From sequence record MZ234040.1: a DNA stretch of 64,000 nucleotides. The stretch is one strand, 5' to 3'. Positions within the stretch are counted from its first letter, which is position 1, and every line of letters starts with the position of its first letter. Below are positions 1-64,000 of the stretch, one piece after another. A program made the position numbers and the translations under genes. The notes beneath the pieces were generated by a model, which worked only from the letters and a program-made list of their open reading frames with translations, made no database searches and had not been told where the DNA came from. Source of the DNA: Escherichia phage vB_EcoM-G3G7.

Positions 1-176
1 TTGAAGTTATGGTCTGCTCCAAGCGTGTGAATAATTTCTCGTGAGCGACCTGCAAATTGACTCATCCAGCAAGGAACACCCAATCTTAATTGACCAGCCG
101 CTTGACTCATCCAGCGCTGTCCTGTTTCATTTGCGGCTGAACTTCCAATCCAACCAGGAACACCAACTACTGCCAT
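1..176 (-). CDS. 38: tail-fiber adhesin gp38, N-terminal part (gene continues beyond window start)
   Basis: Minus-strand ATG at 176-174 preceded by GGAG; translation MAVVGVPGWIGSSAANETGQRWMSQAAGQLRLGVPCW... resembles the N-terminus of T2/T6-type gp38 adhesins; lies directly downstream of the gene 37 stop. Confidence 0.75.
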   Translation of the reverse strand, partial: MAVVGVPGWIGSSAANETGQRWMSQAAGQLRLGVPCWMSQFAGRSREIIHTLGADHNF

Positions 177-212
177 AATTTATACTCCAAAGGGGGCATT
201 TCCCCCTTGTTG

Positions 213-3200
213 TTAGAATTTAAAATATTTACTAATTTTGCGAGCAATTTTAGTAAAGAAAGGAGTTTTCAATTCTTTAATTTCTTCACTCATTTCCTGA
301 ATAGCCTTAATTAAAAGAGCATTCACAGCAGAGTTAGAAATTGTCAGAACATCAGATCCATCAACTTCAACTTTAGATACAGCTTCCGGTAATTCCTTTT
401 CAAGGTCCTGAGCAATAATACCAACTTCACGTTTAATAACACTACGGTCTTTAATAGACTTAACTTTATCGTAAATATAAACTTTCAGTCGACATACTTT
501 TTCAAGTGCTCCGTTTTCTAGCTCTTTTTTATTAATCTTAAGACGACCATCGGAACGAATATACACATCGTTAAAGTTACCATTACCAGGAGAATAGAAA
601 GTACCGTCGTAATGAAATTCAAATACCGCGTTAGGGTGTCCAGCCGCTGGTGATGCCTCCGCAGATCCAACACGAATAATTGCTTGCCCCCAATTGTTAG
701 GGACACGACGAATACCAAGATCGACGGCAGTTACAAACCCTTGATTGGTGATTACACTTCTTCCTTTGAGAATCGGATAATAACAATCCTGTGAAACATA
801 ACCATGATCGACGAATATTGGTGCTTCTACTCGCCATTGGTTGCCCCAATCACCCGGTTGTCTAGCAATCCATCCAGAACCGTTAATGTGTACACGATCG
901 CGGTTAACGTTAACCATTGCGATATTTTGTGGATTTAGCGAAATCTCACCATTGTTTGTGATATGTACTGCCGCCTGAGTAGCATAGCTATAAAATGCTA
1001 GCGAATTATCAGCACCACCCTTACCAATATACCAGTTACCACTCCCGTCTACGTCACCACGAATATGCAAAGCATTACCAGCAGTTGTTGATAATACAAT
1101 AGAATCACCCGGACGTTTAATAATCAATCTACCTTCGGATTCAATTTCACCAAAAAATTTAGTCTTAATTGCACCAGTCGCTAAAGTACGTTCAGTGGAA
1201 AAATGAACGCCTTTGCTGTCTTCTAACTGAATAATGTTATCGCGCGCATTATTACTATCACCCCAATGATTAAACCGGAAATAATCACGTGATTGCTTAC
1301 CACCCGCTTCAAACGTCAGCGTACCTTTACTTAAATTAACATCACCGCTAAAGGTAGCAGCAAGAGAATCACGTTCTAATTTTAAAACGTTAGCACCACT
1401 AGTACCACCTAAAGTAACATCACCAGTTCTCAATTCATAACGGAAAGGTCTATTTGTATTATAGTTTCCATTTTGATCATCTTCGTTGGTGGAAAGAATA
1501 TAAAGATTCTCTCCATAAGTACGGAAAATTGTACCAAAATTTCCGGCATACATACGGAATGCATTAGATGAGCGAAATTTAACTTCTGTTTTAAAAGTGG
1601 TAGTGTTATTAAGGTTAACAGTAGAGTTAAAATTGGTAGGAGCACCGAAGTTAACTGCGCCATTAAAATCTTGTTGAGCTGTCCATGTGTGGCGACCATC
1701 TTCAAGAACAACACGGCGGACTGTGCAAGTTCTATTTCCAGAATTACCGAACACACGAACGACAAAATAACGGTAGTTTGTCTGGGATACAGTACCGCGC
1801 CAAACCTGAACAGTACGCCCTGTGCTAGTGTGTTCGCTAGGACCAACGGAAAACATAACCAGGTTTCCGTCAATCGTCCCCCAATCCATATTTGCTGGCA
1901 TATTCTTTATTTTGTTCAAAGGAACACTAAACATACTACCAGGGACAAAATCAAAGGTTTGCCAATCTAGCTCCGCTAATTGAGTTTTAATACCACCCAT
2001 ACCCAAAGTAATTGGCAAAGAGTAAGATGTATATACTTCGTTCCATGTACCCCACGCGCCACCGGTATATGCACGCTCAAAAATACGATCGCGAGTAGTT
2101 GCACCCGTTCCGGCAGTAGTAAATTTTTGGAAAATAGCACCGCCAGAAGCACGCTGTTTAACTTCCAGCAAACCAACAATAACAGTCGGCAAACCTTCAC
2201 CGGTAGGACAGTTAATAACGGCATCAGTGCCTAAAATATTATATAACCCAGGAGTTTTAAAATCATTCAGATCTCCATCATAGAAAGTCGCTGGTGTGAC
2301 ATTACCGACTTGTTGCCACGGTCCCCATTTAGGCGCGGAAGCATCCCACGCGGCAGCAAGACAACGAGTATATACAACACCAAATCTGGTTGTATATCTT
2401 TGTGTACGAGAATAGTTTCCACCTTCATATACTTCCAAAAGACCTTGAGCTGACGACCCCTTTTCTGGGAAATTTCTGTCAAAGGTAGCAATGGAATTTG
2501 AACTATTTCGCCACAAACCAAAGTGTTCAGCGCCTCCTAGATCATTAAGATCAATTGTTGTTGACAGTGGACGAGTACCGGATTGAATATTCTGGGAAAT
2601 TTCTGTCAAAGGTAGCAATGGAATTTGAACTATTTCGCCACAAACCAAAGTGTTCAGCGCCTCCTAGATCATTAAGATCAATTGTTGTTGACAGTGGACG
2701 AGTACCGGATTGAATATTTCGCCACACACTCCACGGACCATTTACTCCGTTCCATGTAGCAGTCAAGGAACGAATATAAACATTTCCGTATCTAGTTGTA
2801 TATCTCTGAGTACCAGCAAATTGACCGGCCACAAATACTTCTAGCACACCTACAGCATTTTCTTCTGGAAATTTATTTGCTGGTTGAGCGTTGGTTGAAG
2901 TTGCTTTCGACCAAACTCCAAGATATTCTTCAACAGGCCCATACGTATCTAAATTAGCATCAGTAGGTAATTCGCCATTATTTTTTATAAATGTTGTGCT
3001 ATTGACATTTATGTCAGATGGAGTTAGCGTGATATCTTTTGACCCATCAAAGGATATACCATTAATTTTTCGTGCTGTTTTTAATTTCGTTGCAGTTGCA
3101 GCGTTACCTGTTAAATTTCCAATTATATTTCCATTAACAGTTAAAGAACCATCAATTGTTCCTCCATATTTTAAACCTAATTCTATAACACTACCTGAGT

Positions 3201-3327
3201 CATCTTTTGTGAAAATTGTTTTATCTTTTAAGTTTATAGCCAATTCACCTTCGGCTAATACTGAAGCTGCAGGACGTTGACCTGCAATTTTGCTTCTTTT
3301 AAATTGTATTTGTTTTAAAGTAGCCAT
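213..3327 (-). CDS. 37: long tail fiber distal subunit gp37; reading frame interrupted by a 127-bp tandem duplication (ORF pieces 2551..3327 and 213..2648)
   Basis: Two adjacent minus-strand ORFs (258 aa and 811 aa) in different frames, both containing [43 protein letters not shown]; removing one 127-bp copy gives one 995-codon ORF; position between gene 36 and gene 38. Confidence 0.85.
2465..2718. repeat. perfect direct tandem duplication, 2 x 127 bp (2465-2591, 2592-2718)
   Basis: Base-by-base comparison of the two copies shows identity over 127 bp, with 2 bp of junction microhomology. Confidence 0.95.
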
Positions 3328-3335
3328 AAGTCCTC

Positions 3336-3986
3336 TTAATAATAGCCGAAATCTTGAACAGAATCTTTAATTACGATTTGGTCAAATCGTGGAACGTGTG
3401 AAGGTTGAGATGCAGGATTCTGTGAAAAAAGGTTTGGCGCAGTTAAATTTCCTGTCATAGTGTCTCCAGAGCGTAATACCCTAGAGTTTGCATTTGCTGT
3501 AACAGTATTTATTGCTCCATCAACATAATCTTTGCGAGTAACATCAGATGCTGCGGAAGGAGTAGATGTAACAGTTACCGATGGAGCCGTTACAGCCCTG
3601 GTAAATGTTGTCAAACCTTCTGGCGTAATAGTAATTTGTCCAGTAGTGATTTCACTACCTGCTGGTCTAAAACTAATACCGCCAGAAGAGCCACCAACTA
3701 CAAGAGTATTACCAGTGCCGCCACCAGAACGAATTCGGATAGGGGTTTCATTATTACTTAATTGAAGATAACTATTTACCCCGTAATTAATAGTAATTGG
3801 ACCGGCGTAAGTACCACCATTAGCTTTAGAAACGAAATCGTTATCAGCTGCCTGCGGTTTATTATATTCTGAATATATTTTAAATGATTTGTAGAGTACA
3901 TCGTCACCGGCTGAATTCAATGGAAAATTTCCTTGATGCCAAATGACAGATCCACCCACAGTTGAACCTACTTTTAAATCAGCCAT
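3336..3986 (-). CDS. 36: long tail fiber distal connector gp36
   Basis: 216-aa ORF in conserved position between genes 35 and 37; T4 gp36-like size. Confidence 0.85.
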
Positions 3987-4009
3987 TATATGCCCCTTTA
4001 TTTTAATAT

Positions 4010-4017
4010 TATTTATA
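4010..4017 (-). promoter_or_regulatory. T4-type late promoter (TATAAATA) for gene 36
   Basis: TATAAATA on minus strand about 24 nt upstream of the gene 36 ATG. Confidence 0.6.
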
Positions 4018-4024
4018 AAGAAAA

Positions 4025-4044
4025 AGGGAACCCGAAGGCTCCCT
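4025..4044 (-). terminator. hairpin with UUCG loop followed by U-run between genes 35 and 36
   Basis: Minus-strand AGGGAGCC-UUCG-GGUUCCCU (one mismatch) followed by TTTTTCTTT. Confidence 0.45.
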
Positions 4045-4048
4045 CAGT

Positions 4049-5164
4049 TTAAACTTCTCTAAATTCCTGTCCAAACACTTTGCCAGTTTTAGAAGAGGCT
4101 TGTGTAGGAAGTACCATTATATCTGGAGGTGAAGCCGATTCACAGACATAATTAACGCGAATACCGTTGACGCCAAATTCGGCAGGTTTTGAAATGCCGC
4201 CATTTCTTGATACTTCAGAAAAACTTAAATTTCTCATGCCGCCTTGACCTGCTTGAGCAGTTCTTTGTGCATATATCGTAAATCCTACGGCGTTTTCTGG
4301 AACAACTACATAGTCTTCTTTTAATTCCCAAGACCCAGCTTGCCCAGTAAACTCAGCTTGGGTCGAGGAAATATATCCATTTGATGCATCATAAAAACGA
4401 ATGGATATGTTTGTAGTTCCAAGATCAAGTAAATCAGCATCAGCATATAACTGTGCTTTAAGATAAAGAACATCACCAGGAATTAAATTATAGTCAGAAA
4501 GTTTACTTATAGCAGCTGAAGTTGGCAATCGCGCAATTTCGTTATTAGTTCCACCAACTGCTGACATGAATTGCTCGACACTTTCATAAGTTCTTTTTGG
4601 AAATCCTGTCGCTCCGACGTCTTCTAAACTATCAAATACAACATCTAAAATAGTTTGATAATCATCTGTGCTTTTTCTATTACTTAGTTTAACATGCTCT
4701 AATGCAATAGCTCTTTTAGAAGAAGTATAAAAAGCAGCATATGATACGTCAAATCTTGACAATACTGAATCTGATGGAAAAACTGAAGTTCCTGCTCCCC
4801 TTAACCAAGATACCACTTCAGGAGGAAAATTAACCTTTCCGCTAGTTAATATAGCAACAAGTCTATTGTTTGACAAAGAATTCATGAAACTAACAAAAGC
4901 AGCTGATGTAGTATTATTTGAAGTAGAAAAAGCATATGACTTACTATCAACTAATGCTCCTGTAGAAGGGTCAAAAACTCTTAAATGAAGACCTGCACTA
5001 AATGTTTGATTTCCAACGGGATTATCCTGAAATTTAACATATGGCCCCGCAGTAGAAAGCGGGCAAGAACCCGCTATGCTTATTTTATATCTTACTGAAT
5101 TGCTTTCCGATAAAAATGGCGTTTGGACATATCCTTGTCCAAACTCTGCCATAAATTTTTCCAT
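4049..5164 (-). CDS. 35: long tail fiber hinge connector gp35
   Basis: 371-aa ORF, conserved position between genes 34 and 36; T4 gp35 is about 372 aa. Confidence 0.85.
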   Translation of the reverse strand: MEKFMAEFGQGYVQTPFLSESNSVRYKISIAGSCPLSTAGPYVKFQDNPVGNQTFSAGLHLRVFDPSTGALVDSKSYAFSTSNNTTSAAFVSFMNSLSNNRLVAILTSGKVNFPPEVVSWLRGAGTSVFPSDSVLSRFDVSYAAFYTSSKRAIALEHVKLSNRKSTDDYQTILDVVFDSLEDVGATGFPKRTYESVEQFMSAVGGTNNEIARLPTSAAISKLSDYNLIPGDVLYLKAQLYADADLLDLGTTNISIRFYDASNGYISSTQAEFTGQAGSWELKEDYVVVPENAVGFTIYAQRTAQAGQGGMRNLSFSEVSRNGGISKPAEFGVNGIRVNYVCESASPPDIMVLPTQASSKTGKVFGQEFREV

Positions 5165-5172
5165 AATACCTC

Positions 5173-8100
5173 TTATTCAATCCACTCAAATTTAACAGTT
5201 TTATTCACTGGGTCAGGAATAATGCGAACATTACCAATTCGCAAGAAATCGCGAATAGTAAGATTACCTATTATTCCATTATCAGATGGGATCGCTCCTA
5301 TATCTGAAGGTTGAGGAGGGTTACCTCCGTCAAATACCTGAACAAAACTTGACCAAGAGTTTTTGGTTTTCTGCCATGTACGTGTCCAGCGAGTGGTACG
5401 TGCTTCTGGGGTCGTTGGATAAGTAATCCAATCTTGGTAAAGTGAATCAAGTGTGTTACCAAACTGAGTCAATGTACCAGGAGATTTAACTTCTTCACCA
5501 CGTTCTAAGTATGGAAGTCCAGTCACTTCATTAGTTTTTTCAACCATTTTAAAATAACCCGGGAACTGGTTATAAGTGGCTGAATCATTAATATCGATTG
5601 ACCAGAATCCTACTGTATCAGATGTTGGCGCACGGGTATATAAATCAGAGGTTTTAGTACCCTGAGAACGAATTCTCGAGTTAACAGTCAAACCACCCGA
5701 ACTTATAGTAGCACCTTTTGCAATGATTAAGCTTTCACCAATCGTTACTTGGCCAGATGCATTATTAATAGCTAAAGGACGCAATCCATTAAATCCGCCA
5801 GTTTGATCACCCGATGCAGTAAGCATAAAATTCGTTACTGACCCATCATTGCGAACAATGAAACCATAATTTCCGTTAATAGCACGGAAAGCATTTGCGC
5901 TTCGAGAAATAATTTCACCAGTTGCAGTGACTGAATTACCAAATGTTGCTACACCATTTGCATTCAATGTTCCTGAAGCATTAACATTTATCGGTGTTAC
6001 TGTACCGTTGATATTAAATGTTATATTTCCAGCTTTATTACGCTGAGAATAAAAATGACTAGACGTTTCATCACTAACTTCAAATACGGTAGAACGTGTT
6101 GTGTCTGATTCCCCACTAAATTGATTTCCCCACACTCTGACTGTCATCGTTTGAGCCGGGTTTGTTCCAGTTTGAGGTCCTTTCTCAAAAATCAGACGAG
6201 TTGCCGTTCCAGTATTAGAAATAGTTAATGTACTATTTGCTGAAACTGATCCACCGAATGTAGCAGTACTAGATGATACAAGAGGGGCACTCAGATTCGT
6301 TTGTTGGGTTAAGGTTAGTGAACCATTAACTGTTTGTGCAATGTCCCTACGAATGAACTGGAGCGAATCTAGACCATCTAATAAATTACTATCTACAGCT
6401 TTTGCTTTTAATGGCAAATAATTTGCTAATACGCGATTTAATTCATATGGTGATACTGCATAACCATTTTTCTCATATGATTCTAATGGCTGTGTTGAAC
6501 CTACCGTATCATTACCAACAAACGTTAATGAACCAGAAGAAGTTTTAACAAACCCTCTTATCAGAGTAGTTGCTGCCCAAGTTGGTTCACTCTGCACAAT
6601 CCATTTTAAATTTTTTGGAGATACAGCAGTATTTGCTGACGTTCCAGTCACAGTTTCAGACTGAGTTGCAACTTTAATAACACCTTCTTGCGATTCGGTA
6701 GATTTAGTACCTAAAAGCTTTTTAGGAGTTATTAAAACATTATCTAATGTTCCTGCAGCAGCTTCAACTTGTGTAGCTACACGAAGTGTACCACGCTGTG
6801 TCTCATTTGCTTCAAGAATATTAAGGGTATAATGGTCCCAGAGAGTTCCTGATTCAACTAATCCAGATAGAGCAACAACAGAAGTACGATCAGTACTATT
6901 AAATCTGGTTTTAATTTTTAATGGTGTAGAGATACGAGTATCGTCGACGCCTGCGTCGAATTCAACTTGCGTAGCAATTTCAGCTATACCACTTAAACTT
7001 TCAGTTGCTCTACGGTCATTTAAAGTTTTAGGAGTGACTGCACGAGTATAGTCAGTTCCTGTATTAACTTCACTTTGCGTAGCAATTTCAATTAAACCAA
7101 TTCTTCCATCAGTTGATGTCTTTTTATGTAACGTTTCTGGCGTTACAACCGCATTTGCCCATCCTTCTTGGCTTTGTCCAGCAATTACTTCACTTTCAAC
7201 TGCTAAAATTACTGCGCCTTGTTGCGTTGGAGTAGCTTTATACTGATCCAAAGCTTTAGGTGAAACAACTAAATTATTAGTGTTTTTATTATAAACATTC
7301 GTACCATTTAATTCACGACTAGAAGCTGGAGTAGCTCCTGCGGTAGATACAAAAGTTACAATACCCGATAATGTTTCAGAACCTTGACGAGCTTGAAGCT
7401 TTTTAGGAGTGATGATTGTAGTATCATCAGTACCTGTATTAGTTTCCTGCTGCGTAGCAATTTCAGCGACACCTCTGCGAGTTTCTGTAGCAGTTCTTTC
7501 ATTCAGCTTTTTAGGAGTGATGATAAGGTCATCTGCAAAAGAGAATGTGGTGTTCTGATTCACTTGAGCAGTAGTTGCTATTCTTGCAATACCTCTGCGA
7601 GTTTCTGTAGCAGTACGATTAGCTAACGTTTCTGGAGTAATTGCCAATTCTTTTTGCGGAGAATTTTCTAAATCAGCATTTGCTTGAGCTTGTGTAGCTA
7701 AAGCAATTACGCCTAATCTTGCTCTAGTAGAATTATTTAAAGAATCGACTCTTTCAACTGTTGGAACGTTTTGCTGTACAACCCAGTATTTTCCATCAGA
7801 ATCTTCTATATAAGCAAGTTGCAAAACTGGTACATAATTAGTTTCACCGTTAAAAACTAATTCTTGAACTGTTACCCATTCAGCTTCAGGCGGATATTCT
7901 GAACGTTTTGGGAATTGCAGCAATTGAACTGAAGAAGCAATTTTATCTTCACCAGCAGCTTTGATTTTAACTGTTTGTCCTTTTCTCATGTAATTCATGG
8001 AAATTTTAACAGTATCACCAACAGAAATATCAGTCGGAAGCTGAAGTTCAATTGTTTGGGTTGTTCCATTATTCGCGCCAAATACCATGACTTCTTCATT

Positions 8101-9042
8101 TGGACGAATATTTGAATTAGTTGTTATAATGCGTAAACGTGCTTTACTATCCCCGTCAAACAATCTCCACAATTTCTCATTATCGTCAAACATCAAGAAA
8201 CCGTCAATCGATGTACGGCCTTCAATGGAATGAGTTCCAACTTCTTGTACTGAAGTCGTTTCATCGTATGTAGTAACAATTGTATGATAAAGTGGATTCA
8301 GTTTATCTAAATCAACGAAATTAATAATATCGCCATGATTAGCAAATCTCGGAAGTTTAACATTAATTGGTGCAGCAGAAGTAAATCTACGTACGATAAA
8401 ATCATTAGATTGTGCTTGATATGCAGTCGATGGAGTAACAATCGCAGCTTCTCTGCTATAATCAGCAATATACATTTGCCACAAACGATTATTAAAAATG
8501 AATACCATCTGTGACTTTGGATGAGTCATTAAAACTGAACGTACCTGTTCACCTCTAAAATTGACAATACTCTGATTTGAAGAATTTATTTTAACCTGAT
8601 TTATGCCAGGTTTTCCACCGATATCTTGAATTATTACGGTTTCTCCATCAAGCGGAGAAGGTGGTAAAGTAAACTCAATGTCATTGCCAACTGATGTATC
8701 TACTGAAATTGCTTCTCCGGATTTTAATTGATATGGTCCAGATGATACGGTTGTATATACGGCATCAGTACGTAATGCTTTCCAACGAATTCTATTAAAA
8801 TTTCCAGCAGGTTTTGGAATATTATCCGTTGCTGCCCAAAAACGATTATTATAAATGATTACAAAATCTTTTAAATATCCACGAGTTGGGTCATATTGCT
8901 GAACTGTGTTTTCTTGAATTAAGTAATCAACGTTAACACCGTCAGTTCCTACGGTACGGTCAGCTAAAGCTACGTTGATTATTTTATCGCCACCTGCGTC
9001 CAGACCATCTTCTGCTCTGAACTTTCTTTTAATCTCGGCCAT
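5173..9042 (-). CDS. 34: long tail fiber proximal subunit gp34
   Basis: 1289-aa ORF (T4 gp34 length) with repeated ...TATETRRG(I/V)A.IAT... motifs; adjacent and divergent to rnh as in T4. Confidence 0.92.
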   Translation of the reverse strand: MAEIKRKFRAEDGLDAGGDKIINVALADRTVGTDGVNVDYLIQENTVQQYDPTRGYLKDFVIIYNNRFWAATDNIPKPAGNFNRIRWKALRTDAVYTTVSSGPYQLKSGEAISVDTSVGNDIEFTLPPSPLDGETVIIQDIGGKPGINQVKINSSNQSIVNFRGEQVRSVLMTHPKSQMVFIFNNRLWQMYIADYSREAAIVTPSTAYQAQSNDFIVRRFTSAAPINVKLPRFANHGDIINFVDLDKLNPLYHTIVTTYDETTSVQEVGTHSIEGRTSIDGFLMFDDNEKLWRLFDGDSKARLRIITTNSNIRPNEEVMVFGANNGTTQTIELQLPTDISVGDTVKISMNYMRKGQTVKIKAAGEDKIASSVQLLQFPKRSEYPPEAEWVTVQELVFNGETNYVPVLQLAYIEDSDGKYWVVQQNVPTVERVDSLNNSTRARLGVIALATQAQANADLENSPQKELAITPETLANRTATETRRGIARIATTAQVNQNTTFSFADDLIITPKKLNERTATETRRGVAEIATQQETNTGTDDTTIITPKKLQARQGSETLSGIVTFVSTAGATPASSRELNGTNVYNKNTNNLVVSPKALDQYKATPTQQGAVILAVESEVIAGQSQEGWANAVVTPETLHKKTSTDGRIGLIEIATQSEVNTGTDYTRAVTPKTLNDRRATESLSGIAEIATQVEFDAGVDDTRISTPLKIKTRFNSTDRTSVVALSGLVESGTLWDHYTLNILEANETQRGTLRVATQVEAAAGTLDNVLITPKKLLGTKSTESQEGVIKVATQSETVTGTSANTAVSPKNLKWIVQSEPTWAATTLIRGFVKTSSGSLTFVGNDTVGSTQPLESYEKNGYAVSPYELNRVLANYLPLKAKAVDSNLLDGLDSLQFIRRDIAQTVNGSLTLTQQTNLSAPLVSSSTATFGGSVSANSTLTISNTGTATRLIFEKGPQTGTNPAQTMTVRVWGNQFSGESDTTRSTVFEVSDETSSHFYSQRNKAGNITFNINGTVTPINVNASGTLNANGVATFGNSVTATGEIISRSANAFRAINGNYGFIVRNDGSVTNFMLTASGDQTGGFNGLRPLAINNASGQVTIGESLIIAKGATISSGGLTVNSRIRSQGTKTSDLYTRAPTSDTVGFWSIDINDSATYNQFPGYFKMVEKTNEVTGLPYLERGEEVKSPGTLTQFGNTLDSLYQDWITYPTTPEARTTRWTRTWQKTKNSWSSFVQVFDGGNPPQPSDIGAIPSDNGIIGNLTIRDFLRIGNVRIIPDPVNKTVKFEWIE

Positions 9043-9076
9043 TCTCCCGGGCTCCTATTGTGTTTTCAATAATAAG

Positions 9077-9084
9077 TATTTATA
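9077..9084 (-). promoter_or_regulatory. T4-type late promoter (TATAAATA) for gene 34
   Basis: TATAAATA on minus strand about 35 nt upstream of the gene 34 ATG. Confidence 0.6.
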
Positions 9085-9087
9085 CCT

Positions 9088-9117
9088 GTTTACTTTAAGA
9101 TTTAGATAGTATATAAT
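9088..9117 (+). promoter_or_regulatory. T4-type early promoter (GTTTAC -35, 18-nt spacer, TATAAT -10) upstream of rnh
   Basis: GTTTAC at 9088-9093 and TATAAT at 9112-9117. Confidence 0.6.
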
Positions 9118-9146
9118 AGAAATCTCACTAATTGAACGAGGTTCAT

Positions 9147-10064
9147 ATGGATTTAGAAATGATGCTGGATGAAGATTACAAAGAAGGAATTTGCTTTATT
9201 GACTTTAGTCAAATTGCTCTTTCAACTGCTCTGGTAAACTTCCCAGATAAAGAAAAAATTAATTTATCAATGGTTCGTCATTTGATATTGAACTCAATTA
9301 AGTTTAATGTCAAAAAAGCAAAAACGCTTGGATACACTAAAATTGTGCTGTGTATTGATAACGCGAAATCTGGATACTGGCGTCGTGATTTTGCTTATTA
9401 TTATAAGAAAAACCGTGGAAAAGCACGAGAAGAATCTACTTGGGACTGGGAAGGTTATTTTGAATCCAGCCATAAAGTTATAGATGAATTGAAAGCTTAT
9501 ATGCCATACATTGTTATGGATATTGATAAGTATGAAGCAGATGACCATATTGCTGTTCTTGTTAAAAAGTTCTCTTTAGAAGGACACAAGATTTTAATCA
9601 TTTCGTCGGATGGTGACTTTACACAGCTTCACAAATATCCAAATGTTAAGCAATGGTCACCGATGCATAAGAAATGGGTTAAAATTAAAAGCGGTTCTGC
9701 TGAAATTGATTGTATGACTAAAATTCTTAAGGGTGACAAAAAGGATAACGTTGCTTCAGTTAAAGTACGTTCTGACTTTTGGTTTACCAGAGTTGAAGGT
9801 GAACGAACTCCTTCAATGAAAACTTCAATCGTTGAAGCTATTGCTAATGACCGTGAGCAAGCTAAGGTGCTTCTCTCAGAATCTGAGTATAATCGTTATA
9901 AAGAAAATTTAGTTCTAATTGATTTTGATTATATTCCTGATAATATTGCTTCAAACATTGTGAATTACTATAATTCATATAAATTACCACCGCGTGGCAA
10001 AATTTATTCATATTTTGTAAAAGCGGGTCTTTCTAAATTAACTAATAGCATTAATGAATTTTGA
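9147..10064 (+). CDS. rnh: RNase H (5'-3' exonuclease / flap endonuclease)
   Basis: Translation MDLEMMLDEDYKEGICFIDFSQIALSTALVNF... matches T4 RNase H (305 aa); GAGG 5 nt upstream of ATG 9147; the ORF-track start at 9132 is a TTG. Confidence 0.93.
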   Translation: MDLEMMLDEDYKEGICFIDFSQIALSTALVNFPDKEKINLSMVRHLILNSIKFNVKKAKTLGYTKIVLCIDNAKSGYWRRDFAYYYKKNRGKAREESTWDWEGYFESSHKVIDELKAYMPYIVMDIDKYEADDHIAVLVKKFSLEGHKILIISSDGDFTQLHKYPNVKQWSPMHKKWVKIKSGSAEIDCMTKILKGDKKDNVASVKVRSDFWFTRVEGERTPSMKTSIVEAIANDREQAKVLLSESEYNRYKENLVLIDFDYIPDNIASNIVNYYNSYKLPPRGKIYSYFVKAGLSKLTNSINEF

Positions 10065-10072
10065 GGTGAATA

Positions 10073-10342
10073 ATGGCTAAAAAAGAAATGGTTGAATTTG
10101 ATGAAGCTATCCATGGCGAAGACTTGGCTAAATTTATTAAAGAAGCATCTGATCATAAACTGAAAATTTCCGGTTATAATGAACTGATTAAAGATATTCG
10201 AATTCGTGCCAAAGATGAACTTGGCGTTGATGGTAAGATGTTTAATCGTCTATTAGCTTTGTATCATAAAGATAACCGTGATGTGTTTGAAGCTGAAACT
10301 GAAGAGGTAGTTGAACTTTATGACACAGTTTTCTCTAAATGA
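10073..10342 (+). CDS. dsbA: double-stranded DNA binding protein DsbA
   Basis: 89-aa ORF MAKKEMVEFDEAIHGEDLAKFIKE... matches T4 DsbA. Confidence 0.9.
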   Translation: MAKKEMVEFDEAIHGEDLAKFIKEASDHKLKISGYNELIKDIRIRAKDELGVDGKMFNRLLALYHKDNRDVFEAETEEVVELYDTVFSK

Positions 10343-10658
10343 CATTCGTCCGGTCGATGAGACCGGTCTTTCAGAAAAAGAACTTTCAATTAAGAAAGAA
10401 AAGGATGAAATAGCAAAGCTTCTTGATCGTCAAGAAAATGGATTTATTATTGAAAAAATGGTAGAAGAGTTTGGAATGAGTTATCTTGAAGCTACGACAG
10501 CATTCTTGGAAGAAAACTCTATTCCTGAAACTCAATTTGCTAAATTTATTCCTTCGGGGATAATTGAAAAAATCCAGTCAGAAGCTATTGACGAAAATCT
10601 TTTACGTCCTTCTGTTGTTCGTTGTGAAAAAACTAATACATTAGATTTTCTACTATGA
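10320..10658 (+). CDS. 33: late transcription co-activator gp33
   Basis: MTQFSLNDIRPVDETGLSEKE... matches T4 gp33 (112 aa); ATG at 10320, ORF-track start 10311 is a TTG. Confidence 0.9.
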   Translation: MTQFSLNDIRPVDETGLSEKELSIKKEKDEIAKLLDRQENGFIIEKMVEEFGMSYLEATTAFLEENSIPETQFAKFIPSGIIEKIQSEAIDENLLRPSVVRCEKTNTLDFLL

Positions 10659-11308
10659 TTAAACTCCGCATGCCTGCTGGTGGTGAAAGATACATTGATG
10701 GTAAATCAGTTTATAAATTATACTTAATGATAAAACAACATATGAATGGAAAGTATGATGTTATTAAGTATAATTGGTGCATGCGGGTGTCTGATGCCGC
10801 TTATCAAAAGCGAAGGGATAAGTATTTTTTCCAGAAGTTATCAGAAAAATATAAATTAAAGGAACTTGCTTTAATCTTTATAAGCAATCTTGTTGCTAAC
10901 CAGGATGCTTGGATTGGCGACATCTCTGACGCTGATGCACTTGTGTTTTATCGTGAATATATCGGACGCTTAAAGCAAATTAAATTTAAGTTTGAAGAAG
11001 ATATTCGCAACATTTATTATTTTAGTAAGAAAGTTGAAGTTTCTGCTTTTAAAGAAATCTTTGAGTATAATCCAAAAGTTCAATCAAGTTATATTTTTAA
11101 ACTACTTCAATCGAATATAATTTCGTTTGAAACGTTTATCTTGCTTGATTCGTTTTTAAATATAATTGATAAACACGATGAACAGACTGATAATTTAGTC
11201 TGGAATAATTATTCTATAAAGTTAAAGGCTTATAGAAAAATTTTAAATATTGATTCACAGAAAGCTAAAAATGTTTTCATTGAAACTGTGAAATCTTGTA
11301 AGTATTGA
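10655..11308 (+). CDS. 59: helicase loader gp59
   Basis: 217-aa ORF MIKLRMPAGGERYIDGKSVYKLYLMIKQHMNGKYDVIKYNWCMRVSDAAY... matches T4 gp59; ATGA overlap with the gene 33 stop. Confidence 0.93.
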   Translation: MIKLRMPAGGERYIDGKSVYKLYLMIKQHMNGKYDVIKYNWCMRVSDAAYQKRRDKYFFQKLSEKYKLKELALIFISNLVANQDAWIGDISDADALVFYREYIGRLKQIKFKFEEDIRNIYYFSKKVEVSAFKEIFEYNPKVQSSYIFKLLQSNIISFETFILLDSFLNIIDKHDEQTDNLVWNNYSIKLKAYRKILNIDSQKAKNVFIETVKSCKY

Positions 11309-11309
11309 T

Positions 11310-11942
11310 ATGAATATAGTATATTGGTTTACATTTGAAGACCGTGTCAAAAATAAGACTCCGCCATACTACTATATCGGTAGTAAATTAAATTGCTCAT
11401 TTGAGAACGGAATAATATATGACTCTTCCGGAAAGGAATACTGGAGCTCATGTAAACAAAAAAGATTTTTGAATGCGCTAATGCTTCAAAAACCGAGCGT
11501 TAAAATAATTCAAATTGATGATGACTTGGATGTTATTGAAGCAGAACGAAAATACCAACTTGAAGTAAATGCCAGAGATAATCCAGACTATTTTAATCTG
11601 GTATATGCTGGTGGTGGATTTGGTGTGAGTGGTGAAACTCATCCAGCAAAAGACCCGGAAGTTAGAGAGCATATGAGATTGGCTAATTATATGAACCGTG
11701 ACGATTTTAGACCTTGGAAAACATCACGAGCTAATATAGAGTCTTGGAAATTATCTCATATTGCTTACGAGAATTATGTGTTATTATTATCCTCTAATCT
11801 GTACGGTAAAACTCCCGGATGGCGAAGAGTTAAAGGTAATATAAATATAACTGATACAACTGCTAAATCGATGGTAAAGTATTTCAACTCAGGTTGGATA
11901 CCTCTCGAAGACCCAGAGTATTGCGAATTATGCCAGCTATGA
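11310..11942 (+). CDS. segG: GIY-YIG-like homing endonuclease SegG
   Basis: 210-aa ORF between genes 59 and 32 (T4 segG position); N-terminal IVY...YIGSK resembles a GIY-YIG motif. Confidence 0.7.
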   Translation: MNIVYWFTFEDRVKNKTPPYYYIGSKLNCSFENGIIYDSSGKEYWSSCKQKRFLNALMLQKPSVKIIQIDDDLDVIEAERKYQLEVNARDNPDYFNLVYAGGGFGVSGETHPAKDPEVREHMRLANYMNRDDFRPWKTSRANIESWKLSHIAYENYVLLLSSNLYGKTPGWRRVKGNINITDTTAKSMVKYFNSGWIPLEDPEYCELCQL

Positions 11943-11996
11943 GGTAAAGTGTCATAGCACCAACTGTTAATTAAATTAAATTAAAAAGGAAATAAA
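11943..11996 (+). promoter_or_regulatory. gene 32 translational operator (autoregulatory leader: pseudoknot region plus unstructured A/U-rich gp32 binding site)
   Basis: GTGTCATAGCACCAACTG followed by TTAATTAAATTAAATTAAAAAGGAAATAAAATG, matching the known T4 gene 32 leader architecture. Confidence 0.7.
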
Positions 11997-12902
11997 ATGT
12001 TTAAACGTAAATCTACTGCTGAACTTGCTGCACAAATGGCTAAACTGAATGGCAATAAAGGTTTTTCTTCTGAAGATAAAGGCGAGTGGAAACTGAAACT
12101 CGATAATGCGGGTAACGGTCAAGCAGTAATTCGTTTTCTTCCGTCTAAAAATGATGAACAAGCACCATTCGCAATTCTTGTAAATCACGGTTTCAAGAAA
12201 AATGGTAAATGGTATATTGAAACATGTTCATCTACCCATGGTGATTACGATTCTTGTCCAGTATGTCAGTACATCAGTAAAAATGATCTGTACAACACTG
12301 ACAATAAAGAGTACAGTCTTGTTAAACGTAAAACTTCTTACTGGGCTAATATTCTTGTTGTAAAAGACCCAGCTGCTCCAGAAAATGAAGGTAAAGTATT
12401 TAAATATCGTTTCGGTAAGAAAATCTGGGATAAAATCAACGCGATGATTGCGGTTGATGTTGAAATGGGTGAAACTCCGGTTGATGTAACTTGTCCGTGG
12501 GAAGGTGCTAACTTTGTACTGAAAGTTAAACAAGTTTCTGGTTTTAGTAACTACGACGAATCTAAATTCCTGAATCAATCTGCGATTCCAAACATTGACG
12601 ATGAATCTTTCCAGAAAGAACTGTTCGAACAAATGGTTGACCTTTCTGAAATGACTTCTAAAGATAAATTCAAATCGTTTGAAGAACTGAGCACTAAATT
12701 CGGTCAAGTTATGGGAACTGCTGTGATGGGCGGTGCCGCTGCAACTGCTGCTAAGAAAGCTGATAAAGTTGCTGATGATTTGGATGCATTCAATGTTGAT
12801 GACTTCAATACAAAAACTGAAGATGATTTTATGAGCTCAAGCTCTGGCAGTTCATCTAGTGCTGATGACACGGACCTGGATGACCTTTTGAATGACCTTT
12901 AA
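11997..12902 (+). CDS. 32: single-stranded DNA binding protein gp32
   Basis: 301-aa [54 protein letters not shown]... matches T4 gp32, including the acidic C-terminal tail. Confidence 0.95.
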
Positions 12903-12924
12903 TGGATTATATTACTAATTAATT

Positions 12925-12954
12925 GGGGACCCTAGAGGTCCCCTTTTTTATTTT
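12925..12954 (+). terminator. intrinsic terminator after gene 32
   Basis: GGGGACC-CTAGA-GGTCCCC hairpin followed by TTTTTTATTTT. Confidence 0.85.
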
Positions 12955-12973
12955 AAAAATTTTTCACAAAACT

Positions 12974-13003
12974 GTTTACATCCTTGTTCTTCCATGGTAC
13001 TAT
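12974..13003 (+). promoter_or_regulatory. T4-type early promoter upstream of frd.3
   Basis: GTTTAC at 12974-12979, 18-nt spacer, TACTAT at 12998-13003 with upstream TGG. Confidence 0.55.
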
Positions 13004-13046
13004 ACAACTATCGGCAATACTGCTGATGATTAAAGAGGAAAACAAT

Positions 13047-13274
13047 ATGGCTAAAGTTGATATTGACATCGTTGATTTTGAATATATTGAAGAGATTATT
13101 CGTAATCGTTATCCTGAACTTAGTATCACAAGCGTGCAAGATTCTAAGTTTTGGAGTATTCAAATCGTTATTGAAGGTCCTCTTGAAGACCTCACCCGCT
13201 TTATGGCTAATGAATATTGTGATGGTATGGATGCTGAAGACACAGAATTTTACATGGGAATGATTGAACAATAA
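13047..13274 (+). CDS. frd.3: small early protein Frd.3-like
   Basis: 75-aa [28 protein letters not shown]... with AAAGAGGAAA upstream; first ORF downstream of gene 32; name by position. Confidence 0.6.
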
Positions 13275-13319
13275 TTATCAAGGGGCTATTAAGCCCCTAT
13301 TAAAATGAGGAAAATCAAA

Positions 13320-13706
13320 ATGGAAATCGGCAAAAAATACGAGTTAAATCCACACCGTATTAAATCTTTCATTGATATTAGTTCATCAAATGCTAATATG
13401 GTCGGCATCATTCAAGAAAATGGTGGTTGGTTTGAAGTTAAATCAATATCAAGTTTAGATGGCTTTGATTATGTAACCGAAATCATTTGTGCTAATGGTG
13501 AAATCTATAATGATGATGGTATGGGTGATGATTATTTTGAACTTAGTGAAGAAGAGTTTTATTGTTTCCGCGAATATAAAGAACCAACTTCTGAAGAAGA
13601 TGAAGTCAAAGACAAGGTTTCTGGCGTAACAAAAATTCACTGCATTGTTGACGAAAACAATGTAGATGAAATCATTGAACTTTTGCGAAAAACTTTCAAA
13701 AAGTAG
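13320..13706 (+). CDS. frd.2: small early protein Frd.2-like
   Basis: 128-aa ORF MEIGKKYELNPHRIKSF...; GAGG 9 nt upstream of ATG 13320 (alternative ATG at 13305); preceded by hairpin AGGGGCT-ATTA-AGCCCCT. Confidence 0.6.
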   Translation: MEIGKKYELNPHRIKSFIDISSSNANMVGIIQENGGWFEVKSISSLDGFDYVTEIICANGEIYNDDGMGDDYFELSEEEFYCFREYKEPTSEEDEVKDKVSGVTKIHCIVDENNVDEIIELLRKTFKK

Positions 13707-13735
13707 TTTACAGAAGGGTAGTAGTGTGATACTAT
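13706..13735 (+). promoter_or_regulatory. T4-type early promoter
   Basis: GTTTAC at 13706-13711, 18-nt spacer, TACTAT at 13730-13735 with upstream TGTGA. Confidence 0.55.
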
Positions 13736-13765
13736 TACCCTATCAAAACTAATGGAGAAAAGAAA

Positions 13766-13834
13766 ATGTTCGCACCTTATATTATGGCAGCAGTTATGTT
13801 GGTCTGTTTATATCTTTTGATTAAAGCTTGCTAA
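13766..13834 (+). CDS. 22-aa hydrophobic mini-protein (MFAPYIMAAVMLVCLYLLIKAC), possible single-pass membrane peptide
   Basis: GGAG 8 nt upstream of the ATG; own early-type promoter; not in the supplied ORF track (below size cutoff). Confidence 0.4.
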   Translation: MFAPYIMAAVMLVCLYLLIKAC

Positions 13835-13844
13835 GGAGAATAAA

Positions 13845-14087
13845 ATGAGATTACAACGCCAGAGCATCAAAGATTCAGAAGTTAGAGGTAAATGGTATTT
13901 TAATATCATCGGTAAAGATTCTGAGCTTGTTGAAAAAGCTGAACGCCTTTTACGCGATATGGGGTGGGAAGATGAATGTGATGGATGTCCTCTTTATGAA
14001 GATGGAGAAAGCGCGGGATTTTGGATTTACTATTCTGACGTTGAACAGTTTAAAGCTGATTGGAAAATTGTGAAAAAGTCTGTTTAA
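13845..14087 (+). CDS. small early protein (frd.1-region), Cys-containing acidic ORF
   Basis: 80-aa ORF with AAGGAGAATAAAATG ribosome-binding context. Confidence 0.6.
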   Translation: MRLQRQSIKDSEVRGKWYFNIIGKDSELVEKAERLLRDMGWEDECDGCPLYEDGESAGFWIYYSDVEQFKADWKIVKKSV

Positions 14088-14097
14088 GGAAAATAAT

Positions 14098-15126
<1,029 letters not shown>

Positions 15127-15127
<1 letters not shown>

Positions 15128-15675
15128 TGAAACAATACCAATTTTTAATTAAAGATATCCTGGAAAATGGCTACGAAACCGATGACCGAACAGGCACAGG
15201 AACAATTGCTTTGTTCGGTACTAAATTACGCTGGGATTTAACTAAAGGTTTTCCTGCGGTAACAACTAAGAAGCTCGCCTGGAAAGCTTGCATTGCTGAG
15301 CTACTTTGGTTTTTATCAGGAAGCACAAATGTCAATGATTTACGATTAATTCAGCATGATTCGTTAATCCAAGGCAAAACAGTTTGGGATGAAAATTACG
15401 AAAATCAGGCAAAAGATTTAGGATACCATAGTGGTGAACTTGGCCCAATTTATGGAAAACAGTGGCGCGATTTTGGCGGTGTAGACCAAATTATAGAAGT
15501 TATTGATCGTATTAAAAAACTACCAAGTGATAGGCGTCAAATTGTTTCTGCGTGGAATCCAGCTGAACTCAAGCAGATGGCATTACCGCCTTGTCATATG
15601 TTCTATCAGTTTAATGTGCGTAATGGCTATTTGGATTTGCAGTGGTATCAACGATCAGTAGATGTTTTCTTGGGT
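15127..15675 (+). CDS. td: thymidylate synthase, exon 1
   Basis: MKQYQFLIKDILENGYETDDRTGTGTIALFG... matches T4 Td; exon ends ...TTGGGT immediately before the intron sequence TAATTGAGGCCTGAGTATAAGGTG. Confidence 0.93.
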
Positions 15676-16691
15676 TAATTGAGGCCTGAGTATAAGGTGA
15701 CTTATACTTGTAATCTATCTAAACGGGGAACCTCTCTAGTAGACAATCCCGTGCTAAATTGTAGGACTGCCCTTTAATAAATACTTCTATATTTAAAGAG
15801 GTATTTATGAAAAGCGGAATTTATCAGATTAAAAATACTTTAAACAATAAAGTATATGTAGGAAGTGCTAAAGATTTTGAAAAGAGATGGAAGAGGCATT
15901 TTAAAGATTTAGAAAAAGGATGCCATTCTTCTATAAAGCTTCAGAGGTCTTTTAACAAACATGGTAATGTGTTTGAATGTTCTATTTTGGAAGAAATTCC
16001 ATATGAGAAAGATTTGATTATTGAACGAGAAAATTTTTGGATTAAAGAGCTTAATTCTAAAATTAATGGATACAATATTGCTGATGCAACGTTTGGTGAT
16101 ACATGTTCTACGCATCCATTAAAAGAAGAAATTATTAAGAAACGTTCTGAAACTGTTAAAGCTAAGATGCTTAAACTTGGACCTGATGGTCGGAAAGCTC
16201 TTTACAGTAAACCCGGAAGTAAAAACGGGCGTTTGAATCCAGAAACCCATAAGTTTTGTAAGTGCGGTGTTCGCATACAAACTTCTGCTTATACTTGTAG
16301 TAAATGCAGAAATCGTTCAGGTGAAAATAATTCATTCTTTAATCATAAGCATTCAGACATAACTAAATCTAAAATATCAGAAAAGATGAAAGGTAAAAAG
16401 CCTAGTAATATTAAAAAGATTTCATGTGATGGGGTTATTTTTGATTGTGCAGCAGATGCAGCTAGACATTTTAAAATTTCGTCTGGATTAGTTACTTATC
16501 GTGTAAAATCTGATAAATGGAATTGGTTCTACATAAATGCCTAACGACTATCCCTTTGGGGAGTAGGGTCAAGTGACTCGAAACGATAGACAACTTGCTT
16601 TAACAAGTTGGAGATATAGTCTGATCTGCATGGTGACATGCAGCTGGATATAATTCCGGGGTAAGATTAACGACCTTATCTGAACATAATG
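15676..16691 (+). mobile_element. group I self-splicing intron of td (1016 nt) carrying the I-TevI ORF
   Basis: Intron 5' end TAATTGAGGCCTGAG... and 3' end ...CTGAACATAATG (terminal G) match the T4 td intron; joining the exons gives a 286-aa thymidylate synthase. Confidence 0.9.
15807..16544 (+). CDS. I-TevI: GIY-YIG homing endonuclease I-TevI (intron-encoded)
   Basis: 245-aa ORF MKSGIYQIKNTLNNKVYVGSAKDFEKRWKRHF... with GIY-YIG motif and C-terminal DNA-binding region, inside the td intron. Confidence 0.93.
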   Translation: MKSGIYQIKNTLNNKVYVGSAKDFEKRWKRHFKDLEKGCHSSIKLQRSFNKHGNVFECSILEEIPYEKDLIIERENFWIKELNSKINGYNIADATFGDTCSTHPLKEEIIKKRSETVKAKMLKLGPDGRKALYSKPGSKNGRLNPETHKFCKCGVRIQTSAYTCSKCRNRSGENNSFFNHKHSDITKSKISEKMKGKKPSNIKKISCDGVIFDCAADAARHFKISSGLVTYRVKSDKWNWFYINA

Positions 16692-17003
16692 CTTCCATTT
16701 AATATTGCATCATATGCTACGTTAGTTCATATTGTAGCTAAGATGTGTAATCTTATTCCGGGAGATTTGATATTTTCCGGTGGTAATACTCATATCTATA
16801 TGAATCACGTAGAACAATGTAAAGAAATTTTGCGTCGTGAACCTAAAGAGCTTTGTGAACTGGTAATAGGCGGATTGCCTTATAAATTCCGCTATCTTTC
16901 TACTAAAGAACAATTGGAATACATTCTTAAACTCAGGCCTAAAGATTTCGTTCTCAAAGATTATCAGTCCCACGGCGTCTTGAAAGGAAAAATGGCGGTG
17001 TAA
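16692..17003 (+). CDS. td: thymidylate synthase, exon 2
   Basis: LPFNIASYATLVHIVAKMCNLIPGDLIFSGGNTHIYMNHVEQ... continues the Td frame after the intron. Confidence 0.93.
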   Translation, partial: LPFNIASYATLVHIVAKMCNLIPGDLIFSGGNTHIYMNHVEQCKEILRREPKELCELVIGGLPYKFRYLSTKEQLEYILKLRPKDFVLKDYQSHGVLKGKMAV

Positions 17004-17026
17004 TTTTAATTTAATTGTGAGGATTT

Positions 17027-17290
17027 ATGATTTTACGATTTAAAGATACTTCTGGTGTAGTTCTTTTTACACTTCCTAACCCAAGTGAGTTAGAAGTTCC
17101 AGGACCAAATCAGCCTATTATCATTTATGGCAAAAAATATTATACTCATAAAATGACTCGTGAGTATTTTGATAATAAAATTTCCACAGTTAAAACTTCT
17201 TCTGACTGTTACTACGATATTACTGTTTTAACGGAAAAACAATATGCCGAATTATCACCGCGCGGGCCGTCTATGTCGGGTAGTGAATAA
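17027..17290 (+). CDS. small early protein between td and nrdA (nrdA.2-like by position)
   Basis: 87-aa ORF with GAGG upstream of ATG. Confidence 0.55.
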
Positions 17291-17322
17291 ATACAAATCC
17301 GACTTTGATGTGAATATTCACC

Positions 17323-17571
17323 GTGGTACATTTTGGGGAAATTACGTCGGTAAAGATGCTGGCAGCCGGGAGGCTGCCATTGAATTATTCAAAAAAAGAT
17401 TTTATACGTCGAATTAAATCCGGAGAAATAACTAAAGCACATTTAGAGCCTTTACGTGGAATGAGGCTAGGATGCACATGTAAACCAAAGCCGTGTCATG
17501 GTGATATAATAGCTCATATAGTTAACCGACTGTTTAAAGACGATTTTCAAGTTGAGGACTTATGCAATTAA
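17323..17571 (+). CDS. small early protein (nrdA.1-like by position), Cys/His-containing
   Basis: 82-aa ORF if the GTG at 17323 is used (internal ATG at 17356); contains hairpin GGCAGCC-GGGA-GGCTGCC at 17361-17378; stop overlaps the nrdA start. Confidence 0.45.
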   Translation: MVHFGEITSVKMLAAGRLPLNYSKKDFIRRIKSGEITKAHLEPLRGMRLGCTCKPKPCHGDIIAHIVNRLFKDDFQVEDLCN

Positions 17572-19826
17572 TTAATGTTATCAAAAGTAGTGGTGTTTCT
17601 CAGAGCTTTGACCCGCAAAAAATTATTAAAGTTTTATCTTGGGCATCTGAGGGAACATCAGTAGATCCTTATGAATTATATGAAAATATTAAATCTTATC
17701 TCCGTGATGGAATGACAACTGATGATATTCAGACTATTGTCATTAAGGCCGCTGCGAATTCTATTTCGGTCGAAGAGCCTGATTATCAATATGTAGCTGC
17801 ACGTTGTCTAATGTTCGCTCTTCGTAAGCATGTTTATGGGCAGTATGAACCGCGTTCATTTATTGACCATATTTCTTACTGTGTAAATGAAGGTAAATAC
17901 GACCCTGAACTGTTGTCAAAATATTCAGCAGAAGAAATTACATTTTTAGAATCAAAAATTAAGCACGAACGGGATATGGAATTTACTTATTCCGGGGCGA
18001 TGCAATTAAAAGAAAAATATCTAGTTAAAGATAAAACCACTGGTCAAATTTATGAAACTCCACAGTTTGCATTTATGACTATTGGAATGGCCTTGCATCA
18101 AGATGAACCTGTTGATAGATTAAAACATGTTATCCGTTTTTATGAAGCGGTATCTACTCGACAGATTTCATTACCAACTCCTATTATGGCTGGTTGCCGT
18201 ACTCCAACTCGGCAGTTTAGTTCATGCGTTGTTATTGAGGCAGGCGATTCACTGAAGTCTATCAATAAGGCTTCTGCTTCAATTGTTGAATATATCTCTA
18301 AACGCGCTGGAATTGGTATTAACGTTGGTATGATTCGTGCTGAAGGTTCTAAGATTGGCATGGGTGAAGTACGCCATACTGGTGTTATTCCTTTTTGGAA
18401 ACATTTTCAGACTGCTGTTAAATCATGCTCACAGGGTGGAATTCGTGGCGGCGCTGCTACTGCTTATTATCCTATTTGGCATTTGGAAGTTGAAAATCTT
18501 CTTGTTTTGAAAAATAACAAAGGCGTAGAAGAAAACCGCATTCGTCATATGGATTATGGTGTTCAACTGAATGATTTGATGATGGAACGTTTTGGAAAGA
18601 ACGATTACATTACTTTGTTCAGTCCCCATGAAATGGGCGGAGAGCTTTATTATTCTTATTTTAAAGACCAAGACCGTTTCCGTGAATTATACGAAGCAGC
18701 AGAAAAAGACCCTAATATTCGTAAAAAGCGTATTAAAGCCCGTGAACTATTTGAATTGCTCATGACTGAACGCTCAGGAACAGCAAGAATTTATGTACAG
18801 TTCATTGATAATACGAATAACTATACTCCGTTTATTCGTGAAAAGGCACCTATTCGTCAGAGTAACTTGTGCTGTGAAATTGCTATTCCAACAAATGATG
18901 TGAATAGTCCTGATGCTGAAATTGGATTGTGTACTCTCTCTGCATTCGTACTAGATAATTTTGACTGGCAAGACCAAGATAAAATTAATGAATTGGCAGA
19001 AGTTCAAGTTCGTGCTCTTGATAATCTGTTGGATTACCAAGGATATCCAGTTCCTGAAGCAGAAAAAGCTAAAAAGCGTCGTAACCTCGGTGTAGGTGTT
19101 ACCAACTATGCAGCTTGGCTGGCAAGTAACTTTGCTTCTTATGAAGATGCTAATGATTTAACACATGAACTATTTGAGAGATTACAGTATGGACTCATTA
19201 AAGCATCCATTAAGCTCGCCAAAGAAAAAGGACCTTGCGAATATTATTCAGACACTCGTTGGTCTCGAGGCGAATTACCTATCGACTGGTACAATAAAAA
19301 GATTGACCAAATCGCAGCTCCAAAATACGTTTGTGACTGGTCGGCGCTGCGGGAAGACCTTAAGCTCTTTGGCATCCGTAATAGCACATTATCAGCACTT
19401 ATGCCATGTGAGTCATCTTCCCAAGTTTCTAACAGTACAAACGGTATCGAGCCTCCACGTGGACCAGTCTCTGTTAAAGAATCAAAAGAGGGTTCCTTTA
19501 ATCAAGTCGTGCCCAATATTGAGCATAACATAGACCTTTACGACTATACATGGAAATTAGCTAAGAAAGGTAATAAACCTTATCTTACGCAGGTAGCTAT
19601 TATGCTGAAATGGGTATGTCAATCAGCTTCAGCAAATACATACTATGACCCGCAGATTTTTCCAAAAGGAAAGGTTCCAATGTCAATAATGATTGATGAC
19701 ATGCTATACGGATGGTATTATGGCATTAAAAATTTCTATTATCATAATACCCGTGATGGTTCTGGTACTGATGATTATGAAATAGAAACTCCAAAAGCTG
19801 AAGATTGTTCATCCTGTAAATTATGA
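17562..19826 (+). CDS. nrdA: aerobic ribonucleotide reductase large subunit
   Basis: 754-aa ORF MQLINVIKSSGVSQSFDPQKIIKVLSWASEG... matches T4 NrdA (ATP-cone and catalytic domain). Confidence 0.95.
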   Translation: MQLINVIKSSGVSQSFDPQKIIKVLSWASEGTSVDPYELYENIKSYLRDGMTTDDIQTIVIKAAANSISVEEPDYQYVAARCLMFALRKHVYGQYEPRSFIDHISYCVNEGKYDPELLSKYSAEEITFLESKIKHERDMEFTYSGAMQLKEKYLVKDKTTGQIYETPQFAFMTIGMALHQDEPVDRLKHVIRFYEAVSTRQISLPTPIMAGCRTPTRQFSSCVVIEAGDSLKSINKASASIVEYISKRAGIGINVGMIRAEGSKIGMGEVRHTGVIPFWKHFQTAVKSCSQGGIRGGAATAYYPIWHLEVENLLVLKNNKGVEENRIRHMDYGVQLNDLMMERFGKNDYITLFSPHEMGGELYYSYFKDQDRFRELYEAAEKDPNIRKKRIKARELFELLMTERSGTARIYVQFIDNTNNYTPFIREKAPIRQSNLCCEIAIPTNDVNSPDAEIGLCTLSAFVLDNFDWQDQDKINELAEVQVRALDNLLDYQGYPVPEAEKAKKRRNLGVGVTNYAAWLASNFASYEDANDLTHELFERLQYGLIKASIKLAKEKGPCEYYSDTRWSRGELPIDWYNKKIDQIAAPKYVCDWSALREDLKLFGIRNSTLSALMPCESSSQVSNSTNGIEPPRGPVSVKESKEGSFNQVVPNIEHNIDLYDYTWKLAKKGNKPYLTQVAIMLKWVCQSASANTYYDPQIFPKGKVPMSIMIDDMLYGWYYGIKNFYYHNTRDGSGTDDYEIETPKAEDCSSCKL

Positions 19827-19877
19827 TATAATTTGACTCACGGACGAGTCACCAACTATTAACTAAGCGGAAAATTT

Positions 19878-21056
19878 ATGAGCACAGTTTTTAATACAAA
19901 TCCAGTTGATGTTTTAAAAGAACCTATGTTTTTTGGTTCAGGTCTTGGTATTGCGCGTTATGATATTCAACGTCATAAAGTTTTTGAAGATTTAACCGAA
20001 AAGCAATTATCATTTTTCTGGCGTCCTGAAGAAGTAAACTTAATGATGGATGCTGCACAGTTTAATAAGCTTCCTCAGTATCAGCAAAATATTTTTACTA
20101 ACAACTTGAAGTATCAATCACTTTTGGATAGCATTCAGGGTCGTGCGCCGTCTGCTGTACTTATGTCATTAATTTCAGACCCAAGCCTTGATACATGGGT
20201 TGCTACATGGACTTTTAGTGAAACTATTCACAGTCGTTCATACACTCATATCATGCGAAATCTTTATACTGATCCGTCAAAGGTATTTGATGAGATTGTA
20301 TTAGATGAAGCTATTATGAAACGTGCTGAATCCATTGGACGTTATTATGATGATGTTCTGATTAAAACTCGTTATTGGGAAAACGCTAAAGCTGATATCG
20401 AATACCAAAAAGAAATTAATGCAGACGAAGACGTTATTGAAGATGCTATTGAGCATGAGACATATTGGAAGCGTGAGCTAATGAAATCTCTTTACCTCTG
20501 TTTGCATGTAATCAACGCATTGGAAGCTATTCGTTTTTATGTATCTTTTGCATGTACCTTTAACTTCCATAAGAACATGGAAATCATGGAAGGTAATGCC
20601 AAGATTATGAAGTTCATTGCACGCGATGAACAGCTTCACCTTAAAGGCACCCAATATATTATTCGTCAACTTCAACTTGGCACTGATGGCGATGAATGGG
20701 TTAAAATTGCTCAAGAGTGCGAGCAAGAAGCAGTTGATATTTTCATGGAAGTTAACCGCCAAGAAAAAGATTGGGCAGTTCATTTATTTAAAGATGGCGA
20801 TGTTCCTGGATTAAATACAAATAGCATGTGGAGCTTTATTGATTACTTAACTGTATCTCGTATGAAACAGTGTGGTCTTCCATGCCCAATTACCGATGCT
20901 CCGGTTAAACATCCATATCCTTGGATTCGTGAATATCTTAATTCTGATAATGTTCAATCTGCGCCACAAGAAGTAGAATTGTCATCTTACCTTGTTGCAC
21001 AGATTGATAATGATGTTGATGATAAAGTTATGATGAGTTTTAAAAAATACTTTTAA
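19878..21056 (+). CDS. nrdB: aerobic ribonucleotide reductase small subunit, uninterrupted (no intron)
   Basis: 392-aa continuous ORF with R2 ferritin-like motifs; no intervening sequence. Confidence 0.93.
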   Translation: MSTVFNTNPVDVLKEPMFFGSGLGIARYDIQRHKVFEDLTEKQLSFFWRPEEVNLMMDAAQFNKLPQYQQNIFTNNLKYQSLLDSIQGRAPSAVLMSLISDPSLDTWVATWTFSETIHSRSYTHIMRNLYTDPSKVFDEIVLDEAIMKRAESIGRYYDDVLIKTRYWENAKADIEYQKEINADEDVIEDAIEHETYWKRELMKSLYLCLHVINALEAIRFYVSFACTFNFHKNMEIMEGNAKIMKFIARDEQLHLKGTQYIIRQLQLGTDGDEWVKIAQECEQEAVDIFMEVNRQEKDWAVHLFKDGDVPGLNTNSMWSFIDYLTVSRMKQCGLPCPITDAPVKHPYPWIREYLNSDNVQSAPQEVELSSYLVAQIDNDVDDKVMMSFKKYF

Positions 21057-21060
21057 GGAG

Positions 21061-21083
21061 TGGGCCGCAAGGCCCATTTTATT
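21061..21083 (+). terminator. hairpin plus T-run after nrdB
   Basis: TGGGCC-GCAA-GGCCCA followed by TTTTATT. Confidence 0.6.
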
Positions 21084-22671
<1,588 letters not shown>

Positions 22672-22674
22672 GCT

Positions 22675-22704
22675 GTTTACAAGCCCCTCGTGTTGTGTTA
22701 TAGT
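22675..22704 (+). promoter_or_regulatory. T4-type early promoter upstream of alc; part of a 52-bp repeat also present at 38622-38673
   Basis: GTTTAC at 22675-22680, 18-nt spacer, TATAGT at 22699-22704. Confidence 0.6.
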
Positions 22705-22735
22705 AGTCTTACTGACATAACATGAGGACTTTATG

Positions 22736-23239
22736 ATGGATTTGCAGCTTATTACTACTGAAATGGTCGTTGAAGCATACGGTGATACTACAGATGGGAT
22801 TTCTGTATTCAAAGGAAATCGTCGAGTTGGATATATCACCGATCTTAAGAAAGATTTAGCTAAGCAAGTCAAGCGGAAAACGACCATTAAAGAATATCGA
22901 AATCGTCGTCTTGAGCAAGCCCGTGATATGCTTCCTGATGCGGTTGAGGAGATGAAAGTCTTTTTAGAAAATCAGCTTGCGAAATATGATTGCGATGTGT
23001 TCATTAATCAGACTCAACCTAATGTTCATATTAACAACTGTAAATGCTATATCATCGTTAATCCTTTAACGGGAAAACATCGTCTTGGAATTAGTAATCC
23101 AAATCGTAGCGCATCGGATATGGCAGAAGATGTTGCGGCGTGCTTTAAAATTTCTAAATCTCCGGCTGAACATCATATTTTAATTAACGGTCTTTCTCAA
23201 GACGATATTATAGAGGTTATTAAAACTTTATGCAATTAA
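22736..23239 (+). CDS. alc: Alc (host transcription shutoff; blocks elongation on cytosine-containing DNA)
   Basis: 167-aa ORF MDLQLITTEMVVEAYGDTTDGISVFKGNRRVGYIT... matches T4 Alc. Confidence 0.9.
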   Translation: MDLQLITTEMVVEAYGDTTDGISVFKGNRRVGYITDLKKDLAKQVKRKTTIKEYRNRRLEQARDMLPDAVEEMKVFLENQLAKYDCDVFINQTQPNVHINNCKCYIIVNPLTGKHRLGISNPNRSASDMAEDVAACFKISKSPAEHHILINGLSQDDIIEVIKTLCN

Positions 23240-23583
23240 GTAATACGACAGCAGGTTTGCTATTAATTGTAATTGCATTAGGCGGAACTTCTTTAATTTT
23301 AAAAAATAAAATTGAAAGATTAGAAACGTCTGTTGTAGAAATTACAAAAACGGCCAATGAAAACGCCTTAGCATTAAATAATTTGCGAATTCAGTATAAT
23401 TATATTGATGCGATGAATAATAAAAATCGTGAGGCGATTGCTGCTATTGAGCGTGAAAATGAAAAACTGCGCAAAGATGCAAAGAAGGCGGATGTGGTGG
23501 CTCGTAAGCCAGGATTGGTTGAAAAACAAATCAACAACTCCTTCAACAAGTTCGCAGAAGACATCCAGGACCTTTCTAAATGA
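23230..23583 (+). CDS. pseT.3: inner-membrane spanin subunit (i-spanin; pseT.3-like)
   Basis: 117-aa ORF with N-terminal transmembrane helix (TAGLLLIVIALGGTSLIL) and coiled-coil-like remainder; T4 spanin position. Confidence 0.75.
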   Translation: MQLSNTTAGLLLIVIALGGTSLILKNKIERLETSVVEITKTANENALALNNLRIQYNYIDAMNNKNREAIAAIERENEKLRKDAKKADVVARKPGLVEKQINNSFNKFAEDIQDLSK

Positions 23584-23879
23584 TTAAACTATCAGCAGTA
23601 ATATTATCTATTGGTCTTCTAGTTGGTTGTTCGACAAAGCCTCTAGAAGTAAAGAAAGAAACAGTTCATCCTAATTGGCCTGTACAGATAAAGTCATATG
23701 ATGAAGCTAAACTATCTTGGCAAGTTAAAGTTATTGATGGTAAAGCTTGGGTCGGTATGCCATTTGAAGATTCCCAGGAATTTCGTATTTGGCTTAATGA
23801 TGTAAAACGATATGTACATGACCAAAAAACTATGATATGTTATTATCGTCAAGAGTTAAAAGAGGATAAATGTAAATGA
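23580..23879 (+). CDS. pseT.2: outer-membrane lipoprotein spanin subunit (o-spanin; pseT.2-like)
   Basis: 99-aa ORF with lipobox LLVGC|S and conserved Cys residues; ATGA overlap with the i-spanin stop. Confidence 0.75.
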   Translation: MIKLSAVILSIGLLVGCSTKPLEVKKETVHPNWPVQIKSYDEAKLSWQVKVIDGKAWVGMPFEDSQEFRIWLNDVKRYVHDQKTMICYYRQELKEDKCK

Positions 23880-24102
23880 TTTCATGGCATCAATTTGAAC
23901 ATCTCAAAGGATTGATTTATGAATCCGAGATGGCTGCAATGATTTATGGACGCCAGATTCAGCGGTTAGAATCTTTACCTCCAACTAATGATGTTTTATT
24001 AGCTCAATCCCGTGCTAATCTCAAAAATGAATATCAAAATAAGTGGGGTAAAGCATCTAAAGACCTGCATGATTATATTCAATCATTAGTTGAGAAAAAT
24101 AA

Positions 24103-24106
<4 letters not shown>
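23876..24106 (+). CDS. small early protein (pseT.1-like by position)
   Basis: 76-aa ORF, translationally coupled (ATGA overlap). Confidence 0.55.
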
Positions 24107-25324
<1,218 letters not shown>

Positions 25325-25325
<1 letters not shown>

Positions 25326-25522
25326 TGGCTTGGCACCATGAAACTTGGGCTATTGTTATTGTAAATAGCGGTTTAGTTGGTACTAGTAATGGGCAATTTT
25401 GTGTATTTACTAGTGAAAATAGAGCATGGGAGGAATGCCTTAAATTAAGAGAAAAGAATCCTGATGTTGAACTAGTAGTAAAGAAAACTAAACTGCCTTT
25501 ACCATGGAAAACGTATGAATAA
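25325..25522 (+). CDS. small early protein (cd-pseT intergenic cluster)
   Basis: 65-aa ORF MAWHHETWAIVIVNSG...; TAATG overlap with the pseT stop. Confidence 0.5.
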
Positions 25523-25715
25523 CCTAGAAAAGATTTATCGTCTTTGTGATAAAATTGAAAAAGAAAAGAAATATCTATTTTGTCTATGGCCTATTGTTGA
25601 CGGAAGAGTAGGCCTAGATGTTCTTGATTATGAAACAGAAGACAAAGTAGATGGCGCAACTTTTGATAACGCTTTGGATGTTATTGATTGGCTCGAAGAA
25701 AATTATGTGAGGTAA
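25515..25715 (+). CDS. small early protein (cd-pseT cluster)
   Basis: 66-aa acidic ORF overlapping the previous stop by 8 nt. Confidence 0.5.
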   Translation: MNNLEKIYRLCDKIEKEKKYLFCLWPIVDGRVGLDVLDYETEDKVDGATFDNALDVIDWLEENYVR

Positions 25716-25717
25716 AT

Positions 25718-25993
25718 ATGTTTCCGACTTACTCTAAAATCGTAGAAGTAGTGTTTAGCCAAATTATCGCTAATAATATGTTTGAAAAACTTGATAACGC
25801 AGCTGAGCTTCGAATCCATGCTCAAGTGACTCATGTATTGAACACTTTGCTTCCAGACCAGGTGGATTCTGTTGCCATCACGTTGTATCCAGGTTCCGCG
25901 CATATCATTGTCGTATTCGGTCTTGATGCTGAGCTAGTCATCAAAGGCGATATTCGCTTTGAATCACAGACATCAGAATTCAAAGCAATTTAA
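25718..25993 (+). CDS. small early protein (cd-pseT cluster)
   Basis: 91-aa ORF; GAGG 5 nt upstream of ATG 25718. Confidence 0.5.
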   Translation: MFPTYSKIVEVVFSQIIANNMFEKLDNAAELRIHAQVTHVLNTLLPDQVDSVAITLYPGSAHIIVVFGLDAELVIKGDIRFESQTSEFKAI

Positions 25994-25994
25994 A

Positions 25995-26024
25995 GTTTAC
26001 TTTACGGTAGAGTTGTGATATTAT
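25995..26024 (+). promoter_or_regulatory. T4-type early promoter
   Basis: GTTTAC at 25995-26000, 18-nt spacer, TATTAT at 26019-26024. Confidence 0.55.
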
Positions 26025-26054
26025 AGCTCTACCAAAACAAATGAGGAAATTGAA

Positions 26055-26582
26055 ATGAGCGAATGGTTTGAAGAAGATAAGGTTTATCGCTTTAAAGCTG
26101 GATATAAAGATATTTTTAATGAAACTTGCGGGGCTAATAAACGAATTGCCCAGTTTATTGGGGAAAATTCATTTAAAGTAAAAATAGATCCTGCGAAAAA
26201 TGTTATTAGCATTAAACGTGAAATTGATGATTGTTGGTATAAAGCTGTTGATGTAATGGGTGAATCCTATAAAGTTAGCCCGTTATTTTCAATTGCTTAT
26301 ATGTTAGAATATTCTTTTTTCGAAGAAGTTCAAAAAGATGATTCTGTAAGTAAATTTGAAATTAAAACTGATAAAGAAATTAAGTGGAAAGTAGTAGGTA
26401 TTACTGGTTGCATGTTTTATATCTATGCTCAAACTGATACAAAGGAAGAAGCTAAAAAGAAAGCTCTAGAATATCTTGAAGAGTATGAAGAAGGCCCGGT
26501 AATGATTACTCAAGATGCTGAATTAGTTTCTGTCAAATTAGTTAAAAACGTTGAAAGTAAGGAGCTGGGATCAACATGCTAA
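26055..26582 (+). CDS. early protein, unknown function (175 aa)
   Basis: ORF with GAGG upstream of ATG, downstream of an early promoter. Confidence 0.6.
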   Translation: MSEWFEEDKVYRFKAGYKDIFNETCGANKRIAQFIGENSFKVKIDPAKNVISIKREIDDCWYKAVDVMGESYKVSPLFSIAYMLEYSFFEEVQKDDSVSKFEIKTDKEIKWKVVGITGCMFYIYAQTDTKEEAKKKALEYLEEYEEGPVMITQDAELVSVKLVKNVESKELGSTC

Positions 26583-26812
26583 GTGAAAAACCAATTACTG
26601 TTAAAGAATTCCAAGAAAAAGTTAAACTATTTGCGCAGGAATTAGTAAATAAGGTTTCTGAACGATTTCCCGAAACATCGGTTCGTGTTATTACCGAAAC
26701 TCCTCGTTCAGTATTAGTAATTGTGAATCCAGGTGATGGCGATCAAATATCGCATCTTAAACTGGATTTTGATGGATTAGTTGAAGCACAAAGGGTGTAT
26801 GGCGTACTATGA
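26576..26812 (+). CDS. small early protein (78 aa)
   Basis: Overlapping start/stop (translational coupling). Confidence 0.5.
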   Translation: MLSEKPITVKEFQEKVKLFAQELVNKVSERFPETSVRVITETPRSVLVIVNPGDGDQISHLKLDFDGLVEAQRVYGVL

Positions 26813-27147
26813 TGAATTTAACTGATATAATTGATAATTGTCTTGAAAATGATACTGGCGATCATAGAGCGCTTGATTCTGAAACAGCACAGTTCATTAG
26901 AATAACTTTAATGAATGATACTTTGGTGAATAGTATTCATCCTTCTGTGTATGATGCTATTATTGTGACGAAGTATCCAGTTGAGCTTCACAAAAAGATG
27001 GTTGGTGCAATTTTTATTGATAAGAAAAACCGCTTTAAAGATGGGCAGAATATAATTAGTTCTGTTATTAAAAGTATAACTAAACTTCGTCACGAAATTT
27101 ATCGTGTTGAAACTGCTAAATCTGCTTATCTGGTGATTATGAAATGA
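26809..27147 (+). CDS. small early protein (112 aa)
   Basis: ATGA overlaps on both sides. Confidence 0.5.
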   Translation: MMNLTDIIDNCLENDTGDHRALDSETAQFIRITLMNDTLVNSIHPSVYDAIIVTKYPVELHKKMVGAIFIDKKNRFKDGQNIISSVIKSITKLRHEIYRVETAKSAYLVIMK

Positions 27148-27725
27148 AAGCGAGTACAGTACTTCAAATTGCATATTTAGTATCGCAAGAATCAAAATGT
27201 TGCTCCTGGAAGGTAGGAGCAGTAATTGAAAAGAATGGACGTATTATTTCTACTGGGTATAATGGTTCACCTGCAGGGGGTGTGAACTGTTGTGATTATG
27301 CTGCTGAGCAAGGTTGGTTGCTGAATAAACCTAAACATACTATCATTCAAGGTCATAAGCCTGAATGTGTATCATTTGGTTCAACTGATCGTTTTGTCTT
27401 GGCGAAAGAACATCGTAGTGCTCACTCGGAATGGTCATCTAAAAATGAAATTCATGCTGAACTAAATGCGATTTTGTTTGCTGCACGAAATGGTTCTTCA
27501 ATTGAAGGTGCTACTATGTATGTAACACTTTCTCCTTGTCCGGATTGCGCAAAAGCGATAGCTCAGTCTGGAATTAAAAAACTGGTTTATTGCGAAACAT
27601 ACGATAAAAATAAACCTGGCTGGGATGATATTCTGCGAAATGCAGGTATTGAAGTGTTTAATGTTCCTAAGAAAAACTTAAATAAGTTAAACTGGGAAAA
27701 TATCAACGAATTCTGTGGTGAATAA
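27144..27725 (+). CDS. cd: dCMP deaminase
   Basis: 193-aa ORF with zinc-binding deaminase motifs HAELNAI and SPCPDCAKAI; matches T4 Cd. Confidence 0.93.
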   Translation: MKASTVLQIAYLVSQESKCCSWKVGAVIEKNGRIISTGYNGSPAGGVNCCDYAAEQGWLLNKPKHTIIQGHKPECVSFGSTDRFVLAKEHRSAHSEWSSKNEIHAELNAILFAARNGSSIEGATMYVTLSPCPDCAKAIAQSGIKKLVYCETYDKNKPGWDDILRNAGIEVFNVPKKNLNKLNWENINEFCGE

Positions 27726-27961
27726 TGAAATTTCGTTTGGTACAGCTCACAGCAATTAGTTCTTATTCCAACGAGAACATTTCATTTGCTGTAGAGTATA
27801 AGAAGTATTTTTTCTCTAAATGGAAGCAGTATTATAAGTCAAACTGGGTTTGTATTGATAGACCACATAGTTGGAAATCTGATTTAGAAAAATGCCAAAA
27901 ATTACTTTCCACTCTTAAAGAACGTGGAACAACTCATATTAAAACTGTAATAGGTAAATAA
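27725..27961 (+). CDS. small early protein (78 aa)
   Basis: ORF coupled to the cd stop. Confidence 0.5.
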   Translation: MKFRLVQLTAISSYSNENISFAVEYKKYFFSKWKQYYKSNWVCIDRPHSWKSDLEKCQKLLSTLKERGTTHIKTVIGK

Positions 27962-28270
27962 ATGAAACTGACGACTGAACAAAAAGTAGCAATTCGTGAA
28001 ATTTTGAAAACTAAATTGTCCATGGGTGTTTCAAACGTAGTTTTTGAAAAGTCTGATGGTACTATTCGTGTTATGAAAGGTACTCGCGATGCTGACTTTA
28101 TGCCAACCATGCAAACTGGTAAATTGACTGAATCTACTCGGAAAGAATCTACTGATATGATTCCAGTATTTGATGTTGAACTTGGTGCATGGCGAGGTTT
28201 TTCTATTGACAAATTGATTTCCGTTAATGGTATGAAAGTTGAGCATTTGCTCCAATTTATTGGTAAATAA
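27962..28270 (+). CDS. small early protein (102 aa)
   Basis: ORF immediately following, ATG 27962. Confidence 0.5.
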   Translation: MKLTTEQKVAIREILKTKLSMGVSNVVFEKSDGTIRVMKGTRDADFMPTMQTGKLTESTRKESTDMIPVFDVELGAWRGFSIDKLISVNGMKVEHLLQFIGK

Positions 28271-28326
28271 ATGCTTTAAGAATTATTTGTTATTATTAAT
28301 TCATCTGTTAACAAAAAGGAAAAACG

Positions 28327-28662
28327 ATGTCTGAAGTACAACAGCTACCAATTCGTGCTGTCGGTGAATATGTTATTTTAGTTTCTGAACCTGCACAAGC
28401 CGGTGATGAAGAAGTTACAGAATCAGGACTTATTATCGGTAAACGTGTTCAAGGTGAAGTTCCTGAACTGTGTGTAGTTCACTCTGTCGGTCCTGATGTT
28501 CCTGAAGGTTTCTGCGAAGTTGGCGATTTGACTTCTCTTCCAGTTGGTCAAATTCGAAATGTTCCGCATCCTTTTGTAGCTCTGGGTCTTAAGCAGCCAA
28601 AAGAAATTAAACAAAAATTCGTTACCTGTCACTATAAAGCTATTCCGTGTCTTTATAAGTGA
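28327..28662 (+). CDS. 31: co-chaperonin gp31 (GroES analogue for capsid protein folding)
   Basis: 111-aa [64 protein letters not shown]... matches T4 gp31. Confidence 0.93.
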
Positions 28663-28670
28663 TATAAATA
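28663..28670 (+). promoter_or_regulatory. possible T4-type late promoter (TATAAATA) downstream of gene 31
   Basis: Exact TATAAATA on plus strand, about 140 nt upstream of rIII. Confidence 0.35.
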
Positions 28671-28809
28671 ATAATATGAATTGGGTGTCGGAATAATAAG
28701 TTAACCGAACAATTCTATGTGGTAGTCTACAACTGAGAGATCTGTCGAAAGAAGATGAAATTCAGAAGAACGTGACTACCGAGTTTTAATCTCTAACGAG
28801 AATTTTTAA

Positions 28810-29058
28810 ATGATTAAACAATTACAACACGCTCTTGAACTGCAACGAAACGCATGGAATAATGGTCACGAAAACTATGGCGCATCTATTGATGTTGAAG
28901 CCGAAGCTCTTGAAATCCTGCGTTATTTCAAACATCTGAATCCTGCTCAAACTGCATTAGCTGCTGAGCTTCAGGAAAAAGATGAACTTAAATATGCTAA
29001 GCCTCTGGCTTCTGCTGCACGAAAAGCAGTTCGTCACTTTGTGGTAACACTGAAGTAA
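28810..29058 (+). CDS. rIII: rIII lysis-inhibition accessory protein
   Basis: 82-aa ORF at the T4 rIII position between gene 31 and the 30.x cluster. Confidence 0.7.
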   Translation: MIKQLQHALELQRNAWNNGHENYGASIDVEAEALEILRYFKHLNPAQTALAAELQEKDELKYAKPLASAARKAVRHFVVTLK

Positions 29059-29456
29059 TTTATTGGAGAGTCACTGCCTTAGTGTGAAGTTAAAACGAGG
29101 AGCCGTCGAACTGTCTGATTAATGATTTGCGAATCATTATAGTTTTAAGACCCCGGCAGTTTTACGGTGTACCTCTTGAATGTTATTCTTATAGCGGCAA
29201 GTGCATGCTACCCCGAGGTGATGGCCAATCGGGAGTACGCCTCAAGGCCTATATATCCATCAGTATATATCTTATCCTCGAGAAATCGAACCCGGAACCT
29301 TTAAGCTAACGGTGTGCAACAGATAAGAGCTATAAGGTATGATGACGGGTTTATGGTTATCCTGGTCGTTAAATATCAAAAAACCTATGTTCCCCTTGAG
29401 GGCTTGCGCAGGCAATGCCAATAAGTCCTGCATTTTCATTTAAAAGAGAATTTATA

Positions 29457-29633
29457 ATGGCAAAACAAGCTAAAGCAAAGAAAGCAGTTGAAAAGAAAGT
29501 TGGTGATTCTAAACGCGCTGGCTACAAGCGTGGGTCGAACTCTCGTATCAATCAAACTGTTGAGAAGATCATGCGCCGAGCACGTGCGGTTCTTCGAGAT
29601 GATGCTTCTCGTTTTGGTAAGCAGAAAGCATAA
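29457..29633 (+). CDS. small highly basic protein (MAKQAKAKKAVEKKVGDSKRAGYKRGSN...), unknown function
   Basis: 58-aa ORF (alternative upstream ATG at 29415 gives 72 aa); followed by a strong terminator. Confidence 0.5.
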   Translation: MAKQAKAKKAVEKKVGDSKRAGYKRGSNSRINQTVEKIMRRARAVLRDDASRFGKQKA

Positions 29634-29638
29634 GTTGA

Positions 29639-29667
29639 GGACTCCTTCGGGAGTCCTTTTTTATTTT
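29639..29667 (+). terminator. intrinsic terminator
   Basis: GGACTCC-TTCG-GGAGTCC hairpin followed by TTTTTTATTTT. Confidence 0.85.
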
Positions 29668-29686
29668 CCAAAGATTGCATAAAGTT

Positions 29687-29716
29687 GTTTACAGTATGGT
29701 TCCTTTGTGATAGTAT
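29687..29716 (+). promoter_or_regulatory. T4-type early promoter
   Basis: GTTTAC at 29687-29692, 18-nt spacer with TGTGA, TAGTAT at 29711-29716. Confidence 0.55.
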
Positions 29717-29743
29717 TATCTTACACAAACAAAGGAGAATAAA

Positions 29744-30076
29744 ATGAAAACGATTAATCTGAACGCTGCAGTTAAAACTAAATGCTTCAATGGTAAATAT
29801 GATGAAACTATGTGGTTCTTAATGGCAGTTGAAGGTGATATTATTGAAGTAGAAACAACAGAAGGTATGGGAACAGATTTCACCTTTACAATTCAAGTTC
29901 ATAATTTCTTTACTGGTTGGATTTATGAATTGAATACAGTAATCGTTGGAAAAATTGAACAAAATGAATTAGGTGAATGGTATTATGTTACAGCTCGCCA
30001 ACGTGCCGAACGCTTAATTGAGAAGATGAAAAAAGTTGGTAAACTTGACATGCAGCATTGGAAAGTAGTAAAATAA
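29744..30076 (+). CDS. early protein, unknown function (110 aa)
   Basis: AAGGAGAATAAAATG context. Confidence 0.6.
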   Translation: MKTINLNAAVKTKCFNGKYDETMWFLMAVEGDIIEVETTEGMGTDFTFTIQVHNFFTGWIYELNTVIVGKIEQNELGEWYYVTARQRAERLIEKMKKVGKLDMQHWKVVK

Positions 30077-30078
30077 TT

Positions 30079-30108
30079 GTTTACTTTGGTACAGGATATG
30101 ATATTATA
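30079..30108 (+). promoter_or_regulatory. T4-type early promoter
   Basis: GTTTAC at 30079-30084 and TATTAT/ATTATA around 30102-30108. Confidence 0.5.
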
Positions 30109-30143
30109 TACCTGTACCGCAATTAAACATCTTGGAGAATAAA

Positions 30144-30509
30144 ATGAACTACATCAACTTTGAACGTAAATATGTTTCTAATGGTATTGCAGGTTCTATT
30201 GATACTATTTGCCTTTGGAAACATCAAAATGGATCAGTATGCGAAATTGAGCAGTATATGACTCCTAATTACGTTTATATGCGATTTGAAAACGGTATCA
30301 CGGTTTCAATCACGATGGAAGGTTCCAACTTTAAAATCGCTCTGGATGATGATTTCCGTGAACGCGATTTAGGGACTCATCCTTGCTGGAATGGCGTTAA
30401 TCGCAAGCTTTTGGTTAAAACTTGGATTCGTCATATTCTGAGTAACAGAGCTAAACCTGAGCATCTTGAAGCAATCTTTGATGTAGTTCTTAACGAATTT
30501 GATATTTAA
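30144..30509 (+). CDS. early protein, unknown function (121 aa)
   Basis: TTGGAGAATAAAATG context; ORF-track start at 30132 is a TTG. Confidence 0.6.
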   Translation: MNYINFERKYVSNGIAGSIDTICLWKHQNGSVCEIEQYMTPNYVYMRFENGITVSITMEGSNFKIALDDDFRERDLGTHPCWNGVNRKLLVKTWIRHILSNRAKPEHLEAIFDVVLNEFDI

Positions 30510-30549
30510 AATAAATGAGGGGCTTTGGCCCCTTACTGAGGAAAATGTT

Positions 30550-30837
30550 ATGTTTATGACTACTTATTTTGATACCCGTAAAAACTTCTGCGAAGTAGTT
30601 TTCTCAAAGGCGCCTAAAGACCTTCCTGCACATTTGCAACCTACTAGCGAATCGATTAAAAACTACGTTAATGTAGTCTGCCCTTTAGAGTTCCGTACTG
30701 TAAATGGGCGCGATACTTTAGCTATCACTAAACTCAATCGCGAAATTGACATTGATCCCTCAATTGCACGTGAAATTAATAGTTCTGATATTAATGGCGG
30801 TAATGTTAAATCGCACGGTTTTCAGATGAGGTTTTAA
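30550..30837 (+). CDS. early protein, unknown function (about 95 aa)
   Basis: GAGG upstream of ATG 30550; preceded by hairpin AGGGGC-TTTG-GCCCCT. Confidence 0.5.
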   Translation: MFMTTYFDTRKNFCEVVFSKAPKDLPAHLQPTSESIKNYVNVVCPLEFRTVNGRDTLAITKLNREIDIDPSIAREINSSDINGGNVKSHGFQMRF

Positions 30838-31034
30838 TGAAATTCTTTTTAGGTCAAACTGTTGAATTAAAGGGAGTTGGTATACCTGGATTAATTTCTA
30901 AGGTTCTACCTCCATTTAAATGGAGTGGTATTCAAATAAAAGAGGCTTATATTGTTTCCTGGGTAGATGGAAATGAAGACCTTCGTATGGGTGATGAATT
31001 ATCTCCTATCTACGGATTAAAGGAAATAGTATGA
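30837..31034 (+). CDS. small early protein (65 aa)
   Basis: ATGA overlap with the upstream stop. Confidence 0.5.
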   Translation: MKFFLGQTVELKGVGIPGLISKVLPPFKWSGIQIKEAYIVSWVDGNEDLRMGDELSPIYGLKEIV

Positions 31035-31237
31035 ATATAATTAATAAGATTTTTGGAATTCAGTACATTAAGGTCACATATAAAGTAACAGATAAAAATC
31101 CATATACTGATGAACACGAAGAACCACAAGTTAAGTCTATTATATTAGAAAAGGACCCTAACTGGCCAGTTGAATTTCGTCTTCCTTGCTATGGTCATTG
31201 GGCTGATGTTGAAATTATAAGCATTGAAAATGTCTGA
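31031..31237 (+). CDS. small early protein (68 aa)
   Basis: ATGA overlap with the upstream stop. Confidence 0.5.
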   Translation: MNIINKIFGIQYIKVTYKVTDKNPYTDEHEEPQVKSIILEKDPNWPVEFRLPCYGHWADVEIISIENV

Positions 31238-31688
31238 GTTAGAGATTAGAAGCAATTTTAGGTGGCCATCATGTGCATTAAGTAATTTCGCCCATTGGCC
31301 TTTCGTTATGGATGGCATTCAATTTGGAGGTCTTGAAGGATTCCTCCAAGGATGCAAAGTGAAAAATGTTGAACAACAACGTCGTATATTTGGGTTATCC
31401 GGGCTTGCCGCCCAACAAGCTGGAAGGTCTTATGCAAGAGCTCAGGACCGTGGGACCCTCTTCTGGCTTGGAGTTCCATTTTCAAGATACTCCCCGGCGT
31501 GGAAAGAATTATACACAAATGCATATTTTGAAGCAGCGATCCAAAACAAGGGCTTCCGTGATGCATTACAAGCCTCGAAAGGAAAAGTTTTGAAGCACAG
31601 CATGGCTAGTGGTCTAACAAAAGATGATACAATACTAACCGAAGCTGAATTTATTGATGTGTTAAACCTATTAAGAGACTCTCTATGA
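31224..31688 (+). CDS. YbiA/NADAR-family-like protein (putative N-glycosidase / ADP-ribose processing domain)
   Basis: 154-aa ORF; LSNFAHWPFVMDGIQFGGLEGFLQGCKV resembles the signature SNFA.WP...DG......EH.FQA.K of E. coli YbiA / DUF1768 proteins (recalled, not searched). Confidence 0.5.
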   Translation: MKMSELEIRSNFRWPSCALSNFAHWPFVMDGIQFGGLEGFLQGCKVKNVEQQRRIFGLSGLAAQQAGRSYARAQDRGTLFWLGVPFSRYSPAWKELYTNAYFEAAIQNKGFRDALQASKGKVLKHSMASGLTKDDTILTEAEFIDVLNLLRDSL

Positions 31689-32539
31689 AGCCTACTATTT
31701 TAACTGATATTGATGGAGTATGTTTAAGCTGGCAATCAGGCCTTCCTTATTTTGCTCAGAAATATAATCTTCCGTTAGAACATATTTTAAAAATGATCCA
31801 GGATGAGAAATTTATTTCTCCTGGTAAACTATTTAATTGCGATGAAGAACTTGGCGTTAAGCTAATTGAAAAATACAATCGTTCGGATTTTATTCGATAC
31901 TTGTCTCCATATAAAGATGCCCTGTGTGTAATTAACAAATTAAAAGAAGATTATAATTTTGTAGCTGTTACAGCATTGGGTGATTCTATTGACGCTCTGC
32001 TGAATCGTCAATTTAATTTGAATGCTCTTTTTCCTGGTGCCTTCTCAGAAGTACTGATGTGTGGTCATGATTCTTCAAAAGAAGAGTTGTTCAAAAAGGC
32101 AAAAGAAAAATATAACGTAATTTGTTATATTGACGATCTCGCTCACCACTGCGATCACGCAAGTGAAATATTAAATGTTCCTGTTTATTGGATGGCTCGA
32201 GGGGAACGTGACAGTATTCCAAAAACTGCACAGCGAGTTTATACATGGAATGATGTAGAGAATAAGCTTTTTCCATCGAAGGAAAATAAAGAAAGTTTTG
32301 ATAGTGAAAAAGTTATAAAAGATGTAATTGAGAAGATGATTAAAAACGATTCTTTTCGTTGGAACACTACTTGGAGAACTCCTGGATTTAATCCTTATAA
32401 TCCATATCATCCATATTATACACACTCACATCAGATGCATCCATTCCATACGTGGAGTTATATTAAGCCTGGCGACGCAGGGTATTTTAATAGACTTACT
32501 AGTGGTAGTGGTGATAATATTTTCCAAGGAGCATTCTAA
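31685..32539 (+). CDS. HAD-superfamily hydrolase-like protein with Pro/Tyr/His-rich C-terminal tail
   Basis: 284-aa ORF; N-terminal ILTDIDGV (HAD motif I DxDG); C-terminal PGFNPYNPYHPYYTHSHQMHPFHTW low-complexity region. Confidence 0.5.
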   Translation: MKPTILTDIDGVCLSWQSGLPYFAQKYNLPLEHILKMIQDEKFISPGKLFNCDEELGVKLIEKYNRSDFIRYLSPYKDALCVINKLKEDYNFVAVTALGDSIDALLNRQFNLNALFPGAFSEVLMCGHDSSKEELFKKAKEKYNVICYIDDLAHHCDHASEILNVPVYWMARGERDSIPKTAQRVYTWNDVENKLFPSKENKESFDSEKVIKDVIEKMIKNDSFRWNTTWRTPGFNPYNPYHPYYTHSHQMHPFHTWSYIKPGDAGYFNRLTSGSGDNIFQGAF

Positions 32540-32808
32540 TGTTTGTTGTTCACACTATTTATGAAAATGAAGGTAATACTACACGTGATTACGGTCACGT
32601 AAATCAATTTTTTAGATGCAATCCAGAATTCCGAGCTCAAAAAGACGAACGAATTTTTAAAAAATGTGTAGAGCAAGGTTTCATTTACGTCAAGCACTGG
32701 ATGCAAGGAAATAAAGTTAGAACCACGTACCACAGGTCTTTGACTGAGCTTAATGATGAATTGATTTATAATAGAGCTGTAAACCAAACTCTAAAGGATG
32801 AACAATGA
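32539..32808 (+). CDS. small early protein (89 aa), upstream of DNA ligase
   Basis: ORF with TAATG coupling to the upstream stop and ATGA coupling to gene 30. Confidence 0.5.
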   Translation: MFVVHTIYENEGNTTRDYGHVNQFFRCNPEFRAQKDERIFKKCVEQGFIYVKHWMQGNKVRTTYHRSLTELNDELIYNRAVNQTLKDEQ

Positions 32809-34268
32809 TTCTTAAAATTCTGAACGAAATAGCATCTATTGGTTCAACTAAGCAGAAGCAAGCAATTCTTGAAAAGAATAAAGATAATGAATTGCTTAAA
32901 CGAGTATATCGTCTGACTTATTCTCGTGGGTTACAGTATTATATCAAGAAATGGCCTAAACCTGGTATTGCTACCCAGAGTTTTGGAATGTTGACTCTTA
33001 CTGATATGCTTGACTTCATTGAATTCACGTTAGCTACTCGGAAATTGACTGGAAATGCGGCAATTGAAGAATTAATTGGTTATATTACTGACGGTAAAAA
33101 AGATGATGTTGAAGTTTTGCGTCGAGTGATGATGCGAGACCTTGAATGTGGTGCTTCAGTATCTATTGCAAACAAAGTTTGGCCAGGTTTAATTCCTGAA
33201 CAACCTCAAATGCTCGCAAGTTCTTATGATGAAAAAGGCATTAATAAGAATATCAAATTTCCAGCCTTTGCCCAGTTAAAAGCTGATGGAGCTCGGTGCT
33301 TTGCCGAAGTCAGAGGTGATGAATTAGATGACGTTCGTCTTTTATCACGAGCTGGTAATGAATATCTAGGATTAGATCTTCTTAAGGAAGAATTAATCAA
33401 AATGACCGCTGAAGCCCGCCAGATTCATCCAGAAGGCGTGTTAATTGATGGCGAATTGGTATACCATGAGCAAGTTGAAAAGGAGCCAGAAGGCCTAGAT
33501 TTTCTTTTTGATGCTTATCCTGAAAACAGTAAAGCTAAAGAATTCGCCGAAGTAGCTGAATCACGTACTGCATCTAATGGCATCGCCAATAAATCTTTAA
33601 AGGGAACCATTTCTGAAAAAGAAGCACAATGCATGAAGTTTCAGGTCTGGGATTATGTACCGTTGGTAGAAATATACGGTCTTCCTGCATTTCGTTTGAA
33701 ATATGATGTACGTTTTTCTAAACTAGAACAAATGACATCAGGCTATGATAAAGTAATTTTAATTGAAAACCAGGTAGTAAATAACCTAGACGAAGCCAAG
33801 GTAATTTATAAAAAGTATATTGACCAAGGTCTTGAAGGTATTATTCTCAAAAATATCGATGGATTATGGGAAAATGCTCGTTCAAAAAATCTCTATAAAT
33901 TTAAAGAAGTAATTGATGTTGATTTAAAAATTGTAGGAATTTATCCTCACCGTAAAGACCCTACTAAAGCAGGTGGATTTATTCTTGAGTCAGAGTGTGG
34001 AAAAATTAAAGTAAATGCTGGTTCAGGCTTAAAAGATAAAGCCGGTGTAAAATCGCATGAACTTGACCGTACTCGCATTATGGAAAACCAAAATTATTAT
34101 ATTGGAAAAATTCTAGAGTGCGAATGCAACGGTTGGTTAAAATCTGATGGCCGCACTGATTACGTTAAATTATTTCTTCCGATTGCGATTCGTTTGCGTG
34201 AAGATAAAACTAAAGCTAATACATTCGAGGATGTATTTGGTGATTTTCATGAGGTAACTGGTTTATGA
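32805..34268 (+). CDS. 30: ATP-dependent DNA ligase
   Basis: 487-aa ORF MILKILNEIASIGSTKQKQAILEKNKDNELLKRVYRLTYSRGLQYYIKKWPKPG... with adenylation lysine motif FAQLKADGARC; matches T4 DNA ligase. Confidence 0.95.
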   Translation: MILKILNEIASIGSTKQKQAILEKNKDNELLKRVYRLTYSRGLQYYIKKWPKPGIATQSFGMLTLTDMLDFIEFTLATRKLTGNAAIEELIGYITDGKKDDVEVLRRVMMRDLECGASVSIANKVWPGLIPEQPQMLASSYDEKGINKNIKFPAFAQLKADGARCFAEVRGDELDDVRLLSRAGNEYLGLDLLKEELIKMTAEARQIHPEGVLIDGELVYHEQVEKEPEGLDFLFDAYPENSKAKEFAEVAESRTASNGIANKSLKGTISEKEAQCMKFQVWDYVPLVEIYGLPAFRLKYDVRFSKLEQMTSGYDKVILIENQVVNNLDEAKVIYKKYIDQGLEGIILKNIDGLWENARSKNLYKFKEVIDVDLKIVGIYPHRKDPTKAGGFILESECGKIKVNAGSGLKDKAGVKSHELDRTRIMENQNYYIGKILECECNGWLKSDGRTDYVKLFLPIAIRLREDKTKANTFEDVFGDFHEVTGL

Positions 34269-34453
34269 AAGCTTACTTAGAAACAATTGTCATTGCTCAA
34301 AAAGAAGGTGGAGATGTTTCTACTTCTGTATCACAAGTCATTCTCGAATTTGTAGATGCATACGCTTATAATAAATTCACAGAAACATTTGATGCCTATG
34401 AAAAAGGTCCAAAGTTTGAAATATACCGTACTCTCTTACCACTAGATTATTAA
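34265..34453 (+). CDS. small protein (62 aa) downstream of ligase
   Basis: ATGA overlap with the gene 30 stop; followed by a terminator. Confidence 0.5.
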   Translation: MKAYLETIVIAQKEGGDVSTSVSQVILEFVDAYAYNKFTETFDAYEKGPKFEIYRTLLPLDY

Positions 34454-34475
34454 AGGCCTTCGGGCCTTTAATTTT
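34453..34475 (+). terminator. intrinsic terminator
   Basis: AAGGCC-TTCG-GGCCTT hairpin followed by TAATTTT. Confidence 0.7.
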
Positions 34476-34505
34476 ATAAATAGAATAAACACTAGAGAGG
34501 CTATG

Positions 34506-36560
34506 ATGGAACTTATTACAGAATTATTTGACGAAGATACTACTCTTCCGATTACAAACTTAAATCCAAAGAAGAAAATACCGCAAATTTTTTCAGTTCA
34601 TGTTGATGATGCAATTGAACAACCAGGCTTTCGTTTATGTACCTATACATCTGGAGGTGATACTAATCGCGATTTAAAGATGGGCGATAAAATGATGCAT
34701 ATTGTTCCTTTTACATTAACTGCTAAAGGTTCAATTGCTAAATTAAAAGGTCTTGGTCCAAGCCCAATTAATTATATCAATTCAGTTTTTACTGTTGCGA
34801 TGCAAACAATGCGTCAGTATAAAATTGATGCCTGTATGCTTCGTATTCTTAAGTCTAAAACCGCTGGTCAAGCTCGACAAATTCAAGTTATTGCTGATAG
34901 ACTTATCCGTAGTCGTTCAGGTGGCAGATACGTCCTTCTTAAGGAACTCTGGGATTACGATAAAAAGTATGCATATATTCTTATACATCGCAAAAATGTA
35001 TCACTAGAAGACATTCCGGGAGTTCCGGAAATTAGTACTGAGCTCTTTACTAAAGTTGAATCGAAGGTCGGTGATGTTTATATCAATAAAGATACTGGAG
35101 CTCAAGTAACTAAAAATGAGGCAATTGCAGCATCTATTGCGCAAGAAAATGATAAACGTTCTGACCAAGCTGTAATCGTTAAAGTTAAAATTTCCCGTAG
35201 AGCAATTGCGCAAAGTCAATCATTGGAATCTTCTAGATTTGAAACGCCGATGTTTCAAAAATTTGAGGCTTCAGCAGCAGAATTAAATAAACCTGCTGAC
35301 GCTCCTTTAATTTCTGACGCTAATGAATTAACTGTTATTTCTACTTCAGGATTTGCATTAGAGAATGCTCTTAGTAGTGTTACAGCTGGAATGGCATTCA
35401 GAGAAGCTTCTATAATTCCTGAAGATAAAGAATCTGATGTTAATGCAGAAATAAAAAATAAAGCTTTAGAAAGATTACGAAAAGAATCTATTACTTCAAT
35501 AAAAACTTTAGAAACTATTGCTTCTATAGTTGATGATACTTTAGAAAAATATAAAGGTGCTTGGTTAGAAAGAAACATTAACAAGCATTCGCATTTAAAT
35601 CAAGATGCTGCGAATGAGTTAGTACAAAATTCTTGGAATGCAATAAAAACAAAGATTATTCGAAGAGAATTGCGTGGATATGCTCTTACCGCTGGATGGT
35701 CACTACATCCTATAGTCGAAAATAAAGATTCATCTAAATACACACCGGCACAAAAACGCGGAATTCGTGAATACGTAAGTTCAGGATATGTAGACATAAA
35801 TAACGCTCTTTTGGGATTATATAATCCAGATGAGCGTACAAGTATTTTGACAGCATCTGATATAGAAAAAGCTATTGATAATTTAGATTCTGCCTTTAAA
35901 AATGGTGAACGATTACCAAAAGGTATTACTTTGTATCGTTCACAACGAATGTTACCTTCAATATATGAAGCACTGGTAAAAAATCGAGTTTTTTATTTTA
36001 GAAATTTTGTGTCAACATCATTATATCCAAATATTTTTGGTACCTGGATGACTGATTCATCTGTGGGTGTTTTACCAGACGAAAAGCGTTTAAGTGTTTC
36101 TATTGATAAAACTGATGAAGGACTAGTAAATTCTAGCGATAATTTAGTTGGAATTGGATGGGTTATTACTGGGGCTGATAAAGTCAATGTTGTTTTACCA
36201 GGTGGAAGTTTAGCACCTTCAAATGAAATGGAAGTCATTTTGCCACGTGGATTAATGGTCAAAGTTAATAAAATAACCGATGCATCTTACAATGATGGAA
36301 CAGTTAAAACTAACAACAAGCTTATTCAAGCTGAAGTTATGACCACAGAAGAACTCACCGAATCGGTAATTTATGACGGTGACCGTCTAATGGAAACCGG
36401 CGAAGTAGTTACAATGACAGGTGATATTGAAATAGAAGACAGAGTTGATTTTGCATCATTTGTTTCATCAAATGTTAAACAGAAAGTAGAATCATCTCTT
36501 GGAATTATTGCGTCTTGTATAGATATTGCAAACATGCCTTACAAGTTCGTTCAAGGATAA
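34506..36560 (+). CDS. alt: Alt, virion-packaged mono-ADP-ribosyltransferase (modifies host RNA polymerase)
   Basis: About 684-aa ORF MELITELFDEDTTLPITNLNPKKKIPQIFSVHVDDAIEQPGFRLCTYTSGGDTNRDLKMGDK...; ART catalytic signature R (LYRSQ), STS (FVSTSL), E-x-E (EMEVILPRG). Confidence 0.9.
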   Translation: MELITELFDEDTTLPITNLNPKKKIPQIFSVHVDDAIEQPGFRLCTYTSGGDTNRDLKMGDKMMHIVPFTLTAKGSIAKLKGLGPSPINYINSVFTVAMQTMRQYKIDACMLRILKSKTAGQARQIQVIADRLIRSRSGGRYVLLKELWDYDKKYAYILIHRKNVSLEDIPGVPEISTELFTKVESKVGDVYINKDTGAQVTKNEAIAASIAQENDKRSDQAVIVKVKISRRAIAQSQSLESSRFETPMFQKFEASAAELNKPADAPLISDANELTVISTSGFALENALSSVTAGMAFREASIIPEDKESDVNAEIKNKALERLRKESITSIKTLETIASIVDDTLEKYKGAWLERNINKHSHLNQDAANELVQNSWNAIKTKIIRRELRGYALTAGWSLHPIVENKDSSKYTPAQKRGIREYVSSGYVDINNALLGLYNPDERTSILTASDIEKAIDNLDSAFKNGERLPKGITLYRSQRMLPSIYEALVKNRVFYFRNFVSTSLYPNIFGTWMTDSSVGVLPDEKRLSVSIDKTDEGLVNSSDNLVGIGWVITGADKVNVVLPGGSLAPSNEMEVILPRGLMVKVNKITDASYNDGTVKTNNKLIQAEVMTTEELTESVIYDGDRLMETGEVVTMTGDIEIEDRVDFASFVSSNVKQKVESSLGIIASCIDIANMPYKFVQG

Positions 36561-36563
36561 ATC

Positions 36564-38621
36564 ATGGAACTTATTACAGAATTATTTGACGGCGCTTCGG
36601 CGCCGGTTGTTAACTTAAATCCTAAGCATAAAATACCACAAATTTTTGCTATTCAAGCCGGCGAAGAAAGCGTGCTTCCTGGATTTAGATTTTGTACATA
36701 CACCTCTGGTGGTGATACGAATAAAAACGTTAAGCCAGGCGATAAAATGATGCATATCGTAATGATAGGTGTTAATGAGAAACTATCATTAGTTAAGCTT
36801 AAAAACTTGGGTGGAAATCCAATTGGTGTCATTAATGCCGTTTTTGATACTGCTCTTCAAACAATGAAACAGTATAAAATCGACGCATGCCTATTCCGCG
36901 TACTAAAAAGTAAAACAAATGGCGCAGCTCGTCAAATGCAAGTTATTGCTGACCGTTTAGTACGTACTAAAGGAGCAGGTCGATATGTTCTTTTAAAGGA
37001 AATCTGGGACTATGATAAGAAATATGCATATATTATGGTTTACCGTAAAAATGCCAATTTAGAAGACATTCCAGGTGTACCTCCTATTTCAACTGAGTTA
37101 TTCACAAAAGTTGAATCAAAGGTCGGTGATGTTTATGTAGACGTTAAAACAGGAAATGCTGTTCCTAAAGCTGTCGCTGTTGCTGCTTCTATTGCTTTAG
37201 AAAATGATAAGCGCACGGACCAAGCTGTTATTCAGAAAACTAAAATCAGTCGTCGATTAGCAGCACAAGCTCAATATTCTACTGTTGATGCTTCACTTCA
37301 GGGTGATAGCTTTGCTGCCAAGAAATATCAAGAGTTTGAATCTAAAGTTCCGGTATATAAAGCAGAAGGTCCGATGAACTCTGGCGTTATCCAGATTGGT
37401 TCAAACTTCAGCAAAGGAGCTATCGGTGGTATGAGAAGTGCTTCTCGTTTTAAATCTAACGATTATGAACTAGAAAGCTTCCGAAATCATATTGCATTGG
37501 CCCATGCACGTTTACGTGATCCATCTATCAAGTTGCAGAGCGATATAACATATCAAGGTTCTCAAGAATATTTAAAGAATAAAGAATTCTTTGATTATAA
37601 AACTGATAAAATTTTAAGCGATCTTGCTGACATTAATATTTCTAATAGCTTTGATGTTATTAAGAAAATTATCAATGATTTGGTTAAAGGTTCTAAAGCC
37701 ACGCCAGATGAAAAGACAGCTATTATTCAATTTGTAATGAATGGCATTTATAAATTGATTAATGAATCTGCTGCCCAGGCATATGAATACGCAAGCACCG
37801 AAGTAGCTCCAAAAGGACTGACTCAGGCTGAATCTGATGTAATTGAAGATTATTGTGCAGATTCATATGTTGAAATGAACTCGTTCCTTTTGGGTAAACC
37901 AGATTCTACCCGTGAAGAATACATGGAACGAGCTATTAAGCACATCGAGACGTTAGATTCTGCCTTTGCCAAAGGATCAGTTCTTCCTCCAGGAACTACA
38001 CTTTACCGTGGGCAAGAAGTTACCTTTAAAACTTTGCGTCATAACATTGAAAATAAAATGTTCTATTTCAAGAACTTCGTATCCACATCGCTTAAACCAA
38101 ATATCTTCGGTGAGCATGGTAAAAACTATATGGCTCTAGATGATTCTGGCGCAGTATTTTCTGGCGAAGGAGAAGGTTCCGTTGATACAGAAGATTTGAT
38201 GCATATGGGTAGTCATTCTACATATGCTAATGAAGATGCTGAAACTAGCGTGGGTATGGTAATTAAAGGAGCTGAGCGAATCAAAGTTATCGTTCCAGGT
38301 CATTTATCAGGATTTCCATCAGAAGCTGAAGTTATTCTACCACGTGGAATTTTACTGAAGATTAATAAAGTAAGTACGTACTTTATGAAAGAAACTGCTT
38401 ATAACAAGTATCTAATCGAAGGTACAATCGTTCCTCCTTCTGAACAATTAGAAGAATCAGTATATGATGGAGACCATCTAATGGAAACTGGTGAAGTTCG
38501 TCCAATGGCTGGATTTAATCAATTCCTTGTAGAAGAATCAAAAGAAGAGGAAAATGAAGTTTCTCAAATCTTGGCTTCTTTGGTTAACATCAACGGAATG
38601 TCTAAAAAGTTCAAAATGTAG
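36564..38621 (+). CDS. Alt paralog (second Alt-like ADP-ribosyltransferase)
   Basis: 685-aa ORF sharing the N-terminal MELITELFD... and C-terminal catalytic region (LYRGQ, FVSTSL, EAEVILPRG) with Alt, but with a divergent middle region. Confidence 0.85.
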   Translation: MELITELFDGASAPVVNLNPKHKIPQIFAIQAGEESVLPGFRFCTYTSGGDTNKNVKPGDKMMHIVMIGVNEKLSLVKLKNLGGNPIGVINAVFDTALQTMKQYKIDACLFRVLKSKTNGAARQMQVIADRLVRTKGAGRYVLLKEIWDYDKKYAYIMVYRKNANLEDIPGVPPISTELFTKVESKVGDVYVDVKTGNAVPKAVAVAASIALENDKRTDQAVIQKTKISRRLAAQAQYSTVDASLQGDSFAAKKYQEFESKVPVYKAEGPMNSGVIQIGSNFSKGAIGGMRSASRFKSNDYELESFRNHIALAHARLRDPSIKLQSDITYQGSQEYLKNKEFFDYKTDKILSDLADINISNSFDVIKKIINDLVKGSKATPDEKTAIIQFVMNGIYKLINESAAQAYEYASTEVAPKGLTQAESDVIEDYCADSYVEMNSFLLGKPDSTREEYMERAIKHIETLDSAFAKGSVLPPGTTLYRGQEVTFKTLRHNIENKMFYFKNFVSTSLKPNIFGEHGKNYMALDDSGAVFSGEGEGSVDTEDLMHMGSHSTYANEDAETSVGMVIKGAERIKVIVPGHLSGFPSEAEVILPRGILLKINKVSTYFMKETAYNKYLIEGTIVPPSEQLEESVYDGDHLMETGEVRPMAGFNQFLVEESKEEENEVSQILASLVNINGMSKKFKM

Positions 38622-38650
38622 TTTACAAGTCCCTCGTGTTGTGTTATAGT
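38621..38650 (+). promoter_or_regulatory. T4-type early promoter; part of a 52-bp repeat also present at 22675-22726
   Basis: GTTTAC at 38621-38626, 18-nt spacer, TATAGT at 38645-38650. Confidence 0.55.
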
Positions 38651-38681
38651 AGTCTTACTGACATAACATGAGGAACACAAA

Positions 38682-38972
38682 ATGAAATCTTCTTTGCGCT
38701 TTTTAGGTCAAGAACTTGTAGTTGAAGGAGTTATTCCTGCTGATAATGCTTTTAATGAAGCAGTTTACGATGAATTTATCAAAATTTTTGGAACAGATAA
38801 AAAGTTCGGAATTTTTCCTTCTGAAAATTTTTCAAAGCCAGAACAGACTGAAAGTATTTTCCAAGGTGTAGTAACAGGTAAATTTGAGTCAGAAGCTCCG
38901 GTAAAAATTGAAGTTTATATTGAAGACAGTTTAGTTGCTTCAGTTTCTGCTTTCATTTCATTCCGTAAATAA
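38682..38972 (+). CDS. small protein (96 aa), unknown function
   Basis: ORF preceded by CATGAGGA SD context; followed by a bidirectional terminator. Confidence 0.55.
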   Translation: MKSSLRFLGQELVVEGVIPADNAFNEAVYDEFIKIFGTDKKFGIFPSENFSKPEQTESIFQGVVTGKFESEAPVKIEVYIEDSLVASVSAFISFRK

Positions 38973-38978
38973 AAATAT

Positions 38979-38996
38979 GGGGACCGAAAGGTCCCC
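38979..38996. terminator. bidirectional hairpin terminator between the early (+) block and late gene 54 (-)
   Basis: GGGGACC-GAAA-GGTCCCC flanked by A/T runs on both sides. Confidence 0.75.
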
Positions 38997-39000
38997 ATTG

Positions 39001-39966
39001 TTATATTGCTCCTAATATTTTACTCTGCGAATTGACAATTCCTGTCATAGTATTAATATTTGAAATGCTTCCTGTAGTTCCCCCTAATCTACTAAGTCGT
39101 GAAAGCGAATTAGATAGTCCAGTAACACCTCCACTATTTCCGAGAACGCTTTGAATACCATTTATAGTAGCAGATTCAAGCCATTCAAGGGCAGCTTGTC
39201 TATCAACTGCTCCAGCCTGCATCACTCTATACGCAAAAGTAACATCAAATGTAGTTATTTGGTTATCTCCATCATATGATAACTCAGGAGCGCTTACGGA
39301 CACTGGAATGCATCCAGTGAACATCACCGCAGTATGTGGTAATCCATTGCGAGAATGAAGATTAACCTGAATATCTGCCTCGACATCTTGCGGCAAAGCA
39401 CGCAATCCAGTTACTGGGTCTTGAACAGCGTTAACCCAGTCTTGCATTGCACGATAGTTACAAGCTTCTGAATCCATTCTGAATGAAATAACCAAAGGGT
39501 CTAATTCTCTCCCAGTTATACGAATATTAGGAGAATTATAGTTCCAGTCAGTTTCATAGGATAATCTATTCTCTGGCATTTTTACAGAGTATATCATCAA
39601 TCCAGATGAGTTATATGCCACGTTAAAGAAGTCAATTAAATATGTACCAACTGTAAATGAGCCTAATAAACTTTGAACTGTACGTTGACTCATGGCACCA
39701 ATAAGATATTTACTAACCCCTGATTTTCTTATCAGTTTTTGTGTGCCAGCTGTAATTAGCGTAGTAATTCCCTGATTAATATCGCCTTGAGTTAATCCTA
39801 ACCAATCTGAATTTAGGCCCAAGTTATTATAAGAAAAGTTGCTAATTGAACTTATCAACGAAGAGCTTTTAGTTGATGGAGTTGTAGCAAAAACACAGCT
39901 GAACATATTATTACGTTGGAAATCTGCGTTTATTGCTTGATTATTAAATTCCTCTAAAGAATACAT
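39001..39966 (-). CDS. 54: baseplate tail-tube initiator gp54
   Basis: 321-aa ORF at the T4 gene 54 position and size. Confidence 0.88.
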   Translation of the reverse strand: MYSLEEFNNQAINADFQRNNMFSCVFATTPSTKSSSLISSISNFSYNNLGLNSDWLGLTQGDINQGITTLITAGTQKLIRKSGVSKYLIGAMSQRTVQSLLGSFTVGTYLIDFFNVAYNSSGLMIYSVKMPENRLSYETDWNYNSPNIRITGRELDPLVISFRMDSEACNYRAMQDWVNAVQDPVTGLRALPQDVEADIQVNLHSRNGLPHTAVMFTGCIPVSVSAPELSYDGDNQITTFDVTFAYRVMQAGAVDRQAALEWLESATINGIQSVLGNSGGVTGLSNSLSRLSRLGGTTGSISNINTMTGIVNSQSKILGAI

Positions 39967-41060
39967 TAAAAAGTCCCCGCATATAAAGAAGCACGGTTTA
40001 ACGTGATAATTTCTCTCATAGTAATCTCGAGAGTAAATGTACTAGGGAGATTTGGAGCAATAGCTAATCCGTTAAAGTTACCATTAGGTGTTTTATCAAA
40101 TCTGATACTCTGGATTTGACATGGACCGAATATTTCCGTTTTTCCATCAAACTTAGATGTTGCACCAAAGTTTTTCACCATCCAAATTGTCGGGTTTGAA
40201 ACTACAAGAACGTTAGTTAAACTCGATGTCATTTTCTCAAATAACGTCTTATTTTTAACTGCATCTTCTGGAGTTAACGGCTCAATAAAAGTAGAACGGT
40301 ACCACTCATCTAAATATCCTTTTATTTCAGCAGCATATTGAGATTTACCAGTTTCACCGTAAGAAAAATAGTTAAAATACTGATAGATATTAATAATAGC
40401 CATTAAATCTTCTGTTGAGCGCGGAGTCAAATCCCAAGTGAACACTTTAGTTCTATTTTCAGCACCGCCGTACATGCTTCTGGCTGTCGTATAAATCTGT
40501 TCATTATTATCAGCCATTATACCTTGTGTTATACTTTCCAGCGCTCCAAATACTGCGGTTGAAGCCATATTGCTTAGCACACCAGTAGCAGTACCTCCAC
40601 CTTTTGTAATAAGACTATCTTGAACATCATTAAATCTATGTGATGACGTATCGACGTCAGATTTAGATCTAGGTAAAAGAATATTTGCAACAGGAACTTT
40701 ACTTATTGTTCCTGAATTATTATCTGATATTAGTCCATTTGATAGTTTTGATACTGTATTACTGATAGTGTTTCTGGCTGTACGTAAAATACTCGAAGAT
40801 GAAGAAGAGTAGTTAGATCTCATCGTTCTAAGACTTCCAGAATCCCTAGATGACATATTGTATGCAGTAAATAATAATCCATTCTTATATAGATCTGTTA
40901 CCTGGAAGTCCCCTGTAGTGTCATTACCACTAGCACGCCCAGTTGGAAACTGGGCTGTGTATGTTTTAGTTCCTACTTCTGATTTAGTACTCTGTCCGGC
41001 TGAAATTGTTTCACCGGACTTTTTAATTAAATCAGCAGTTATTTCTTTAACAATTGCCAT
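39966..41060 (-). CDS. 48: baseplate tail-tube cap gp48
   Basis: 364-aa ORF (T4 gp48 length); position between 54 and 29. Confidence 0.88.
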   Translation of the reverse strand: MAIVKEITADLIKKSGETISAGQSTKSEVGTKTYTAQFPTGRASGNDTTGDFQVTDLYKNGLLFTAYNMSSRDSGSLRTMRSNYSSSSSSILRTARNTISNTVSKLSNGLISDNNSGTISKVPVANILLPRSKSDVDTSSHRFNDVQDSLITKGGGTATGVLSNMASTAVFGALESITQGIMADNNEQIYTTARSMYGGAENRTKVFTWDLTPRSTEDLMAIINIYQYFNYFSYGETGKSQYAAEIKGYLDEWYRSTFIEPLTPEDAVKNKTLFEKMTSSLTNVLVVSNPTIWMVKNFGATSKFDGKTEIFGPCQIQSIRFDKTPNGNFNGLAIAPNLPSTFTLEITMREIITLNRASLYAGTF

Positions 41061-41068
41061 ATTATTCC

Positions 41069-42841
41069 TTAATTAACTCCCGTCGCACCAAATACACCAG
41101 GAGCAGTTGTGCTTGTGACAGGTGTCATATTATGAACGACAGTATTTTTCTTAATAACATTATTAGTATTATTGATTGAAGGAGATGCTTGTTGAACAGG
41201 AGCTTGTTGTGCTTTGTTCTTTTCAATCACCTGGACCTGTTTTGCTTCTGGTGATTTAGCAGAAGTTTCAGGTTTTGCTTCAGGTTGATTTTTCTTGAGC
41301 TCTTGATAAGTGGCATCAATTTTAGCAAATCTAGAAGCAAGTTCTTTTTTAACTGCTGGTGAATTATTTAAATCCGGATCATTCATTCGTTTTTTAAGGT
41401 CTTCATGAGCAGCTTCAATTGATTTAACTGTCGAGTCTTTGCTCATATCAGCTGAATCAGCGTATTTTTCAAAACGAATCATCGCAGCACGAGCTTCATT
41501 AGCTTTCATTAAAGCATTTTTTCTTTCTTCCGGTGAAAGTTGTTTTAATTTTTCTTCTTCTGCTGCACGTTCTTCGTCAGTAGTCAATGCTTCTTTATTA
41601 TCTACACCACGAATCCAGTTAGATGCACGAGTTTTCCAGTTCGCAATTTTGTCTAATCCTTTTGCTATTGGGCCAAGATCATCATTCATTCGTTTATCTT
41701 GATAATTTGCTACTTTTTCTTGGTCTTCTTTATTAAGAGATGCTCCAGTAGAATTTTGGAAATTTTCTAATGCTCTTCCTTCTACTTCATCAGCAGTATC
41801 CTTCATGCCAGGAATGACTCGAAGAATTGCTGCAGATAATTTAGCCATACCTAATTGAATAAGCTCTCCTAAATTATAAAGAACACTTCCAAGCCCTTCA
41901 ACAATAGCTACTGTTAATCCGCCCCAATCTCCAGCTTCCCAGAACTTTTTAATTTCATCAATAGATTCAAAGATGCTTTGTAATAAAGGGCCCCAAGTTC
42001 CTGTTTCGCTTGAGAAAGTTTTAAAATCAGTGCTAAATAAATCCCAGGCTTTTGAAAATTTATCTGACCAGTATTTAAAATGAACCATCAGCAGGTCTAT
42101 TCCAATAACAACAGCCATTATCAATGCAACCATTTTAGCAGCTTCAATAGCAGCACTGACGGTATACTTAAATAGCATGCTAGATATTTTATCAGTAATT
42201 GAAATAGATTTCTTAAATCCGAAATCAACTGTCTTTGTTAATTTATCTAAAGCTTGAGATAATTTTAAGTTAAATGCGTCTCTTTTTTGCTTCTCTTCTG
42301 GAGACTCTTGTTTTGGTTCAATTGGCTGAGGAGTAGGGAAAAAATCAGCATCAGGATCATTATTAACTGCTTCAGGAGCCGGTAATAAAGGACCCACAGA
42401 TTCAGCTGTATCATCCTCGACGACTTTAACAGGAATAGCATTTTCTACTACTGCTAAACTCGTTCCAGTCTGTTGAATTCCAGCTGTTTGAATTTTTTGT
42501 TCTAATAAACTCGTTAATTTATCTAATTTGCTTCCGAGTGATTCGCCTATTTCTTTATTGATATTATTGCCAATTTCAACAGTCTCGGCAATTAACTCAG
42601 AACCGGCAGTAGTATCACTTACTGCGCTTTCAACGTTATCAATTGCTCCAACTATTTCATTTGATTTTTCTTCAACAGTCTGAGCTATTAATTCAGAGGC
42701 AGCTTGAGCATCATCTAATTTTGTAGAAATGTCATTAAGACCAGATAAAGTATTAGAAGCGGATTTAGCCGCTTCCTGTGTTGGTTTATTATCTGAAATA
42801 ACTTTTCTACGCATCGTTTGCATTTCTTGTGGCTTTTTCAT
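41069..42841 (-). CDS. 29: tail tape-measure / baseplate hub protein gp29
   Basis: 590-aa ORF (T4 gp29 length), low-complexity alpha-helical. Confidence 0.88.
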   Translation of the reverse strand: MKKPQEMQTMRRKVISDNKPTQEAAKSASNTLSGLNDISTKLDDAQAASELIAQTVEEKSNEIVGAIDNVESAVSDTTAGSELIAETVEIGNNINKEIGESLGSKLDKLTSLLEQKIQTAGIQQTGTSLAVVENAIPVKVVEDDTAESVGPLLPAPEAVNNDPDADFFPTPQPIEPKQESPEEKQKRDAFNLKLSQALDKLTKTVDFGFKKSISITDKISSMLFKYTVSAAIEAAKMVALIMAVVIGIDLLMVHFKYWSDKFSKAWDLFSTDFKTFSSETGTWGPLLQSIFESIDEIKKFWEAGDWGGLTVAIVEGLGSVLYNLGELIQLGMAKLSAAILRVIPGMKDTADEVEGRALENFQNSTGASLNKEDQEKVANYQDKRMNDDLGPIAKGLDKIANWKTRASNWIRGVDNKEALTTDEERAAEEEKLKQLSPEERKNALMKANEARAAMIRFEKYADSADMSKDSTVKSIEAAHEDLKKRMNDPDLNNSPAVKKELASRFAKIDATYQELKKNQPEAKPETSAKSPEAKQVQVIEKNKAQQAPVQQASPSINNTNNVIKKNTVVHNMTPVTSTTAPGVFGATGVN

Positions 42842-43371
42842 TCAAATAATCCAATAATATTGCCAATTCCGGTTATTGGACCATTAGGGCCAGGAATTGC
42901 TAAAGTTGTAGAAATATCATTTGCCCATTTTAAAACAAATGCTGGCATCTCAAGAAAATTAATTTCTTTAACTTCATCATTGACCTTAAGCAAGCATTTG
43001 GATAACATATCGCTTACAGTTAAAAATTGTTCAAATTTTCCAGGAGGTCTAAAATAAAATGTATTTCCTTGGTATTGAAATTCCAATCTTTGACATACAT
43101 AAACGTCATTAATATCATAAGTATAACCATCTATTTCTTTACGAGATTTAATCTTTCCATTAAATTCCAATAAATGAATAGAAACGAAATCAACTTCTGC
43201 CGGTGATAAATTCGGACAAATAGAATCAATAAGAAGTTTTAAATTTTCATCAGGACCTTTAACATCTTTTAAAATGTTATAATGTTTAAGACCCATCTTA
43301 GGAATAGAAACTTCTTTATTACTTATTGGAAGAACTACTTTCTTCAGTGGTAGTATCAGATTTAAATTCAT
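42838..43371 (-). CDS. 28: baseplate hub distal subunit gp28
   Basis: 177-aa [14 protein letters not shown]... (T4 gp28 length); overlaps the 3' end of gene 27. Confidence 0.85.
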
Positions 43372-44491
43372 TTTTAACCTTAACTGGGTCTATTGTTTCC
43401 AGTTTCGTCGCATTAGTGAACATATATAGATGAGTTACTGAATTATTATTTGATAATTCATGGATAACTTCATCAACGTAAAATTCTGTTTTAAATTGGT
43501 TTTTACTATCATTAAAAATAATTTTAACACCAGGAGTCAAGTTAAAATTACCGACAGTAGAACATTTAGCATAGCCATCATATTGCGCCATAGTTTGAAG
43601 ACGAATAGCTTCTTCATAGCCATTCCTATAAGTCATTTCAGAATAAGCACCTGACCTTGACACTACAATAGAGTTTTCACCCTTTCCTGTAGTAATCATT
43701 GGCAGTGAAGAATCTAAAAACGAATGAGCATAGATAGTAGCATTTTTCATTGGATCACGTTTATGCGGGTTTGATTTAGTCAACCAAACAAAATCATATG
43801 CTAATGGATATTTCAATTCTTGGACGAATTGACCTATTAAAGTTGGCTCACCTACAATCATTGGATATGATTCTTGATTTATCATCATATCATAGTCCAT
43901 CATGTTAACTCCCATGATGTCTTGCCATACAAATACAAATTTGTCACTTCCTACAGCTAGAGCAACTTCTCTGACATATGACAAATAGTTTTCAAATGTG
44001 CTAGTCCATGGAATATCAGGAACATAAGCATTTATAGCATTTATTGCTGGAGTTAATAATGTGCGGTCTTGATAAATGACACCAAGCATTTCTTTTATAG
44101 ATTCACCTGCATCAGGGAAAAATGGTCTACCAAATTTAAGATTTTCTATAGAATGAATAGTTCCCAATTCAATAGCAATGATGTTATCGCCTTTTGAATC
44201 TACTGACACGGAAAAATGCTTGCATCCATAAATTCGTGTTTTAACATTATTAATATCGTTTGCATTAGCTACAGAAATTTGAATTATTTCATTTCCATCC
44301 ATTTTTGTATGGATGTTTTTAGAATCATAAAATTGTAGCATTCCTTCATTTCGACCATAAAGAGAGTCACGCATAGTTAATGTGGTAATAGTAGCAGCTA
44401 ATTCAACAAATCTATTATTACTCCAAGCGTCATAACTCTCAAATAATTTAACGCTGAGATTTGGATATCCAGGACGTTGTAACATACTCAT
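43319..44491 (-). CDS. 27: baseplate hub subunit gp27
   Basis: 390-aa ORF (T4 gp27 is about 391 aa). Confidence 0.88.
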
Positions 44492-45240
44492 TGATGTTTA
44501 TCCTTCTCAATCAGTTTTAATACGAATCCGCGCTCGGCAGGAATCATTTTCATTATTGAATTTAAGCTATAATTACTTTTTACAAGCGTGTGATTAATTT
44601 GATAAAAAGTAAATATCTCATCTGGATTAACTAATAGCTTAAACACATCTACTATATCAGTGTATTTTTTAATGTACTTATCACAACACGACATGTGCAA
44701 TGTTAAATTAATAGGATTCATTGCATCGAGAATTTTTTCTAATGTTTCTATCTCGATGGCGTCAACTAGTTCTATTTGACTGGACTCGCTAATTTCCTTC
44801 CAATCATACCATATTTCATCTACTTGAACAGAATGAATATTTTCAGTAATCATCTTTGCTTTATTTTCATAAAACTCAGAAGGAAACTTTAATTTAATTT
44901 TAACATTAGCTACATCAAAAACAGGTTCCTTTAATTCTTTTTGATATATTTCAAATGGAACTGTCTTTTCTTTTTTACATTTTGGACATACAAATGTGAC
45001 CGGTACTTTAGTTTTACCTATTGAACCTACAAATACCTGCAAAAATATAAATGGTTGCCAAGTCTTTGGATAGTCTCCAAAATAATCATCAATTAAATCA
45101 GTAATTATTTCTTTTTGTTCTTGTGATGACCGATGTTCTATATCGTTTCGAACTAACAAAAAATCTCGATAATCTTCTACCGTAAATGGTTTAAAACGAT
45201 GAACACCATCTGGTAATTTACAACGAATAATGTTTGCCAT
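44488..45240 (-). CDS. 51: baseplate hub assembly catalyst gp51
   Basis: 250-aa ORF with Cys-rich CPKCKK motif; T4 gp51 position. Confidence 0.85.
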
Positions 45241-45257
45241 AGATGCTCCTTTTATTC

Positions 45258-45269
45258 TATTTATAAATA
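45258..45269. promoter_or_regulatory. overlapping divergent late promoters (TATAAATA on both strands) for genes 51 and 26
   Basis: TCTATTTATAAATATG contains TATAAATA on plus (45262-45269) and on minus (45258-45265); 18-22 nt from each start codon. Confidence 0.6.
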
Positions 45270-45290
45270 TGATAAATAAAGGAGCTAAAT

Positions 45291-45917
45291 ATGTATGAAT
45301 ACAAATTTGATGTGAGAGTTGGTTCTAAAATAATCAACTGTCGCGCATTTACTCTTAAAGAATATCTAGAACTTATTACTGCTAAAAAGAATGGTTCAGT
45401 AGAAGAGATTGTTAAAAAGCTAATCAAAGACTGTACAAATGCAAAAGATTTAAACCGCCAAGAATCAGAACTATTACTGATTCATTTATGGGCGCATTCT
45501 CTTGGAGAAGTTAATCACGAAAACTCCTGGAAGTGCACCTGTGGAACTGAAATACCAACCCATATAAATCTATTACATACACAAATAGATGCACCAGAAG
45601 ACCTCTGGTATACACTGGGTGACATTAAAATTAAATTCCATTACCCTAAAATTTTTGATGATAAAAATATAGCCCACATGATAGTATCATGTATAGAAAC
45701 GATTCATGCTAACGGTGAAAGCATTCCAGTTGAAGACTTAAATGAAAAAGAACTGGAAGATTTATATTCTATCATCACAGAGTCAGATATTGTAGCTATA
45801 AAAGATATGCTTTTAAAGCCTACTGTTTATTTGGCTGTTCCAATTAAATGTCCAGAGTGTGGAAAAACTCACGCTCATGTAATAAGAGGACTCAAAGAAT
45901 TCTTTGAGCTATTGTAA
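45291..45917 (+). CDS. 26: baseplate hub subunit gp26
   Basis: 208-aa ORF (T4 gp26 length); AAGGAG SD. Confidence 0.85.
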
Positions 45918-46315
45918 TGGCAAATATTAATAAGCTTTATTCTGATATTGACCCAGAGATGAAAATGGATTGGAACAAAGACGTTTCAAGATCACTTGGA
46001 TTAAGGTCAATTAAAAATAGTCTTTTAGGAATTATTACAACAAGAAAAGGTTCAAGACCGTTTGACCCTGAATTTGGATGCGATTTATCTGACCAACTTT
46101 TTGAGAATATGACTCCTCTTACTGCTGACACGGTTGAGCGTAATATCGAAAGCGCAGTAAGAAACTATGAGCCACGTATTGATAAATTAGCAGTTAATGT
46201 AATACCGGTTTATGATGATTATACTTTGATAGTAGAAATACGCTTTTCAGTCATCGATAACCCTGATGATATTGAGCAAATAAAACTACAACTGGCTTCC
46301 AGTAATAGAGTATAA
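45917..46315 (+). CDS. 25: baseplate wedge subunit gp25
   Basis: 132-aa [57 protein letters not shown]... matches T4 gp25. Confidence 0.92.
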   Translation: MANINKLYSDIDPEMKMDWNKDVSRSLGLRSIKNSLLGIITTRKGSRPFDPEFGCDLSDQLFENMTPLTADTVERNIESAVRNYEPRIDKLAVNVIPVYDDYTLIVEIRFSVIDNPDDIEQIKLQLASSNRV

Positions 46316-46381
46316 TGCTTCACGTATAAACGTGGTATAATGAATCTAAGTCCATCCAATAACAATTGAATAGAGAACAAT

Positions 46382-46795
46382 ATGAGATTAGAAGATCTTC
46401 AAGAAGAATTGAAGAAAGATGTGTTTATAGATTCGACTAAATTACAGTATGAAGCAGCTAATAATGTGATGTTATATAGTAAATGGCTTAATAAGCATTC
46501 AAGTATTAAAAAGGAAATGCTTAGAATTGAAGCACAGAAAAAAGTTGCTCTTAAAGCTAAATTAGACTACTACTCGGGACGAGGAGATGGTGATGAATTT
46601 AGTATGGATCGTTACGAGAAATCAGAAATGAAGACAGTTCTATCAGCTGATAAGGATGTTTTAAAAGTTGATACTTCATTACAATATTGGGGAATTTTAT
46701 TGGATTTCTGTAGCGGAGCTCTTGATGCTATTAAATCACGTGGATTTGCTATTAAGCATATTCAAGACATGCGAGCATTTGAGGCTGGAAAATAA
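46382..46795 (+). CDS. uvsY: recombination mediator UvsY
   Basis: 137-aa ORF (T4 UvsY length) at conserved position. Confidence 0.88.
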   Translation: MRLEDLQEELKKDVFIDSTKLQYEAANNVMLYSKWLNKHSSIKKEMLRIEAQKKVALKAKLDYYSGRGDGDEFSMDRYEKSEMKTVLSADKDVLKVDTSLQYWGILLDFCSGALDAIKSRGFAIKHIQDMRAFEAGK

Positions 46796-47019
46796 TGAGA
46801 TATAGCATTGATGATGCTTTTAATTATGAAGAAGAATTTGAAACTGAGATTCAATTCTTAATGAAAAAGCATAATCTTAAGCGTCAGGATATTCGTATCC
46901 TGGCCGATCACCCGTGTGGTGAAGATGTCCTTTATATTAAAGGAAAATTTGCCGGATATCTTGATGAATATTTTTATTCTAAAGATATGGGCATTGATAT
47001 GCATATGAGAGTTGTATAA
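46795..47019 (+). CDS. small protein uvsY.-1-like (74 aa)
   Basis: ATGA-coupled ORF downstream of uvsY. Confidence 0.6.
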   Translation: MRYSIDDAFNYEEEFETEIQFLMKKHNLKRQDIRILADHPCGEDVLYIKGKFAGYLDEYFYSKDMGIDMHMRVV

Positions 47020-47022
47020 ATA
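47015..47022 (+). promoter_or_regulatory. T4-type late promoter (TATAAATA)
   Basis: Exact TATAAATA 25 nt upstream of the ATG at 47048. Confidence 0.55.
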
Positions 47023-47047
47023 GATATATAATTCAGAGGAGACAATC

Positions 47048-47215
47048 ATGTCAGATAAGATTTGTGTTGTCTGTAAAACTCCAATCGATTCTGCATTGGT
47101 TGTTGAAACAGACAAAGGTCCTGTACATCCTGGGCCTTGCTATAATTACATTAAAGAACTACCAGTTTCAGAAAGTTCGGAAGAACAATTAAATGAAACA
47201 CAACTTTTGCTATAG
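47048..47215 (+). CDS. small Cys-containing protein uvsY.-2-like (55 aa; CVVC...PGPC possible zinc ribbon)
   Basis: AGAGGAGACAATCATG SD context; not in the supplied ORF track (below size cutoff). Confidence 0.5.
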   Translation: MSDKICVVCKTPIDSALVVETDKGPVHPGPCYNYIKELPVSESSEEQLNETQLLL

Positions 47216-47238
47216 TGTGACCTTTAGTCTATAGTTTT

Positions 47239-47267
47239 GGCCCTTCCTTTTTGGTTGGGCCTTTTTT
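47239..47267 (+). terminator. hairpin plus T-run terminating the uvsY transcription unit
   Basis: GGCCC...GGGCC stem with a 13-nt loop followed by TTTTTTAATTT. Confidence 0.45.
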
Positions 47268-47270
47268 AAT

Positions 47271-47501
47271 TTAAAAGCTTTCTTCTACTTCATCGTCTGA
47301 ATCTTCTAATTCAGCTCTTTTTCCTGCCAAAGCATCTCTCACAGAGATGTCATCAGTATCTTTTAATTCAGTTTCTTTAACTCTTTTCTTATAATAAGCT
47401 TCAAGTTCTTCTAGACCTTCTAATGTTTGACAAGAGGCAATTTTACCCATAAATTCATCAATAGAAGCTTCATAAAGAAATTGTTTAAATTCTAGTAACA
47501 T
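47271..47501 (-). CDS. uvsW.1: UvsW.1 (small acidic partner of the UvsW helicase)
   Basis: 76-aa ORF MLLEFKQFLYEASIDEFMGKIASCQ... from ATG 47501 with GGAG SD; ORF-track start is an upstream TTG. Confidence 0.75.
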   Translation of the reverse strand: MLLEFKQFLYEASIDEFMGKIASCQTLEGLEELEAYYKKRVKETELKDTDDISVRDALAGKRAELEDSDDEVEESF

Positions 47502-47526
47502 CTTTTTCTCCAAAGGGCCGAAGCCC

Positions 47527-49038
47527 TTATAAATTAACTGTTTTCATTACGTAATTAAATTTTTCATCTGCGTAGCGCTGAATACGATCAATGCCGTGTT
47601 TTAAAAGATAGTTCAAGTGAACATATTTCTTTTTAGTATTAGCAGATTTTGGCTTGACACCACAGTCATCTATGAGGTCCCAGACTGTTGCGATTGTTTT
47701 AGAACCATGCTTACGTAATACACGACCGATTGTTTGTAATACAATGATTTTTGATTTAACACCGTGTGCTAAAACAACGTGATGCAGATTTTTAACTGAA
47801 ATACCAGTAGAAAATACACCATAACTAGCTACTATAATTATTCCTTTACCGTTTTCAGCTAAGGTTTTCATTATATTGCGGGTTTCGGTATCAACTTCCC
47901 CTGATACGTAATAAACTTTATCGTATTCATTTTTAATTAAATCGAAAATAGCTTTACCGTGCGATACGTGTTTAAACATGACAAAAGCGTTTTCATCTTT
48001 TTGTGCAAGCTTAATAGCTAATTTAGCGATCCATTTATTTCTTTTACTAAGCCCAGTAATAATTTTTATTTCTTCTTGATAAGTTTTTCCCTTTAATTTA
48101 GTAGTGAACTCATCGGGATAGCGAAGAAAAATACTATTAATTTTTAACTCAGTTACTTGTCCATCTTCCATTAATTTAGAGGTCGTTACTGGCTTAAATA
48201 TTTCACCGAACATTCCAACATACTGCATGATATTGGCTTTGCCATCACGTAATGAACCAGACAAACCGAATTTGAACATGCAGTTATTTAAACCTGATAT
48301 GATAGATGAAATACTTTTTCCTGTAGCAAGATGACATTCATCATTCATCATCATTCCAAACTGTGAGAACCATTCTTTCGGTTGTTTTACTACAGTTTGC
48401 CATGTACCAACGACGACTGGTGCATCATTTTTATATTTATCATCTTTTGATGCTCCGCCACCAATTTTCTTTATCATTGCATGGCTGAATAAACGATAGT
48501 CGACGAAGTCATCAGCCATCTGAGTTGTTAGAGCAGTTGTTGGAACAATGATAAGAATTTTACCTTCATAATTTTCCAAATAATATCGCGCAAGCAAAGC
48601 TTGAATTAACGATTTACCAGCGGATGTTGGAAGATTAAGAATTCTACGACGATTAACTAATCCTTCGAACACTGCATCTTTTTGATACCAGTGTGGTTCA
48701 ATTCTTTTATTTCCTGAATAGATTTCTAATTTAGAAAGCCATTCATCAAAATCTTTTCTTGATAATTCTTCTTTTTCGTTAATTTGTGGGTCAATCCAGG
48801 CTTTATAGCCAAAGTTATCACAGAACTTTTTAATTTGCCCGACTAAGCCGAATGGAAGAAGACGATTATAATCTAACAGACGGATTCGTCCATCCCAGTG
48901 GCCATATCTGTACTTCGGATTAAAACGATACCCATCAGCTTCAAAGCTAAAGAAATCACGGAGTTCATGAAATGTACTTTCTTCACAATCAATTCTCACG
49001 TGACTAAAATCATAAAAATGTACTTTAATGTCAGTCAT
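47527..49038 (-). CDS. uvsW: UvsW RNA-DNA / DNA helicase (SF2)
   Basis: 503-aa ORF with helicase motifs (LPTSAGKS Walker A, DECH box); T4 UvsW size. Confidence 0.92.
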   Translation of the reverse strand: MTDIKVHFYDFSHVRIDCEESTFHELRDFFSFEADGYRFNPKYRYGHWDGRIRLLDYNRLLPFGLVGQIKKFCDNFGYKAWIDPQINEKEELSRKDFDEWLSKLEIYSGNKRIEPHWYQKDAVFEGLVNRRRILNLPTSAGKSLIQALLARYYLENYEGKILIIVPTTALTTQMADDFVDYRLFSHAMIKKIGGGASKDDKYKNDAPVVVGTWQTVVKQPKEWFSQFGMMMNDECHLATGKSISSIISGLNNCMFKFGLSGSLRDGKANIMQYVGMFGEIFKPVTTSKLMEDGQVTELKINSIFLRYPDEFTTKLKGKTYQEEIKIITGLSKRNKWIAKLAIKLAQKDENAFVMFKHVSHGKAIFDLIKNEYDKVYYVSGEVDTETRNIMKTLAENGKGIIIVASYGVFSTGISVKNLHHVVLAHGVKSKIIVLQTIGRVLRKHGSKTIATVWDLIDDCGVKPKSANTKKKYVHLNYLLKHGIDRIQRYADEKFNYVMKTVNL

Positions 49039-49067
49039 GTCTAAATACCATGTAATAAATATATCTA

Positions 49068-49075
49068 TATTTATA
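49068..49075 (-). promoter_or_regulatory. T4-type late promoter (TATAAATA) for uvsW
   Basis: TATAAATA on minus strand about 30 nt upstream of the uvsW ATG. Confidence 0.6.
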
Positions 49076-49088
49076 CTGAGGAAATATT

Positions 49089-49769
49089 ATGATAGATAAA
49101 GATTATATTGCAGAGCTGAAGGCTCTTGATGATAACAAAGAAGCTAAAGCTAAATTAGCTGAATATGCTGAACAGTTTGGTATAAAGGTCAAAAAGAATA
49201 AATCTTTTGATAATATCGTTGTTGATATTGAAGAAGCCCTCCAGAAGCTCGCTAGTGAACCTATGCCGGAGACTGATGGGTTATCTATTAAAGACTTAAT
49301 TGATGCTGCTGATGCTGCAGAGGGGTTAAAATATGACGATGAAGAAGTCAATCCAGAAGCAGCACTTTTGATTGATTCTCCGGTTAAATCTGACATTAAA
49401 ATTGAAGTAGTAGAAACAGATAAAATTCCTGAAAATACCACTGTTTTAATTGAAGATACTCCTTTTGTTGAAGAAAAATTCGAACAGGCTGTAGCTGAGA
49501 TTATTGAATCTGAAAAGCCGTCTGTATTTACTCTTCCGGAAAACTTTAGCCCGAATCTTCAGTTGATTGGAAAAAATCCAGGATTCTGTACTGTTCCTTG
49601 GTGGATTTATCAATGGATTGCTGAAACTCCTGATTGGAAATCTCACCCAACTAGTTTTGAACATGCGTCAGCACACCAAACTTTATTTAGCTTAATTTAT
49701 TACATTAACCGTGACGGATCAGTTTTAATTCGTGAAACACGCAACTCTTCTTTCGTAACATTAAAATAA
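49089..49769 (+). CDS. inh: Inh, inhibitor of prohead protease gp21
   Basis: 226-aa ORF at the conserved position upstream of hoc; T4 Inh size. Confidence 0.8.
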   Translation: MIDKDYIAELKALDDNKEAKAKLAEYAEQFGIKVKKNKSFDNIVVDIEEALQKLASEPMPETDGLSIKDLIDAADAAEGLKYDDEEVNPEAALLIDSPVKSDIKIEVVETDKIPENTTVLIEDTPFVEEKFEQAVAEIIESEKPSVFTLPENFSPNLQLIGKNPGFCTVPWWIYQWIAETPDWKSHPTSFEHASAHQTLFSLIYYINRDGSVLIRETRNSSFVTLK

Positions 49770-49778
49770 GGATAACTT

Positions 49779-51197
49779 ATGACTTTTACAGTTGATATAA
49801 CTCCTAAAACACCGACAGGGGTTATTGATGAAACTAAGCAGTTTACTGCTACACCCAGTGGTGAAACTGGAGGCGGAACTATTACATATGCTTGGACTGT
49901 AGATGATGCTCCACAAGATGGAGCTGAAGCAACTTTTGATTATGTATTAAAAGGACCTGCTGGACAAAAGACTATTAAAGTAGTTGCAACAAATACAGTT
50001 CCAGATACTGATGCTGAAACAGCAGAAGCTACTACAACTATCACAGTTCAAAATAAGACACAAACAACTACTTTAGCTGTAACTCCTGGTAGCCCTGATG
50101 CTGGAGTGATTGGAACTCCAATTGAATTTACCGCTGCCTTAGCTTCACAGCCATCAGGTGCAAACGCTACGTATCAATGGCACGTTGACGGTTCTCCTGT
50201 AGACGAAGCAACTGACGCTACATTCAATTACACTCCTGACACAAGCGGAGTTAAAAAAATCAAGTGTGTAGCTCAAGTAACTGCGGCAGATTATGATGCA
50301 CTAAGCGTTACTTCTAATGAAGTATCATTGACTGTTAATAAAAAGGAGCAGACAACTACTTTGGCAGTAACTCCTGATAGTCCTCCAGCGGGAGTAATCG
50401 GAACCCCAGTTCAATTTACTGCTGCCTTAGCTTCTCAACCTGATGGAGCGTCTGCTACGTATCAGTGGTATGTAGATGATTCACAAGTTGGTGGAGAAAC
50501 TAACTCTACATTTAGCTATACTCCAACTACAAGTGGAGTAAAAAGAATTAAATGCGTAGCCCAAGTAACTGCTGAAAATTACAATGAAAAGGAAGTTACT
50601 TCTAATGAAGTATCATTGACAGTTAATAAGAAGACAATGAATCCACAGGTTACATTGACTCCTCCTTCTATTAATGTTCAGCAAGATGCTTCGGCTACAT
50701 TTACGGCTAATGTTACGGGTGCTCCAGAAGAAGCACAAATTACTTACTCATGGAAGAAAGATTCTTCTCCTGTAGAAGGGTCAACTAACATATATACTGT
50801 CGATACCTCATCTGTTGGAAGTCAAACTATTGAAGTTACTGCTGTCGTTACTGCAACTGATTACGATAGCAAAACTATTACAGCAGAAGGTCAAGTTCAG
50901 GTAACTGATAAAGTTGCTCCAGAACCAGAAGGTGAACTACCTTATGTTCATCCTCTTCCACATCGTACTTCAGCTTATATCTGGTGCGGTTGGTGGGTTA
51001 TGGATGAAATCCAAAAAATGACCGAAGAAGGTAAAGATTGGAAAACTGAAGATCCAGACAGTAAATACTACCTGCATCGTTACACTCTTCAGAAGATGAT
51101 GAAAGACTATCCAGAAGTTGATGTTCAAGAATCACGCAATGGATACATCATTCATAAAACTGCTTTAGAAACTGGTATCATCTATACCTATCCATAA
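49779..51197 (+). CDS. hoc: Hoc, highly immunogenic outer capsid protein, with four Ig-like domains
   Basis: 472-aa ORF MTFTVDITPKTPTGVIDETKQFTATPSGETGGGTITYAW...; C-terminal capsid-binding region ...ELPYVHPLPHRTSAYIWCGWWVMDEI...; internal diverged tandem repeat of one Ig-like unit. Confidence 0.9.
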   Translation: MTFTVDITPKTPTGVIDETKQFTATPSGETGGGTITYAWTVDDAPQDGAEATFDYVLKGPAGQKTIKVVATNTVPDTDAETAEATTTITVQNKTQTTTLAVTPGSPDAGVIGTPIEFTAALASQPSGANATYQWHVDGSPVDEATDATFNYTPDTSGVKKIKCVAQVTAADYDALSVTSNEVSLTVNKKEQTTTLAVTPDSPPAGVIGTPVQFTAALASQPDGASATYQWYVDDSQVGGETNSTFSYTPTTSGVKRIKCVAQVTAENYNEKEVTSNEVSLTVNKKTMNPQVTLTPPSINVQQDASATFTANVTGAPEEAQITYSWKKDSSPVEGSTNIYTVDTSSVGSQTIEVTAVVTATDYDSKTITAEGQVQVTDKVAPEPEGELPYVHPLPHRTSAYIWCGWWVMDEIQKMTEEGKDWKTEDPDSKYYLHRYTLQKMMKDYPEVDVQESRNGYIIHKTALETGIIYTYP

Positions 51198-51201
51198 TCA
51201 T

Positions 51202-51228
51202 AAGGGGCTTCGGCCCCTTTCTTCATTT
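51202..51228 (+). terminator. hairpin terminator after hoc
   Basis: AAGGGGC-TTCG-GCCCCTT followed by a T-rich stretch. Confidence 0.6.
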
Positions 51229-51286
51229 TGAAAGCACACAAAACACAATCAGAAAATGATGTATATAATGGCACCAACTCGATAAC

Positions 51287-51502
51287 ATGAGATTGATTAT
51301 GAGAACTGAGGTTGTGGTGTTTACTCTTCATGAGTCTGGAAAGTCATTCATTGAAATTGCTCGTGAATTAAACTTACAGGCAAAAGAAGTGGCTGTATTA
51401 TGGGCTCGAGCTATGACTGCTAAAAATAAATTTGAAACTCGAGAAAAAGTCGTCTATAGAAAAAGACATATCAATAAAAAGGTGAAAAATGGAACAGTAT
51501 GA
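51287..51502 (+). CDS. small protein (71 aa), possibly DNA-binding
   Basis: ORF between hoc and rnlB (24.3-like by position). Confidence 0.5.
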   Translation: MRLIMRTEVVVFTLHESGKSFIEIARELNLQAKEVAVLWARAMTAKNKFETREKVVYRKRHINKKVKNGTV

Positions 51503-51767
51503 TCTTTATGAAAATGAATCTTTTGCTAATCGATTACGCGAAAAAGCACTTAAAAGTAAACAGTTTAAGCTAGAGTGTTTTATTAAAGATTTTTCGGAAC
51601 TTGCTAATAAAGCAGCTGAACAAGGTAAAACATATTTTAGTTATTATTGTACTGCTCGCGATAAATTGATTACTGAAGAAATTGGTGATTGGCTGAGAAA
51701 AGAAGGATTTAGCTTTAAAGTCAATAGTGATCAGCGTGATGGTGATTGGTTAGAAATTACATTTTGA
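51489..51767 (+). CDS. small protein (92 aa)
   Basis: ORF overlapping the previous stop (24.2-like by position). Confidence 0.5.
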   Translation: MEQYDLYENESFANRLREKALKSKQFKLECFIKDFSELANKAAEQGKTYFSYYCTARDKLITEEIGDWLRKEGFSFKVNSDQRDGDWLEITF

Positions 51768-51776
51768 GGATTAATT

Positions 51777-52781
51777 ATGTTTAAAAAGTATAGCAGTCTT
51801 GAAAATCATTACAACTCTAAATTTATTGAAAAACTTTATAGCTTGGGATTGACTGGTGGGGAGTGGGTAGCTCGTGAAAAGATTCACGGCACAAATTTCT
51901 CATTGATTATTGAGCGTGATAAAGTAACTTGCGCTAAACGCACTGGTCCTATTCTTCCTGCTGAAGATTTCTTTGGGTATGAAATTATTTTGAAGAATTA
52001 CTCTGATTCCATTAAAGCAGTACAAGATATTATGGAAACTTCAGCGGTTGTATCTTATCAAGTTTTTGGCGAATTCGCTGGACCTGGCATTCAGAAGAAT
52101 GTCGATTATGGCGATAAAGATTTTTATGTATTTGACATTATTGTTACTACAGAAAGTGGTGATGTGACTTATGTCGATGATTATATGATGGAATCATTCT
52201 GCAATACATTTAAATTTAAAATGGCTCCACTTTTAGGTCGCGGTAAATTTGAAGAACTTATTAAATTGCCAAATGATTTAGATTCTGTCGTCCAGGATTA
52301 TAATTTTACGGTAGACCATGCTGGATTAGTTGATGCAAATAAATGCGTTTGGAATGCTGAAGTAAAAGGCGAAGTATTTACCGCTGAAGGATATGTATTG
52401 AAACCTTGTTATCCTTCTTGGATGCCTAATGGCAATCGCGTAGCTATCAAATGCAAGAACTCTAAATTTAGTGAAAAGAAAAAGTCTGATAAGCCTATTA
52501 AAGCTAAAGTTGAACTGTCAGAAGCTGATAACAAATTGGTTGGAATTTTAGCTTGTTACGTTACACTGAACCGAGTAAATAACGTTATTTCTAAAATTGG
52601 TGAAATTGGTCCAAAAGATTTTGGAAAGGTGATGGGGCTAACTGTTCAAGATATTTTGGAAGAAACTTCTCGTGAAGGTATTACTCTAACTCAAGCGGAT
52701 AATCCTTCTTTGATTAAGAAGGAATTAGTTAAAATGGTACAAGATGTACTTCGTCCGGCTTGGATTGAATTGGTAAGTTAA
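51777..52781 (+). CDS. rnlB: RNA ligase 2
   Basis: 334-aa ORF with nucleotidyltransferase lysine motif KIHGTN; matches T4 Rnl2. Confidence 0.93.
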
Positions 52782-52787
52782 ATAAAA

Positions 52788-52810
52788 AGGGACCTTTCGG
52801 TCCCTTTGTT
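52788..52810. terminator. bidirectional hairpin terminator between rnlB (+) and gene 24 (-)
   Basis: AGGGACC-TTTC-GGTCCCT followed by TTGTTTTATT. Confidence 0.7.
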
Positions 52811-54094
52811 TTATTCATCAATGATAATTTTTGGTAGCTTAACACCTAATAAAACAGACAAATCTGAACGACCCGCCATTTTATCCATATCTCCACCATC
52901 AATTACTCTTGCTTCTTTTTCATCTTTTGCTACAGTGTAAGGATTTGCAGATAAAGCATATCTAACTAATAAACCGATAGATGGCTGCAAACTTTCTGGA
53001 TCAACTACAACTTTAAATGCACCTACATGTTCAGGGTCATCTAAGTCAAGACCTTCTGTATACGGAGCATAGAAAATTGATCCAACAATTTCTTTTTCAC
53101 CAATATTTTCTACTACGCCAACGATTACATAATCTAATGGACTGTTGGTATCGCAATAAAGCGGTAAACCATTAGCTAAGAACCCGTAGGCATTTTGTGA
53201 AAGATATTTGTCATCTTCTGGTTTATGTTTTAACCAACCTGATGCAGCAAGAATCGCAGCGGCACGAGCTGAAGCAACACAGAACGTTGCTGTATAAGTT
53301 GATTCTTTCTGGATATGTGAAACCATTTCACACACCATTCGGTATAATGAACGACCAGCTTCAGGTGCAGATGCATAACTCAAATCAATGAATCCAGTAT
53401 CAGTAATTCCTGTAACTTTATAGCGTTTTGACACTGTAATCAAAGACTGCAGAATATCTTTATTGATTTCATCTGCCATTTCAGTTGCAAGCAAATCTTC
53501 CAAGAAATTAGGAGCATCGAATCCATTTGCTTCTAAATCTTGTGCTAATTCAACTGTGATACCAGTTTTAAGTTTACGAGATTTAACTGCGGTTTGCCAT
53601 TTATTAATCTGAAATCTAGCATCCGCAATTTCACTATCAGAGCTTTCAAATTTGCTTGTTGACGCTGCGTCAGAAAATAGACGAACCTTTAAAAGAACAA
53701 TTGCAATCTGAAGAGCTAATTCTAAATCGCTTTCTTCAATATCAGCAAATGGTGTATCTTCTAATACTTTATAAACGATATTATTATATTTGAATAAATC
53801 GCCCTTATTGAGAGTTAATTTAGACTCTTCTGTTAATTCTGTGATTTGTTCTCGGTCTACATATCCAGCTTCGCCAGCATAAGTAGCACCAGTTTTAAAT
53901 GTAAATTCATTGTCTGGGTTAAGGTATTTTATACCATAAAAAGCAGCAACAGGTTGATTAGTTCTTTGCGTTGCTACAATGTCAGAATATATTAATTTAG
54001 TGGTAGCGCGAGTCAAAGCAACGAGATTTGGGCGACCGATTGAGTTGCTATTCGTTGTGGTTGATTCGCGCAGAAGTTCGTTGATTTTAGCCAT
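52811..54094 (-). CDS. 24: capsid vertex protein gp24
   Basis: 427-aa ORF (T4 gp24 length), paralogous in fold to gp23. Confidence 0.92.
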   Translation of the reverse strand: MAKINELLRESTTTNSNSIGRPNLVALTRATTKLIYSDIVATQRTNQPVAAFYGIKYLNPDNEFTFKTGATYAGEAGYVDREQITELTEESKLTLNKGDLFKYNNIVYKVLEDTPFADIEESDLELALQIAIVLLKVRLFSDAASTSKFESSDSEIADARFQINKWQTAVKSRKLKTGITVELAQDLEANGFDAPNFLEDLLATEMADEINKDILQSLITVSKRYKVTGITDTGFIDLSYASAPEAGRSLYRMVCEMVSHIQKESTYTATFCVASARAAAILAASGWLKHKPEDDKYLSQNAYGFLANGLPLYCDTNSPLDYVIVGVVENIGEKEIVGSIFYAPYTEGLDLDDPEHVGAFKVVVDPESLQPSIGLLVRYALSANPYTVAKDEKEARVIDGGDMDKMAGRSDLSVLLGVKLPKIIIDE

Positions 54095-54121
54095 TGCGCT
54101 TTCCTTTCAGTTTATATGATT

Positions 54122-54129
54122 TATTTATA
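54122..54129 (-). promoter_or_regulatory. T4-type late promoter (TATAAATA) for gene 24
   Basis: TATAAATA on minus strand about 28 nt upstream of the gene 24 ATG. Confidence 0.6.
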
Positions 54130-54130
54130 C

Positions 54131-54162
54131 CATAAAAACAACTAAAGGGACCCGAAGGTCCC
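54131..54162 (-). terminator. hairpin terminator after gene 23
   Basis: Minus-strand GGGACC-UUCG-GGUCCC followed by a U-rich stretch. Confidence 0.65.
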
Positions 54163-54177
54163 TTAAATCGTCAAAGA

Positions 54178-55743
54178 TTAGATACCTTTAACATATACAC
54201 GGCGGAAGTAAGCGTTTTTACCAAGGCTATTCAGAATAGAAGGCATACCGCTCTGGATGCGAGAAGCCGGAGCCTGAGCAGCGGATTCTGCAAATGGGTT
54301 GATACCGATACCGTAACGAGTTTTGAATCCCATTACCGGTTGGAAGTTCTTCGGATCGGAACCACGCAGCGGAGTCAGAGCTACATATGGAGCATAGTAA
54401 ATACCAGCATCCATTTCGTTCGGACCTTTATAACCTACGGTGAAATAATCCTGTTTAGCATACTGGTCGATATATACACGGTATTTACCACCCAGAACAC
54501 CAGCAAATACTGACTTGGTAGTATCAGTGTTAAAGCCAGTAGCCAGACCTTGTGCAGCATAAGAAATGCCGGTATCAACTGAAGCCAGAACGTTAACTAC
54601 GTTACGGGAAGCGATAATGAAGTTACCTTCGCCGCGACCAGTCTGACGAGCAATTTCAACTGCTTCTTTGTCAATCTGGAACAACAGAGCTTTAAAGGAT
54701 TCACCTGCCCAGCGAGCACCACGAATATCGATTGGGTCCTGGAAGTCAAATACACCAGCTTTAGAACCCGGAGTCAGGGTCATACCAGATTTACCAACCT
54801 GAGCGGAGTAGTTAATCCAATCAACAACTTCGCGGTTGATTTCCAGCATAATTTCGGTAGCCAGAATACCAGACAGTTCAGCATCAGCATCCATACCGTG
54901 AACAGCGCGAAGGTCTTGTGCTAATTCAATAGAGTAAGCAGCTTTCAGCTGACGAGATTTAGCTTCGATAACTTGCTTATCGATACGGAAGCCCATTTCA
55001 TTCCATGGGTTATCGGTAGAACCGTTAAAACCTTCCTGAAGTTCAGCGATAGAAGTAGCCATACCTTCAGCGATTTCTACCAGTACACCAGCTTCCATTT
55101 GTTTCTTAATTTCAGCATCTAATTTGTCTGCGTCAGATGCGCCTGAATCAATTTGTTTAACTTCTGTAGCTTGCAGATATACTGTACCAGTTTCCTGGAA
55201 GAAGTGAGTGTAAATAGTTCCGACTTCAAGAGTATCACTTGCTTTCAAAGCAGCGAATTTCTTAGCAGCACCCTGACCAGAGAACATTGCATCTGGACCA
55301 TACATTGGGTGGAATGCTTCTTTAGCACCGGAAGCGATTGGGTCTTTACCATATACTGCGCGCAGTGCGAATACCTGGCCAGTCGGGCTGTTCATTGGCT
55401 GAACACCACAAATATCGAAAGCAATCAGGTTAGGAATAGCACGACGTACCATACCCATAACAGCTGGGCCAATCTGAGTTACTGCTCCAGAAGTCTGACC
55501 TGCAGCGATGTTGGTAGCATTGTAACCGTGGTCACCACCGATTTCAGCTTCTGTTAAGAAAGAACCGAATGCCTGAGCAATTTTTTCGTCTTTATATTCC
55601 GGAGCTGTCTGGAAATCTTTTTCCTGGTTTTCAAAGATTTTAGCGATAATCGCTTGTTTGCTATTAGCAATTTCCGGTAAACCTTCACCTTCCAGTAATG
55701 GCTTCCATTTGTTCAAAAGTTCAGCTTTAGTTTTGATAGTCAT
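54178..55743 (-). CDS. 23: major capsid protein gp23
   Basis: 521-aa ORF MTIKTKAELLNKWKPLLEGEGLPEIANSKQAIIAKIFENQEKDFQTAPEY... matches T4 gp23. Confidence 0.96.
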   Translation of the reverse strand: MTIKTKAELLNKWKPLLEGEGLPEIANSKQAIIAKIFENQEKDFQTAPEYKDEKIAQAFGSFLTEAEIGGDHGYNATNIAAGQTSGAVTQIGPAVMGMVRRAIPNLIAFDICGVQPMNSPTGQVFALRAVYGKDPIASGAKEAFHPMYGPDAMFSGQGAAKKFAALKASDTLEVGTIYTHFFQETGTVYLQATEVKQIDSGASDADKLDAEIKKQMEAGVLVEIAEGMATSIAELQEGFNGSTDNPWNEMGFRIDKQVIEAKSRQLKAAYSIELAQDLRAVHGMDADAELSGILATEIMLEINREVVDWINYSAQVGKSGMTLTPGSKAGVFDFQDPIDIRGARWAGESFKALLFQIDKEAVEIARQTGRGEGNFIIASRNVVNVLASVDTGISYAAQGLATGFNTDTTKSVFAGVLGGKYRVYIDQYAKQDYFTVGYKGPNEMDAGIYYAPYVALTPLRGSDPKNFQPVMGFKTRYGIGINPFAESAAQAPASRIQSGMPSILNSLGKNAYFRRVYVKGI

Positions 55744-55761
55744 TTGTGTTAACCTTTAAAA

Positions 55762-56571
55762 TTAGAAACGAGATGCGACTTTCGCATATACACTTACAAT
55801 ATCTTCTGCACCTTGTGCAGATTTATCTTCTACAGCTTCAGTGACGAAATTCAGTCCGGCTGCTTCAGTATCAGGAGTATTTATACTCTCAGTAATAGTG
55901 CTTTCATCTTTATTAGATTTCTTCACCATTTCTACGATTGCACTCAATTTACTTGAGAATGCATCTGAATAATCCATACCTTCGACCAGAGCAGAGACTT
56001 TTTCTTTTTGAGACTCAGTCAGATCTTTAGTACTTTCGCTCAATGCCACTTCACGCTGCACATAATTGATATATGCGTCACGCTTATTGAGTTCTTCGAA
56101 CAGACGAGCTGATTCTTCTTTATGTTCTTGCAGTTCTTCTTCCATTTCAGCTACAACATCAACTGATTCTTCTGGAACAACAACGTTGTGTTCAACGAAG
56201 AGCTCTTTCAATCCACCAAGCATGGATTCAAACAGTTCGGCTTTGATACCTTTATCTACTGCTAATTTATTTTCAGTGAGCCATTCTTTTGCAAGATGGT
56301 CAAGGAATTTAGAAGCTTGCTCAGCGATTTTCTTCTCAGCTTTTTCTTCTGCTTCTTCTTTATTTTTTTCTACTTCTTCTTCTGCTTTTTCAGCAATTTT
56401 AGCGATATGAGATTCAGCTAATTTAACGGCGTGCTGCTTGACGGTAGCTTCGAATACAGTGCCGAAAGTTTCTTTTGCTTCCGGAGAAATATTAACTGAT
56501 TCGAAAATACTATCAAGAGCAACGGAAGCATCAATTTTCTGCGCTTCGGCAATCAGTTGTTCTTTAAGCAT
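55762..56571 (-). CDS. 22: prohead core scaffold protein gp22
   Basis: 269-aa ORF, acidic coiled-coil; T4 gp22 length and position. Confidence 0.9.
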   Translation of the reverse strand: MLKEQLIAEAQKIDASVALDSIFESVNISPEAKETFGTVFEATVKQHAVKLAESHIAKIAEKAEEEVEKNKEEAEEKAEKKIAEQASKFLDHLAKEWLTENKLAVDKGIKAELFESMLGGLKELFVEHNVVVPEESVDVVAEMEEELQEHKEESARLFEELNKRDAYINYVQREVALSESTKDLTESQKEKVSALVEGMDYSDAFSSKLSAIVEMVKKSNKDESTITESINTPDTEAAGLNFVTEAVEDKSAQGAEDIVSVYAKVASRF

Positions 56572-56598
56572 TTTGTAGTCCTGTTGTTTAGATAATAA

Positions 56599-56606
56599 TA
56601 TTTATA
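56599..56606 (-). promoter_or_regulatory. T4-type late promoter (TATAAATA) for gene 22
   Basis: TATAAATA on minus strand 28 nt upstream of the gene 22 ATG, overlapping the gene 21 stop. Confidence 0.55.
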
Positions 56607-57240
56607 ACGCTTTTTTCATGGCCTCTGCGAGAGCCATATAGGCGTCATCGGCACTTGTATCGGCTTCCGCCGTCTGTGATTCGGTAATTTCCTTAGGAGT
56701 TACCCATGCATCTGGAGCACTTGGACCCCATACTGCATCAACACCTACAGTTAATTTGAATCCTTCGTTTACGATACGATAACCTTTATTTGTGTCAGTC
56801 AATGAACCTAATCCACGAGAAGAAACTCCTGGAATCCATCCGGCACGAATATTAGCTGCTAATTTATCTCCAGGACCGTGGTCACCTTCAATAACACGAG
56901 CTCGTCCGTATACGTCATTTCCTTTCCACCACATATCTTCTATAATGATAGCGGCTTGCATCGGGTCAACATTAGCGCGTGGAGGATGATTTAATTCTCC
57001 GAGAGCTTGTTTAGTTAAAACTTGCTCATTAATATAGTCTTTTACCGCTTTTTCTAATATACGTTTTGGATAAAGACGTTTATTTCTATTGACGACTTCC
57101 GCTTGCATGAATATTCCTTCGATGTATAAACCCGGTTTTAAACCTAAGTCTTTTCCATCATGAGATTCAAGCATTGGTACGCCATCAATAATTTCGCCAG
57201 GTTGACCCCAAGTTTCAATTAGTAATTGGGGTTCATTCAT
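56602..57240 (-). CDS. 21: prohead core protease gp21
   Basis: 212-aa ORF (T4 gp21 length) between 68 and 22. Confidence 0.9.
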   Translation of the reverse strand: MNEPQLLIETWGQPGEIIDGVPMLESHDGKDLGLKPGLYIEGIFMQAEVVNRNKRLYPKRILEKAVKDYINEQVLTKQALGELNHPPRANVDPMQAAIIIEDMWWKGNDVYGRARVIEGDHGPGDKLAANIRAGWIPGVSSRGLGSLTDTNKGYRIVNEGFKLTVGVDAVWGPSAPDAWVTPKEITESQTAEADTSADDAYMALAEAMKKAL

Positions 57241-57665
57241 TAGCTTAATCCTAATGCTTTACGGCGTTTAAGAGCTTTTTTACGCTTACGCTGAGCACGA
57301 GATTGACCTGCTGGATTGGCAATCTTCGTTTTGGTAGCTTTACGAGCAATTTGTCTACGTTTTGCTTTAGACAACCCGGTAGTTTGAAATGCATTACGTT
57401 CGCGGGTTTTGCGATCTTTAGTGCGAGTAATTTCACCACGGGCAGAAACATGTTTAACGATAAATTCATTTAACGGCATATTTTCATTAATAGAAGCTAA
57501 TGCAACCGCTAAATCAGTTTCATCATCAAGCATATTCTCGACAATTGTATTTATATCGTCTTTATTTAAAGCAGAAGACAATTCGTCAAAGCGACCCTGT
57601 GCTTCAGGAATAAGTGCTTCGACATTCTCGAGAACTAATTCATGAGTTTCAGGGATCAGAAGCAT
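57240..57665 (-). CDS. 68: prohead core protein gp68
   Basis: 141-aa ORF (T4 gp68 length). Confidence 0.85.
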
Positions 57666-57903
57666 TATTCATCATCCTCGTCTTCGTCAGAGTCTTTGTC
57701 TTTTTTGTCGTCTTTATCATCACTATCTTCGTCTTCGTCATCATCCTCGTCATCAGGTTCTTCACCTTCGATTAAGAAATTACGAGCGATAGCGATTTTT
57801 TCTTCTTTAATTAAATCAGTCGTTCTTGCAGCCATGGCTTCAGCAAATAATTTACGAGCGGCTACGAGGTCGTTTGATTTAATAGCTTCAATTAAACCTT
57901 CCA

Positions 57904-57904
<1 letters not shown>
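57665..57904 (-). CDS. 67: prohead core protein gp67 (acidic)
   Basis: 79-aa ORF with poly-acidic C-terminus. Confidence 0.85.
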
Positions 57905-59529
<1,625 letters not shown>

Positions 59530-59561
59530 TTAAGCAGGATGGGGATTTCTCCCCATTCATT

Positions 59562-60053
59562 TTATTCCCAATAATCGAGAGCAAGAGTTACTTCAAAGGT
59601 TTGGATTTCATTGTTTGAATCCCAATCTAATTGAAGTTCACCCACGTTAGTAGGCCACAGACCTTTAATTTCAATTTCTTTTGTTACTGTTTTAGCATCA
59701 CGAGCATATTGACGAACAATAGCGCTCTTTTTATACTCTGCAGGTTTTCCACCAGTAATTTCGTTTCCTTGACCAGCAGCAATGCTTTGCCAATCAACAA
59801 ACTTCTGGCGAGCATCATGAGCTTCATCGTTCATTACTGTAACAGTCCAGTCATCGAATGTACGATCGCCTGCTACGTTAATTTTACGGTTCATAAATCC
59901 AACTGGAATTTTTTCTACAATACCAGCTGGTAAAGCAGTGGCTTTACATTGGAATGTAAAATTTTGTCCAAGATAAGAAATTTCTACTTGGAATAAGTTA
60001 GGTCGAGCAAAATCACCAGATTCAAACGCTCGTGTTACATCATCTACAAACAT
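59562..60053 (-). CDS. 19: tail tube protein gp19
   Basis: 163-aa ORF (T4 gp19 length). Confidence 0.92.
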   Translation of the reverse strand: MFVDDVTRAFESGDFARPNLFQVEISYLGQNFTFQCKATALPAGIVEKIPVGFMNRKINVAGDRTFDDWTVTVMNDEAHDARQKFVDWQSIAAGQGNEITGGKPAEYKKSAIVRQYARDAKTVTKEIEIKGLWPTNVGELQLDWDSNNEIQTFEVTLALDYWE

Positions 60054-60066
60054 ATTAGCCTCTGTA

Positions 60067-60074
60067 GTATTTAT
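60067..60074 (-). promoter_or_regulatory. T4-type late promoter (TATAAATA) for gene 19
   Basis: TATAAATA on minus strand 13 nt upstream of the ATG; a second copy at 60133-60140. Confidence 0.55.
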
Positions 60075-60169
60075 ATCCCTATGTTTAACCTAGGGCATAT
60101 AGAATTAAAGAATTAAGGATATAGTGTATTTATATGGCCTGCCGAAACAGGCCTTTAGAATGCACCGTA

Positions 60170-62149
60170 TTAACCAGCAAGACCAGTTAACTCATCGAAA
60201 TCTGCACCAGTAGCAGTTGCGACGAAATTCAAAGTAATATAATTTATACTGCGCGCCGGTTGAATATAGAATGTTGCAACAAACTCATTTCTATCAATTA
60301 CTGACGGAGTGTTATTTGTTGTATCGCAAACTACACGATATTCATAAATTCCACCGAGAGCTTTAATTCCCTGTAAGTATTGGGCAGTTTCTGTGCGGAA
60401 TGATGAACGAGTAAACGCGTTGTTTAATTCGAACAAACGATATTTTGAACTACGTCCGATATTCGTTTTCAACATATTAAACAGACGACGAACGTTAATA
60501 CGATCAAATGGAGAAGGAACAGAAGTAGCTGTTTTATCACCATACAATACGTAACCATCACCACCTGTACCAGTTACTGGGTTGATAGCTTCTTGATATA
60601 AACGGTCGCGCTGAGCTTGGCGAGTTTCAATAGCAAGTTTAATAACGTTAAGAATCTGACCACGATTATAACCAGCTGGAGACATCCAAGTCTGAGAAAC
60701 GTTATCAGTTCTCGCGCATAAACCAGCAATGTCAGCTGCTAATGGAACCCAACGATTCACATCATTATATTTGTCATACTGATATTTGTAGTTACCATCA
60801 ATTGCTGCGTAGGTTGAACTGATATTAAAGTTATTATCAGTGTATGAACCTGCTGCAGTTCTCCAGTTAACTAAATTATCTACTGCACGAGTTACAGGAA
60901 TTCCAACTACAGTTTCACGCGGAGGAGAGCACAATACTAAGCAATCTTGGCGAGCATCCCCAATTGAAACGACGTGTTTTTGGACAGTAGATGCTGTTTC
61001 TAAAGATTCACCGGCACAAGAACCCGCAATAAACAGTTGAACATCAACAGATTCACGGTCAGCAAAGAAGTCCCAAGCTTCCATTAAATCTCCTGCTGTT
61101 ACTTCAGCATTTGATGATAATCCACCAGACAGAGTTAAAATTCCAGAGAAGCCTTCTGGCCAGTTTTGTGCAGTTGCAAAAATATATTCTGAACCACCTT
61201 TTGCGAAAAAGTCATCGATATAGATGTTACTATCGTAAATATCTTTTTCACCACGCTTAGTTGAAAGAACAACGCTTTGAACAATAGCATCATTTCGACG
61301 AACTATAATAGCGTACTGTGAGTCAGTCTGCGGCCCATATCCAAATACTGCCTTGGCAGTAGATGCACGAGTACCACCACCTGGATAAATTGGCAGTAAT
61401 GCAGAAGCGCCTTTCGCATAGTCAGCTTTAGATACGATTTCAATTTCAATTTTATCGCCTAATTCGCCTGGATAGAGAGCTACTACTCCTGGAATTCCAT
61501 ATTTTTCAAGATTTGCTTGAAAGTCAACCGCTGTCATAGCAGCTTCAGCATTTTCAATTTCAGCTAATAAAATACCAGAATCAGTAATAATTTTTCCAAG
61601 AGTTATTACTGCAGCTAAACCGGAAGAAGATGAAGAAATTTCTGCAGTCCAGTTAGAACCTAATGTTGGGTATTCGCCAACTTCTTTAGCTTTAGCAATA
61701 ATTTTTGCAGTAGGAATATTAATTTTCTTAATTTTTCCATCAGCATCTACTTCGGTAATTTTACCTTCTGTTTCAACATCTTCTGAAACATATTTGACCG
61801 TGATTTTATCTCCAACCGCGTAGTTACTACCTGGGGTAGAAATTGTGTATTCAATATTACCAGCAATCGGAGATGAGTTTTTAGCGGTATCTCTATCGAC
61901 AGCGCGCACAACTCGCAAATCATTTCCATATTGTAAGAAATTCATTGCAGACATAAAATAGTCAGCAGTTTCAGCTGTAGGTTGACCAAAAGTATTAACT
62001 AAATCTACTTCGTTTGTAACCTGTTTAATCTGAAAAGCAGGACCCCACTGGAATTTACCGGCCAAAGCTGCTGTACCAGTAGAGTTATTAACCACGGTGC
62101 TTTGAACCGTAGTTTCTTTGAGCTCAATGCCCGGAGATAATAAAGTCAT
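60170..62149 (-). CDS. 18: tail sheath protein gp18
   Basis: 659-aa ORF (T4 gp18 length). Confidence 0.95.
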   Translation of the reverse strand: MTLLSPGIELKETTVQSTVVNNSTGTAALAGKFQWGPAFQIKQVTNEVDLVNTFGQPTAETADYFMSAMNFLQYGNDLRVVRAVDRDTAKNSSPIAGNIEYTISTPGSNYAVGDKITVKYVSEDVETEGKITEVDADGKIKKINIPTAKIIAKAKEVGEYPTLGSNWTAEISSSSSGLAAVITLGKIITDSGILLAEIENAEAAMTAVDFQANLEKYGIPGVVALYPGELGDKIEIEIVSKADYAKGASALLPIYPGGGTRASTAKAVFGYGPQTDSQYAIIVRRNDAIVQSVVLSTKRGEKDIYDSNIYIDDFFAKGGSEYIFATAQNWPEGFSGILTLSGGLSSNAEVTAGDLMEAWDFFADRESVDVQLFIAGSCAGESLETASTVQKHVVSIGDARQDCLVLCSPPRETVVGIPVTRAVDNLVNWRTAAGSYTDNNFNISSTYAAIDGNYKYQYDKYNDVNRWVPLAADIAGLCARTDNVSQTWMSPAGYNRGQILNVIKLAIETRQAQRDRLYQEAINPVTGTGGDGYVLYGDKTATSVPSPFDRINVRRLFNMLKTNIGRSSKYRLFELNNAFTRSSFRTETAQYLQGIKALGGIYEYRVVCDTTNNTPSVIDRNEFVATFYIQPARSINYITLNFVATATGADFDELTGLAG

Positions 62150-62177
62150 TTTTAATCCTCTTTAATATGCTTTAATA

Positions 62178-64000
<1,823 letters not shown>

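Follow-up and report, generated by a model that had tools for sequence, protein, structure and literature searches.

A T6-subtype gp37/gp38 tail-fibre cassette in Escherichia phage vB_EcoM-G3G7, with a 127-bp duplication in gene 37 best explained as an assembly artefact

The window analysed here, a stretch of 64,000 nucleotides from record MZ234040 of Escherichia phage vB_EcoM-G3G7 (G3G7), opens with the ordinary distal long-tail-fibre and adhesin module of the genus Tequatrovirus, in its T6 subtype, which is known biology. In the record, gene 37 of this module is split by an exact 127-bp tandem duplication, and this is best explained as an artefact of assembly and not as phage biology. We consider it highly probable that the two observations together amount to a standard T6-subtype gp37/gp38 cassette of a T-even phage in which the duplication is artefactual. 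The fibre region contains the following features:

1..176, minus strand: gene 38, 5' part only (58 codons and 2 nt, the gene continuing upstream of the window)
213..3327, minus strand: gene 37 (distal half-fibre subunit) in its recorded form, 3115 nt with the frame shifted by the 127-bp duplication
213..2589, minus strand: the part of gene 37 that runs in the native frame from repeat copy 2 down to the stop codon
378..554, minus strand: Peptidase_S74 domain, an intramolecular chaperone (PF13884, 43 bits against a cut-off of 22; residues 883-941 of the 995 in repaired gp37)
2462: single-nucleotide difference from the sibling isolate G3G6
2463..2589: duplication copy 2 (exact 127-bp tandem repeat)
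2590..2716: duplication copy 1, in gene order (exact 127-bp tandem repeat)
2551..3327, minus strand: ORF A of gene 37 (258 aa: native gp37 residues 1-246, then 12 out-of-frame residues and a stop)
3336..3986, minus strand: gene 36, the distal connector and upstream neighbour of gene 37
5164..4049, minus strand: gene 35, next after gene 36
9042..5173, minus strand: gene 34, next after gene 35

Gene 38 lies immediately downstream of gene 37: its ATG (176) is separated from the gene 37 stop (213) by 36 nt, and in the sibling phages gene 38 is followed by the holin gene t. The fragment within the window (minus strand, 176..3) has a translation that starts MAVVGVPGWIGSSAANETGQRWMSQAAGQLRLGVPCWMSQFAGRSREIIHTLGADHNF and is cut by the window edge. 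The Pfam profile PF21721 (Gp38_N) matches it over positions 1-40 of 40 with a score of 74.9 bits (E 5e-21, cut-off 25); phage M1 and several other phages have the same 58 residues in their gp38 (100% identity), and T6 gp38 differs from them at 5 of 58 positions. The earlier note had recognized an adhesin of the T2/T6 class in this N-terminus, and the Gp38_N match, the identity to M1 and the likeness to T6 confirm this and refine it to the T6 subtype. The note had named a best alignment with T4 gp38 as the contrary outcome; T4 gp38 shows no similarity to the fragment, with only a 5-residue match at a BLASTP E-value of 3.3. Judged by its sequence, the fragment is the N-terminal attachment domain of an adhesin-type gp38 of the T6 subtype, and not of the T4 chaperone type.

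The full-length protein can be read in the sibling G3G6, where gp38 has 265 aa and its first 58 residues, encoded by the shared 176 nt, are those of the window fragment. In addition to Gp38_N, the G3G6 protein contains the Pfam GP38 domain (PF05268, 225 bits) with visible glycine runs, and it matches PDB entries 9v85 and 6f45_D. Its overall identity to T6 gp38 is 75% and its hypervariable segments differ from those of T6; it would therefore not be expected to share the Tsx specificity of T6. The 94% identity of the sibling gp38 to that of RB32 suggests OmpA plus LPS as the likely receptor, an assignment based on the protein of the sibling, of which the window covers only the first 58 residues. 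T2 was also considered as the closest model and rejected, with identities of 47% for gp38 and 46% for the gp37 tip against 75% and 88% for T6.

Deletion of one repeat copy from gene 37 restores a single ORF of 2988 nt and 995 aa. Aligned over its full length with T6 gp37, the repaired protein shows 88% identity in a patchy pattern, with blocks of around 100% alternating with blocks of around 75%. The comparison of the gp37 C-terminus with the T phages, proposed in the earlier note, gave a T6-like result: the last 96 residues are nearly identical to those of T6, the T2 tip is 46% identical, and there is little resemblance to T4 gp37, which is limited to the first 66 residues (80% identity) and weak matches in the middle of the protein. 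The gp37 C-terminus also has a weak match to the S16 gp37 tip (PDB 6f45_A, E 6e-4). Going by sequence, the T6-subtype C-terminus of gp37 and the T6-subtype N-terminus of gp38 form the expected lock-and-key pairing.

Cleavage of the gp37 C-terminus and the pairing of gp38 and gp37 subtypes are both described in the literature (Trojet et al., 2011, PMC3157838). By analogy, the C-terminal ~113 residues of the G3G7 protein (window positions 216-554) are expected to be cleaved before gp38 caps the fibre. The gp37 trimer would make up the distal half-fibre, with the C-terminal Peptidase_S74 domain acting as a chaperone in cis and then cleaving itself off; the 265-residue gp38 would dock onto the new gp37 tip via its conserved N-terminal domain, and would use its hypervariable loops, framed by glycine-rich motifs, to recognize an outer-membrane protein.

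The two copies of the duplication abut in a repeat search, with 100% identity and a spacing of 127, and Tandem Repeats Finder (TRF) reports a period of 127, 2.0 copies and 100% matches, extending the repeat by 2 bases (an AA microhomology). The junction of the copies in gene 37 reads ...TTTCCCAGAA|TATTCAATCC..., and the same copy-to-copy junction can be written as ...GACAGAAATTTCCCAGAA|TATTCAATCCGGTACTCG.... As 127 is not divisible by 3, the essential gene 37 is broken in the record into two ORFs of 258 and 811 aa, and removing one copy mends the frame. The 811-aa ORF spans 213..2648 because the ORF listing stretches the downstream piece to a TTG at 2648, in the shifted frame of copy 1. A public gene collection, queried for the exact 258-aa product of ORF A, returned no record. 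The repeated stretch corresponds to codons ~204-246 and falls within the N-terminal quarter of gp37.

The duplication is found in none of the 71 matching phage records, and MZ234040 (168,649 bp) is exactly 127 bp longer than the record of G3G6 (168,522 bp). Over the 64 kb, the window and G3G6 are the same at every other base except for one substitution at position 2462 (T against C on the plus strand; E247K in gp37), which lies directly against the repeat. The siblings of G3G7, and the progeny of crosses in which it was a parent, have an intact gene 37 without the duplication. A 27-mer spanning the junction is absent from IMG/VR; neither this absence nor the lack of a record for the ORF A product decides whether the duplication is real.

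The SPAdes assembler by default selects k automatically up to 127 for reads of at least 250 nt, from the list 21, 33, 55, 77, 99 and 127. Two repeat lengths in this batch of records coincide with these values: 127, the largest k, in G3G7, and 55 in the batch-mate CHD2BS1, which has an exact 55-bp tandem duplication at 18015-18125 of its record that G3G6 lacks. The G3G7 study used SPAdes 3.13/3.14 with MiSeq 600-cycle (2x300) reads (PMC8614997), and the terminal overlap that SPAdes leaves on phage contigs has been described as an artefact needing removal (PMC5923482, PMC8104045). We propose that the repeat would be such a k = 127 overlap, left at the ends of a circular or circularly permuted contig, and that it would have turned internal when the genome, presumably rotated, was given a new first base at a chosen gene and the overlap was left untrimmed. 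The batch-mate records share coordinates and have a CDS start at base 1, and were therefore probably re-opened after assembly. The position of the substitution fits this account, since a variant in a de Bruijn graph of k = 127 would open a bubble, and for a variant at position p the two arms would meet again exactly at the k-mer that begins at p+1; this k-mer would be a branch vertex, and a circular path cut there would be printed twice. The earlier note had treated the tandem duplication in gene 37 as real; its effect on the frame and the evidence above favor an artefact.

It is highly improbable, in our estimation, that the duplication is real in G3G7, having arisen spontaneously, for example where the 2-bp AA microhomology allowed slipped or illegitimate recombination, and possibly being present in a large subpopulation that reverts by homologous recombination. 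T-even genomes do acquire tandem duplications, and gp37 is one of the known sites (Tetart et al., 1996, as cited in PMC8614997). The record of UPWr_E2 also has an exact, frame-breaking tandem duplication in gene 37, a repeat of 349 bp, the 2-base extension found by TRF is a short microhomology, and error-prone repair could in principle account for a substitution next to the junction. However, a gene needed for the long tail fibres would be frame-shifted in a phage that forms plaques on 49% of the strain panel and served as a parent in the crosses (PMC8614997), the length of the duplication is exactly the maximum k of SPAdes, and CHD2BS1 has a 55-bp analogue. The identity of the remaining 64 kb to a sibling isolate, and the lack of the duplication in siblings and progeny, also speak against a real event, as does, weakly, the absence of the junction 27-mer from IMG/VR. 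Published host-range duplications are in-frame and C-terminal, and the duplication in gene 37 is neither.

A host-range duplication of the kind described by Tetart et al. for T4 gp37 was rejected as a model for the same features: 127 nt is out of frame, and codons ~204-246 are N-terminal. Rescue of the broken gene by ribosomal frameshifting or by a two-piece gp37 was likewise rejected; it has no support, and the siblings have one intact ORF. Most doubtful of all is the suggestion that the duplication is present in most G3G7 genomes and that production of the long tail fibres depends on frequent recombinational loss of a copy; if this were true, gene 37 would be reversibly on and off in a therapeutic phage stock. 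An untrimmed assembly overlap is thus our preferred explanation of the duplication.

The origin of the cassette was considered together with the mobile elements of the window:

11310..11942, plus strand: segG homing endonuclease gene, between genes 59 and 32
15676..16691, plus strand: td group I intron (~1016 nt, nearly identical to T4; boundaries approximate, from the T4 alignment)
15807-16544, plus strand: I-TevI ORF within the td intron (Pfam GIY-YIG, I-TevI_ZnF and I-TevI_DNA-bd)
19878..21056, plus strand: nrdB (392 aa, a single Pfam Ribonuc_red_sm stretch, no intron)

The earlier note had listed segG and the td intron with I-TevI as present and the nrdB intron as absent, and all were found as it described. 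SegG is identical to its T4 counterpart at 210 of 210 residues, and the gene is absent from the 59/32 site in T2 and T6. I-TevI is identical to the T4 protein at 244 of 245 residues, and the thymidylate synthase is interrupted by the td intron at Pfam profile position 175/176; in T6 the td halves flank a 738-nt ORF of the same length as I-TevI. A search of the 64-kb window with Rfam at gathering thresholds gave no match, and a permissive search detected only the 3' part of the td intron (Intron_gpI, 16413-16643, 42.5 bits against a cut-off of 50, E 3e-9). Alignment to T4 shows no counterpart in the window for T4 138458-139057 (600 bp that include the nrdB intron) or 139720-140419, and mobE is absent between nrdA and nrdB. 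T4 has six homing-endonuclease elements in this span; the window has two of them, segG and I-TevI with the td intron, and lacks the other four, segD, segE, mobE and the nrdB intron with I-TevIII.

We consider it rather unlikely that a genome derived from T4, with segG and the td intron as its marks, gained a T2/T6-type gene 37-38 cassette in a recent recombination event that altered its host range. Homology to T4 is indeed lost at window 3173, ~50 codons from the start of gene 37, and has not returned where the window cuts off gene 38, and the identity to T6 within gene 37 is patchy; moreover, exchange of genes 37 and 38 has been shown experimentally in the same phage group (PMC8614997) and is documented in T-even phages generally (PMC3157838). 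Against this, T4 and T6 are equally close to the backbone: outside the cassette, the window is 94-97% identical to T6 and 93-98% identical to T4. Most T4-like phages have the adhesin form of gp38 (Trojet et al., 2011, PMC3157838), so that T4 is the exception; 912 records match the N-terminal fragment of gp38, compared with 297 that match the T4-type gp38, the latter including lambda-like Tfa proteins. SegG and the td intron are themselves mobile and are found in many adhesin-type phages, with segG and an adhesin gp38 occurring together in RB5, PYps55T, a15, ES12, BCPSen_003 and Jbel, among many independent phages. With only two of six T4 elements present, and no donor and recipient pair or recent breakpoint identified, the suggestion in the earlier note that a T2/T6-type module in a T4-type genome is a telling mosaic is not supported as anything special. 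The segG gene and the td intron with I-TevI are sporadic selfish elements and say little about the origin of the fibre cassette.

Taken together, T6-type gp37/gp38 cassettes and a patchy distribution of homing endonucleases are the norm in Tequatrovirus, and the value of the present analysis is in quality control. MZ234040, the record of a phage-therapy breeding parent, appears to hold an untrimmed 127-bp overlap that would divide gene 37, the main host-range gene, into two false ORFs. Such entries would mislead both the mining of tail fibres for host-range prediction and scans of genomes for duplications.

Among known systems, T6 (AP018814) shares the gene order of the window and the sizes of both proteins, with 995 aa here against 994 aa for gp37 and 265 aa in the sibling against 265 aa for gp38; unlike the window, T6 has no segG. 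The gp38 of RB32/RB33, which has OmpA plus LPS as its receptor (PMC3157838), has the same architecture of glycine-rich motifs and hypervariable segments as G3G6 gp38, which is 94.4% identical to that of RB32, a divergence of ~6%. The complex of the gp37 tip and gp38 from Salmonella phage S16 (PDB 6F45) is a structural template for gp38 capping the gp37 trimer, with G3G6 gp38 matching chain D (E 3e-51) and the gp37 C-terminus matching chain A weakly; S16 is nevertheless distant, with ~50% identity in the N-terminal fragment of gp38 and a different host and receptor. T4 has the same locus, but there gp37 itself bears the receptor-binding tip and lacks a Peptidase_S74 domain, and T4 gp38 is a Tfa-like assembly chaperone unrelated to the gp38 of the window. 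The duplication, in turn, resembles the terminal k-mer overlap of SPAdes in being an exact repeat of 127 in a SPAdes assembly of long MiSeq reads; that overlap is terminal, whereas the repeat in the window is internal, which the putative re-opening of the genome at a gene start would explain.

The first 9042 nt of the window hold a T-even long-tail-fibre operon, which runs on the minus strand:

9042..5173, minus strand: gene 34
5164..4049, minus strand: gene 35
3986..3336, minus strand: gene 36
3327..213, minus strand: gene 37
176..3, minus strand: gene 38, first 58 codons

On the plus strand there follow rnh, dsbA, 33, 59, segG, 32, frd, a split td, nrdA, nrdB and further genes, collinear with T4 and T6. 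An earlier note on this DNA had placed a tandem duplication in gene 37, and the record does contain one: positions 2463-2589 and 2590-2716 are exact copies of 127 bp, 100% identical and with no spacer. Because 127 is not a multiple of three, the frame of gene 37 is broken; the N-terminal ORF (2551..3327, minus strand, 258 aa) runs through 246 native and 12 foreign residues before it ends, and the remaining gp37 falls in a second ORF.

None of the 71 phage records matching the region carries the duplication. The nearest of them come from the MZ2340xx genome series of Loose et al. (2021), and base 1 of the window corresponds to base 64001 in G3F6, G3F8, G3F9 and G3G6. Positions 64001-127873 of G3G6, a sibling of G3G7, are identical to the window at every base, apart from the duplication and a single substituted base, 2462, which directly adjoins it. 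The genomes of G3G7 (MZ234040; 168,649 bp, PMC8614997) and G3G6 (168,522 bp) differ in length by exactly 127 bp.

Although the duplication is present in the record, it is most likely not a real feature of the phage, and we regard its origin as an assembly artefact as very probable. For reads as long as those of a 600-cycle run, the default final k of SPAdes is 127. SPAdes 3.13/3.14 was run on MiSeq v3 600-cycle reads to assemble these genomes (PMC8614997), and the 127-bp terminal overlap that SPAdes leaves on contigs of circular or permuted genomes has been described as an artefact that needs trimming (PMC5923482, PMC8104045). Records of this batch start at base 1 of a CDS and were therefore re-opened after assembly, a step by which an untrimmed terminal overlap would become a tandem repeat inside the sequence. 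The SNP at 2462 fits this account: where position p varies, a k = 127 graph would form a bubble closing at the k-mer that starts at p+1, here 2463-2589, which is the repeated unit; this k-mer would be a branch vertex and the natural cut point of the circular path. A truly frame-shifted gene 37 is, moreover, hard to reconcile with the plaquing of G3G7 on 49% of a UPEC panel, its service as a breeding parent (PMC8614997), and the intact gene 37 of its relatives and progeny. Relative to G3G6, the substitution at 2462 changes Glu247 of gp37 to Lys in a block that varies between G3G7 and T6; if the stock is polymorphic at this site, the change could mark a true minor host-range variant.

The artefact reading is supported by a second record of the same submission, CHD2BS1 (MZ234027.1), where gene 47 carries at its end an exact 55-bp tandem duplication (18015-18125) that is absent from G3G6 and accounts for a 55-base coordinate offset. 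The value 55 is another SPAdes k, and this repeat is probably a further artefact left by an untrimmed overlap. In a record from an unrelated study, UPWr_E2 (PP418986.1), an exact tandem duplication with a period of 349 bp lies within gene 37 (2122-2820) and disrupts the reading frame, leaving the gene as two CDS; identity to G3G6 is 96.6% upstream of it and 99.8% downstream, a pattern that looks like misassembly of a mixed or recombinant population. Elsewhere in the window, a 288-nt tandem repeat with 74-76% identity (50043-50618), in the region aligning to the T4 hoc gene, is old and diverged, unlike the exact 127-bp duplication.

The mobile elements are as the earlier note listed them: SegG is identical to that of T4 (210/210), I-TevI matches at 244 of 245 residues within a td intron that differs from its T4 counterpart at about five positions, and the NrdB frame is uninterrupted. 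When T4 94-161.5 kb was aligned with the window, segD, segE, mobE with nrdB.1, and the 600-bp nrdB intron had no counterpart, so that two of the six T4 elements of this span are present. segG is absent from T2 and T6; in T6 a 738-nt ORF of the same length as I-TevI separates the two td halves. Several of the 141 phage records with segG also encode an adhesin-type gp38 (RB5, PYps55T, a15, ES12, BCPSen_003 and Jbel), and outside genes 37-38 the window is about equally near to T4 (93-98% identity) and T6 (94-97%). The combination is therefore common and marks no particular exchange event, which leaves the proposed sign of host-range module exchange unremarkable; tail-fibre recombination is well documented in this phage group (PMC8614997).

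Several smaller features were observed. The 5' part of nrdB (19878-20551) has just 85% identity to T4, against about 97% on both flanks, and coincides exactly with the T4 site of mobE and the nrdB intron, both absent here. A 54-nt repeat (GTTTACAAG.CCCTCGTGTTGTGTTATAGTAG...GAGGA) occurs at 22675-22728 and 38621-38674, 16 kb apart with 98% identity; judging from its GTTTAC and TATAGT hexamers and terminal GAGGA, it may combine a promoter with a ribosome-binding site and possibly represents a copied regulatory cassette. Two tandem alt-like ADP-ribosyltransferase genes (34503-35081 and 36561-37136; about 70% DNA identity) are arranged as in T6, whereas T4 has a single alt gene plus the remnants alt.-1 and alt.-2. 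Small insertions relative to T4 lie between frd and td (14924-15126; a hypothetical CDS in the G3G6 annotation) and at 24109-24423, where T6 aligns across and an extra 106-aa ORF (24103-24423) precedes pseT.

Our translation of the gp38 fragment agrees exactly with the one quoted previously, and its classification as a T2/T6-type adhesin rather than the T4 chaperone is correct. Against Pfam Gp38_N ("Phage tail fibre adhesin Gp38 N-terminal domain") the fragment scores 74.9 bits. It has no similarity to T4 gp38 (E 3.3), so the best alignment with T4 gp38 that would have refuted the earlier note's reading is not what is seen. Phage M1 and many Tequatrovirus records have a gp38 100% identical to the fragment, whereas T6 gp38 differs at 5 of 58 positions and T2 gp38 is much more distant; T6 subtype is the more precise label. 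Gene 38 beyond codon 58 falls outside the window, and full-length features were read from G3G6, which agrees over the 176 shared nt. Its gp38 (265 aa) has the GP38 glycine-rich specificity domain, matches the solved structures 9v85 and 6f45_D, and is 94.4% identical to gp38 of RB32, whose receptor is OmpA plus LPS (PMC3157838); this likeness suggests the same receptor here. The description in the earlier note was thus accurate, the region holds no new biology, and the useful outcome is to flag the database record carrying the duplication.

With one 127-bp copy deleted, the repaired gene 37 has a product of 995 aa, which at residues 883-941 matches Peptidase_S74, the intramolecular chaperone of endosialidase-type fibres. 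According to Trojet et al. (PMC3157838), gp38 of T2/T6-type phages caps gp37 once the C-terminus of gp37 has been cleaved, and gp38 N-termini fall into T6-, T2- and K3-like subtypes, each with a matching gp37 C-terminus; they also describe the adhesin as the predominant form of gp38, rather than the T4 form. Both partners in the window are of the T6 subtype. The repaired gp37 aligns well with that of T4 only in the first 66 residues (80%) and with that of T2 only at the N-terminus (75%) and the tip (46%), while T6 gp37 is 88% identical over the full length, with divergent blocks interleaved among near-identical ones and the last 96 residues almost identical.

Follow-up and report, generated by a model that had tools for sequence, protein, structure and literature searches.

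A perfect 127-bp tandem repeat that splits tail-fibre gene 37 in the record of Escherichia phage G3G7 is very probably an untrimmed assembly overlap

The deposited genome of Escherichia phage vB_EcoM-G3G7 (MZ234040, 168,649 bp; Table 1 of Loose et al. 2021, PMC8614997) carries two perfect, head-to-tail copies of a 127-nt sequence within the gene encoding the distal subunit of its long tail fibre, and the second copy throws the gene out of frame. This raises the question of whether the phage itself carries a broken fibre gene or whether the break arose when its genome was assembled. We analysed a stretch of 64,000 nucleotides, corresponding to positions 64001-128000 of the record (hereafter the window), and give all positions in window coordinates unless another record is named (Table 1). 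The second 127-bp copy is very probably a terminal overlap of the SPAdes assembler that was left untrimmed before the record was rotated, and not phage DNA. The real G3G7 most likely carries the unit once, with gp37 intact at 995 aa.

Table 1. Features of the gene 37 region in the 64,000-nt window, with the evidence for each.
Feature	Position	Strand	Evidence or remark
Gene 37, long tail fibre distal subunit, as written	213..3327	-	ORFs; relatives' annotation; broken by the extra 127 nt
N-terminal ORF, 258 aa, deposited as QZI83259.1 'tail fiber'	2551..3327	-	ORF; exact protein match
Rest of gene 37 in shifted frame, 749 aa + stop (750 codons)	213..2464	-	ORF
Gene 36, hinge connector / small distal fibre subunit, intact	3336..3986	-	216-aa ORF; relatives' annotation
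Gene 35, long tail fibre hinge (by T4 gene order), intact	4049..5164	-	ORF; siblings annotate 'long tail fiber'
Gene 34, proximal long tail fibre subunit (by T4 gene order), intact	5173..9042	-	ORF; siblings annotate 'long tail fiber'
Single-base difference, T here vs C in the relatives checked	2462..2462	-	Comparison with G3G6, G3F8, KEP10, Pinarejo and fPS-90
Copy 1 of the 127-nt unit	2463..2589	no strand	100% identity, period 127; 2465-2591 is an equivalent phase
Copy 2 of the 127-nt unit	2590..2716	no strand	Bases 2717-2718 (tt) would lengthen the identity by chance if the repeat is an artefact

The repeat itself is beyond doubt as far as the letters of the record go. Positions 2465-2591 and 2592-2718, which the initial annotation had called base-for-base identical, agree at 127 of 127 bases when compared directly, and Tandem Repeats Finder returns a single array spanning 2463-2718 (period 127, 2.0 copies, 100% matches, no indels, score 512). 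A separate repeat finder returned the same repeat family. Identity at period 127 extends over the 256 nt of that array, i.e., 2x127+2, and the phase of the repeat unit is ambiguous by 2 nt: 2463-2589 followed by 2590-2716 is as valid a division as 2465-2591 followed by 2592-2718. The junction between the copies shows a 2-bp identity (TT). Perfect 127-nt tandems are expected by chance about 1e-72 times in 64 kb. Dividing 127 by 3 leaves a remainder of 1, and the repeat is therefore out of frame.

The consequences for the gene can be read from its ORFs. The upstream ORF holds 246 native residues followed by 12 novel ones and a stop, the codon at the junction being GAA, which still encodes E; the rest of the gene runs to position 213 in another frame. 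Deleting one copy gives a single ORF of 995 aa that has the length and the coordinates of the intact gene in the siblings, e.g., G3F8_132 at 64213..67200. The frameshift in the gene as written and the 995-codon ORF obtained by deleting one copy had both been pointed out in the initial annotation and are borne out here. It had also placed a stop soon after the junction, correctly, but its count of 245 codons plus 13 out-of-frame ones gives way to the 246 and 12 above. We considered recoding or a functional split fibre and rejected both: the stop comes 12 codons past the junction, and the downstream piece lacks its own start codon at 2464, with no bypass or recoding signal seen in its sequence.

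Once collapsed to one copy, the gene differs from G3G6_132 at one base over the 2988 nt compared and shows 98-99.9% identity to other Tequatrovirus copies (KEP10 gene 37, Pinarejo, JB75, G3F8_132). Pfam places Peptidase_S74 at residues 883-941 and Gp34_trimer at 522-587 of the intact sibling gp37, both above threshold, and finds nothing in the collapsed protein besides the expected fibre and chaperone domains. A megablast search with the region matched 693 records of T4-like phages, and those listed annotate a long tail fibre distal subunit and then a hinge connector. The neighbouring ORFs match the tail-connector and long-tail-fibre genes of the siblings in the T4 order 36, 35, 34. The relatives' annotation, this gene order and the Pfam domains identify the interrupted gene as a Tequatrovirus gene 37. 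Within the window, neither a gathering search of Rfam nor a scan for tRNAs gave a match, and a scan of positions 1-9500 for promoters and terminators found promoters at background level.

We searched for the duplication in 50,697 phage records by megablast, using as queries window positions 2000-3400 and a probe of 96 nt with the copy junction at its middle. With the longer query, each of the 40 matches listed aligns in two pieces, its 1401 bases mapping onto 1274 (1401 - 127). With the probe, none of the 15 matches listed contains the junction in one piece; in these records the two halves of the probe fall at the two ends of one single copy, over 129 bases. A single copy is found in the near-identical siblings G3F6, G3F8, G3F9 and G3G6, and CHD16UKE1 and CHD2BS1 have one copy each. 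The same is true of the bred progeny PM105 and PM107 (present in both lists) and PM108 and PM133 (in the 40-record list), whose backbone was traced to G3G7 and CHD16UKE1 (PMC8614997). As far as the matches listed go, the duplication is confined to MZ234040. Its protein product leads to the same place: the 258-aa ORF equals QZI83259.1 residue for residue and occurs in 1 contig among about 15 billion proteins (NCBI only). This junction-derived product is absent from the other indexed assemblies, Logan and ENA included, a search that is uninformative on the G3G7 reads.

The length of the genome carries the same number, the 168,649 bp of G3G7 being the 168,522 bp of G3G6 plus 127. The ten best megablast matches all come from one series of records, MZ2340xx (CHD2BS1, CHD16UKE1, G3F6, G3F8, G3F9, G3G6, PM105, PM107, PM108 and PM133), and adding 64,000 to window coordinates gives those of G3F8 and G3G6 in exact register. 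The sibling records G3G6 and CHD16UKE1 open on base 1 of CDS 001 (ATGAAAACTG...), and no overlap between start and end was found at the termini of either; the sibling assemblies were therefore taken to be circular and cut open again at a selected gene. From its register with G3G6 and its total length, we infer that the G3G7 record was rotated too. T4-type genomes are circularly permuted, and a T4-like headful terminase is annotated in a sibling, so that everything found here (a Tequatrovirus, this terminase, sibling records opened at a chosen gene start) is what a genome that assembles as a circle should show. We also looked for a leftover 127-bp overlap along the whole record of MZ234014 (44,971 bp), from the same study, and found none: leftover overlaps are not systematic in this data set. 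The results for MZ234014, G3G6 and CHD16UKE1 neither add support for an artefact nor contradict it.

When one copy is removed, the remaining 63,873 bases form an ungapped alignment with G3G6 64001-127873, and its sole mismatch is window position 2462, which is T here and C in G3G6. The site is also C in G3F8, KEP10 (Japan), Pinarejo (USA) and Yersinia phage fPS-90, and the 101 bases around it find a perfect match in 0 of 69 public records, so the T is private to MZ234040. It changes Glu247 to Lys (E247K) in the collapsed gp37. Position 2462 lies just outside the repeat and adjoins it directly, and such contact between the repeat and the only difference in 63.9 kb would arise by chance with a probability of about 3e-5 to 1e-4. 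A real tandem duplication makes one new junction, between the copies, and leaves a change at the outer edge unexplained. A site with two alleles in a de Bruijn graph, in contrast, produces a bubble that closes at the k-mer right after the site, and this explains a change at the outer edge.

To make this concrete, we built a toy graph, which is not SPAdes, with k = 127 from the collapsed window taken as a circle and with both T and C at position 2462. It branches at two k-mers only, 2335-2461 and 2463-2589, the latter with an in-degree of 2, and its long unitig begins at 2463. When this unitig is closed via the T arm, the resulting contig exceeds the genome by 127 nt, begins and ends with the same 127 nt and has the T just ahead of the terminal k-mer. 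Rotated untrimmed, the contig equals the 64,000-base window exactly, a match that is in part built into the design. What is not trivial is the phase: the observed repeat allows only three, and the one predicted from the variant site is among them. The break thus falls at a graph vertex (k-mer 2463-2589) adjoining a putatively variable site (2462), and the logic of the graph points to a T/C polymorphism in the reads at that site.

These observations suggest the following course of events. The circularly permuted, T4-like genome would give an assembly graph that is a circle, and SPAdes would output the closed path as a linear contig with its first and last k bases alike, k being 127. The read set probably contained both T and C at 2462, owing either to a mixed stock or to cross-talk with sibling libraries, and the closing vertex of the resulting bubble would be the k-mer 2463-2589. 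The contig would have begun at this k-mer, circled the genome, passed along the T arm and finished where it began, so that 2463-2589 would be the k-mer at the original 3' end of the contig and 2590-2716 the same k-mer at its 5' start. The records would then have been rotated so that each opens at the ATG of the same gene. With the terminal k-mer of G3G7 left untrimmed, its two copies would have come to lie head to tail, by chance in gene 37; their internal position would follow because rotation shifts what had been the ends of the contig to the interior of the record. Reads crossing the copy junction should be absent. The least certain step is the exact route by which the contig break landed at 2462, because SPAdes bubble removal often pops a simple SNP bubble.

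For reads of at least 250 nt, the default k list of SPAdes includes 127. The G3G7 series was sequenced with MiSeq v3 600-cycle (2x300) reads and assembled with SPAdes 3.13.0/3.14.1, Geneious being used as well; the article leaves the k values unstated, does not describe trimming or rotation and does not mention the duplication in G3G7 (PMC8614997). The largest k-mer of SPAdes is 127, and the assembler makes overlapping sequence at contig ends (PMC5481147). '127 bp artificial overlaps' from SPAdes are on record (PMC5923482), and for phage U136B, a circularly permuted coliphage, the SPAdes 3.13 assembly carried terminal repeats of 127 bp, which were cut off prior to reopening the genome (PMC8104045); in both reports the overlaps arose under default settings (PMC5923482, PMC8104045). 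The G3G7 repeat resembles the overlaps of these reports (PMC5923482, PMC8104045, PMC5481147) in its identical copies, its length of 127, the use of SPAdes 3.13/3.14 and the circular assembly map. It differs from them in its place: such overlaps usually lie at the termini of the record, where they are trimmed or taken as a sign of circularity, whereas the G3G7 copies lie inside a gene and, after rotation before trimming, would mimic a frameshifting tandem duplication. It is probable that k = 127 was used for the G3G7 assembly, and that its contig closed on itself and was then rotated untrimmed.

Amber and null mutants of T4 gene 37 give fibreless, non-infectious particles, since adsorption cannot proceed without the distal half-fibre. 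Among the ancestors, G3G7 formed plaques on the largest share of test strains, 49%, and it was added to the breeding cocktail at 2e7 PFU/mL (PMC8614997). A stock with a consensus genome lacking gp37 would not be expected to plaque. Because G3G7 does plaque and T4 gene 37 nulls are non-infectious, an intact gp37 is required.

The initial annotation had left three origins open, namely an unstable duplication mutant, a mixed population and an assembly artefact. The last is favoured by the coincidence of the repeat length with the maximum k of SPAdes, by the rotation, by the single-copy relatives, by the viability of the phage and by the adjoining base 2462. A mixed population may hold in a narrower sense, with T and C at 2462 probably fixing the site of the break.

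The alternative that survives best, although very improbable, keeps the duplication as phage DNA: a genuine 127-bp duplication in a minority of a mixed G3G7 stock, complemented in trans by the wild-type and threaded into the consensus. The stocks are plausibly heterogeneous, as the phages came from breeding and mixed cultures (PMC8614997), and T-even phages are known to have tandem duplications (PMC8614997 reference 39, Tetart et al. 1996). The TT identity at the junction fits a microhomology-mediated duplication and, being also expected of a real one, counts to that extent against an artefact. Yet a minority duplication leaves unexplained a length of exactly 127 bp, the SPAdes maximum k, and the genome's sole difference from the sibling should not lie at the outer edge instead of the inner junction. 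It would be out of frame, hence of no selective value, as well as recombinationally unstable, and it is found neither in the four sibling assemblies nor in the progeny phages. A duplication in part of the stock would also have to match the k length and the E247K edge by coincidence or through a linked mutational event, and we consider it very improbable. The known biology of duplication and recombination in T-even phages, which had been invoked to account for the repeat, is not supported as its explanation.

A different artefact, with about half that probability, would start from at least two contigs sharing a 127-nt k-mer, or from a manual closure in Geneious, joined without removal of the shared k-mer. 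Its signature would be the same as that of a self-closing contig, Geneious was used in the study (PMC8614997) and adjoining SPAdes contigs share k-length ends (PMC5481147). However, the excess over the sibling is one unit (168,649 vs 168,522), which implies one join only, and a single self-closing contig fits this at least as well.

The least probable alternative, which we regard as extremely unlikely, takes the record at its word. The deposited sequence does read this way, and the split gene is annotated accordingly (QZI83259.1), so that the duplication could be real and fixed and gene 37 of G3G7 truly frameshifted, as the title of the initial annotation had it. But loss of gp37 abolishes adsorption, as known from T4 genetics, in conflict with the plaquing and titre of G3G7 given above; the downstream part offers neither a start codon nor a recoding signal; and the k = 127 length and the adjacent SNP also count against it. 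With a viable phage and single copies in both siblings and progeny, a frameshift in the phage's own gene is not supported.

The untrimmed overlap that we favour can also be set against genuine duplications in tail-fibre genes. Tetart et al. reportedly described, in 1996, duplications of small domains in T4 gp37. In Enterococcus phage EfV12-phi1, duplications of 1.8 kb in the tail fibre are in frame and are accompanied by extra read depth, PCR ladders and long reads (PMC6365445). The G3G7 repeat shares with both the head-to-tail arrangement in a myovirus long-tail-fibre gene, as well as the setting of a host-range breeding study. Genuine duplications are in frame and alter host range, whereas that of G3G7 is out of frame, with its stop 12 codons past the junction, and would be lethal if real. 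It does not recur either, being present in a single record while the progeny have one copy; it is missing in the siblings, and its length is that of an assembler k. The gene 37 copies of siblings and relatives (G3G6_132, G3F8_132, KEP10, Pinarejo, JB75) have the same domain content as that of G3G7 once collapsed, but lack its private E247K and its extra 127 nt. In all likelihood, the G3G7 repeat is a well-known SPAdes artefact, the terminal overlap, found in an unusual location, and not a genuine tail-fibre duplication. The protein does contain an old internal repeat, FPE...QRYTTR, at aa 153/174 and 244/267. Unequal crossing-over between its copies was rejected as a source, the spacing being 91-93 aa (about 276 nt) and not 127 nt.

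Read as an untrimmed overlap, the duplication is without biological significance and is a database error. MZ234040, the record of an ancestor in a phage-therapy breeding study, would contain an artefactual 127-bp insertion that inflates its genome length by 127 bp and splits gp37 into a 258-aa fragment (QZI83259.1) and a remainder that cannot be annotated. Comparisons of tail fibres or host range, CDS-by-CDS analyses of mosaicism and the training of host-prediction models would be misled by this record, which, given our high confidence in the artefact, needs correction. The E247K change is the only candidate for a real difference between G3G7 and its siblings in the 64-kb window, and no function should be read into it yet. 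Similar errors can be screened for as perfect internal tandem repeats with a period equal to an assembler k (127, 99, 77, 55 and so on). Among the periods tested in the window (21, 33, 55, 77, 99 and 127), the 127-bp repeat is the sole perfect tandem.

Across the entire window, the sole difference between G3G7 and its sibling phage G3G6 is the base at 2462, which in a sequence comparison is T in the G3G7 record and C in G3G6, G3F8 (another sibling), KEP10, Pinarejo and fPS-90. This private base changes Glu247 to Lys in gp37, the distal subunit of the long tail fibre, and it may be either a real G3G7 variant or an assembly error linked to the contig end.

The gp37 protein also carries an old repeat of its own, whose two copies lie on either side of the 127-nt tandem duplication that we read as an untrimmed SPAdes overlap. 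We rejected this repeat as the source of the duplication: its copies are spaced 91-93 aa apart, a distance at odds with a unit of 127 nt, and the two are thus unrelated. The other repeated or split features of the window are listed with it below.

Repeated and split features of the window
Feature	Position	Strand	Details
gp37 protein-level repeat	residues 153-200 and 244-295	-	gene 213-3327; motif FPE..G.LEV....…TQRYTTR.G.VY.R
68-nt motif, four copies	6665-7641	-	within gene 34 (proximal long-tail-fibre gene); 63-72% identity
Thymidylate synthase in two pieces	15127-17003	+	Pfam profile positions 1-175 and 176-266
54-nt intergenic element, two copies	22675-22728 and 38621-38674		upstream of + genes; 98% identical
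Neighbouring genes, ~685 aa each	34506-36560 and 36564-38621	+	ADP-ribosyltransferase exoenzyme domain in both
288-nt (96-aa) tandem repeat	50043-50618	+	inside gene 49779-51197; 74% identity

The copies in gene 34 mirror recurring peptide motifs of the fibre shaft (…ATQ…T….ITPKKL…). The gene with the 96-aa repeat encodes 472 aa with PKD and Ig-like domains (Pfam); annotated in the sibling as "capsid and scaffold protein", its product is probably a Hoc-like decoration protein of the capsid, in which Ig-like domains are repeated.

The thymidylate synthase pieces are separated by a GIY-YIG endonuclease that has I-TevI zinc-finger and DNA-binding domains (Pfam). The layout is that of the classic td group I intron, although an Rfam search at gathering thresholds found no intron family anywhere in the 64,000 nt.

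In the neighbouring genes the exoenzyme domain gives Pfam E-values of 6e-35 and 5e-20. The two genes are also 72% identical over 158 nt (34548-34705 and 36603-36760), and look like Alt-like paralogues in tandem. The 54-nt copies (GTTTACAAG.CCCTCGTGTTGTGTTATAGTAGTCTTACTGACATAACATGAGGA), 15.9 kb apart, both contain a GTTTAC...TATAGT pair and a GAGGA immediately upstream of a plus-strand gene, and resemble T4-type early promoters with a common leader; the downstream genes are an alc-like gene and a small gene that follows the second Alt paralogue.

Follow-up and report, generated by a model that had tools for sequence, protein, structure and literature searches.

A 22-codon hydrophobic reading frame behind an early promoter of T4-like phages is probably a selected, optional micro-gene

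Does a reading frame of only 22 codons, lying directly behind an early promoter of a T4-like phage, encode a protein that selection maintains, or is it a by-product of the leader in which it sits? The gene list of T4, the reference phage, is generally taken to be complete for genes of 26 codons or more. The frame lies in a stretch of 64,000 nucleotides of Escherichia phage vB_EcoM-G3G7 (MZ234040.1), referred to here as the window. A sequence-only reading of this window had proposed that the mini-ORF encodes either a single-pass membrane peptide or a regulatory leader peptide; our analysis supports a selected protein-coding gene and weakens the second proposal. The best reading, to which we give a probability of about 0.65, is that the mini-ORF is a real, selected and optional early micro-gene of T-even phages.

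By its sequence, the stretch is that of a Tequatrovirus closely related to T4. Over the 251 bases around the mini-ORF, identity is 99.2% with T4 (AF158101.6, reverse strand) and 100% with several T4-like phages; two small ORFs without a T4 counterpart, described below, set the phage apart from T4 itself. The features of the region are as follows.

11997-12902: gp32 gene, in the upstream part of the region, then followed by frd.3
13305-13706: frd.2, with its stop codon at 13704-13706
13707-13735, plus strand: T4-type early (sigma-70) promoter, with -35 TTTACA at 13707-13712, TG at 13727-13728 and -10 TACTAT at 13730-13735
13715-13741, no strand assigned: inverted repeat GGGTAGTAG / CTATTACCC inside the promoter spacer and -10 region
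13754-13764, plus strand: Shine-Dalgarno GGAG (13754-13757) and A-rich spacer of the mini-ORF
13766-13834, plus strand: mini-ORF of 22 codons, product MFAPYIMAAVMLVCLYLLIKAC, with ATG at 13766-13768 and TAA at 13832-13834
13833-13845, plus strand: Shine-Dalgarno region of frd.1, with AAGGAG at 13833-13838 overlapping the mini-ORF stop codon (TAAGGAG)
13845-14087, plus strand: frd.1 (DUF5417), the next cistron, starting 10 nt past the mini-ORF stop
14343-14924: frd
3' of frd: td with its I-TevI intron ORF

The frame reads as it had been described, a hydrophobic ORF of 22 codons with GGAG at a good distance, the spacer before the ATG being 8 nt. It could nevertheless be non-functional: a frame left open by chance in AT-rich leader DNA, carried along by a recombining promoter cassette, whose apparent conservation reflects only how recent its copies are. 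As a measure of chance, we collected all ATG-initiated ORFs of 20-40 codons in the six frames of the 64-kb window (271 in total). Five of them have GGAG 5-10 nt upstream and 0.7% reach a GRAVY of at least 2.0; only the mini-ORF combines both, and it is still the sole candidate in the window when the Shine-Dalgarno motif is relaxed and the GRAVY threshold is set at 1.3 or above. The joint occurrence of a Shine-Dalgarno sequence and such hydrophobicity is thus improbable in the window, which argues against a non-functional frame. At 22 codons the mini-ORF would undercut the smallest annotated ORF of T4, whose ORFs range from 26 to 1,289 aa (PMC4122927, Table 1).

The early-type promoter reported ahead of the mini-ORF was recovered by a consensus scan at 13707-13735. 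It has a 17-nt spacer and fits the T4/PST early-promoter consensus TTTACW-N17-TAYWAT (PMC4122927), and the homologous site is annotated as 'predicted early promoter' in fPS-2 and as 'promoter' in Lutter. Transcription is predicted to start near 13742, ~7 nt past the -10 box; from this start the mRNA leader is 24 nt long. A scan of the interval between frd.2 and the promoter found no terminator-like site. The mini-ORF had been credited with a promoter of its own, and while the promoter is present, it is not private to the mini-ORF, as relatives that lack the ORF have it directly before frd.1. The term was therefore an overstatement, since the early promoter belongs to the frd.1 operon.

The inverted repeat gives the promoter region a marked potential to fold as DNA (13700-13770: -8.7 kcal/mol, z = -3.1). 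Relatives retain the promoter hairpin with different stem sequences, and across the alignment the stems fall in different registers, so that one consensus structure could not be written. Similar hairpins over the spacer and -10 region occur in the window promoters at 25995 (25995-26040) and 30079 (30079-30125). A subset of T4-type early promoters carries a hairpin over the spacer and -10 box, of about -16 kcal/mol as RNA, and the promoters at 12974 and 29687 are without it. The stems vary between promoters and orthologs (GGGTAGTAG/CTATTACCC, GGCTATGGTAG/CTATAGCC, GATAGG../..CCTATC, GGTAGAGCT/AGCTCTACC and GGTACAGGTAT/ATACCTGTACC), and the sequence 3' of them is (A/C)CAAAAC, not a U-tract.

T4 itself encodes the identical peptide at complement 146018-146083 of AF158101.6, where no feature is annotated. 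A tblastn search with the peptide matched 200 phage records, 161 of them identical, 35 with one substitution and 4 more divergent, and the same 200 records were returned when the most divergent allele served as query. With the ORF region as query, blastn returned 201 records, one of them an old partial T4 entry starting inside the ORF and the other 200 full-length; there is therefore no decayed copy, and the 22-codon frame is intact in each of the 200 records with this DNA. The frd.2-frd.1 junction is matched, at least in part, by 763 records. The mini-ORF is missing from roughly three quarters of the phages that share this junction and is therefore not needed for growth.

The only annotated copy among the matches listed is the hypothetical protein ACG-C40_0237a (AFH20202.1 / YP_006986794.1), which is the same gene: it has 22 aa, carries F2L and occupies the same position between the homologs of frd.2 and frd.1. 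It differs in being the sole annotated copy found; like the T4/window allele, it has no assigned function. An exact look-up in a collection of 15 billion proteins likewise found the ACG-C40 entry, with the T4/window allele absent. The description of the frame as unannotated is thus true of T4 and nearly all relatives, though not of ACG-C40, and the finding is modest in that one earlier listing of the ORF, as a hypothetical protein, already exists. No family match to the peptide came from Pfam or NCBIfam, even at E <= 1 to 10, or from PHROGs, whose lone match at E = 0.5 is noise, and PDB sequences gave no match either. Scans of IMG/VR, JGI metagenomes and GTDB genomes with degenerate back-translated patterns returned T4-identical copies only; three further pattern matches from these scans were read and judged to be chance. 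The gene is an ORFan confined to T-even-type coliphages.

We then consider whether the peptide itself is under selection. The ORF was read in more than 20 loci, which yielded 12 DNA alleles and 8 peptides, all alleles having 22 codons and the same stop. The 12 alleles hold 20 distinct base changes, with 5/2/11 variable sites at the first, second and third codon positions, and the ratio of synonymous to non-synonymous changes is 12:8 in the ORF frame vs 6:14 and 4:16 in the other frames. In a neutral simulation that placed the same number of transitions and transversions at random, the mean was 5.96 synonymous changes and 12 were reached in 0.47% of trials (P = 0.0047), a test that rests on just 20 changes in 66 nt of mostly near-identical copies. 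Pairwise pN/pS is about 0.2-0.3 (T4 vs MN04, 0.13/0.41; T4 vs ESh15, 0.04/0.23).

Individual alleles follow the same pattern. First, ZCEC15 and KFS-EC3 carry four changes in the ORF, all of them silent (Leu12, Val13, Cys14, Tyr16), and in the 66-nt upstream flank 0 changes (ZCEC15) and 1 change (KFS-EC3). Second, MN04 retains Leu15 through a double change, TTA>CTG, and has silent changes at both Cys codons (TGT/TGC). Third, the replacements seen (F2L, A8T/V/I, A9V/T, M11I, L12V and V13I) are conservative, and residues 3-7, 10 and 14-22 are unchanged, leaving M-x-APYIM and CLYLLIKAC invariant. Lastly, ESh15 and MN04 retain GGAG or GAGG 7-8 nt before the ATG despite indels in the leader. The numbers are small but consistent, and they indicate that purifying selection has acted on the peptide. 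Conservation of the frame and its ribosome-binding site in relatives, on which the sequence-only reading had staked its proposal, is borne out by the intact frames, the in-frame excess of silent changes and a Shine-Dalgarno sequence kept as the leader around it diverges.

These data bear directly on the idea of a non-functional frame. It draws some support from the recency of the copies, 143 of the 201 DNA matches being at least 99% identical, and from an ORF that is absent in most relatives, annotated once and backed by no experiment that we found: our search of the literature turned up no Ribo-seq, proteogenomic, mass-spectrometry, tagging or transcription-start report on the mini-ORF. The silent-change excess is, however, specific to the ORF frame; T4 and MN04 have diverged by ~20% in nucleotides with no indel or stop and with hydrophobic-for-hydrophobic replacements only; and the Shine-Dalgarno sequence persists within a changing leader. 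We judge a non-functional frame to be quite unlikely. Two other candidates were rejected. An overlapping ORF at 13752-13820, with a counterpart in MN04, differs in frame between phages and has a neutral substitution pattern; indels in the leader move such alternative-frame ORFs out of register, so that they are not conserved. The possibility of an N-terminal remnant of a longer gene found no support either, since the searches gave no longer homolog and the stop is shared by all copies read.

How the gene comes and goes is seen from alignment of ORF-carrying with ORF-less relatives, which delimits one segment.

13747-13830, no strand assigned: 84-bp presence/absence segment comprising leader, Shine-Dalgarno and ORF up to the stop

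In the ORF-less KAW1E185, fPS-2 and two IMG/VR contigs, this segment is a clean 84-bp alignment gap that runs from directly past the promoter hairpin ('tatcaa') to directly before 'ctaaggag'. Its edges form an imperfect direct repeat, CTAA(T)GGAGAA...AAAATG (CTAATGGAGAAAAGAAAATG vs CTAAGGAGAATAAAATG), which means that leader and ribosome-binding site occur twice. The peptide is also found at a second locus. In the Dhakaviruses MN04, UP19 and Esco_phi_B-01, MFAPYIMI[T/A]VIVICLYLLIKAC is encoded between motB and cef, in an unrelated neighbourhood; ~167 nt comprising promoter, hairpin, leader, ORF and TAAGGAG match the Tequatrovirus cassette at 76% identity, and the flanks are unalignable. The cassette is absent from the Dhakaviruses IME341, LQ5 and PSD9, which have a ~90-bp gap at the same motB-cef site. 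In one Mosigvirus record, ESh15, MLAPYIMAVVMLVCLYLLIKAC occupies the frd.2-frd.1 site and is preceded by a promoter and leader that have diverged. Gain and loss of the gene have probably occurred by recombination in the short promoter, leader and ribosome-binding-site repeats of T4 early regions.

A comparable arrangement has been described in T4-type phages, where promoter-early stem-loop (PeSL) cassettes accompany small ORFans and the stem-loops, which lie just upstream of the promoter, were tested as terminators in RB49/phi1 (Arbiol 2010, PMC2839356; Comeau 2014, PMC4122927). Documented crossovers in PeSL shuffling fall between the -10 box and the SD/ATG (PMC2839356). The mini-ORF resembles PeSL cassettes in its early promoter of T4/PST consensus followed by Shine-Dalgarno and ATG, in its gain or loss between close relatives, in its relocation and in the crossover between -10 box and SD/ATG. 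It differs in two respects. First, its hairpin (13715-13741) lies inside the promoter, not upstream, and lacks a U-tract; one defining feature of PeSLs is therefore missing. Second, the cassette has one flanking promoter only, and its right junction is a short ribosome-binding-site repeat. Apart from these differences, the mini-ORF behaves like a PeSL-borne ORFan.

The same comparisons weigh on the leader-peptide explanation, in which translation of the mini-ORF, or a cis effect of the nascent peptide, sets the output of frd.1 (of cef in Dhakavirus) through termination-reinitiation at TAAGGAG and the free peptide has no job. The layout is suggestive: the mini-ORF is the first cistron past the promoter, and in both genomic contexts its stop overlaps the downstream Shine-Dalgarno with the next ATG 10-12 nt away. 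However, selection acts on the amino-acid sequence and only conservative replacements are seen. Moreover, the RNA from 13742 to 13880 folds worse than all 200 shuffles (z = +2.55), and an unstructured mRNA would favour initiation and leave nothing for a leader peptide to unmask; regulatory codon runs and terminator/antiterminator pairs are likewise absent. ORF-less relatives place the same promoter and the same Shine-Dalgarno directly before frd.1, and the genes that follow the cassette are unrelated to each other, being frd.1 in Tequatrovirus but cef in Dhakavirus. The leader-peptide alternative raised by the sequence-only reading has lost ground accordingly, and we consider it quite unlikely.

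The signals around the mini-ORF also suggest when it would be expressed. The strong-site consensus for cleavage by RegB is GGAGRAYARAA (PMC3014915). The Shine-Dalgarno region of frd.1, GGAGAATAAAA (13835-13845), is a perfect match, one of four on the plus strand of the 64-kb window (589, 13835, 29734 and 30134), and that of the mini-ORF (13754-13764) agrees at 10 of the 11 positions. With an early promoter and the RegB consensus at both Shine-Dalgarno sequences, expression is likely confined to the first minutes of infection. Two of the other perfect matches, those at 29734 and 30134, are likewise part of Shine-Dalgarno sequences, a short way 3' of the early promoters at 29687 and 30079.

The predicted product is strongly hydrophobic, with a GRAVY of 2.05 (2.05-2.21 when variants are included). 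Residues 1-19 form one hydrophobic run whose Hessa dG values, in a simple sum with no position weighting, add up to -0.85 kcal/mol (variants: -1.5 to -1.7), and the sole charged residue is Lys20, near the C-terminus. The calculated monoisotopic mass of the unmodified peptide is 2476.28 Da, to which formylation would add 27.99 Da. The proposed check for a transmembrane helix thus came out in favour of a single-pass peptide, to which the composition is well suited, and a single inner-membrane helix is plausible for a stretch that, at 19 residues, is at the short end for spanning a bilayer. According to the positive-inside rule, the positively charged end of a membrane helix faces the cytoplasm, so the C-terminal Lys-Ala-Cys would be cytoplasmic. 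CLYLLIKAC and APYIM are invariant, whereas mid-helix residues change freely within conservative limits, a contrast that suggests specific contacts, not generic insertion.

Bacteria make inner-membrane micro-proteins of less than 50 aa, among them KdpF, AcrZ, MgtS, CydX and PmrR, which bind and tune larger membrane proteins. The mini-ORF peptide is like them in its predicted form, one hydrophobic helix that has hardly any soluble residues, if any, and is positively charged at one end; it differs in having no sequence relationship to them, in being phage-encoded and predicted to be early, and, at 22 aa, in being shorter than most. Among the early accessory products with which T4 acts on its host, some are very small or sit in the membrane, namely Stp (26 aa, from the smallest annotated T4 gene), Imm, Sp and Ac. 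Of these, Stp is no membrane peptide, and the length of Imm and Sp is 80-100 aa. The mini-ORF peptide shares small size or predicted membrane location with these four, and no sequence similarity.

A peptide of this kind might instead perturb the membrane without a specific partner, as toxin-like peptides such as Ibs, ShoB and TisB do, inserting into the inner membrane, lowering the membrane potential and serving early host shut-off or superinfection exclusion. Type I toxins are of similar length (Ibs 18-19 aa, ShoB 26 aa, TisB 29 aa), and those of the Fst/Ldr group have an A-P motif in the helix. The mini-ORF peptide falls in the size and hydrophobicity range of Ibs and ShoB, has Ala-Pro near the N-terminal end of its helix, and its promoter points to immediate-early timing. 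Unlike these toxins, it matched no toxin family model and has no bacterial copy, as searches of plasmids (tblastn) and 5,426 E. coli genomes (blastn) returned none. For an antisense RNA gene, the sole indication is one weak promoter-like site on the minus strand inside the ORF, from 13810 to 13781 with 9/12 matches, in a region with 17 promoter-like sites vs 9.7 expected by shuffling. The invariant C-terminal half of nine residues and the APYIM motif likewise suggest specific contacts. We regard a toxin-like action as unlikely.

If the mini-ORF is a selected early micro-gene, its action might be as follows. The early promoter would bring about transcription within the first minutes, with the mini-ORF as first cistron of the frd.1 transcript, and the unstructured leader would allow its efficient translation. 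Ribosomes terminating at the mini-ORF would probably also feed translation of the next gene, as the stop codon lies inside the downstream Shine-Dalgarno. Expression would be shut off when early promoters close and RegB cleaves the GGAG sites. The whole 22-residue product would form one inner-membrane helix, its N-terminus outside and Lys20-Ala-Cys in the cytoplasm, and would act on a host or phage membrane component. Since half of the helix does not vary, a specific helix-helix contact appears likelier than bulk damage to the membrane. The mini-ORF may confer an advantage that depends on host or condition, which would explain its absence in many relatives.

Taken further, the product could be the smallest functional T4 protein: a transmembrane effector, mobile together with its promoter, that binds one specific protein of the host inner membrane and decides the outcome of infection on particular hosts. 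Candidate partners would include transporters, proteases such as FtsH and the membrane effectors of abortive-infection systems. A host-specific role of this kind would explain both the patchy distribution and the relocation between loci; we put it forward tentatively, as a possibility of rather low probability. A conserved 22-codon early gene missing from T4 records would mean that the gene callers used on almost all of these genomes omit even well-signalled micro-genes. The locus also offers a compact test case for the action of phage membrane micro-proteins, for translational coupling at TAAGGAG and for gene movement via early-promoter and ribosome-binding-site repeats, and its genetics is simple, thanks to natural alleles that lack the ORF but share the junction in all other respects.

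Several observations concern the neighbouring genes. Frd.2 belongs to a family of its own (PF03197 / PHROG 622) and also matches PHROG 8944, 'goF mRNA metabolism modulator' (E = 2.5e-4), and PHROG 3710, in both cases weakly. In Yersinia phage fPS-2, the gene at the frd.1 position (612-737) is annotated with 42 aa vs 80 aa elsewhere and may be a truncated or disrupted frd.1. Between frd.1 and frd, the window has an 81-aa ORF (14098-14343) that lacks a T4 counterpart, belongs to PHROG 3183, gives no Pfam match and is a homolog of ACG-C40_0235. Between frd and td there is a 68-aa ORF (14921-15127), again without a T4 counterpart, which has ATGA-type overlaps with both neighbours. An ar1_247-like gene is optional in the interval from gene 32 to td and is present in AR1 and two other loci. 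With the two ORFs absent from T4 and this optional gene, the 32-td interval is a small hyperplastic region.

Follow-up and report, generated by a model that had tools for sequence, protein, structure and literature searches.

A 2010 review calls T4 'an oddity' among the T-even phages, with 15 homing endonuclease genes, and a patchy occurrence of introns and free-standing endonuclease genes in this group was described in 1987-1989; older papers on variable intron occurrence are listed in the review. In the T4 reference record, segD is annotated between genes 23 and 24 and segG between 59 and 32; td contains I-TevI, and the nrdB intron a defective I-TevIII gene. T2 is the classical recipient for homing of the nrdB intron. 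I-TevIII cuts 14/16 bp upstream of the intron site; the I-TevIII of T4 is defective, being a deletion derivative, and the T4 nrdB intron moves only in trans, through nicking by MobE in the 5' part of nrdB. As described in the MobE paper, the non-coding strand of T2 nrdB is nicked in codon 42. This codon, reported as AAG for every mobE-less phage, adjoins the sequence coding for FFWRPEE. The same paper proposes that a polymorphic stretch at nt 114-131 is read by the catalytic domain, and that polymorphisms there protect mobE-carrying genomes.

Homing endonuclease genes have a known life cycle. In a mixed infection, the endonuclease cuts or nicks the allele that lacks its gene; double-strand-break repair then copies the endonuclease gene together with its flanks into the cut allele; homing elements later erode or disappear. 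The occupancy described below is read as an outcome of this cycle.

We have examined 64,000 nucleotides of Escherichia phage vB_EcoM-G3G7 (MZ234040.1), referred to below as the window, taking NC_000866 as the T4 reference for all element checks and aligning the window to T4 98,000-162,000. The annotated gene order is that of T4: 38, 37 ... rnh, 59, 32, frd, td, nrdA, nrdB, denA ..., continuing with rnlA, pseT, cd, 31, 30, alt, the baseplate genes, uvsY and uvsW, and ending with hoc, 24, 23 and on to gene 17. The window is almost certainly an ordinary Tequatrovirus segment. T4 has six mobile elements in the homologous 64 kb, and two of these occur here. Which elements are there and which are not, where exactly they begin and end, how far the sites agree in sequence and how frequent each state is among phages were established directly.

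Occupancy of the window compared with T4

The window carries the group I intron in td, with I-TevI inside it, and segG as a free-standing gene. Absent, relative to T4, are the nrdB intron with its I-TevIII remnant, mobE together with nrdB.1, segD and segE. Synteny with NC_000866 thus bears out the original prediction that occupancy differs from that of T4, with the td intron and segG in place and the nrdB intron and segD missing, and adds two absences, mobE with nrdB.1 and segE, that were not on its list. No remnant of any of the four absent elements was found at its site in the window.

DNA that is specific to the window relative to T4 comprises small ORFs, a hoc that exceeds that of T4 in length, and another full-length alt-like gene; neither hoc nor this alt-like gene has a nuclease domain. 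When five window-specific ORFs (14098-14343, 14921-15127, 24103-24423, 26055-26582 and 29127-29309) were searched for nuclease domains, none had a Pfam match, and such PHROG matches as they have are to families of unknown function; no unannotated homing endonuclease gene, therefore, stands in for the missing ones. The first four of these ORFs are absent from T4 and belong to PHROG families of unknown function. One of the four, 68 aa long, sits between frd and td; these two genes overlap in T4, and T2 has a different ORF at this place. The second alt-like ADP-ribosyltransferase gene (36564-38621, 685 aa) lies directly 3' of alt, at a position where T4 has only the remnants alt.-1 and alt.-2, and hoc (49779-51197) is 1419 nt long vs 1131 nt in T4, which makes it ~300 nt longer. 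At 24501-24750, within pseT, a 250-nt stretch has only 78% identity to T4 but 94% identity to T2.

From position 2590 to its end at 64000 (~61 kb), the window is 100.000% identical to Escherichia phage vB_EcoM-CHD2BS1 (MZ234027), the record of which is classified as Tequatrovirus ecombl75. A 3.5-kb query spanning the nrdB locus is 100% identical to vB_EcoM-CHD2BS1 and ~10 sibling isolates; phages including ES12, fPS-65 and JB75 match it at 98-99% identity. Byte identity with MZ234027 along the whole length of the window was considered and rejected on account of a 127-nt tandem duplication at 2463-2718 (2.0 copies, 100% match) within gene 37, on the minus strand. Gene 37, which encodes the long tail fibre distal subunit, is intact in MZ234027 (2988 nt); here the duplication shifts the frame and leaves two ORFs, 213-2648 and 2551-3327. 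The 127-nt unit is present as a single copy in all eight closest GenBank relatives among the matches listed. The largest SPAdes k-mer is 127, and the likely source of the duplication is therefore a re-oriented assembly in which a circular-contig overlap was left untrimmed.

A probable assembly artefact in one part of the window is what speaks for reading the missing elements, too, as products of assembly or annotation. The chance of that is vanishingly small: positions 19000-22500 are at least 99.9% identical in twelve independently deposited genomes, the empty nrdB and 23-24 junctions are each common to nearly 600 records, and the reading frames are intact over all junctions.

The td intron and segG

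The features at the two occupied sites, all on the plus strand, are:

11310-11942, plus strand: segG, between gene 59 (10670-11308) and gene 32 (11997-12902)
15127-15675, plus strand: td exon 1, ending ...TTGGGT, with its 5' splice-site context as in T4
15676-16691, plus strand: 1016-nt group I intron of td, with TAATTGAGG at its start and ...CATAATG at its end
15807-16544, plus strand: I-TevI ORF in the td intron, 245 aa
16692-17003, plus strand: td exon 2; the joined exons form an intact td

The claim that td carries a 1016-nt group I intron with I-TevI can now be given its exact boundaries. The junctions (...TTGGGT^TAATTGAGG ... CATAATG^CTTCC) mark the T4 insertion site, with U as the last base of the exon and G as the last base of the intron, and the spliced exons make an 861-nt ORF for a thymidylate synthase of 286 aa that is colinear with those of T4 and T2. 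The td intron of the T4 reference record shares the insertion site and is 1017 nt long, as compared with 1016 nt here; the two introns are 99.6% identical, with 3 substitutions and one 1-nt indel, and from this identity it is inferred that the window's intron self-splices. A change relative to T4, C to A at 16624, lies between the last two ribozyme hairpins. The I-TevI proteins agree in 244 of 245 residues, W143L being the single change. Three Pfam domains score above cutoff in I-TevI, GIY-YIG (PF01541), the I-TevI zinc finger (PF22635) and the I-TevI DNA-binding domain (PF20987), with NUMOD3 just under the Pfam cutoff; T4 I-TevI shares both this domain set and the length of 245 aa.

Rfam does not find this intron directly, a limit of the model that does not speak against the intron. 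At gathering score the whole window gives no match, and at E<=1 the region 15400-21300 gives only a chance match to an L20 leader; Intron_gpI (RF00028) is missing from these matches, an ORF of ~740 nt sitting in a loop that the model cannot span. A conspecific phage, vB_EcoM-101112UKE3-1 (MZ234013), provides a way around the difficulty. Its td intron is only 320 nt long, ~696 nt that include most of I-TevI having been deleted, and this ORF-less intron matches Intron_gpI at 66.9 bits (gathering 50, E=9e-17, model positions 1-253). The first 93 nt and the last 207 nt of the shorter intron are identical to those of the window's intron, as are the td exon flanks, 100 nt on each side. Since both ribozyme halves are identical to those of an ORF-less copy that Rfam recognizes, the ribozyme of the window is the same RNA with the ORF still in its loop. 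Group I introns with endonuclease ORFs inside them will escape covariance-model scans. The td intron of 101112UKE3-1 is also, in its own right, a within-species snapshot of homing-endonuclease decay.

The setting of the td intron is mixed. The exon polymorphisms at -22, +3, +6 and +18 are T2-like, although the intron itself is T4-like, and this combination of T2-like flanks with a T4-like intron shows that the history of the td element was not one of simple recent transfer from T4 itself; the exon background of the element in the window evidently differs from that in T4. Further into exon 2, at 16751-17000, identity to both T4 and T2 falls to ~86%, with several C-terminal amino-acid changes; T4 and T2 differ from each other at 13 of the 312 nt of exon 2.

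In MZ234027 td is annotated as two separate 'thymidylate synthase' CDS, the intron itself is unannotated and a spurious 'hypothetical protein' is placed within it at 15679-15777. The annotation of td in the public records of this phage group, as two genes plus a spurious intron ORF, can be corrected.

SegG was expected between genes 59 and 32 and is found there; none of its 210 amino acids differs from T4 SegG, and the gene is 99.7% identical to that of T4 at the nucleotide level. The protein matches PHROG 7504 'homing endonuclease' at E=1e-133. A GIY-YIG domain is not recognized in it: no Pfam family matches at E<=0.01, and PHROG homing-endonuclease families are the only ones to match; the protein being identical to T4 SegG, the missing Pfam match is a limit of the Pfam models and not a difference from T4. 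The 2010 review places the gene 32 late promoter within segG, as seen here, with TATAAATA at 11840-11847, and states that SegG cuts gene 32. Over 11251-12250, a span that takes in segG plus the opening 250 nt of gene 32, identity to T4 is 99.6% vs 93-96% to T2, and beyond it T4 identity drops to ~95%. This distribution would fit a tract of co-conversion left by SegG-driven homing and running into gene 32. Both the td intron and segG are lacking in T2.

The empty nrdB, segD and segE sites

The sites that are occupied in T4 and empty in the window, together with the sequences at which homing would be expected to begin in nrdB, are:

19827-19877, plus strand: nrdA-nrdB spacer, 51 nt, empty site for T4 mobE and nrdB.1 (700 nt), from T4 comparison
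19878-21056, plus strand: nrdB, for the small subunit of class Ia ribonucleotide reductase, an uninterrupted ORF (392 aa plus stop)
20001-20033, plus strand: predicted MobE target from published nick mapping, with codon 42 AAG at 20001-20003 and the FFWRPEE block at 20013-20033
20538-20554, plus strand: empty nrdB intron insertion site and predicted I-TevIII cuts 14/16 bp upstream, from T4 alignment and published distances
49039-49088, no strand assigned: uvsW-inh spacer, empty site for T4 segE (635 nt), from T4 comparison
54095-54177, minus strand: gene 23-24 spacer, 83 nt, empty segD site, between gene 24 (52811-54094) and gene 23 (54178-55743), both on the minus strand

That nrdB is one continuous ORF of 392 codons had been noted from the start, and it is indeed unbroken; Pfam Ribonuc_red_sm (PF00268) matches residues 33-335 of the protein at E=1e-36. 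Alignment with T4 puts the intron insertion point at 20553/20554 (TTTTGCAT^GTACCTTT), with no insert. The 598-nt intron and the 700-nt mobE/nrdB.1 block of T4 are absent from the window, and in the 51-nt spacer at 19827-19877 a chance 8-mer is the sole local match to mobE/nrdB.1. Both nrdA and the 3' portion of nrdB, past the intron site, are colinear with T4 at 96-97% identity, whereas in nrdB upstream of the intron site identity drops to 85%, with indels, and the T4 protein has 388 aa as compared with 392 here. Within 30 bp of the intron site the T4 exons differ from the window only at -2, which is A here and G in T4.

T2 (AP018813) is the closer match at this end of the gene. Its nrdA-nrdB spacer is also 51 nt long, with 4 substitutions relative to the window, and its nrdB is likewise uninterrupted (1179 nt; 94.2% nucleotide identity, 69 substitutions, 11 amino-acid changes). 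The differences between the two nrdB genes are concentrated at nt 480-630, and the 5' part at 19751-20000 is 98% identical to T2 and 78% identical to T4. At the intron site, -45 to +30 is identical in T2 and the window; codon 42 AAG and the FFWRPEE block are shared, and the 24 nt upstream of codon 42 are identical. Just downstream of the MobE nick codon, by 3 and 6 nt, there are synonymous differences from T2 at nt 129 and 132. Judged from these comparisons, the nrdB of the window is an uninvaded T2-type allele, and its 5' region has the signature that would be expected of an allele never co-converted with mobE.

A patch of nrdB at 20355-20490 (~nt 480-610, residues 160-205) is hypervariable, with 82-87% identity among the window, T4 and T2 and indels relative to T4, and is flanked by well-conserved sequence. 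In the T2 record AP018813, nrdB is wrongly labelled thymidylate synthase, and nrdA carries the wrong label of single-stranded DNA-binding protein.

We infer that no element ever entered the four empty sites, as opposed to having entered and been removed. The opposite course of events, in which the nrdB intron, mobE, segD and segE were once carried and were then lost, whether they were deleted precisely or replaced in recombination with an empty allele, has some precedent. Loss is known in the group, as the conspecific phage with ~696 nt of the I-TevI ORF deleted from its td intron attests; T4 I-TevIII is itself a deletion derivative; and the genome is a mosaic at a scale of a few hundred bp, as judged from identity to T4 and T2 along the window. 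Nevertheless, loss is unlikely here: the four elements have left zero remnant, and the 5' region of nrdB has the full set of T2-type polymorphisms (AAG in codon 42, A at -2) instead of a T4-type co-converted flank, although recombination with an empty allele would look alike.

Sites that have never been invaded may still be open to invasion, and the original prediction called the empty sites potential homing targets, a claim that fares differently from site to site and that overlooked the absence of mobE. For nrdB it is reasonable. By sequence, the gene keeps the sites that MobE and an intact, RB3-type I-TevIII would need, its I-TevIII site and its codon 42 (AAG) being those of T2, and there are good grounds for expecting nrdB to be susceptible to MobE nicking and to I-TevIII cleavage. 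The contrary reading is that the empty sites are immune, protected from MobE and I-TevIII by polymorphisms in their targets. The nick codon of MobE is followed by the synonymous changes at nt 129 and 132, which fall inside or just beside the nt 114-131 stretch, the polymorphisms of which are argued in the MobE paper to protect mobE-carrying genomes, and these changes could alter sensitivity to MobE. Yet T2 has the same codon 42 and the same 24 nt before it, the FFWRPEE-coding block is conserved and the whole of the I-TevIII site from -45 to +30 is unchanged from T2, so that immunity is very unlikely. In crosses for segE, mobE or the nrdB intron, this phage could be the recipient.

The case of segD is otherwise. 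The 23-24 spacer was predicted to hold only a terminator and a late promoter where T4 has segD, and both its sequence and NC_000866 agree. After gene 23 comes a terminator-like hairpin at 54164-54145 (AAGGGACCTTCGGGTCCCTT, then a T-rich tail), and the gene 24 late promoter, TATAAATA at 54129-54122, lies 27 nt upstream of the gene 24 start. T4 shares the gene 23 terminator hairpin and the TATAAATA late promoter before gene 24, but between hairpin and promoter it has 789 nt, including an antisense segD, that are absent here; 60 of the 83 nt of the window's spacer are without a T4 counterpart. SegD reportedly does not home, and its cleavage site is said to be the same in segD-plus and segD-minus phages, which makes the label of homing target doubtful for the empty 23-24 spacer. 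The 2010 review describes the target of segD as unknown, and the gene as antisense and without a promoter of its own.

Frequencies among phages and value as a lineage marker

Frequencies were determined in a collection of 50,697 phage records, an element or site being counted when one place in a record covers at least 80% of the query. The numbers below are of records and include duplicates (RefSeq and GenBank copies, several T4 stocks); since the search joins matched pieces up to ~575 nt apart, a few short ORF-less introns, such as that in PQ349265, are scored as uninterrupted.

T4 nrdB intron: 118 records (~17% of matching records, about 1 in 6)
Uninterrupted nrdB site, 150-nt probe across the site: ~589 records
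SegD: 53 records (~8%)
Empty 23-24 spacer: ~587 records
Full-length T4-type mobE: 21 records, with a further ~120 records matching mobE partly, mostly at the 5' end beside nrdA
SegE: 159 records
Td intron with I-TevI: 196 records
SegG: 141 records

Empty nrdB, mobE and segD sites are thus the norm, and the td intron and segG are minority states; these conclusions are robust despite the way in which records were counted. T4 is the outlier, not the phage examined here. The contrast with T4 that was drawn at the outset therefore holds as a description, but not as a peculiarity of this phage, the empty state being that of the majority (~589 vs 118 records for nrdB, ~587 vs 53 for segD). There is nothing unusual in the occupancy pattern, and the phenomenon was already known; the counts quantify how far T4 is an outlier and otherwise contribute little beyond bookkeeping. 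We regard as a long shot the more specific idea that nrdB in this lineage is a naturally protected empty site, with the changes at nt 129 and 132 lowering MobE nicking. If these changes did lower nicking, they would go some way to account for the rarity of the nrdB intron and mobE, at about 1 in 6 records, in spite of efficient homing in the laboratory.

It had also been proposed that the empty sites help to place the phage among T-even lineages, and here the comparison with close relatives speaks against the claim. Occupancy is a weak lineage marker, because the I-TevI ORF is deleted in the conspecific 101112UKE3-1 and because segD and segE vary in near relatives: PYPS2T and its relative PYps11T are each 97.9% identical over the nrdA-rnlA stretch; segD is present in the former, and both segD and segE in the latter. 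With such differences within the species and among near relatives, the use of occupancy as a lineage marker was rejected. The phage is already placed by whole-genome identity.

Follow-up and report, generated by a model that had tools for sequence, protein, structure and literature searches.

The window analyzed here, the whole 64,000-nt stretch of Escherichia phage vB_EcoM-G3G7 (MZ234040.1), belongs to a T4-like myovirus of the genus Tequatrovirus. Its positions 22000–24000 are 100% identical to vB_EcoM-CHD2BS1 and its relatives, and 95–99% identical to approximately 490 other phages. A 54-nt unit occurs twice in the window, both times on the + strand: once between rnlA and alc (copy A), and again between the second of two Alt paralogs and a homolog of T4 alt.-3 (copy B). 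The two loci contain the following features.

21547–22671, + strand: rnlA (RNA ligase 1), upstream of copy A; from the ORF list, Pfam (RNA_lig_T4_1, T4_Rnl1_C) and the annotation of relatives, with the start coordinate inferred from the 1125-nt T4 gene
22675–22728, + strand: copy A, promoter-hairpin-SD cassette (alc promoter); sequence match
22733–23239, + strand: alc (inhibitor of host transcription); Pfam ALC, E = 3e-90
34503–36560, + strand: Alt paralog 1 (ADP-ribosyltransferase); ORF list, relatives, Pfam
36564–38621, + strand: Alt paralog 2 (ADP-ribosyltransferase); ORF list, relatives, Pfam
38621–38674, + strand: copy B, promoter-hairpin-SD cassette (alt.-3 promoter); sequence match
38682–38972, + strand: alt.-3 homolog (96 aa, DUF5498, function unknown); ORF list, T4 comparison, Pfam
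38977–38998, bidirectional: terminator-like hairpin between alt.-3 and the convergent late gene 54; terminator scan

Both copies are packed tightly between genes. The rnlA stop codon (TAA, 22669–22671) is separated from copy A by 3 nt, and the first alc ATG lies 4 nt past the end of the copy; in T4, alc is annotated from the second ATG, which corresponds to 22736. Copy B and Alt paralog 2 share one base, the last of the TAG stop and the first of the copy. This paralog is intact in the window and decayed to alt.-1/alt.-2 in T4, and the alt.-3 homolog begins 7 nt past the copy. The hairpin at 38977–38998 marks the end of the alt.-3 early transcription unit. A first-pass annotation had placed the repeat upstream of alc and of the 96-aa ORF after the second Alt paralog, and the ORF list, Pfam and relatives all agree with that placement.

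Extent and distribution of the repeat

Copies A and B are 15,946 nt apart and match at 53 of 54 positions; they differ only at unit position 10, which is C in copy A (22684) and T in copy B (38630). The first-pass annotation had described a 52-bp repeat (22675–22726 and 38622–38673) with one mismatch. The two occurrences and the single mismatch hold; the true length, however, is 54 nt and the coordinates were off by 1–2 nt. The edges of the unit are sharp, running from the G of GTTTAC to the last A of GAGGA, and the sequences that flank the two copies are unrelated. No other dispersed exact repeat in the window is as long as the 44-nt exact stretch common to both copies, and the 54-mer found zero matches in 100 dinucleotide shuffles. 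Six other early-promoter-like sites in the window (at 9088, 12974, 13706, 25995, 29687 and 30079) match each other or copies A and B at only 16–39 of 54 positions. We also noted a suspicious 127-nt perfect tandem duplication at 2463–2716, which is unrelated to the 54-nt repeat.

The exact-match search suggested by the first-pass annotation was run in the window and in relatives, and gave two copies in the former and about two per related genome. By blastn, the 54-mer was found at 995 places in 499 phage records, T4 (NC_000866) included, and the copies in T4 and relatives are upstream of alc and alt.-3. The two T4 copies differ at one position, which is not the mismatch position of the window. 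Copies are identical in phage Pinarejo and in one IMG/VR contig, and differ at 4–8 positions in T2, EcNP1 and others. The spacing between copies ranges from 13.2 to 15.9 kb across genomes and varies with the gene content in between.

Promoter elements and expression timing

Each copy contains TTTACA, a 17-nt spacer, TG and TATAGT (10 of 12 matches in a promoter scan), and both fit the pattern of T4 early sigma-70 promoters: a –35 GTTTAC(A/T), a 16–18 nt spacer and a –10 TAnnnT, mostly preceded by TGn (PMC2988021; PMC1524935). Together with the Shine-Dalgarno sequence (SD) GAGGA, these elements bear out the earlier claim that both copies hold –35/–10 boxes and an SD. Placing the –10 hexamer at –12 to –7, following the geometry in PMC1524935, would put +1 at A22711 in copy A and at A38657 in copy B. 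The promoters, and the hairpins described below, are located as follows.

22676–22704, + strand: copy A sigma-70/T4 early promoter; –35 TTTACA 22676–22681, TG 22696–22697, –10 TATAGT 22699–22704
38622–38650, + strand: copy B sigma-70/T4 early promoter; –35 38622–38627, –10 TATAGT 38645–38650
22686–22727, + strand: copy A predicted hairpin; 5' arm 22686–22699, apical stem 22702–22705/22710–22713, 3' arm 22714–22727
38632–38673, + strand: copy B predicted hairpin; 5' arm 38632–38645, 3' arm 38660–38673, SD GAGGA 38670–38674

Time-resolved omics of T4 (PMC9697503 supplements) assigned early RNA and early protein to alc and to alt.-3. The gene before copy A, rnlA, has early RNA and late protein, and the gene before copy B, alt, has middle RNA and late protein. 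The expression classes of alc and alt.-3 are T4 measurements, which we carried over to vB_EcoM-G3G7. Since the upstream genes act later and the downstream genes are early, each copy sits at a later-to-early switch. A terminator scan found no terminator-like site at the rnlA–alc junction or at the alt–alt.-3 junction, which makes read-through plausible. The early class of T4 alt.-3 RNA may mean that there is little read-through RNA to silence at that locus.

The sense RNA is predicted to pair the promoter spacer with the SD

RNA folding of the unit in the sense orientation gave an 18-bp imperfect hairpin, a feature absent from the first-pass annotation, that joins the promoter spacer to the leader and SD. 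Its 5' arm (unit positions 12–25, CCUCGUGUUGUGUU) covers the promoter spacer and extends one base into the –10, the 3' arm (unit positions 40–53, GACAUAACAUGAGG) consists of the leader plus the SD, and a 4-bp apical stem stands above the spacer:leader helix. Minimum free energies (MFE) were –22.3 kcal/mol for copy A (z = –3.5) and –23.0 kcal/mol for copy B (z = –3.8), and the GAGG of the SD was paired in the predicted MFE and centroid structures of both copies. In copy A, the SD GAGGA occupies 22724–22728, with its GAGG within the 3' arm, and the spacer:leader duplex reaches –19.8 kcal/mol (p = 0.0005). The sense RNA is 6–7 kcal/mol more stable than the antisense in both copies (copy A, –22.0 vs –14.8 kcal/mol) because of three G.U pairs. 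Refolding with DNA parameters gave a weak (–10 kcal/mol), strand-asymmetric structure.

The 5' arm runs into the –10, and the predicted +1 falls inside the hairpin, at the apical stem. When folded, RNA beginning at this start was unstructured (–4.8 kcal/mol, z = –0.7). The hairpin, with its spacer-SD pairing, is probably the reason why the repeat stops exactly at the SD. Two independent consensus motifs, TGTG of the extended –10 and ACA-rich leader starts, may account for part of the complementarity. Rfam covariance models had no match at E ≤ 1 in 22400–23000, and on inspection the SD of the Tequatrovirus unit (GAGGAC, GAGGAA) lacked the RegB target GGAG.

Variation between copies within Tequatrovirus

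Across 15 distinct Tequatrovirus 54-mers, 98.1% of stem cells are paired and five cells are unpaired. Four pairs have one-sided, wobble-compatible changes (G.U to A-U, C-G to U.G, G.U to G-C and U.G to U-A). Both sides of one further pair, C15-G50, have changed to give U-A in the alt.-3 copy of vB_ECOLIGBLB0003, a full compensatory substitution. A frequent TATAAT variant disrupts the apical stem. With only 15 distinct copies and low diversity, covariation within the genus was not significant (98 of 500 shuffles do as well). Thus, stem variation in Tequatrovirus is consistent with the hairpin, and we do not count it as independent support.

The same alleles occur in both paralogs at unit positions 16 (G/A), 27 (T/C, giving TACAGT) and 32 (G/A), and one genome has the rare TACAGT variant in both copies. 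These shared alleles hint at occasional conversion, with mutational hot spots as the alternative explanation.

Spacer:SD complementarity at alc in other T4-like lineages

Sequences preceding alc and alt.-3 were gathered from further T4-like lineages. A MAFFT cross-genus alignment left the stems out of register; hence, each sequence was analyzed by its own duplex test against 2000 spacer shuffles. In eight lineages outside Tequatrovirus (Gelderlandvirus, Karamvirus, Jiaodavirus, Winklervirus, Roskildevirus, Bragavirus, the JS10/Bp7-like contig L008 and phage VR5), the segment right after the alc –35 is complementary to the leader and SD. The arm sequences differ by lineage, for example UCUCCGUUUAGUU/AACUAAACGGAGA, UCCUCAUCAG/CUGAUGAGGA and AACCUCUCAUUUUU/GAAAAUGAGAGGUU, and several genera have arms that form a perfect Watson-Crick inverted repeat straddling the –10. 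Spacer:leader duplexes at alc ranged from –11 to –23.5 kcal/mol (p = 0.0005–0.01), always with the SD within the duplex, and the whole alc elements of these lineages had MFEs of –15 to –28 kcal/mol (z = –3 to –7). A covariance model built from the Tequatrovirus copies recovered the alc elements of five other lineages, and found the same architecture before another gene in Gelderlandvirus and Karamvirus; its alignment also took in unrelated matches, and the pair counts do not draw on it.

Some alc genes lack this arrangement. In Kanagawavirus, a hairpin over the –10 of the alc promoter stops short of the SD, and Mosigvirus and Acinetobacter phage Ac42 have no spacer-SD pairing at alc. Aeromonas phage 44RR2.8t has an SD hairpin with its 5' arm at or after the –10, outside the spacer. 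Gaprivervirus-like phages have a full-length alc without its own promoter, together with a partial alc duplication and a promoter-like element before the fragment. Because SD sequestration is missing from the alc promoters of Mosigvirus and Kanagawavirus, and full-length alc of Gaprivervirus-like phages has no promoter of its own, the feature is dispensable.

Spacer:SD duplexes among the early promoters of one genome

The complete genome of Tequatrovirus ES12 has 35 early-promoter modules, all on one strand, and a significant spacer:SD duplex (≤ –11 kcal/mol, p ≤ 0.014) was present in six of them. These six precede alc, alt.-3, regB (Pfam REGB_T4; duplex –20.7 kcal/mol), 30.8 (the counterpart of the window promoter at 29687) and two ORFs of unknown function (166 aa and 175 aa); duplexes of the remaining 29 modules lay between –2 and –9 kcal/mol. 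Expression of regB is confined to the first minutes of infection and post-transcriptionally controlled, and alc is likewise early-limited (PMC3014915).

Probable exchange between the alc and alt.-3 cassettes

Outside Tequatrovirus, alt.-3 promoters have in common a small hairpin within the spacer (CAC-AAGGAAG-GUG). Spacer:leader duplexes of these promoters come to only –5 to –8 kcal/mol, and the SD is reached in one of five (L008). On grounds of parsimony, these differences suggest that an alc-type cassette took the place of the ancestral alt.-3 promoter in the Tequatrovirus ancestor. The proposal in the first-pass annotation of a transposed promoter-leader module thus gains support, as the alt.-3 promoter is of another type outside the genus and the alc architecture is kept there.

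Phage VR5 offers a further case. Its alc element has an alc-type 5' half, and its last 29 nt (CCTTACACAAACATGAGGAGAACATTATG) are identical to the VR5 alt.-3 leader; VR5 relatives retain a distinct alc leader. This patch is an apparent independent exchange in the direction opposite to that proposed for Tequatrovirus, i.e. an alt.-3-type leader at alc. Within-genome identity between the alc and alt.-3 elements is 0.89 in Tequatrovirus and 0.87 in VR5, over a background of 0.60–0.77. We do not claim homogenization in Mosigvirus, for which the identity of 0.77 falls within the background.

The first-pass annotation had also regarded the repeat as a substrate for deletion or duplication of the intervening 16 kb. 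We built synthetic junctions for a deletion and for a duplication, each with the unit between two 150-nt flanks. Neither matched at a single place in any genome (0 of 499); every genome matched as two separate halves. The interval holds pseT, cd, 31, rIII, 30 and alt, of which gene 30 (DNA ligase) and gene 31 (co-chaperonin) are essential in T4. Moreover, a 16-kb duplication would exceed the terminal redundancy of the T4 headful (~3%). The junction searches and the essential genes do not support the deletion/duplication claim, and, with the headful limit added, exchange between copies is visible only as short conversion tracts.

Discussion

The repeat, its promoter motifs, the spacer:SD complementarity, the conservation of these features and the early kinetics of both genes in T4 are the ground on which we propose a mechanism. 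From the sequence geometry and the cross-genus covariation, we infer the rest: where transcription starts, whether and how much read-through RNA is made, how translation is affected, and in which direction and when the cassette was copied. Each copy would be a strong early promoter for host sigma-70, whose 17-nt spacer doubles as the anti-Shine-Dalgarno sequence of the downstream gene. Transcripts from the copy's own promoter would start ~7 nt after TATAGT, inside the hairpin, and so would not contain the 5' arm. A 13-nt unstructured lead-in would then precede a free SD, and alc and alt.-3 could be translated right after infection. Read-through RNA from rnlA (copy A) or alt (copy B), on the other hand, would have both arms and could form the hairpin of approximately –22 kcal/mol that buries the SD, and the downstream gene would be poorly translated from such middle or late RNA. 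The net effect would be expression from the gene's own early promoter only. We postulate that the near-identity of the copies goes back to one ectopic recombination or gene-conversion event, in which the original alt.-3 promoter of the Tequatrovirus ancestor would have been overwritten by an alc-type cassette. Constraint would have kept the evolution of the copies slow since then, and some later conversion may have added to it. The evidence is fitted equally well by a single ancient event with subsequent constraint and by ongoing conversion. Overall, an early-only cassette with an SD-hiding hairpin, copied from alc to alt.-3, is the reading that we favor and regard as probable, though well short of certain. 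More tentatively, and with rather less than even confidence, we suggest an undescribed class of 'self-insulating' early promoters. Such promoters would use the spacer as anti-SD, allow translation from their own promoter only and silence the gene on middle or late read-through RNA. They would serve tightly early-limited genes (alc, regB, alt.-3, 30.8 and others), covary across genera and, at 54 bp, be small enough to pass between loci by ectopic recombination, taking transcriptional and translational timing along.

An alternative that we consider unlikely, but the most serious one, is that the hairpin insulates transcription units instead of gating translation. It would then be an attenuator or RNA-end element of the type found in PeSL cassettes, at which RNA polymerase coming from rnlA or alt pauses or terminates, or a stable 3' end or processing site. 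The PeSL papers indeed describe stem-loops between or over –35/–10 boxes (PMC2839356; PMC4122927), and a PeSL stem-loop cut lacZ expression like a strong terminator (PMC2839356); in addition, T4 alt.-3 RNA is early while alt RNA is middle, as expected if little RNA crosses that junction. However, neither copy has a U-tract after the stem (copy B continues with AACACAAAAUG), the terminator scan returned no intrinsic-terminator site at either copy, and the part conserved across genera is the anti-SD:SD pairing, always with the SD in the 3' arm, for which a terminator would have no use.

Duplication of nothing more than a strong promoter is less probable again, and we give it little weight. Under this explanation the identity would reflect a recent copy or selection for promoter strength, the hairpin would be incidental, and the two copies would be a 16-kb recombination substrate. 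The promoter and SD motifs are what it predicts, polymorphisms common to both paralogs hint at exchange, and 54 bp is about the minimum homology for T4 recombination. The absence of either recombinant junction from 499 genomes and the position of genes 30 and 31 within the interval nevertheless argue against it, and the spacer:SD complementarity of alc is kept with different sequences in nine or more lineages, hence it is not incidental. We regard it as very unlikely that the inverted repeat acts at the DNA level, as a cruciform or a dimeric-regulator site that controls promoter firing. Perfect Watson-Crick arms straddling the –10 in several genera would suit such a site, but 3 of 18 pairs are G.U in Tequatrovirus, the DNA-parameter fold is weak and strand-asymmetric, and the arm sequences differ completely between genera, unlike those of a protein operator, with the SD as the conserved partner. 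Finally, there is practically no chance that the repeat stems from misassembly or belongs to a larger duplicated block; this was ruled out, since both copies occur with unrelated flanks in T4 and ~499 independent genomes.

If the SD-hiding hairpin works as proposed, it would explain how proteins such as Alc and RegB are confined to the first minutes of T4 infection, given that alc and regB lie in long overlapping transcription units that are still transcribed later. A 54-bp unit could then move both promoter timing and translational insulation between genes, and would be a compact portable part for phage engineering. Should the hairpin be inert, the finding shrinks to a known pair of near-identical T4 early promoters. 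The conserved anti-SD promoter spacer is the most informative feature, and suggests a portable cassette for early-only expression.

Comparison with known systems

The two sites are the upstream regions of T4 alc and alt.-3, directly before early genes, and resemble other T4 early promoters in their GTTTAC –35, 17-nt spacer, TGn, TAnnnT –10 and short leader to the SD. Unlike the others, which share a consensus only, these two are 98–100% identical over 54 nt, spacer and leader included; the A/T-rich upstream region of T4 early promoters lies outside the repeat.

Similar to the unit described here, PeSL cassettes (PMC2839356; PMC4122927) are compact arrangements of early promoter, stem-loop, SD and start codon that are repeated in the genome and have been proposed to move or recombine as a module. 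In RB49 and phi1, the PeSL stem-loop may overlap the –35/–10 boxes; in PST and T4, the stem-loops are upstream of the promoter and were interpreted as terminators (PMC2839356; PMC4122927). No upstream stem-loop or terminator of the canonical PST/T4 type was found at either copy. The unit thus differs from PST/T4 PeSLs in being without the upstream stem-loop and U-tract, and in having a stem that pairs the spacer with the SD. Furthermore, PeSL cassettes go together with indels or gene swaps in hyperplastic regions, or with mini-circles formed between nearby copies. The copies of the present unit are 13–16 kb apart across essential genes, flank no ORFan and are associated with no indel.

The predicted SD-burying helix is also similar to the hairpins of T4 e, soc, 49 and I-TevI. 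In these genes the SD is buried in a helix on transcripts initiated upstream, and an internal late promoter in the 5' part yields translatable transcripts without the 5' arm (PMC3014915). Transcripts from the promoters of alc and alt.-3 would likewise start without the 5' arm, judging by the predicted +1. By contrast, the internal promoter of e, soc, 49 and I-TevI is late (TATAAATA) and their hairpin blocks early expression; the TATAAATA motif has no occurrence in the 54-nt unit. With an internal early sigma-70 promoter, the logic of the alc/alt.-3 cassette would be inverted, i.e. later read-through would be silenced, and the cassette would be an early-only counterpart to these late-only hairpins. 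The examples of e, soc, 49 and I-TevI in the 2010 review (PMC3014915) do not include alc, alt.-3 or regB, and we found no report of an alc, alt.-3 or regB promoter hairpin in the literature searched.

Concerted evolution by ectopic gene conversion of short dispersed repeats is a further parallel, in that paralogs within a genome are closer than orthologous promoters across genera, although the tract here is very short (29–54 nt). Collectively, these comparisons depict an element that, if the proposed mechanism is correct, joins the PeSL and ribosome-binding-site-sequestering ideas with inverted timing: an early promoter inside an SD-sequestering hairpin.

Early promoters with spacer-to-SD pairing

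The design of the alc cassette, in which the promoter spacer is complementary to the leader and the SD, recurs at another early promoter in the window, the third with this design:

29687-29743, early promoter with an anti-SD spacer, upstream of ORF 29744..30076 (Pfam Phage_30_8)

Its spacer, UUCCUUUGUG, is complementary to its own leader and SD, CACAAACAAAGGAG, with a duplex energy of -11.3 kcal/mol (p about 0.01). This promoter resembles the alc cassette in design but is unrelated to it in sequence. In the genome of the Tequatrovirus ES12 (MN508614.1), the leader and SD of the regB early promoter, CAGUUAAGAGGAG, pair with the spacer UUUCCUCUUGACUG (-20.7 kcal/mol, p 0.002). Spacer-to-SD complementarity was also observed at two more ES12 ORFs, of 166 aa and 175 aa, neither of which has a Pfam match; in total, 6 of the 35 early-promoter modules of this genome have it.

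We noted that an AUG within the conserved leader motif ACAUGAGGA starts a mini-ORF of 4 or 5 codons (22722-22736 in the alc copy; 38668-38685 in the alt.-3 copy). In both cassette copies, the UGA stop of the mini-ORF shares bases with the main start codon (AUGA), and the same arrangement was found in the alt.-3 leaders of other genera. No SD precedes the mini-ORF, which is probably a by-product of conserved SD-AUG spacing.

Sequence exchange and gene copies at alc and alt

A separate exchange between the two loci was seen in phage VR5 (KP007359.1), where the alc start is directly preceded by 29 nt that match the phage's own alt.-3 leader at every position. The segments compared were:

2081-2140 and 18650-18710, VR5 record (L016)

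Related JS10/Bp7-like phages have retained an alc leader that differs from the VR5 type. The 29-nt identity marks a short tract of conversion between the alc and alt.-3 loci that arose independently and is opposite in direction to that in Tequatrovirus.

Gaprivervirus-like phages carry, ahead of alc, an incomplete second copy of the 5' part of that gene (alca):

1156-1384 (L013) and 1-190 (L025), alca fragment

A promoter-like element lies upstream of the alca fragment, and full-length alc lacks a GTTTAC promoter of its own.

The window also carries a tandem pair of full-length Alt paralogs (34503-38621), an arrangement common to this phage, T2, EcNP1 and Pinarejo; T4 and pSe_SNUABM_01 retain only decayed remnants of the second paralog, as small ORFs (alt.-1/alt.-2). 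At the DNA level, likeness between the window paralogs is limited to short conserved blocks (for example, 34503-34533 and 36561-36591, 97%).

Tandem repeats elsewhere in the window

Two tandem repeats lie within coding sequences:

2463-2716, perfect 127-nt tandem duplication in gene 37 (long tail fibre distal subunit; gene on the - strand)
50043-50618, + strand, 288-nt (96-codon) tandem repeat, 74% identity, inside the 472-aa ORF 49779..51197

Because 127 nt is not a multiple of 3, gene 37 is cut into two overlapping ORFs (213..2648 and 2551..3327). The segment is single-copy in 83 of 83 related records, in which a 521-nt query across the duplication corresponds to 394 nt; among them is MZ234027, identical to the window over 22000-24000. 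The gene 37 duplication is either a frameshifting mutation in the host-range gene or an assembly artefact. Judging by its position, we take ORF 49779..51197 to be probably hoc with an additional Ig-like domain.

Terminator-promoter junctions and hairpins over the -10

Segments 12942-13003 and 29655-29716 form a 62-nt pair (71% identity), each joining a terminator T-run, an A/T-rich stretch and a GTTTACA promoter. Both are canonical terminator-promoter (PeSL-like) junctions.

Lastly, the early promoters at 13706, 25995 and 30079 (+ strand) form strong hairpins with the -10 at the centre (-16 to -19 kcal/mol, z -2.5 to -4.3); arms in this group include GGUAGAG...CUCUACC and GGUACAGG...CCUGUACC. 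The SD lies outside these hairpins, which resemble the RB49/phi1 subclass of PeSL cassettes with a stem-loop over the -10.

Follow-up and report, generated by a model that had tools for sequence, protein, structure and literature searches.

The leader of the T4 gene 32 mRNA combines a 5' pseudoknot with an AU-rich operator and is autoregulated by gp32. The spacer between genes rIII and 30.9 described here resembles this leader, and those of ribosomal-protein mRNAs, in that a structured 5' leader with a putative H-type pseudoknot lies upstream of an AU-rich ribosome-binding site (RBS) region, in that the leader is more strongly conserved than coding DNA, and in that the downstream product, gp30.9, is small, basic and, by analogy, likely to bind nucleic acid. 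It differs from them in having no sequence or Rfam similarity, in chaining three or more modules, which vary from genus to genus in kind and in sequence along the leader, and in that distant 30.9 homologues have no such leader.

A second point of comparison is provided by the PeSL (promoter-early/stem-loop) cassettes of T4-type phages, composites through which modules are shuffled (PMC2839356, PMC4122927). Like these, the modules of the rIII-30.9 spacer are short conserved non-coding cassettes of T4-like phages, with insertions, deletions and replacements at their boundaries. Unlike them, they carry no early promoter or terminator, are single-copy rather than dispersed in the window (the whole 64,000-nucleotide stretch of Escherichia phage vB_EcoM-G3G7, record MZ234040.1, that was analysed), and show RNA-type covariation that includes tertiary pairing. 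The combination that defines PeSL, an early sigma-70 promoter with a terminator-like stem-loop in many copies, was not found in 29059-29456. True PeSL-like terminator/promoter composites flank 30.9 and 30.8 in the window.

The largest module of the spacer, module C, shares features with several junction RNAs, namely the lysine riboswitch (L2-L3), the cobalamin riboswitch, the VS ribozyme and the phi29 packaging RNA: a stem closes a multi-way junction, two of the arms are connected by a covarying 6-bp loop-loop helix, and there is a GNRA-type tetraloop. It is set apart from them by a different secondary-structure layout and by the lack of any Rfam match at E up to 10. As regards phi29, T4 packaging is not known to require RNA. 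There is also some likeness to small RNAs embedded in or derived from 3' untranslated regions, as the array in T4-like phages lies inside the last 600 nt of an operon transcript, and in the phage PKM.Lu.22.1 modules C and A lie between a stop codon and an intrinsic terminator. However, evidence of processing, Hfq- or ProQ-type features or a seed region was not found, and the module C fold is far more elaborate than that of typical base-pairing small RNAs.

Few viruses have been studied as closely as T4 and its relatives, which also find wide use in phage therapy; even so, in public records the rIII-30.9 spacer is unannotated or wrongly marked as coding. No description of an RNA element in this spacer was found in the full-text literature, where the 2003 paper on rIII/30.9 expression (Driukas & Nivinskas, Biologija) is known by citation only, from a study of the RIII protein (PMC9409239). 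A large catalogue of candidate viral RNA structures has a text without T4-type phages, and the motif may be present in such bulk lists (PMC10690425).

The window is a segment of a Tequatrovirus genome. Its positions 28300-29750 are 100% identical to Yersinia phage PYPS2T and to several Escherichia phages, and match 990 phage records. On the + strand, gp31 is followed by rIII, the flagged gap, 30.9, an intrinsic terminator and 30.8, and the gap itself is the rIII-30.9 intergenic region (29059-29456, approximately 400 bases). The features of the region are as follows.

28327-28662, + strand: gp31.
28721-28780, + strand: module F, in the gp31-rIII spacer, GGUAGUC-UACAAC-hairpin-GAAGAACGUG-ACUACC.
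28810-29058, + strand: rIII coding sequence (82 aa), an open reading frame annotated as rIII in T4 and relatives.
29065-29090, + strand: module A, a short hairpin with compensatory stem variants between lineages.
29096-29183, + strand: module B, a long irregular hairpin (RNAalifold, 13 sequences).
29186-29337, + strand: module C, an autonomous 152-nt RNA domain defined by covariation (alignment A2 of 30 distinct sequences).
29338-29389, + strand: module D, a putative H-type pseudoknot, in every rIII-30.9 spacer examined.
29389-29406, + strand: module E, hairpin GUUCCCCUUGAGGGCUUG, with stem variants read by eye.
29408-29431, + strand: module G, hairpin GCAGG/CCUGC with a conserved 14-nt loop CAAUGCCAAUAAGU, its stem swapped in relatives.
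29444-29633, + strand: weak RBS AAGAGA and gene 30.9 (ATG at 29457; 58 aa, basic), homologous to T4 NP_049823.
29637-29668, + strand: intrinsic terminator, a 9-bp GC-rich stem (5 GC pairs) followed by the T-run TTTTTATTTT, annotated likewise in JB75 and ATK47.
29744-30076, + strand: 30.8.

Far from being junk or a broken gene, the gap is a non-coding + strand stretch that is structured throughout, a chain of the conserved and separately folding RNA modules A, B, C, D, E and G. Each module is at least as conserved as the flanking genes, and T4-like phages acquire, lose and rearrange them as cassettes. The initial annotation had drawn attention to 29059-29414 as an ORF-free, relatively GC-rich segment with several short palindromes. 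Its G+C content is indeed 0.438, at the 97th percentile of 356-nt windows, where the window as a whole has 0.362, and it rises to 0.467 in module C alone; with the two window ends set aside, the segment is the largest span lacking an ATG-ORF of 50 aa or more; and the palindromes are the stems of conserved hairpins. That the segment runs up to a small basic ORF (gp30.9) and a terminator also holds, but its boundary is probably 29456 rather than 29414, because the ATG at 29415 opens only a non-conserved in-frame N-terminal extension of gp30.9. Among the identities then proposed, a structured RNA is borne out by strong covariation, a regulatory leader is plausible for the 30.9-proximal third, and a degraded mobile-element or intron remnant has to be given up, since purifying selection acts on every part, no intron or ribozyme in Rfam matches and there are no fixed-sequence terminal repeats. 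Nor does the segment take the place of 30.9-type ORFs: 30.9 is present as the small basic ORF, and T4 has a homologous gap of 244 nt, with no annotated feature inside, which on alignment lacks the central 153 nt.

What the initial annotation overlooked is this mosaic character. The central 152 nt are a discrete cassette, present or absent among near-identical phages and 75-95% identical across genera. When the window, T4 and Mosigvirus ATK47 were aligned, two almost invariant blocks (29059-29184 and 29338-29456) were found to enclose a slot with nothing in T4, a 45-nt element (a different module) in ATK47 and 153 nt in the window. A further 39 loci were gathered via gp30.9 and others via DNA patterns. 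In every phage examined in which 30.9 adjoins rIII, the spacer is 120-416 nt long and always includes module D, and the spacers are composed from a small vocabulary of modules whose order varies by genus.

Window: A-B-C-D-E-G.
T4: A-B-D-E-G.
Mosigvirus: A-B-I-D-E-G.
Jiaodavirus: J-D-A-C-E-F-H.
Moonvirus: C-D-E-F-H.
Karamvirus: E-C-D-K-H.
Minimal forms: D-E-G or E-D-K-H.

Each module motif occurs once in the 64-kb window, so the motifs are locus-specific and not dispersed repeats. The D-E-G block forms the immediate leader of 30.9, is retained wherever rIII precedes 30.9, and is 95% identical to its Mosigvirus counterpart, where the genes are 87-91% identical.

Module C is a new and well-supported RNA fold, and represents an unannotated structured-RNA family in the T4 group. 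RNAalifold, applied to 30 distinct sequences, predicted 44 pairs, of which 21 were compensatory. Its apical P2 pairs (GG..CC) were dropped in favour of a covarying loop-loop helix between P2 and P3, and the pairs were then recounted. The helices of the final model, all on the + strand, are listed here.

29188-29195 with 29329-29336: P1.
29196-29198 with 29247-29249: P1a.
29207-29216 with 29229-29240: P2.
29250-29256 with 29263-29269: P3.
29270-29276 with 29322-29328: P5.
29278-29281 with 29286-29289: P4, with a GAAA loop.
29290-29294 with 29310-29315: P6.
29219-29224 with 29257-29262: loop-loop (kissing) helix, the P2 apical loop UGAUGG with the P3 loop CCAUCA.

This model has 47 pairs in 8 helices, with 99.0% of cells paired and compensatory double changes in 24 pairs. 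None of 500 shuffles reached the observed value on any of five measures, and sliding the pairing partners reduced pairing to only 28-42% (at most 42.5%); the compensatory pairs thus exceed both the shuffle and the slide controls, as expected of a structured RNA. The folding energy of the single sequence is unremarkable, with z-scores of -1.8 for module C and -0.8 for the whole spacer. Within the stems, G-U pairs are tolerated (pair 73:80 is UG in 28 of the 30 sequences and pair 96:108 in 7), and since these would be A-C mismatches on the other strand, the + strand RNA is the folded species.

In the fold, P1, P1a-P2, P3 and P5 meet in a linker-free four-way junction, and P5 leads into a three-way junction with P4, a 4-bp hairpin with a GAAA, GUAA or UAAA loop, and a second hairpin, P6. 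The sequence of P1 varies freely while its pairing is constant. The 6-bp loop-loop helix is paired in all cells and shows double changes in 3 of its 6 pairs, occurring as UGAUGG/CCAUCA, CGAUGG/CCAUCG, CUAUGG/CCAUAG and CAAUGA/UCAUUG; the last of these is also seen in a divergent copy (L061), found by the covariance model at 108 bits, in which the helix is kept. It could form either within one molecule or between molecules. Three runs are invariant and unpaired, CGGCAAG.GCAUG, CCCGGA and GCUAACGGUG.GCAACAGAU; module C would most likely bind a protein or other partner through its invariant unpaired nucleotides.

The remaining modules are smaller. The module A stem (UCAC/GUGA, 29071-29074 with 29084-29087) closes a conserved 9-nt loop, UGCCUUAGU, and by eye its variants include UCAC/GUGA, UCGC/GCGG, UUGC/GCAG and AGC/GCU. 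Copies of module A that are approximately 90% identical adjoin a terminator in Grimontviridae phages. Module B has the outer pairing CGAGGAG...CCUCUUG and an inner hairpin UAAUGAUU-UGCG-AAUCAUUA; RNAalifold on its 13 sequences gave 25 pairs, 5 of them compensatory, and a shortened form is found in STML-198.

Module D is a putative H-type pseudoknot, as judged from its pairing patterns. Its first stem, S1 (GACGGG 29344-29349 with CCUGGUC 29361-29367), covaries through GAC/GUC, GUG/CAC, GUC/GAC and GUU/AAC, and its second, S2 (GGUU 29355-29358 with AACC 29382-29385), joins the loop to the sequence that follows a conserved A-rich linker, GUUAAAUAUCAAAA. In register, 72% of S2 core cells pair, where slid registers reach no more than 65%; the core shows 14 distinct pairs. 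S2 is just 4 bp (GGUU/AACC) in T4-type sequences, including that of the window; variants elsewhere include AGUAGUU/AACUACU, UUGUGAG/CUCACAA, GAUGG/CCAUC and CAAGGUU/AAUCUUG.

Module E is almost universal and lies on either side of module C according to lineage, with stems read by eye as CCC/GGG, GCC/GGC and GCU/AGC. The stem of module G changes to AACUGG/CCAGUU in STML-198 and one further locus (L073), with the loop unchanged, again by eye, and in other lineages its position is taken by a different hairpin (F, K or I). An element 85-92% identical to module F, which in the window precedes rIII, lies upstream of 30.9 in Jiaodavirus and Moonvirus, and a version with a shorter hairpin is found in Roskildevirus; module F is part of the same shuffled pool.

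Matches to module C came from 407 phage records (397 with coverage of 80% or more), spread over the six genera Tequatrovirus, Dhakavirus, Jiaodavirus, Moonvirus, Karamvirus and Roskildevirus, so that about 400 of roughly 1000 T4-like records carry it. It is 88% identical to the copy in Mineola, where gp31 and rIII are 69-76% identical, and 75% identical to that in Cronus, where the neighbouring genes are 57-66% identical. T4, which lacks module C, differs from the window by a clean 153-nt indel, and there are near-identical Tequatroviruses that differ solely by its presence.

Outside the T4 group, the 76-kb Grimontviridae phage PKM.Lu.22.1 carries module C at 84.5% identity, and its sister PKM.Hi.22.6, with flanks 98.8% identical, lacks exactly module C including the P1 stem. 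Module C was recently inserted into this unrelated phage. In PKM.Lu.22.1 it occupies a 3' untranslated region, with a stop codon on one side and an older hairpin plus terminator on the other, approximately 60 nt upstream of this pre-existing terminator and upstream of an ECF sigma gene. The hairpin that follows is module A, which matches the Jiaodavirus copy at approximately 90% identity and occurs in Salmonella phage 7-11 as well.

The ends of module C (P1) are inverted repeats whose sequence differs freely between copies, and no target-site duplication was seen at the T4/window or PKM.Hi/PKM.Lu junctions; it is therefore not transposon- or MITE-like. The covariance model detected one copy in the window, at 182 bits, and no second copy above 12 bits with filters off. 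Nothing was detected by blastn in 5,426 E. coli genomes, nor was there a match in plasmids, and a conserved module C 21-mer does not occur in a set of 185,579 bacterial and archaeal species represented by one genome apiece, which leaves host origin or mimicry of a host RNA unsupported. The covariance-model search of Rfam suggested by the initial annotation matched no family: at gathering thresholds Rfam 15 had no match in the 64-kb window, at E up to 10 only terminator-like or chance hits were obtained in 28600-29750, and the sole match in 29180-29345 was a 9-bit snoRNA fragment. ARAGORN identified no tRNA or tmRNA genes in the window. Homology to T4 rnaC/rnaD was also considered and rejected, as the covariance model gave nothing in the T4 tRNA/rnaC/rnaD region. 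A metagenome hit (L032) proved spurious, and three loci sought as further contexts with a relaxed 18-mer (L085-L087) were chance matches inside coding sequences with zero model score.

A scan of 29059-29456 for sigma-70 consensus promoters and intrinsic terminators found neither inside. The only predicted terminator of the region is that after 30.9, which would end the cd-31-rIII-30.9 transcripts, and a T4 late-promoter consensus, TATAAATA, lies directly after gp31. As the spacer has no promoter of its own, it would be made within the polycistronic cd-31-rIII-30.9 RNA ending after 30.9. The gene 30.9 product has 58 aa and starts at 29457, a start that corresponds to that of T4 NP_049823. Its family is limited to T4-like phages, and no Pfam, PDB, PHROG-function or named homologue was found. 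AlphaFold2 predicts a disordered Lys/Arg-rich N-terminus and one helix at residues 29-53 (mean pLDDT 72), a model that is compatible with a nucleic-acid-binding peptide and is not evidence for one. In many lineages the 30.9 RBS lies within a hairpin (UCUCCAAUAUGGAAGA).

Our best guess is that the spacer exerts control in cis, over the transcript and over translation of 30.9, and that module C is an autonomous, horizontally exchanged RNA domain. Carried on the cd-31-rIII-30.9 RNA, the spacer would work as RNA in cis, with modules D, E and G (or their lineage-specific substitutes), followed by the RBS, acting on 30.9 either as an operator of its translation or as a stability element. The basic, mostly disordered gp30.9 might itself bind the D-E-G core, as in the T4 gene 32 and ribosomal-protein leaders, although the idea that gp30.9 binds RNA is purely speculative. 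Modules A, B and C would ride on the same transcript in an accessory role. We give this reading, in which the array acts in cis with D-E-G as leader or operator of 30.9 and A, B and C as accessory domains, a probability of roughly 45%. Several observations weigh on it. The unremarkable single-sequence folding energies, the 4-bp S2 of module D in the window and the 3' untranslated position of module C in PKM.Lu.22.1 count against it. The variation of module order between genera argues against a single fixed cis mechanism, and distant 30.9 homologues that directly follow gene 31 (L079, L082 and L083) have short spacers with neither D nor E, so that D-E-G is not obligatory for 30.9. Should the modules prove to be functional RNAs, a set of conserved structured RNAs would be added to the T4 group, including one of ribozyme or riboswitch grade in architecture, and a concrete handle on gp30.9 function; RNA domains, and not genes alone, would be traded as cassettes between phages; and RNA-based accessory functions, such as anti-defence, in phage variable regions could be tested directly.

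The main rival to the cis reading is that module C, and possibly A and B, is a stable trans-acting non-coding RNA, either released or embedded in the mRNA, that titrates a host or defence protein in the manner of a sponge or decoy, or else serves as a scaffold; this would then be an accessory function traded between phages in the manner of anti-defence genes. We consider this possible, though doubtful. It would account well for the optional nature of module C (about 400 of roughly 1000 T4-like records), its polymorphism among near-identical phages, its closure by a P1 that is free in sequence and always paired, and its occurrence in varied neighbourhoods and module orders. The many invariant unpaired nucleotides, the tertiary loop-loop helix and the absence of module C from E. 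coli genomes, plasmids and the 185,579-species genome set point the same way. Its arrival in the 3' untranslated region of the unrelated PKM.Lu.22.1 also fits an autonomous or trans-acting RNA better than a leader. Weighing against it, module C has no promoter or terminator of its own, and no processing-site evidence, known partner or co-varying protein gene was found for it. An extension of the trans-acting proposal, which we hold only tentatively, is that module C founds a new class of autonomous phage non-coding RNA (a decoy for or inhibitor of defence or RNA-binding proteins, or a ribozyme) that spreads as a 150-nt cassette among T4-like and unrelated phages, with the rIII-30.9 spacer as a docking site collecting the RNA cassettes A, B, C, I, J, F and K.

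Phage genomes are a frequent home of small ribozymes, and module C, with its compact multi-helix junction, tertiary loop-loop contact, strictly conserved junction nucleotides and autonomous, portable nature, could be imagined as a new self-cleaving or catalytic RNA whose task is to process the polycistronic RNA in the interval from rIII to 30.9. This is improbable, as no Rfam ribozyme matches even at E up to 10, no sign of a cleavage site was found, and 150 nt exceeds the size of most self-cleaving classes. Much the same low probability attaches to module C being a riboswitch aptamer that responds to a metabolite or signalling nucleotide and controls expression downstream. Such a role would suit a multi-stem junction that is closed by P1, keeps conserved unpaired nucleotides, makes a tertiary contact resembling a pseudoknot and is positioned 5' of a gene in T4-like phages, but there is no constant expression platform: module C is followed by D, E, J or A depending on lineage, and the hairpin and terminator downstream of it in PKM.Lu.22.1 are unchanged in the relative without module C. 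Rfam contains no matching riboswitch.

Explanations at the level of the DNA or of encoded protein are unlikely. Conservation might reflect a promoter of the middle or late class, an origin of replication, a target for recombination or homing, or a cruciform; a 10-bp 'ori type 2 repeat' is marked at this place in one GenBank record, the module boundaries act as recombination joints, and on our own reading GCTTG in module E is vaguely MotA-box-like. Against such a DNA element, which we judge very improbable, the stems allow G-U and not A-C and are thus strand-specific, duplex DNA would have no use for a loop-loop helix or pseudoknots, the sigma-70 consensus scan revealed no promoter-like site, and the known T4 origins (oriA, C, E, F and G) lie elsewhere.

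That the segment encodes one or more small proteins is the least credible reading of all, despite mechanical ORFs of 34-60 aa, coding sequences annotated over the region in several GenBank records (JB75, Mineola and others) and a 97-aa '11.1 kDa' form of 30.9 in UniProt, because each of the six frames of the central 152 nt contains at least one stop in all 30 distinct module C homologues, whose lengths (149, 152, 153 and 161 nt) differ by amounts that are not multiples of three. Nor is the segment a frameshifted known ORF, a possibility raised in the initial annotation. Single-base indels separate close relatives in D-E-G (for example CCTGGTCG against CCTGTCG), and stem substitutions are compensatory rather than synonymous. 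None of the ORFs inside the gap (a TTG frame of 60 aa, a GTG frame of 45 aa, a minus-strand ATG frame of 55 aa and an ATG frame of 34 aa) is conserved, and the central ones are missing altogether from T4. A conserved open frame with triplet indels was not found, the 72/97-aa form of 30.9 included. A conserved AUGAUG before module D was tried as a leader-peptide start and rejected, as the frame after it is not conserved and its Shine-Dalgarno spacing is improper. The module C alignment and covariance model can be used to correct spurious coding-sequence calls in hundreds of genomes.

The gp31-rIII spacer (window 28663-28809) is built in the same style as the spacer between rIII and 30.9, and carries the following elements:
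28664-28671, T4 late-promoter consensus TATAAATA
28679-28713, hairpin
28721-28780, module F, an element found upstream of 30.9 in other genera
about 28790-28803, small hairpin covering the rIII ribosome-binding region
In other genera, CCUC-AUUU-GAGG sequesters the rIII Shine-Dalgarno sequence GAGG.

Within the rIII-30.9 spacer, module B (window 29096-29183) includes a stretch, ACCCCGG...UUUUACGGUGU, that is similar to the P6 hairpin of the 152-nt RNA domain, module C (ACCCGG...CUAACGGUGU; 29290-29315). The resemblance could reflect either kinship of module B with the 3' half of module C or coincidence. The short hairpin that forms module A (GGUGAUUUGC-UACCUUAAGU-GCAGCUAGAAAAU) is common to T4-like and Grimontviridae phages, with approximately 90% identity (compared at loci L010 1497-1736, L089 and L090 480-600). 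In the Grimontviridae phages 7-11, PKM.Hi.22.6 and PKM.Lu.22.1 it follows a stop codon and comes before the terminator that precedes a gene for an ECF sigma factor.

In other lineages the rIII-30.9 spacer holds further modules, with conserved loops and variable stems (loci L003 1621-1670, L047, L053, L067, L076 and L058):
Module I, GCGUCAGAAAAAGGUUAUCUGUCUAAG within a closing stem
Module J, CCCA-stem-UGUACG-stem-GUAAC
Module K, GAGAGGU-GUAAGA-CCUCUC
The more distant T4-like phages L079, L082 and L083 lack rIII and have the 30.9 homologue directly after gene 31 (at about 1201), preceded by a spacer of 45-110 nt that is devoid of the D and E modules.

Downstream of 30.9 a terminator is followed by an early-promoter-like site, TTTACA..TAGTAT (window 29637-29716), and a second promoter-like site lies upstream of 30.7 (30077-30107). 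These sites look like the terminator/promoter composites of the promoter-early/stem-loop (PeSL) cassettes of T4-type phages (PMC2839356, PMC4122927).

Public records place hypothetical CDSs over module C; the questionable annotations concern window 29115-29309 and 29415-29456 (records MH355584, NC_055748, NC_054935 and OR352949). The 30.9 region is named '1,4-alpha-glucan branching enzyme' in some records, and a UniProt entry describes a 97-residue '11.1 kDa protein in Gp30-rIII intergenic region'. The CDSs, the enzyme label and the UniProt protein all look like annotation artefacts.
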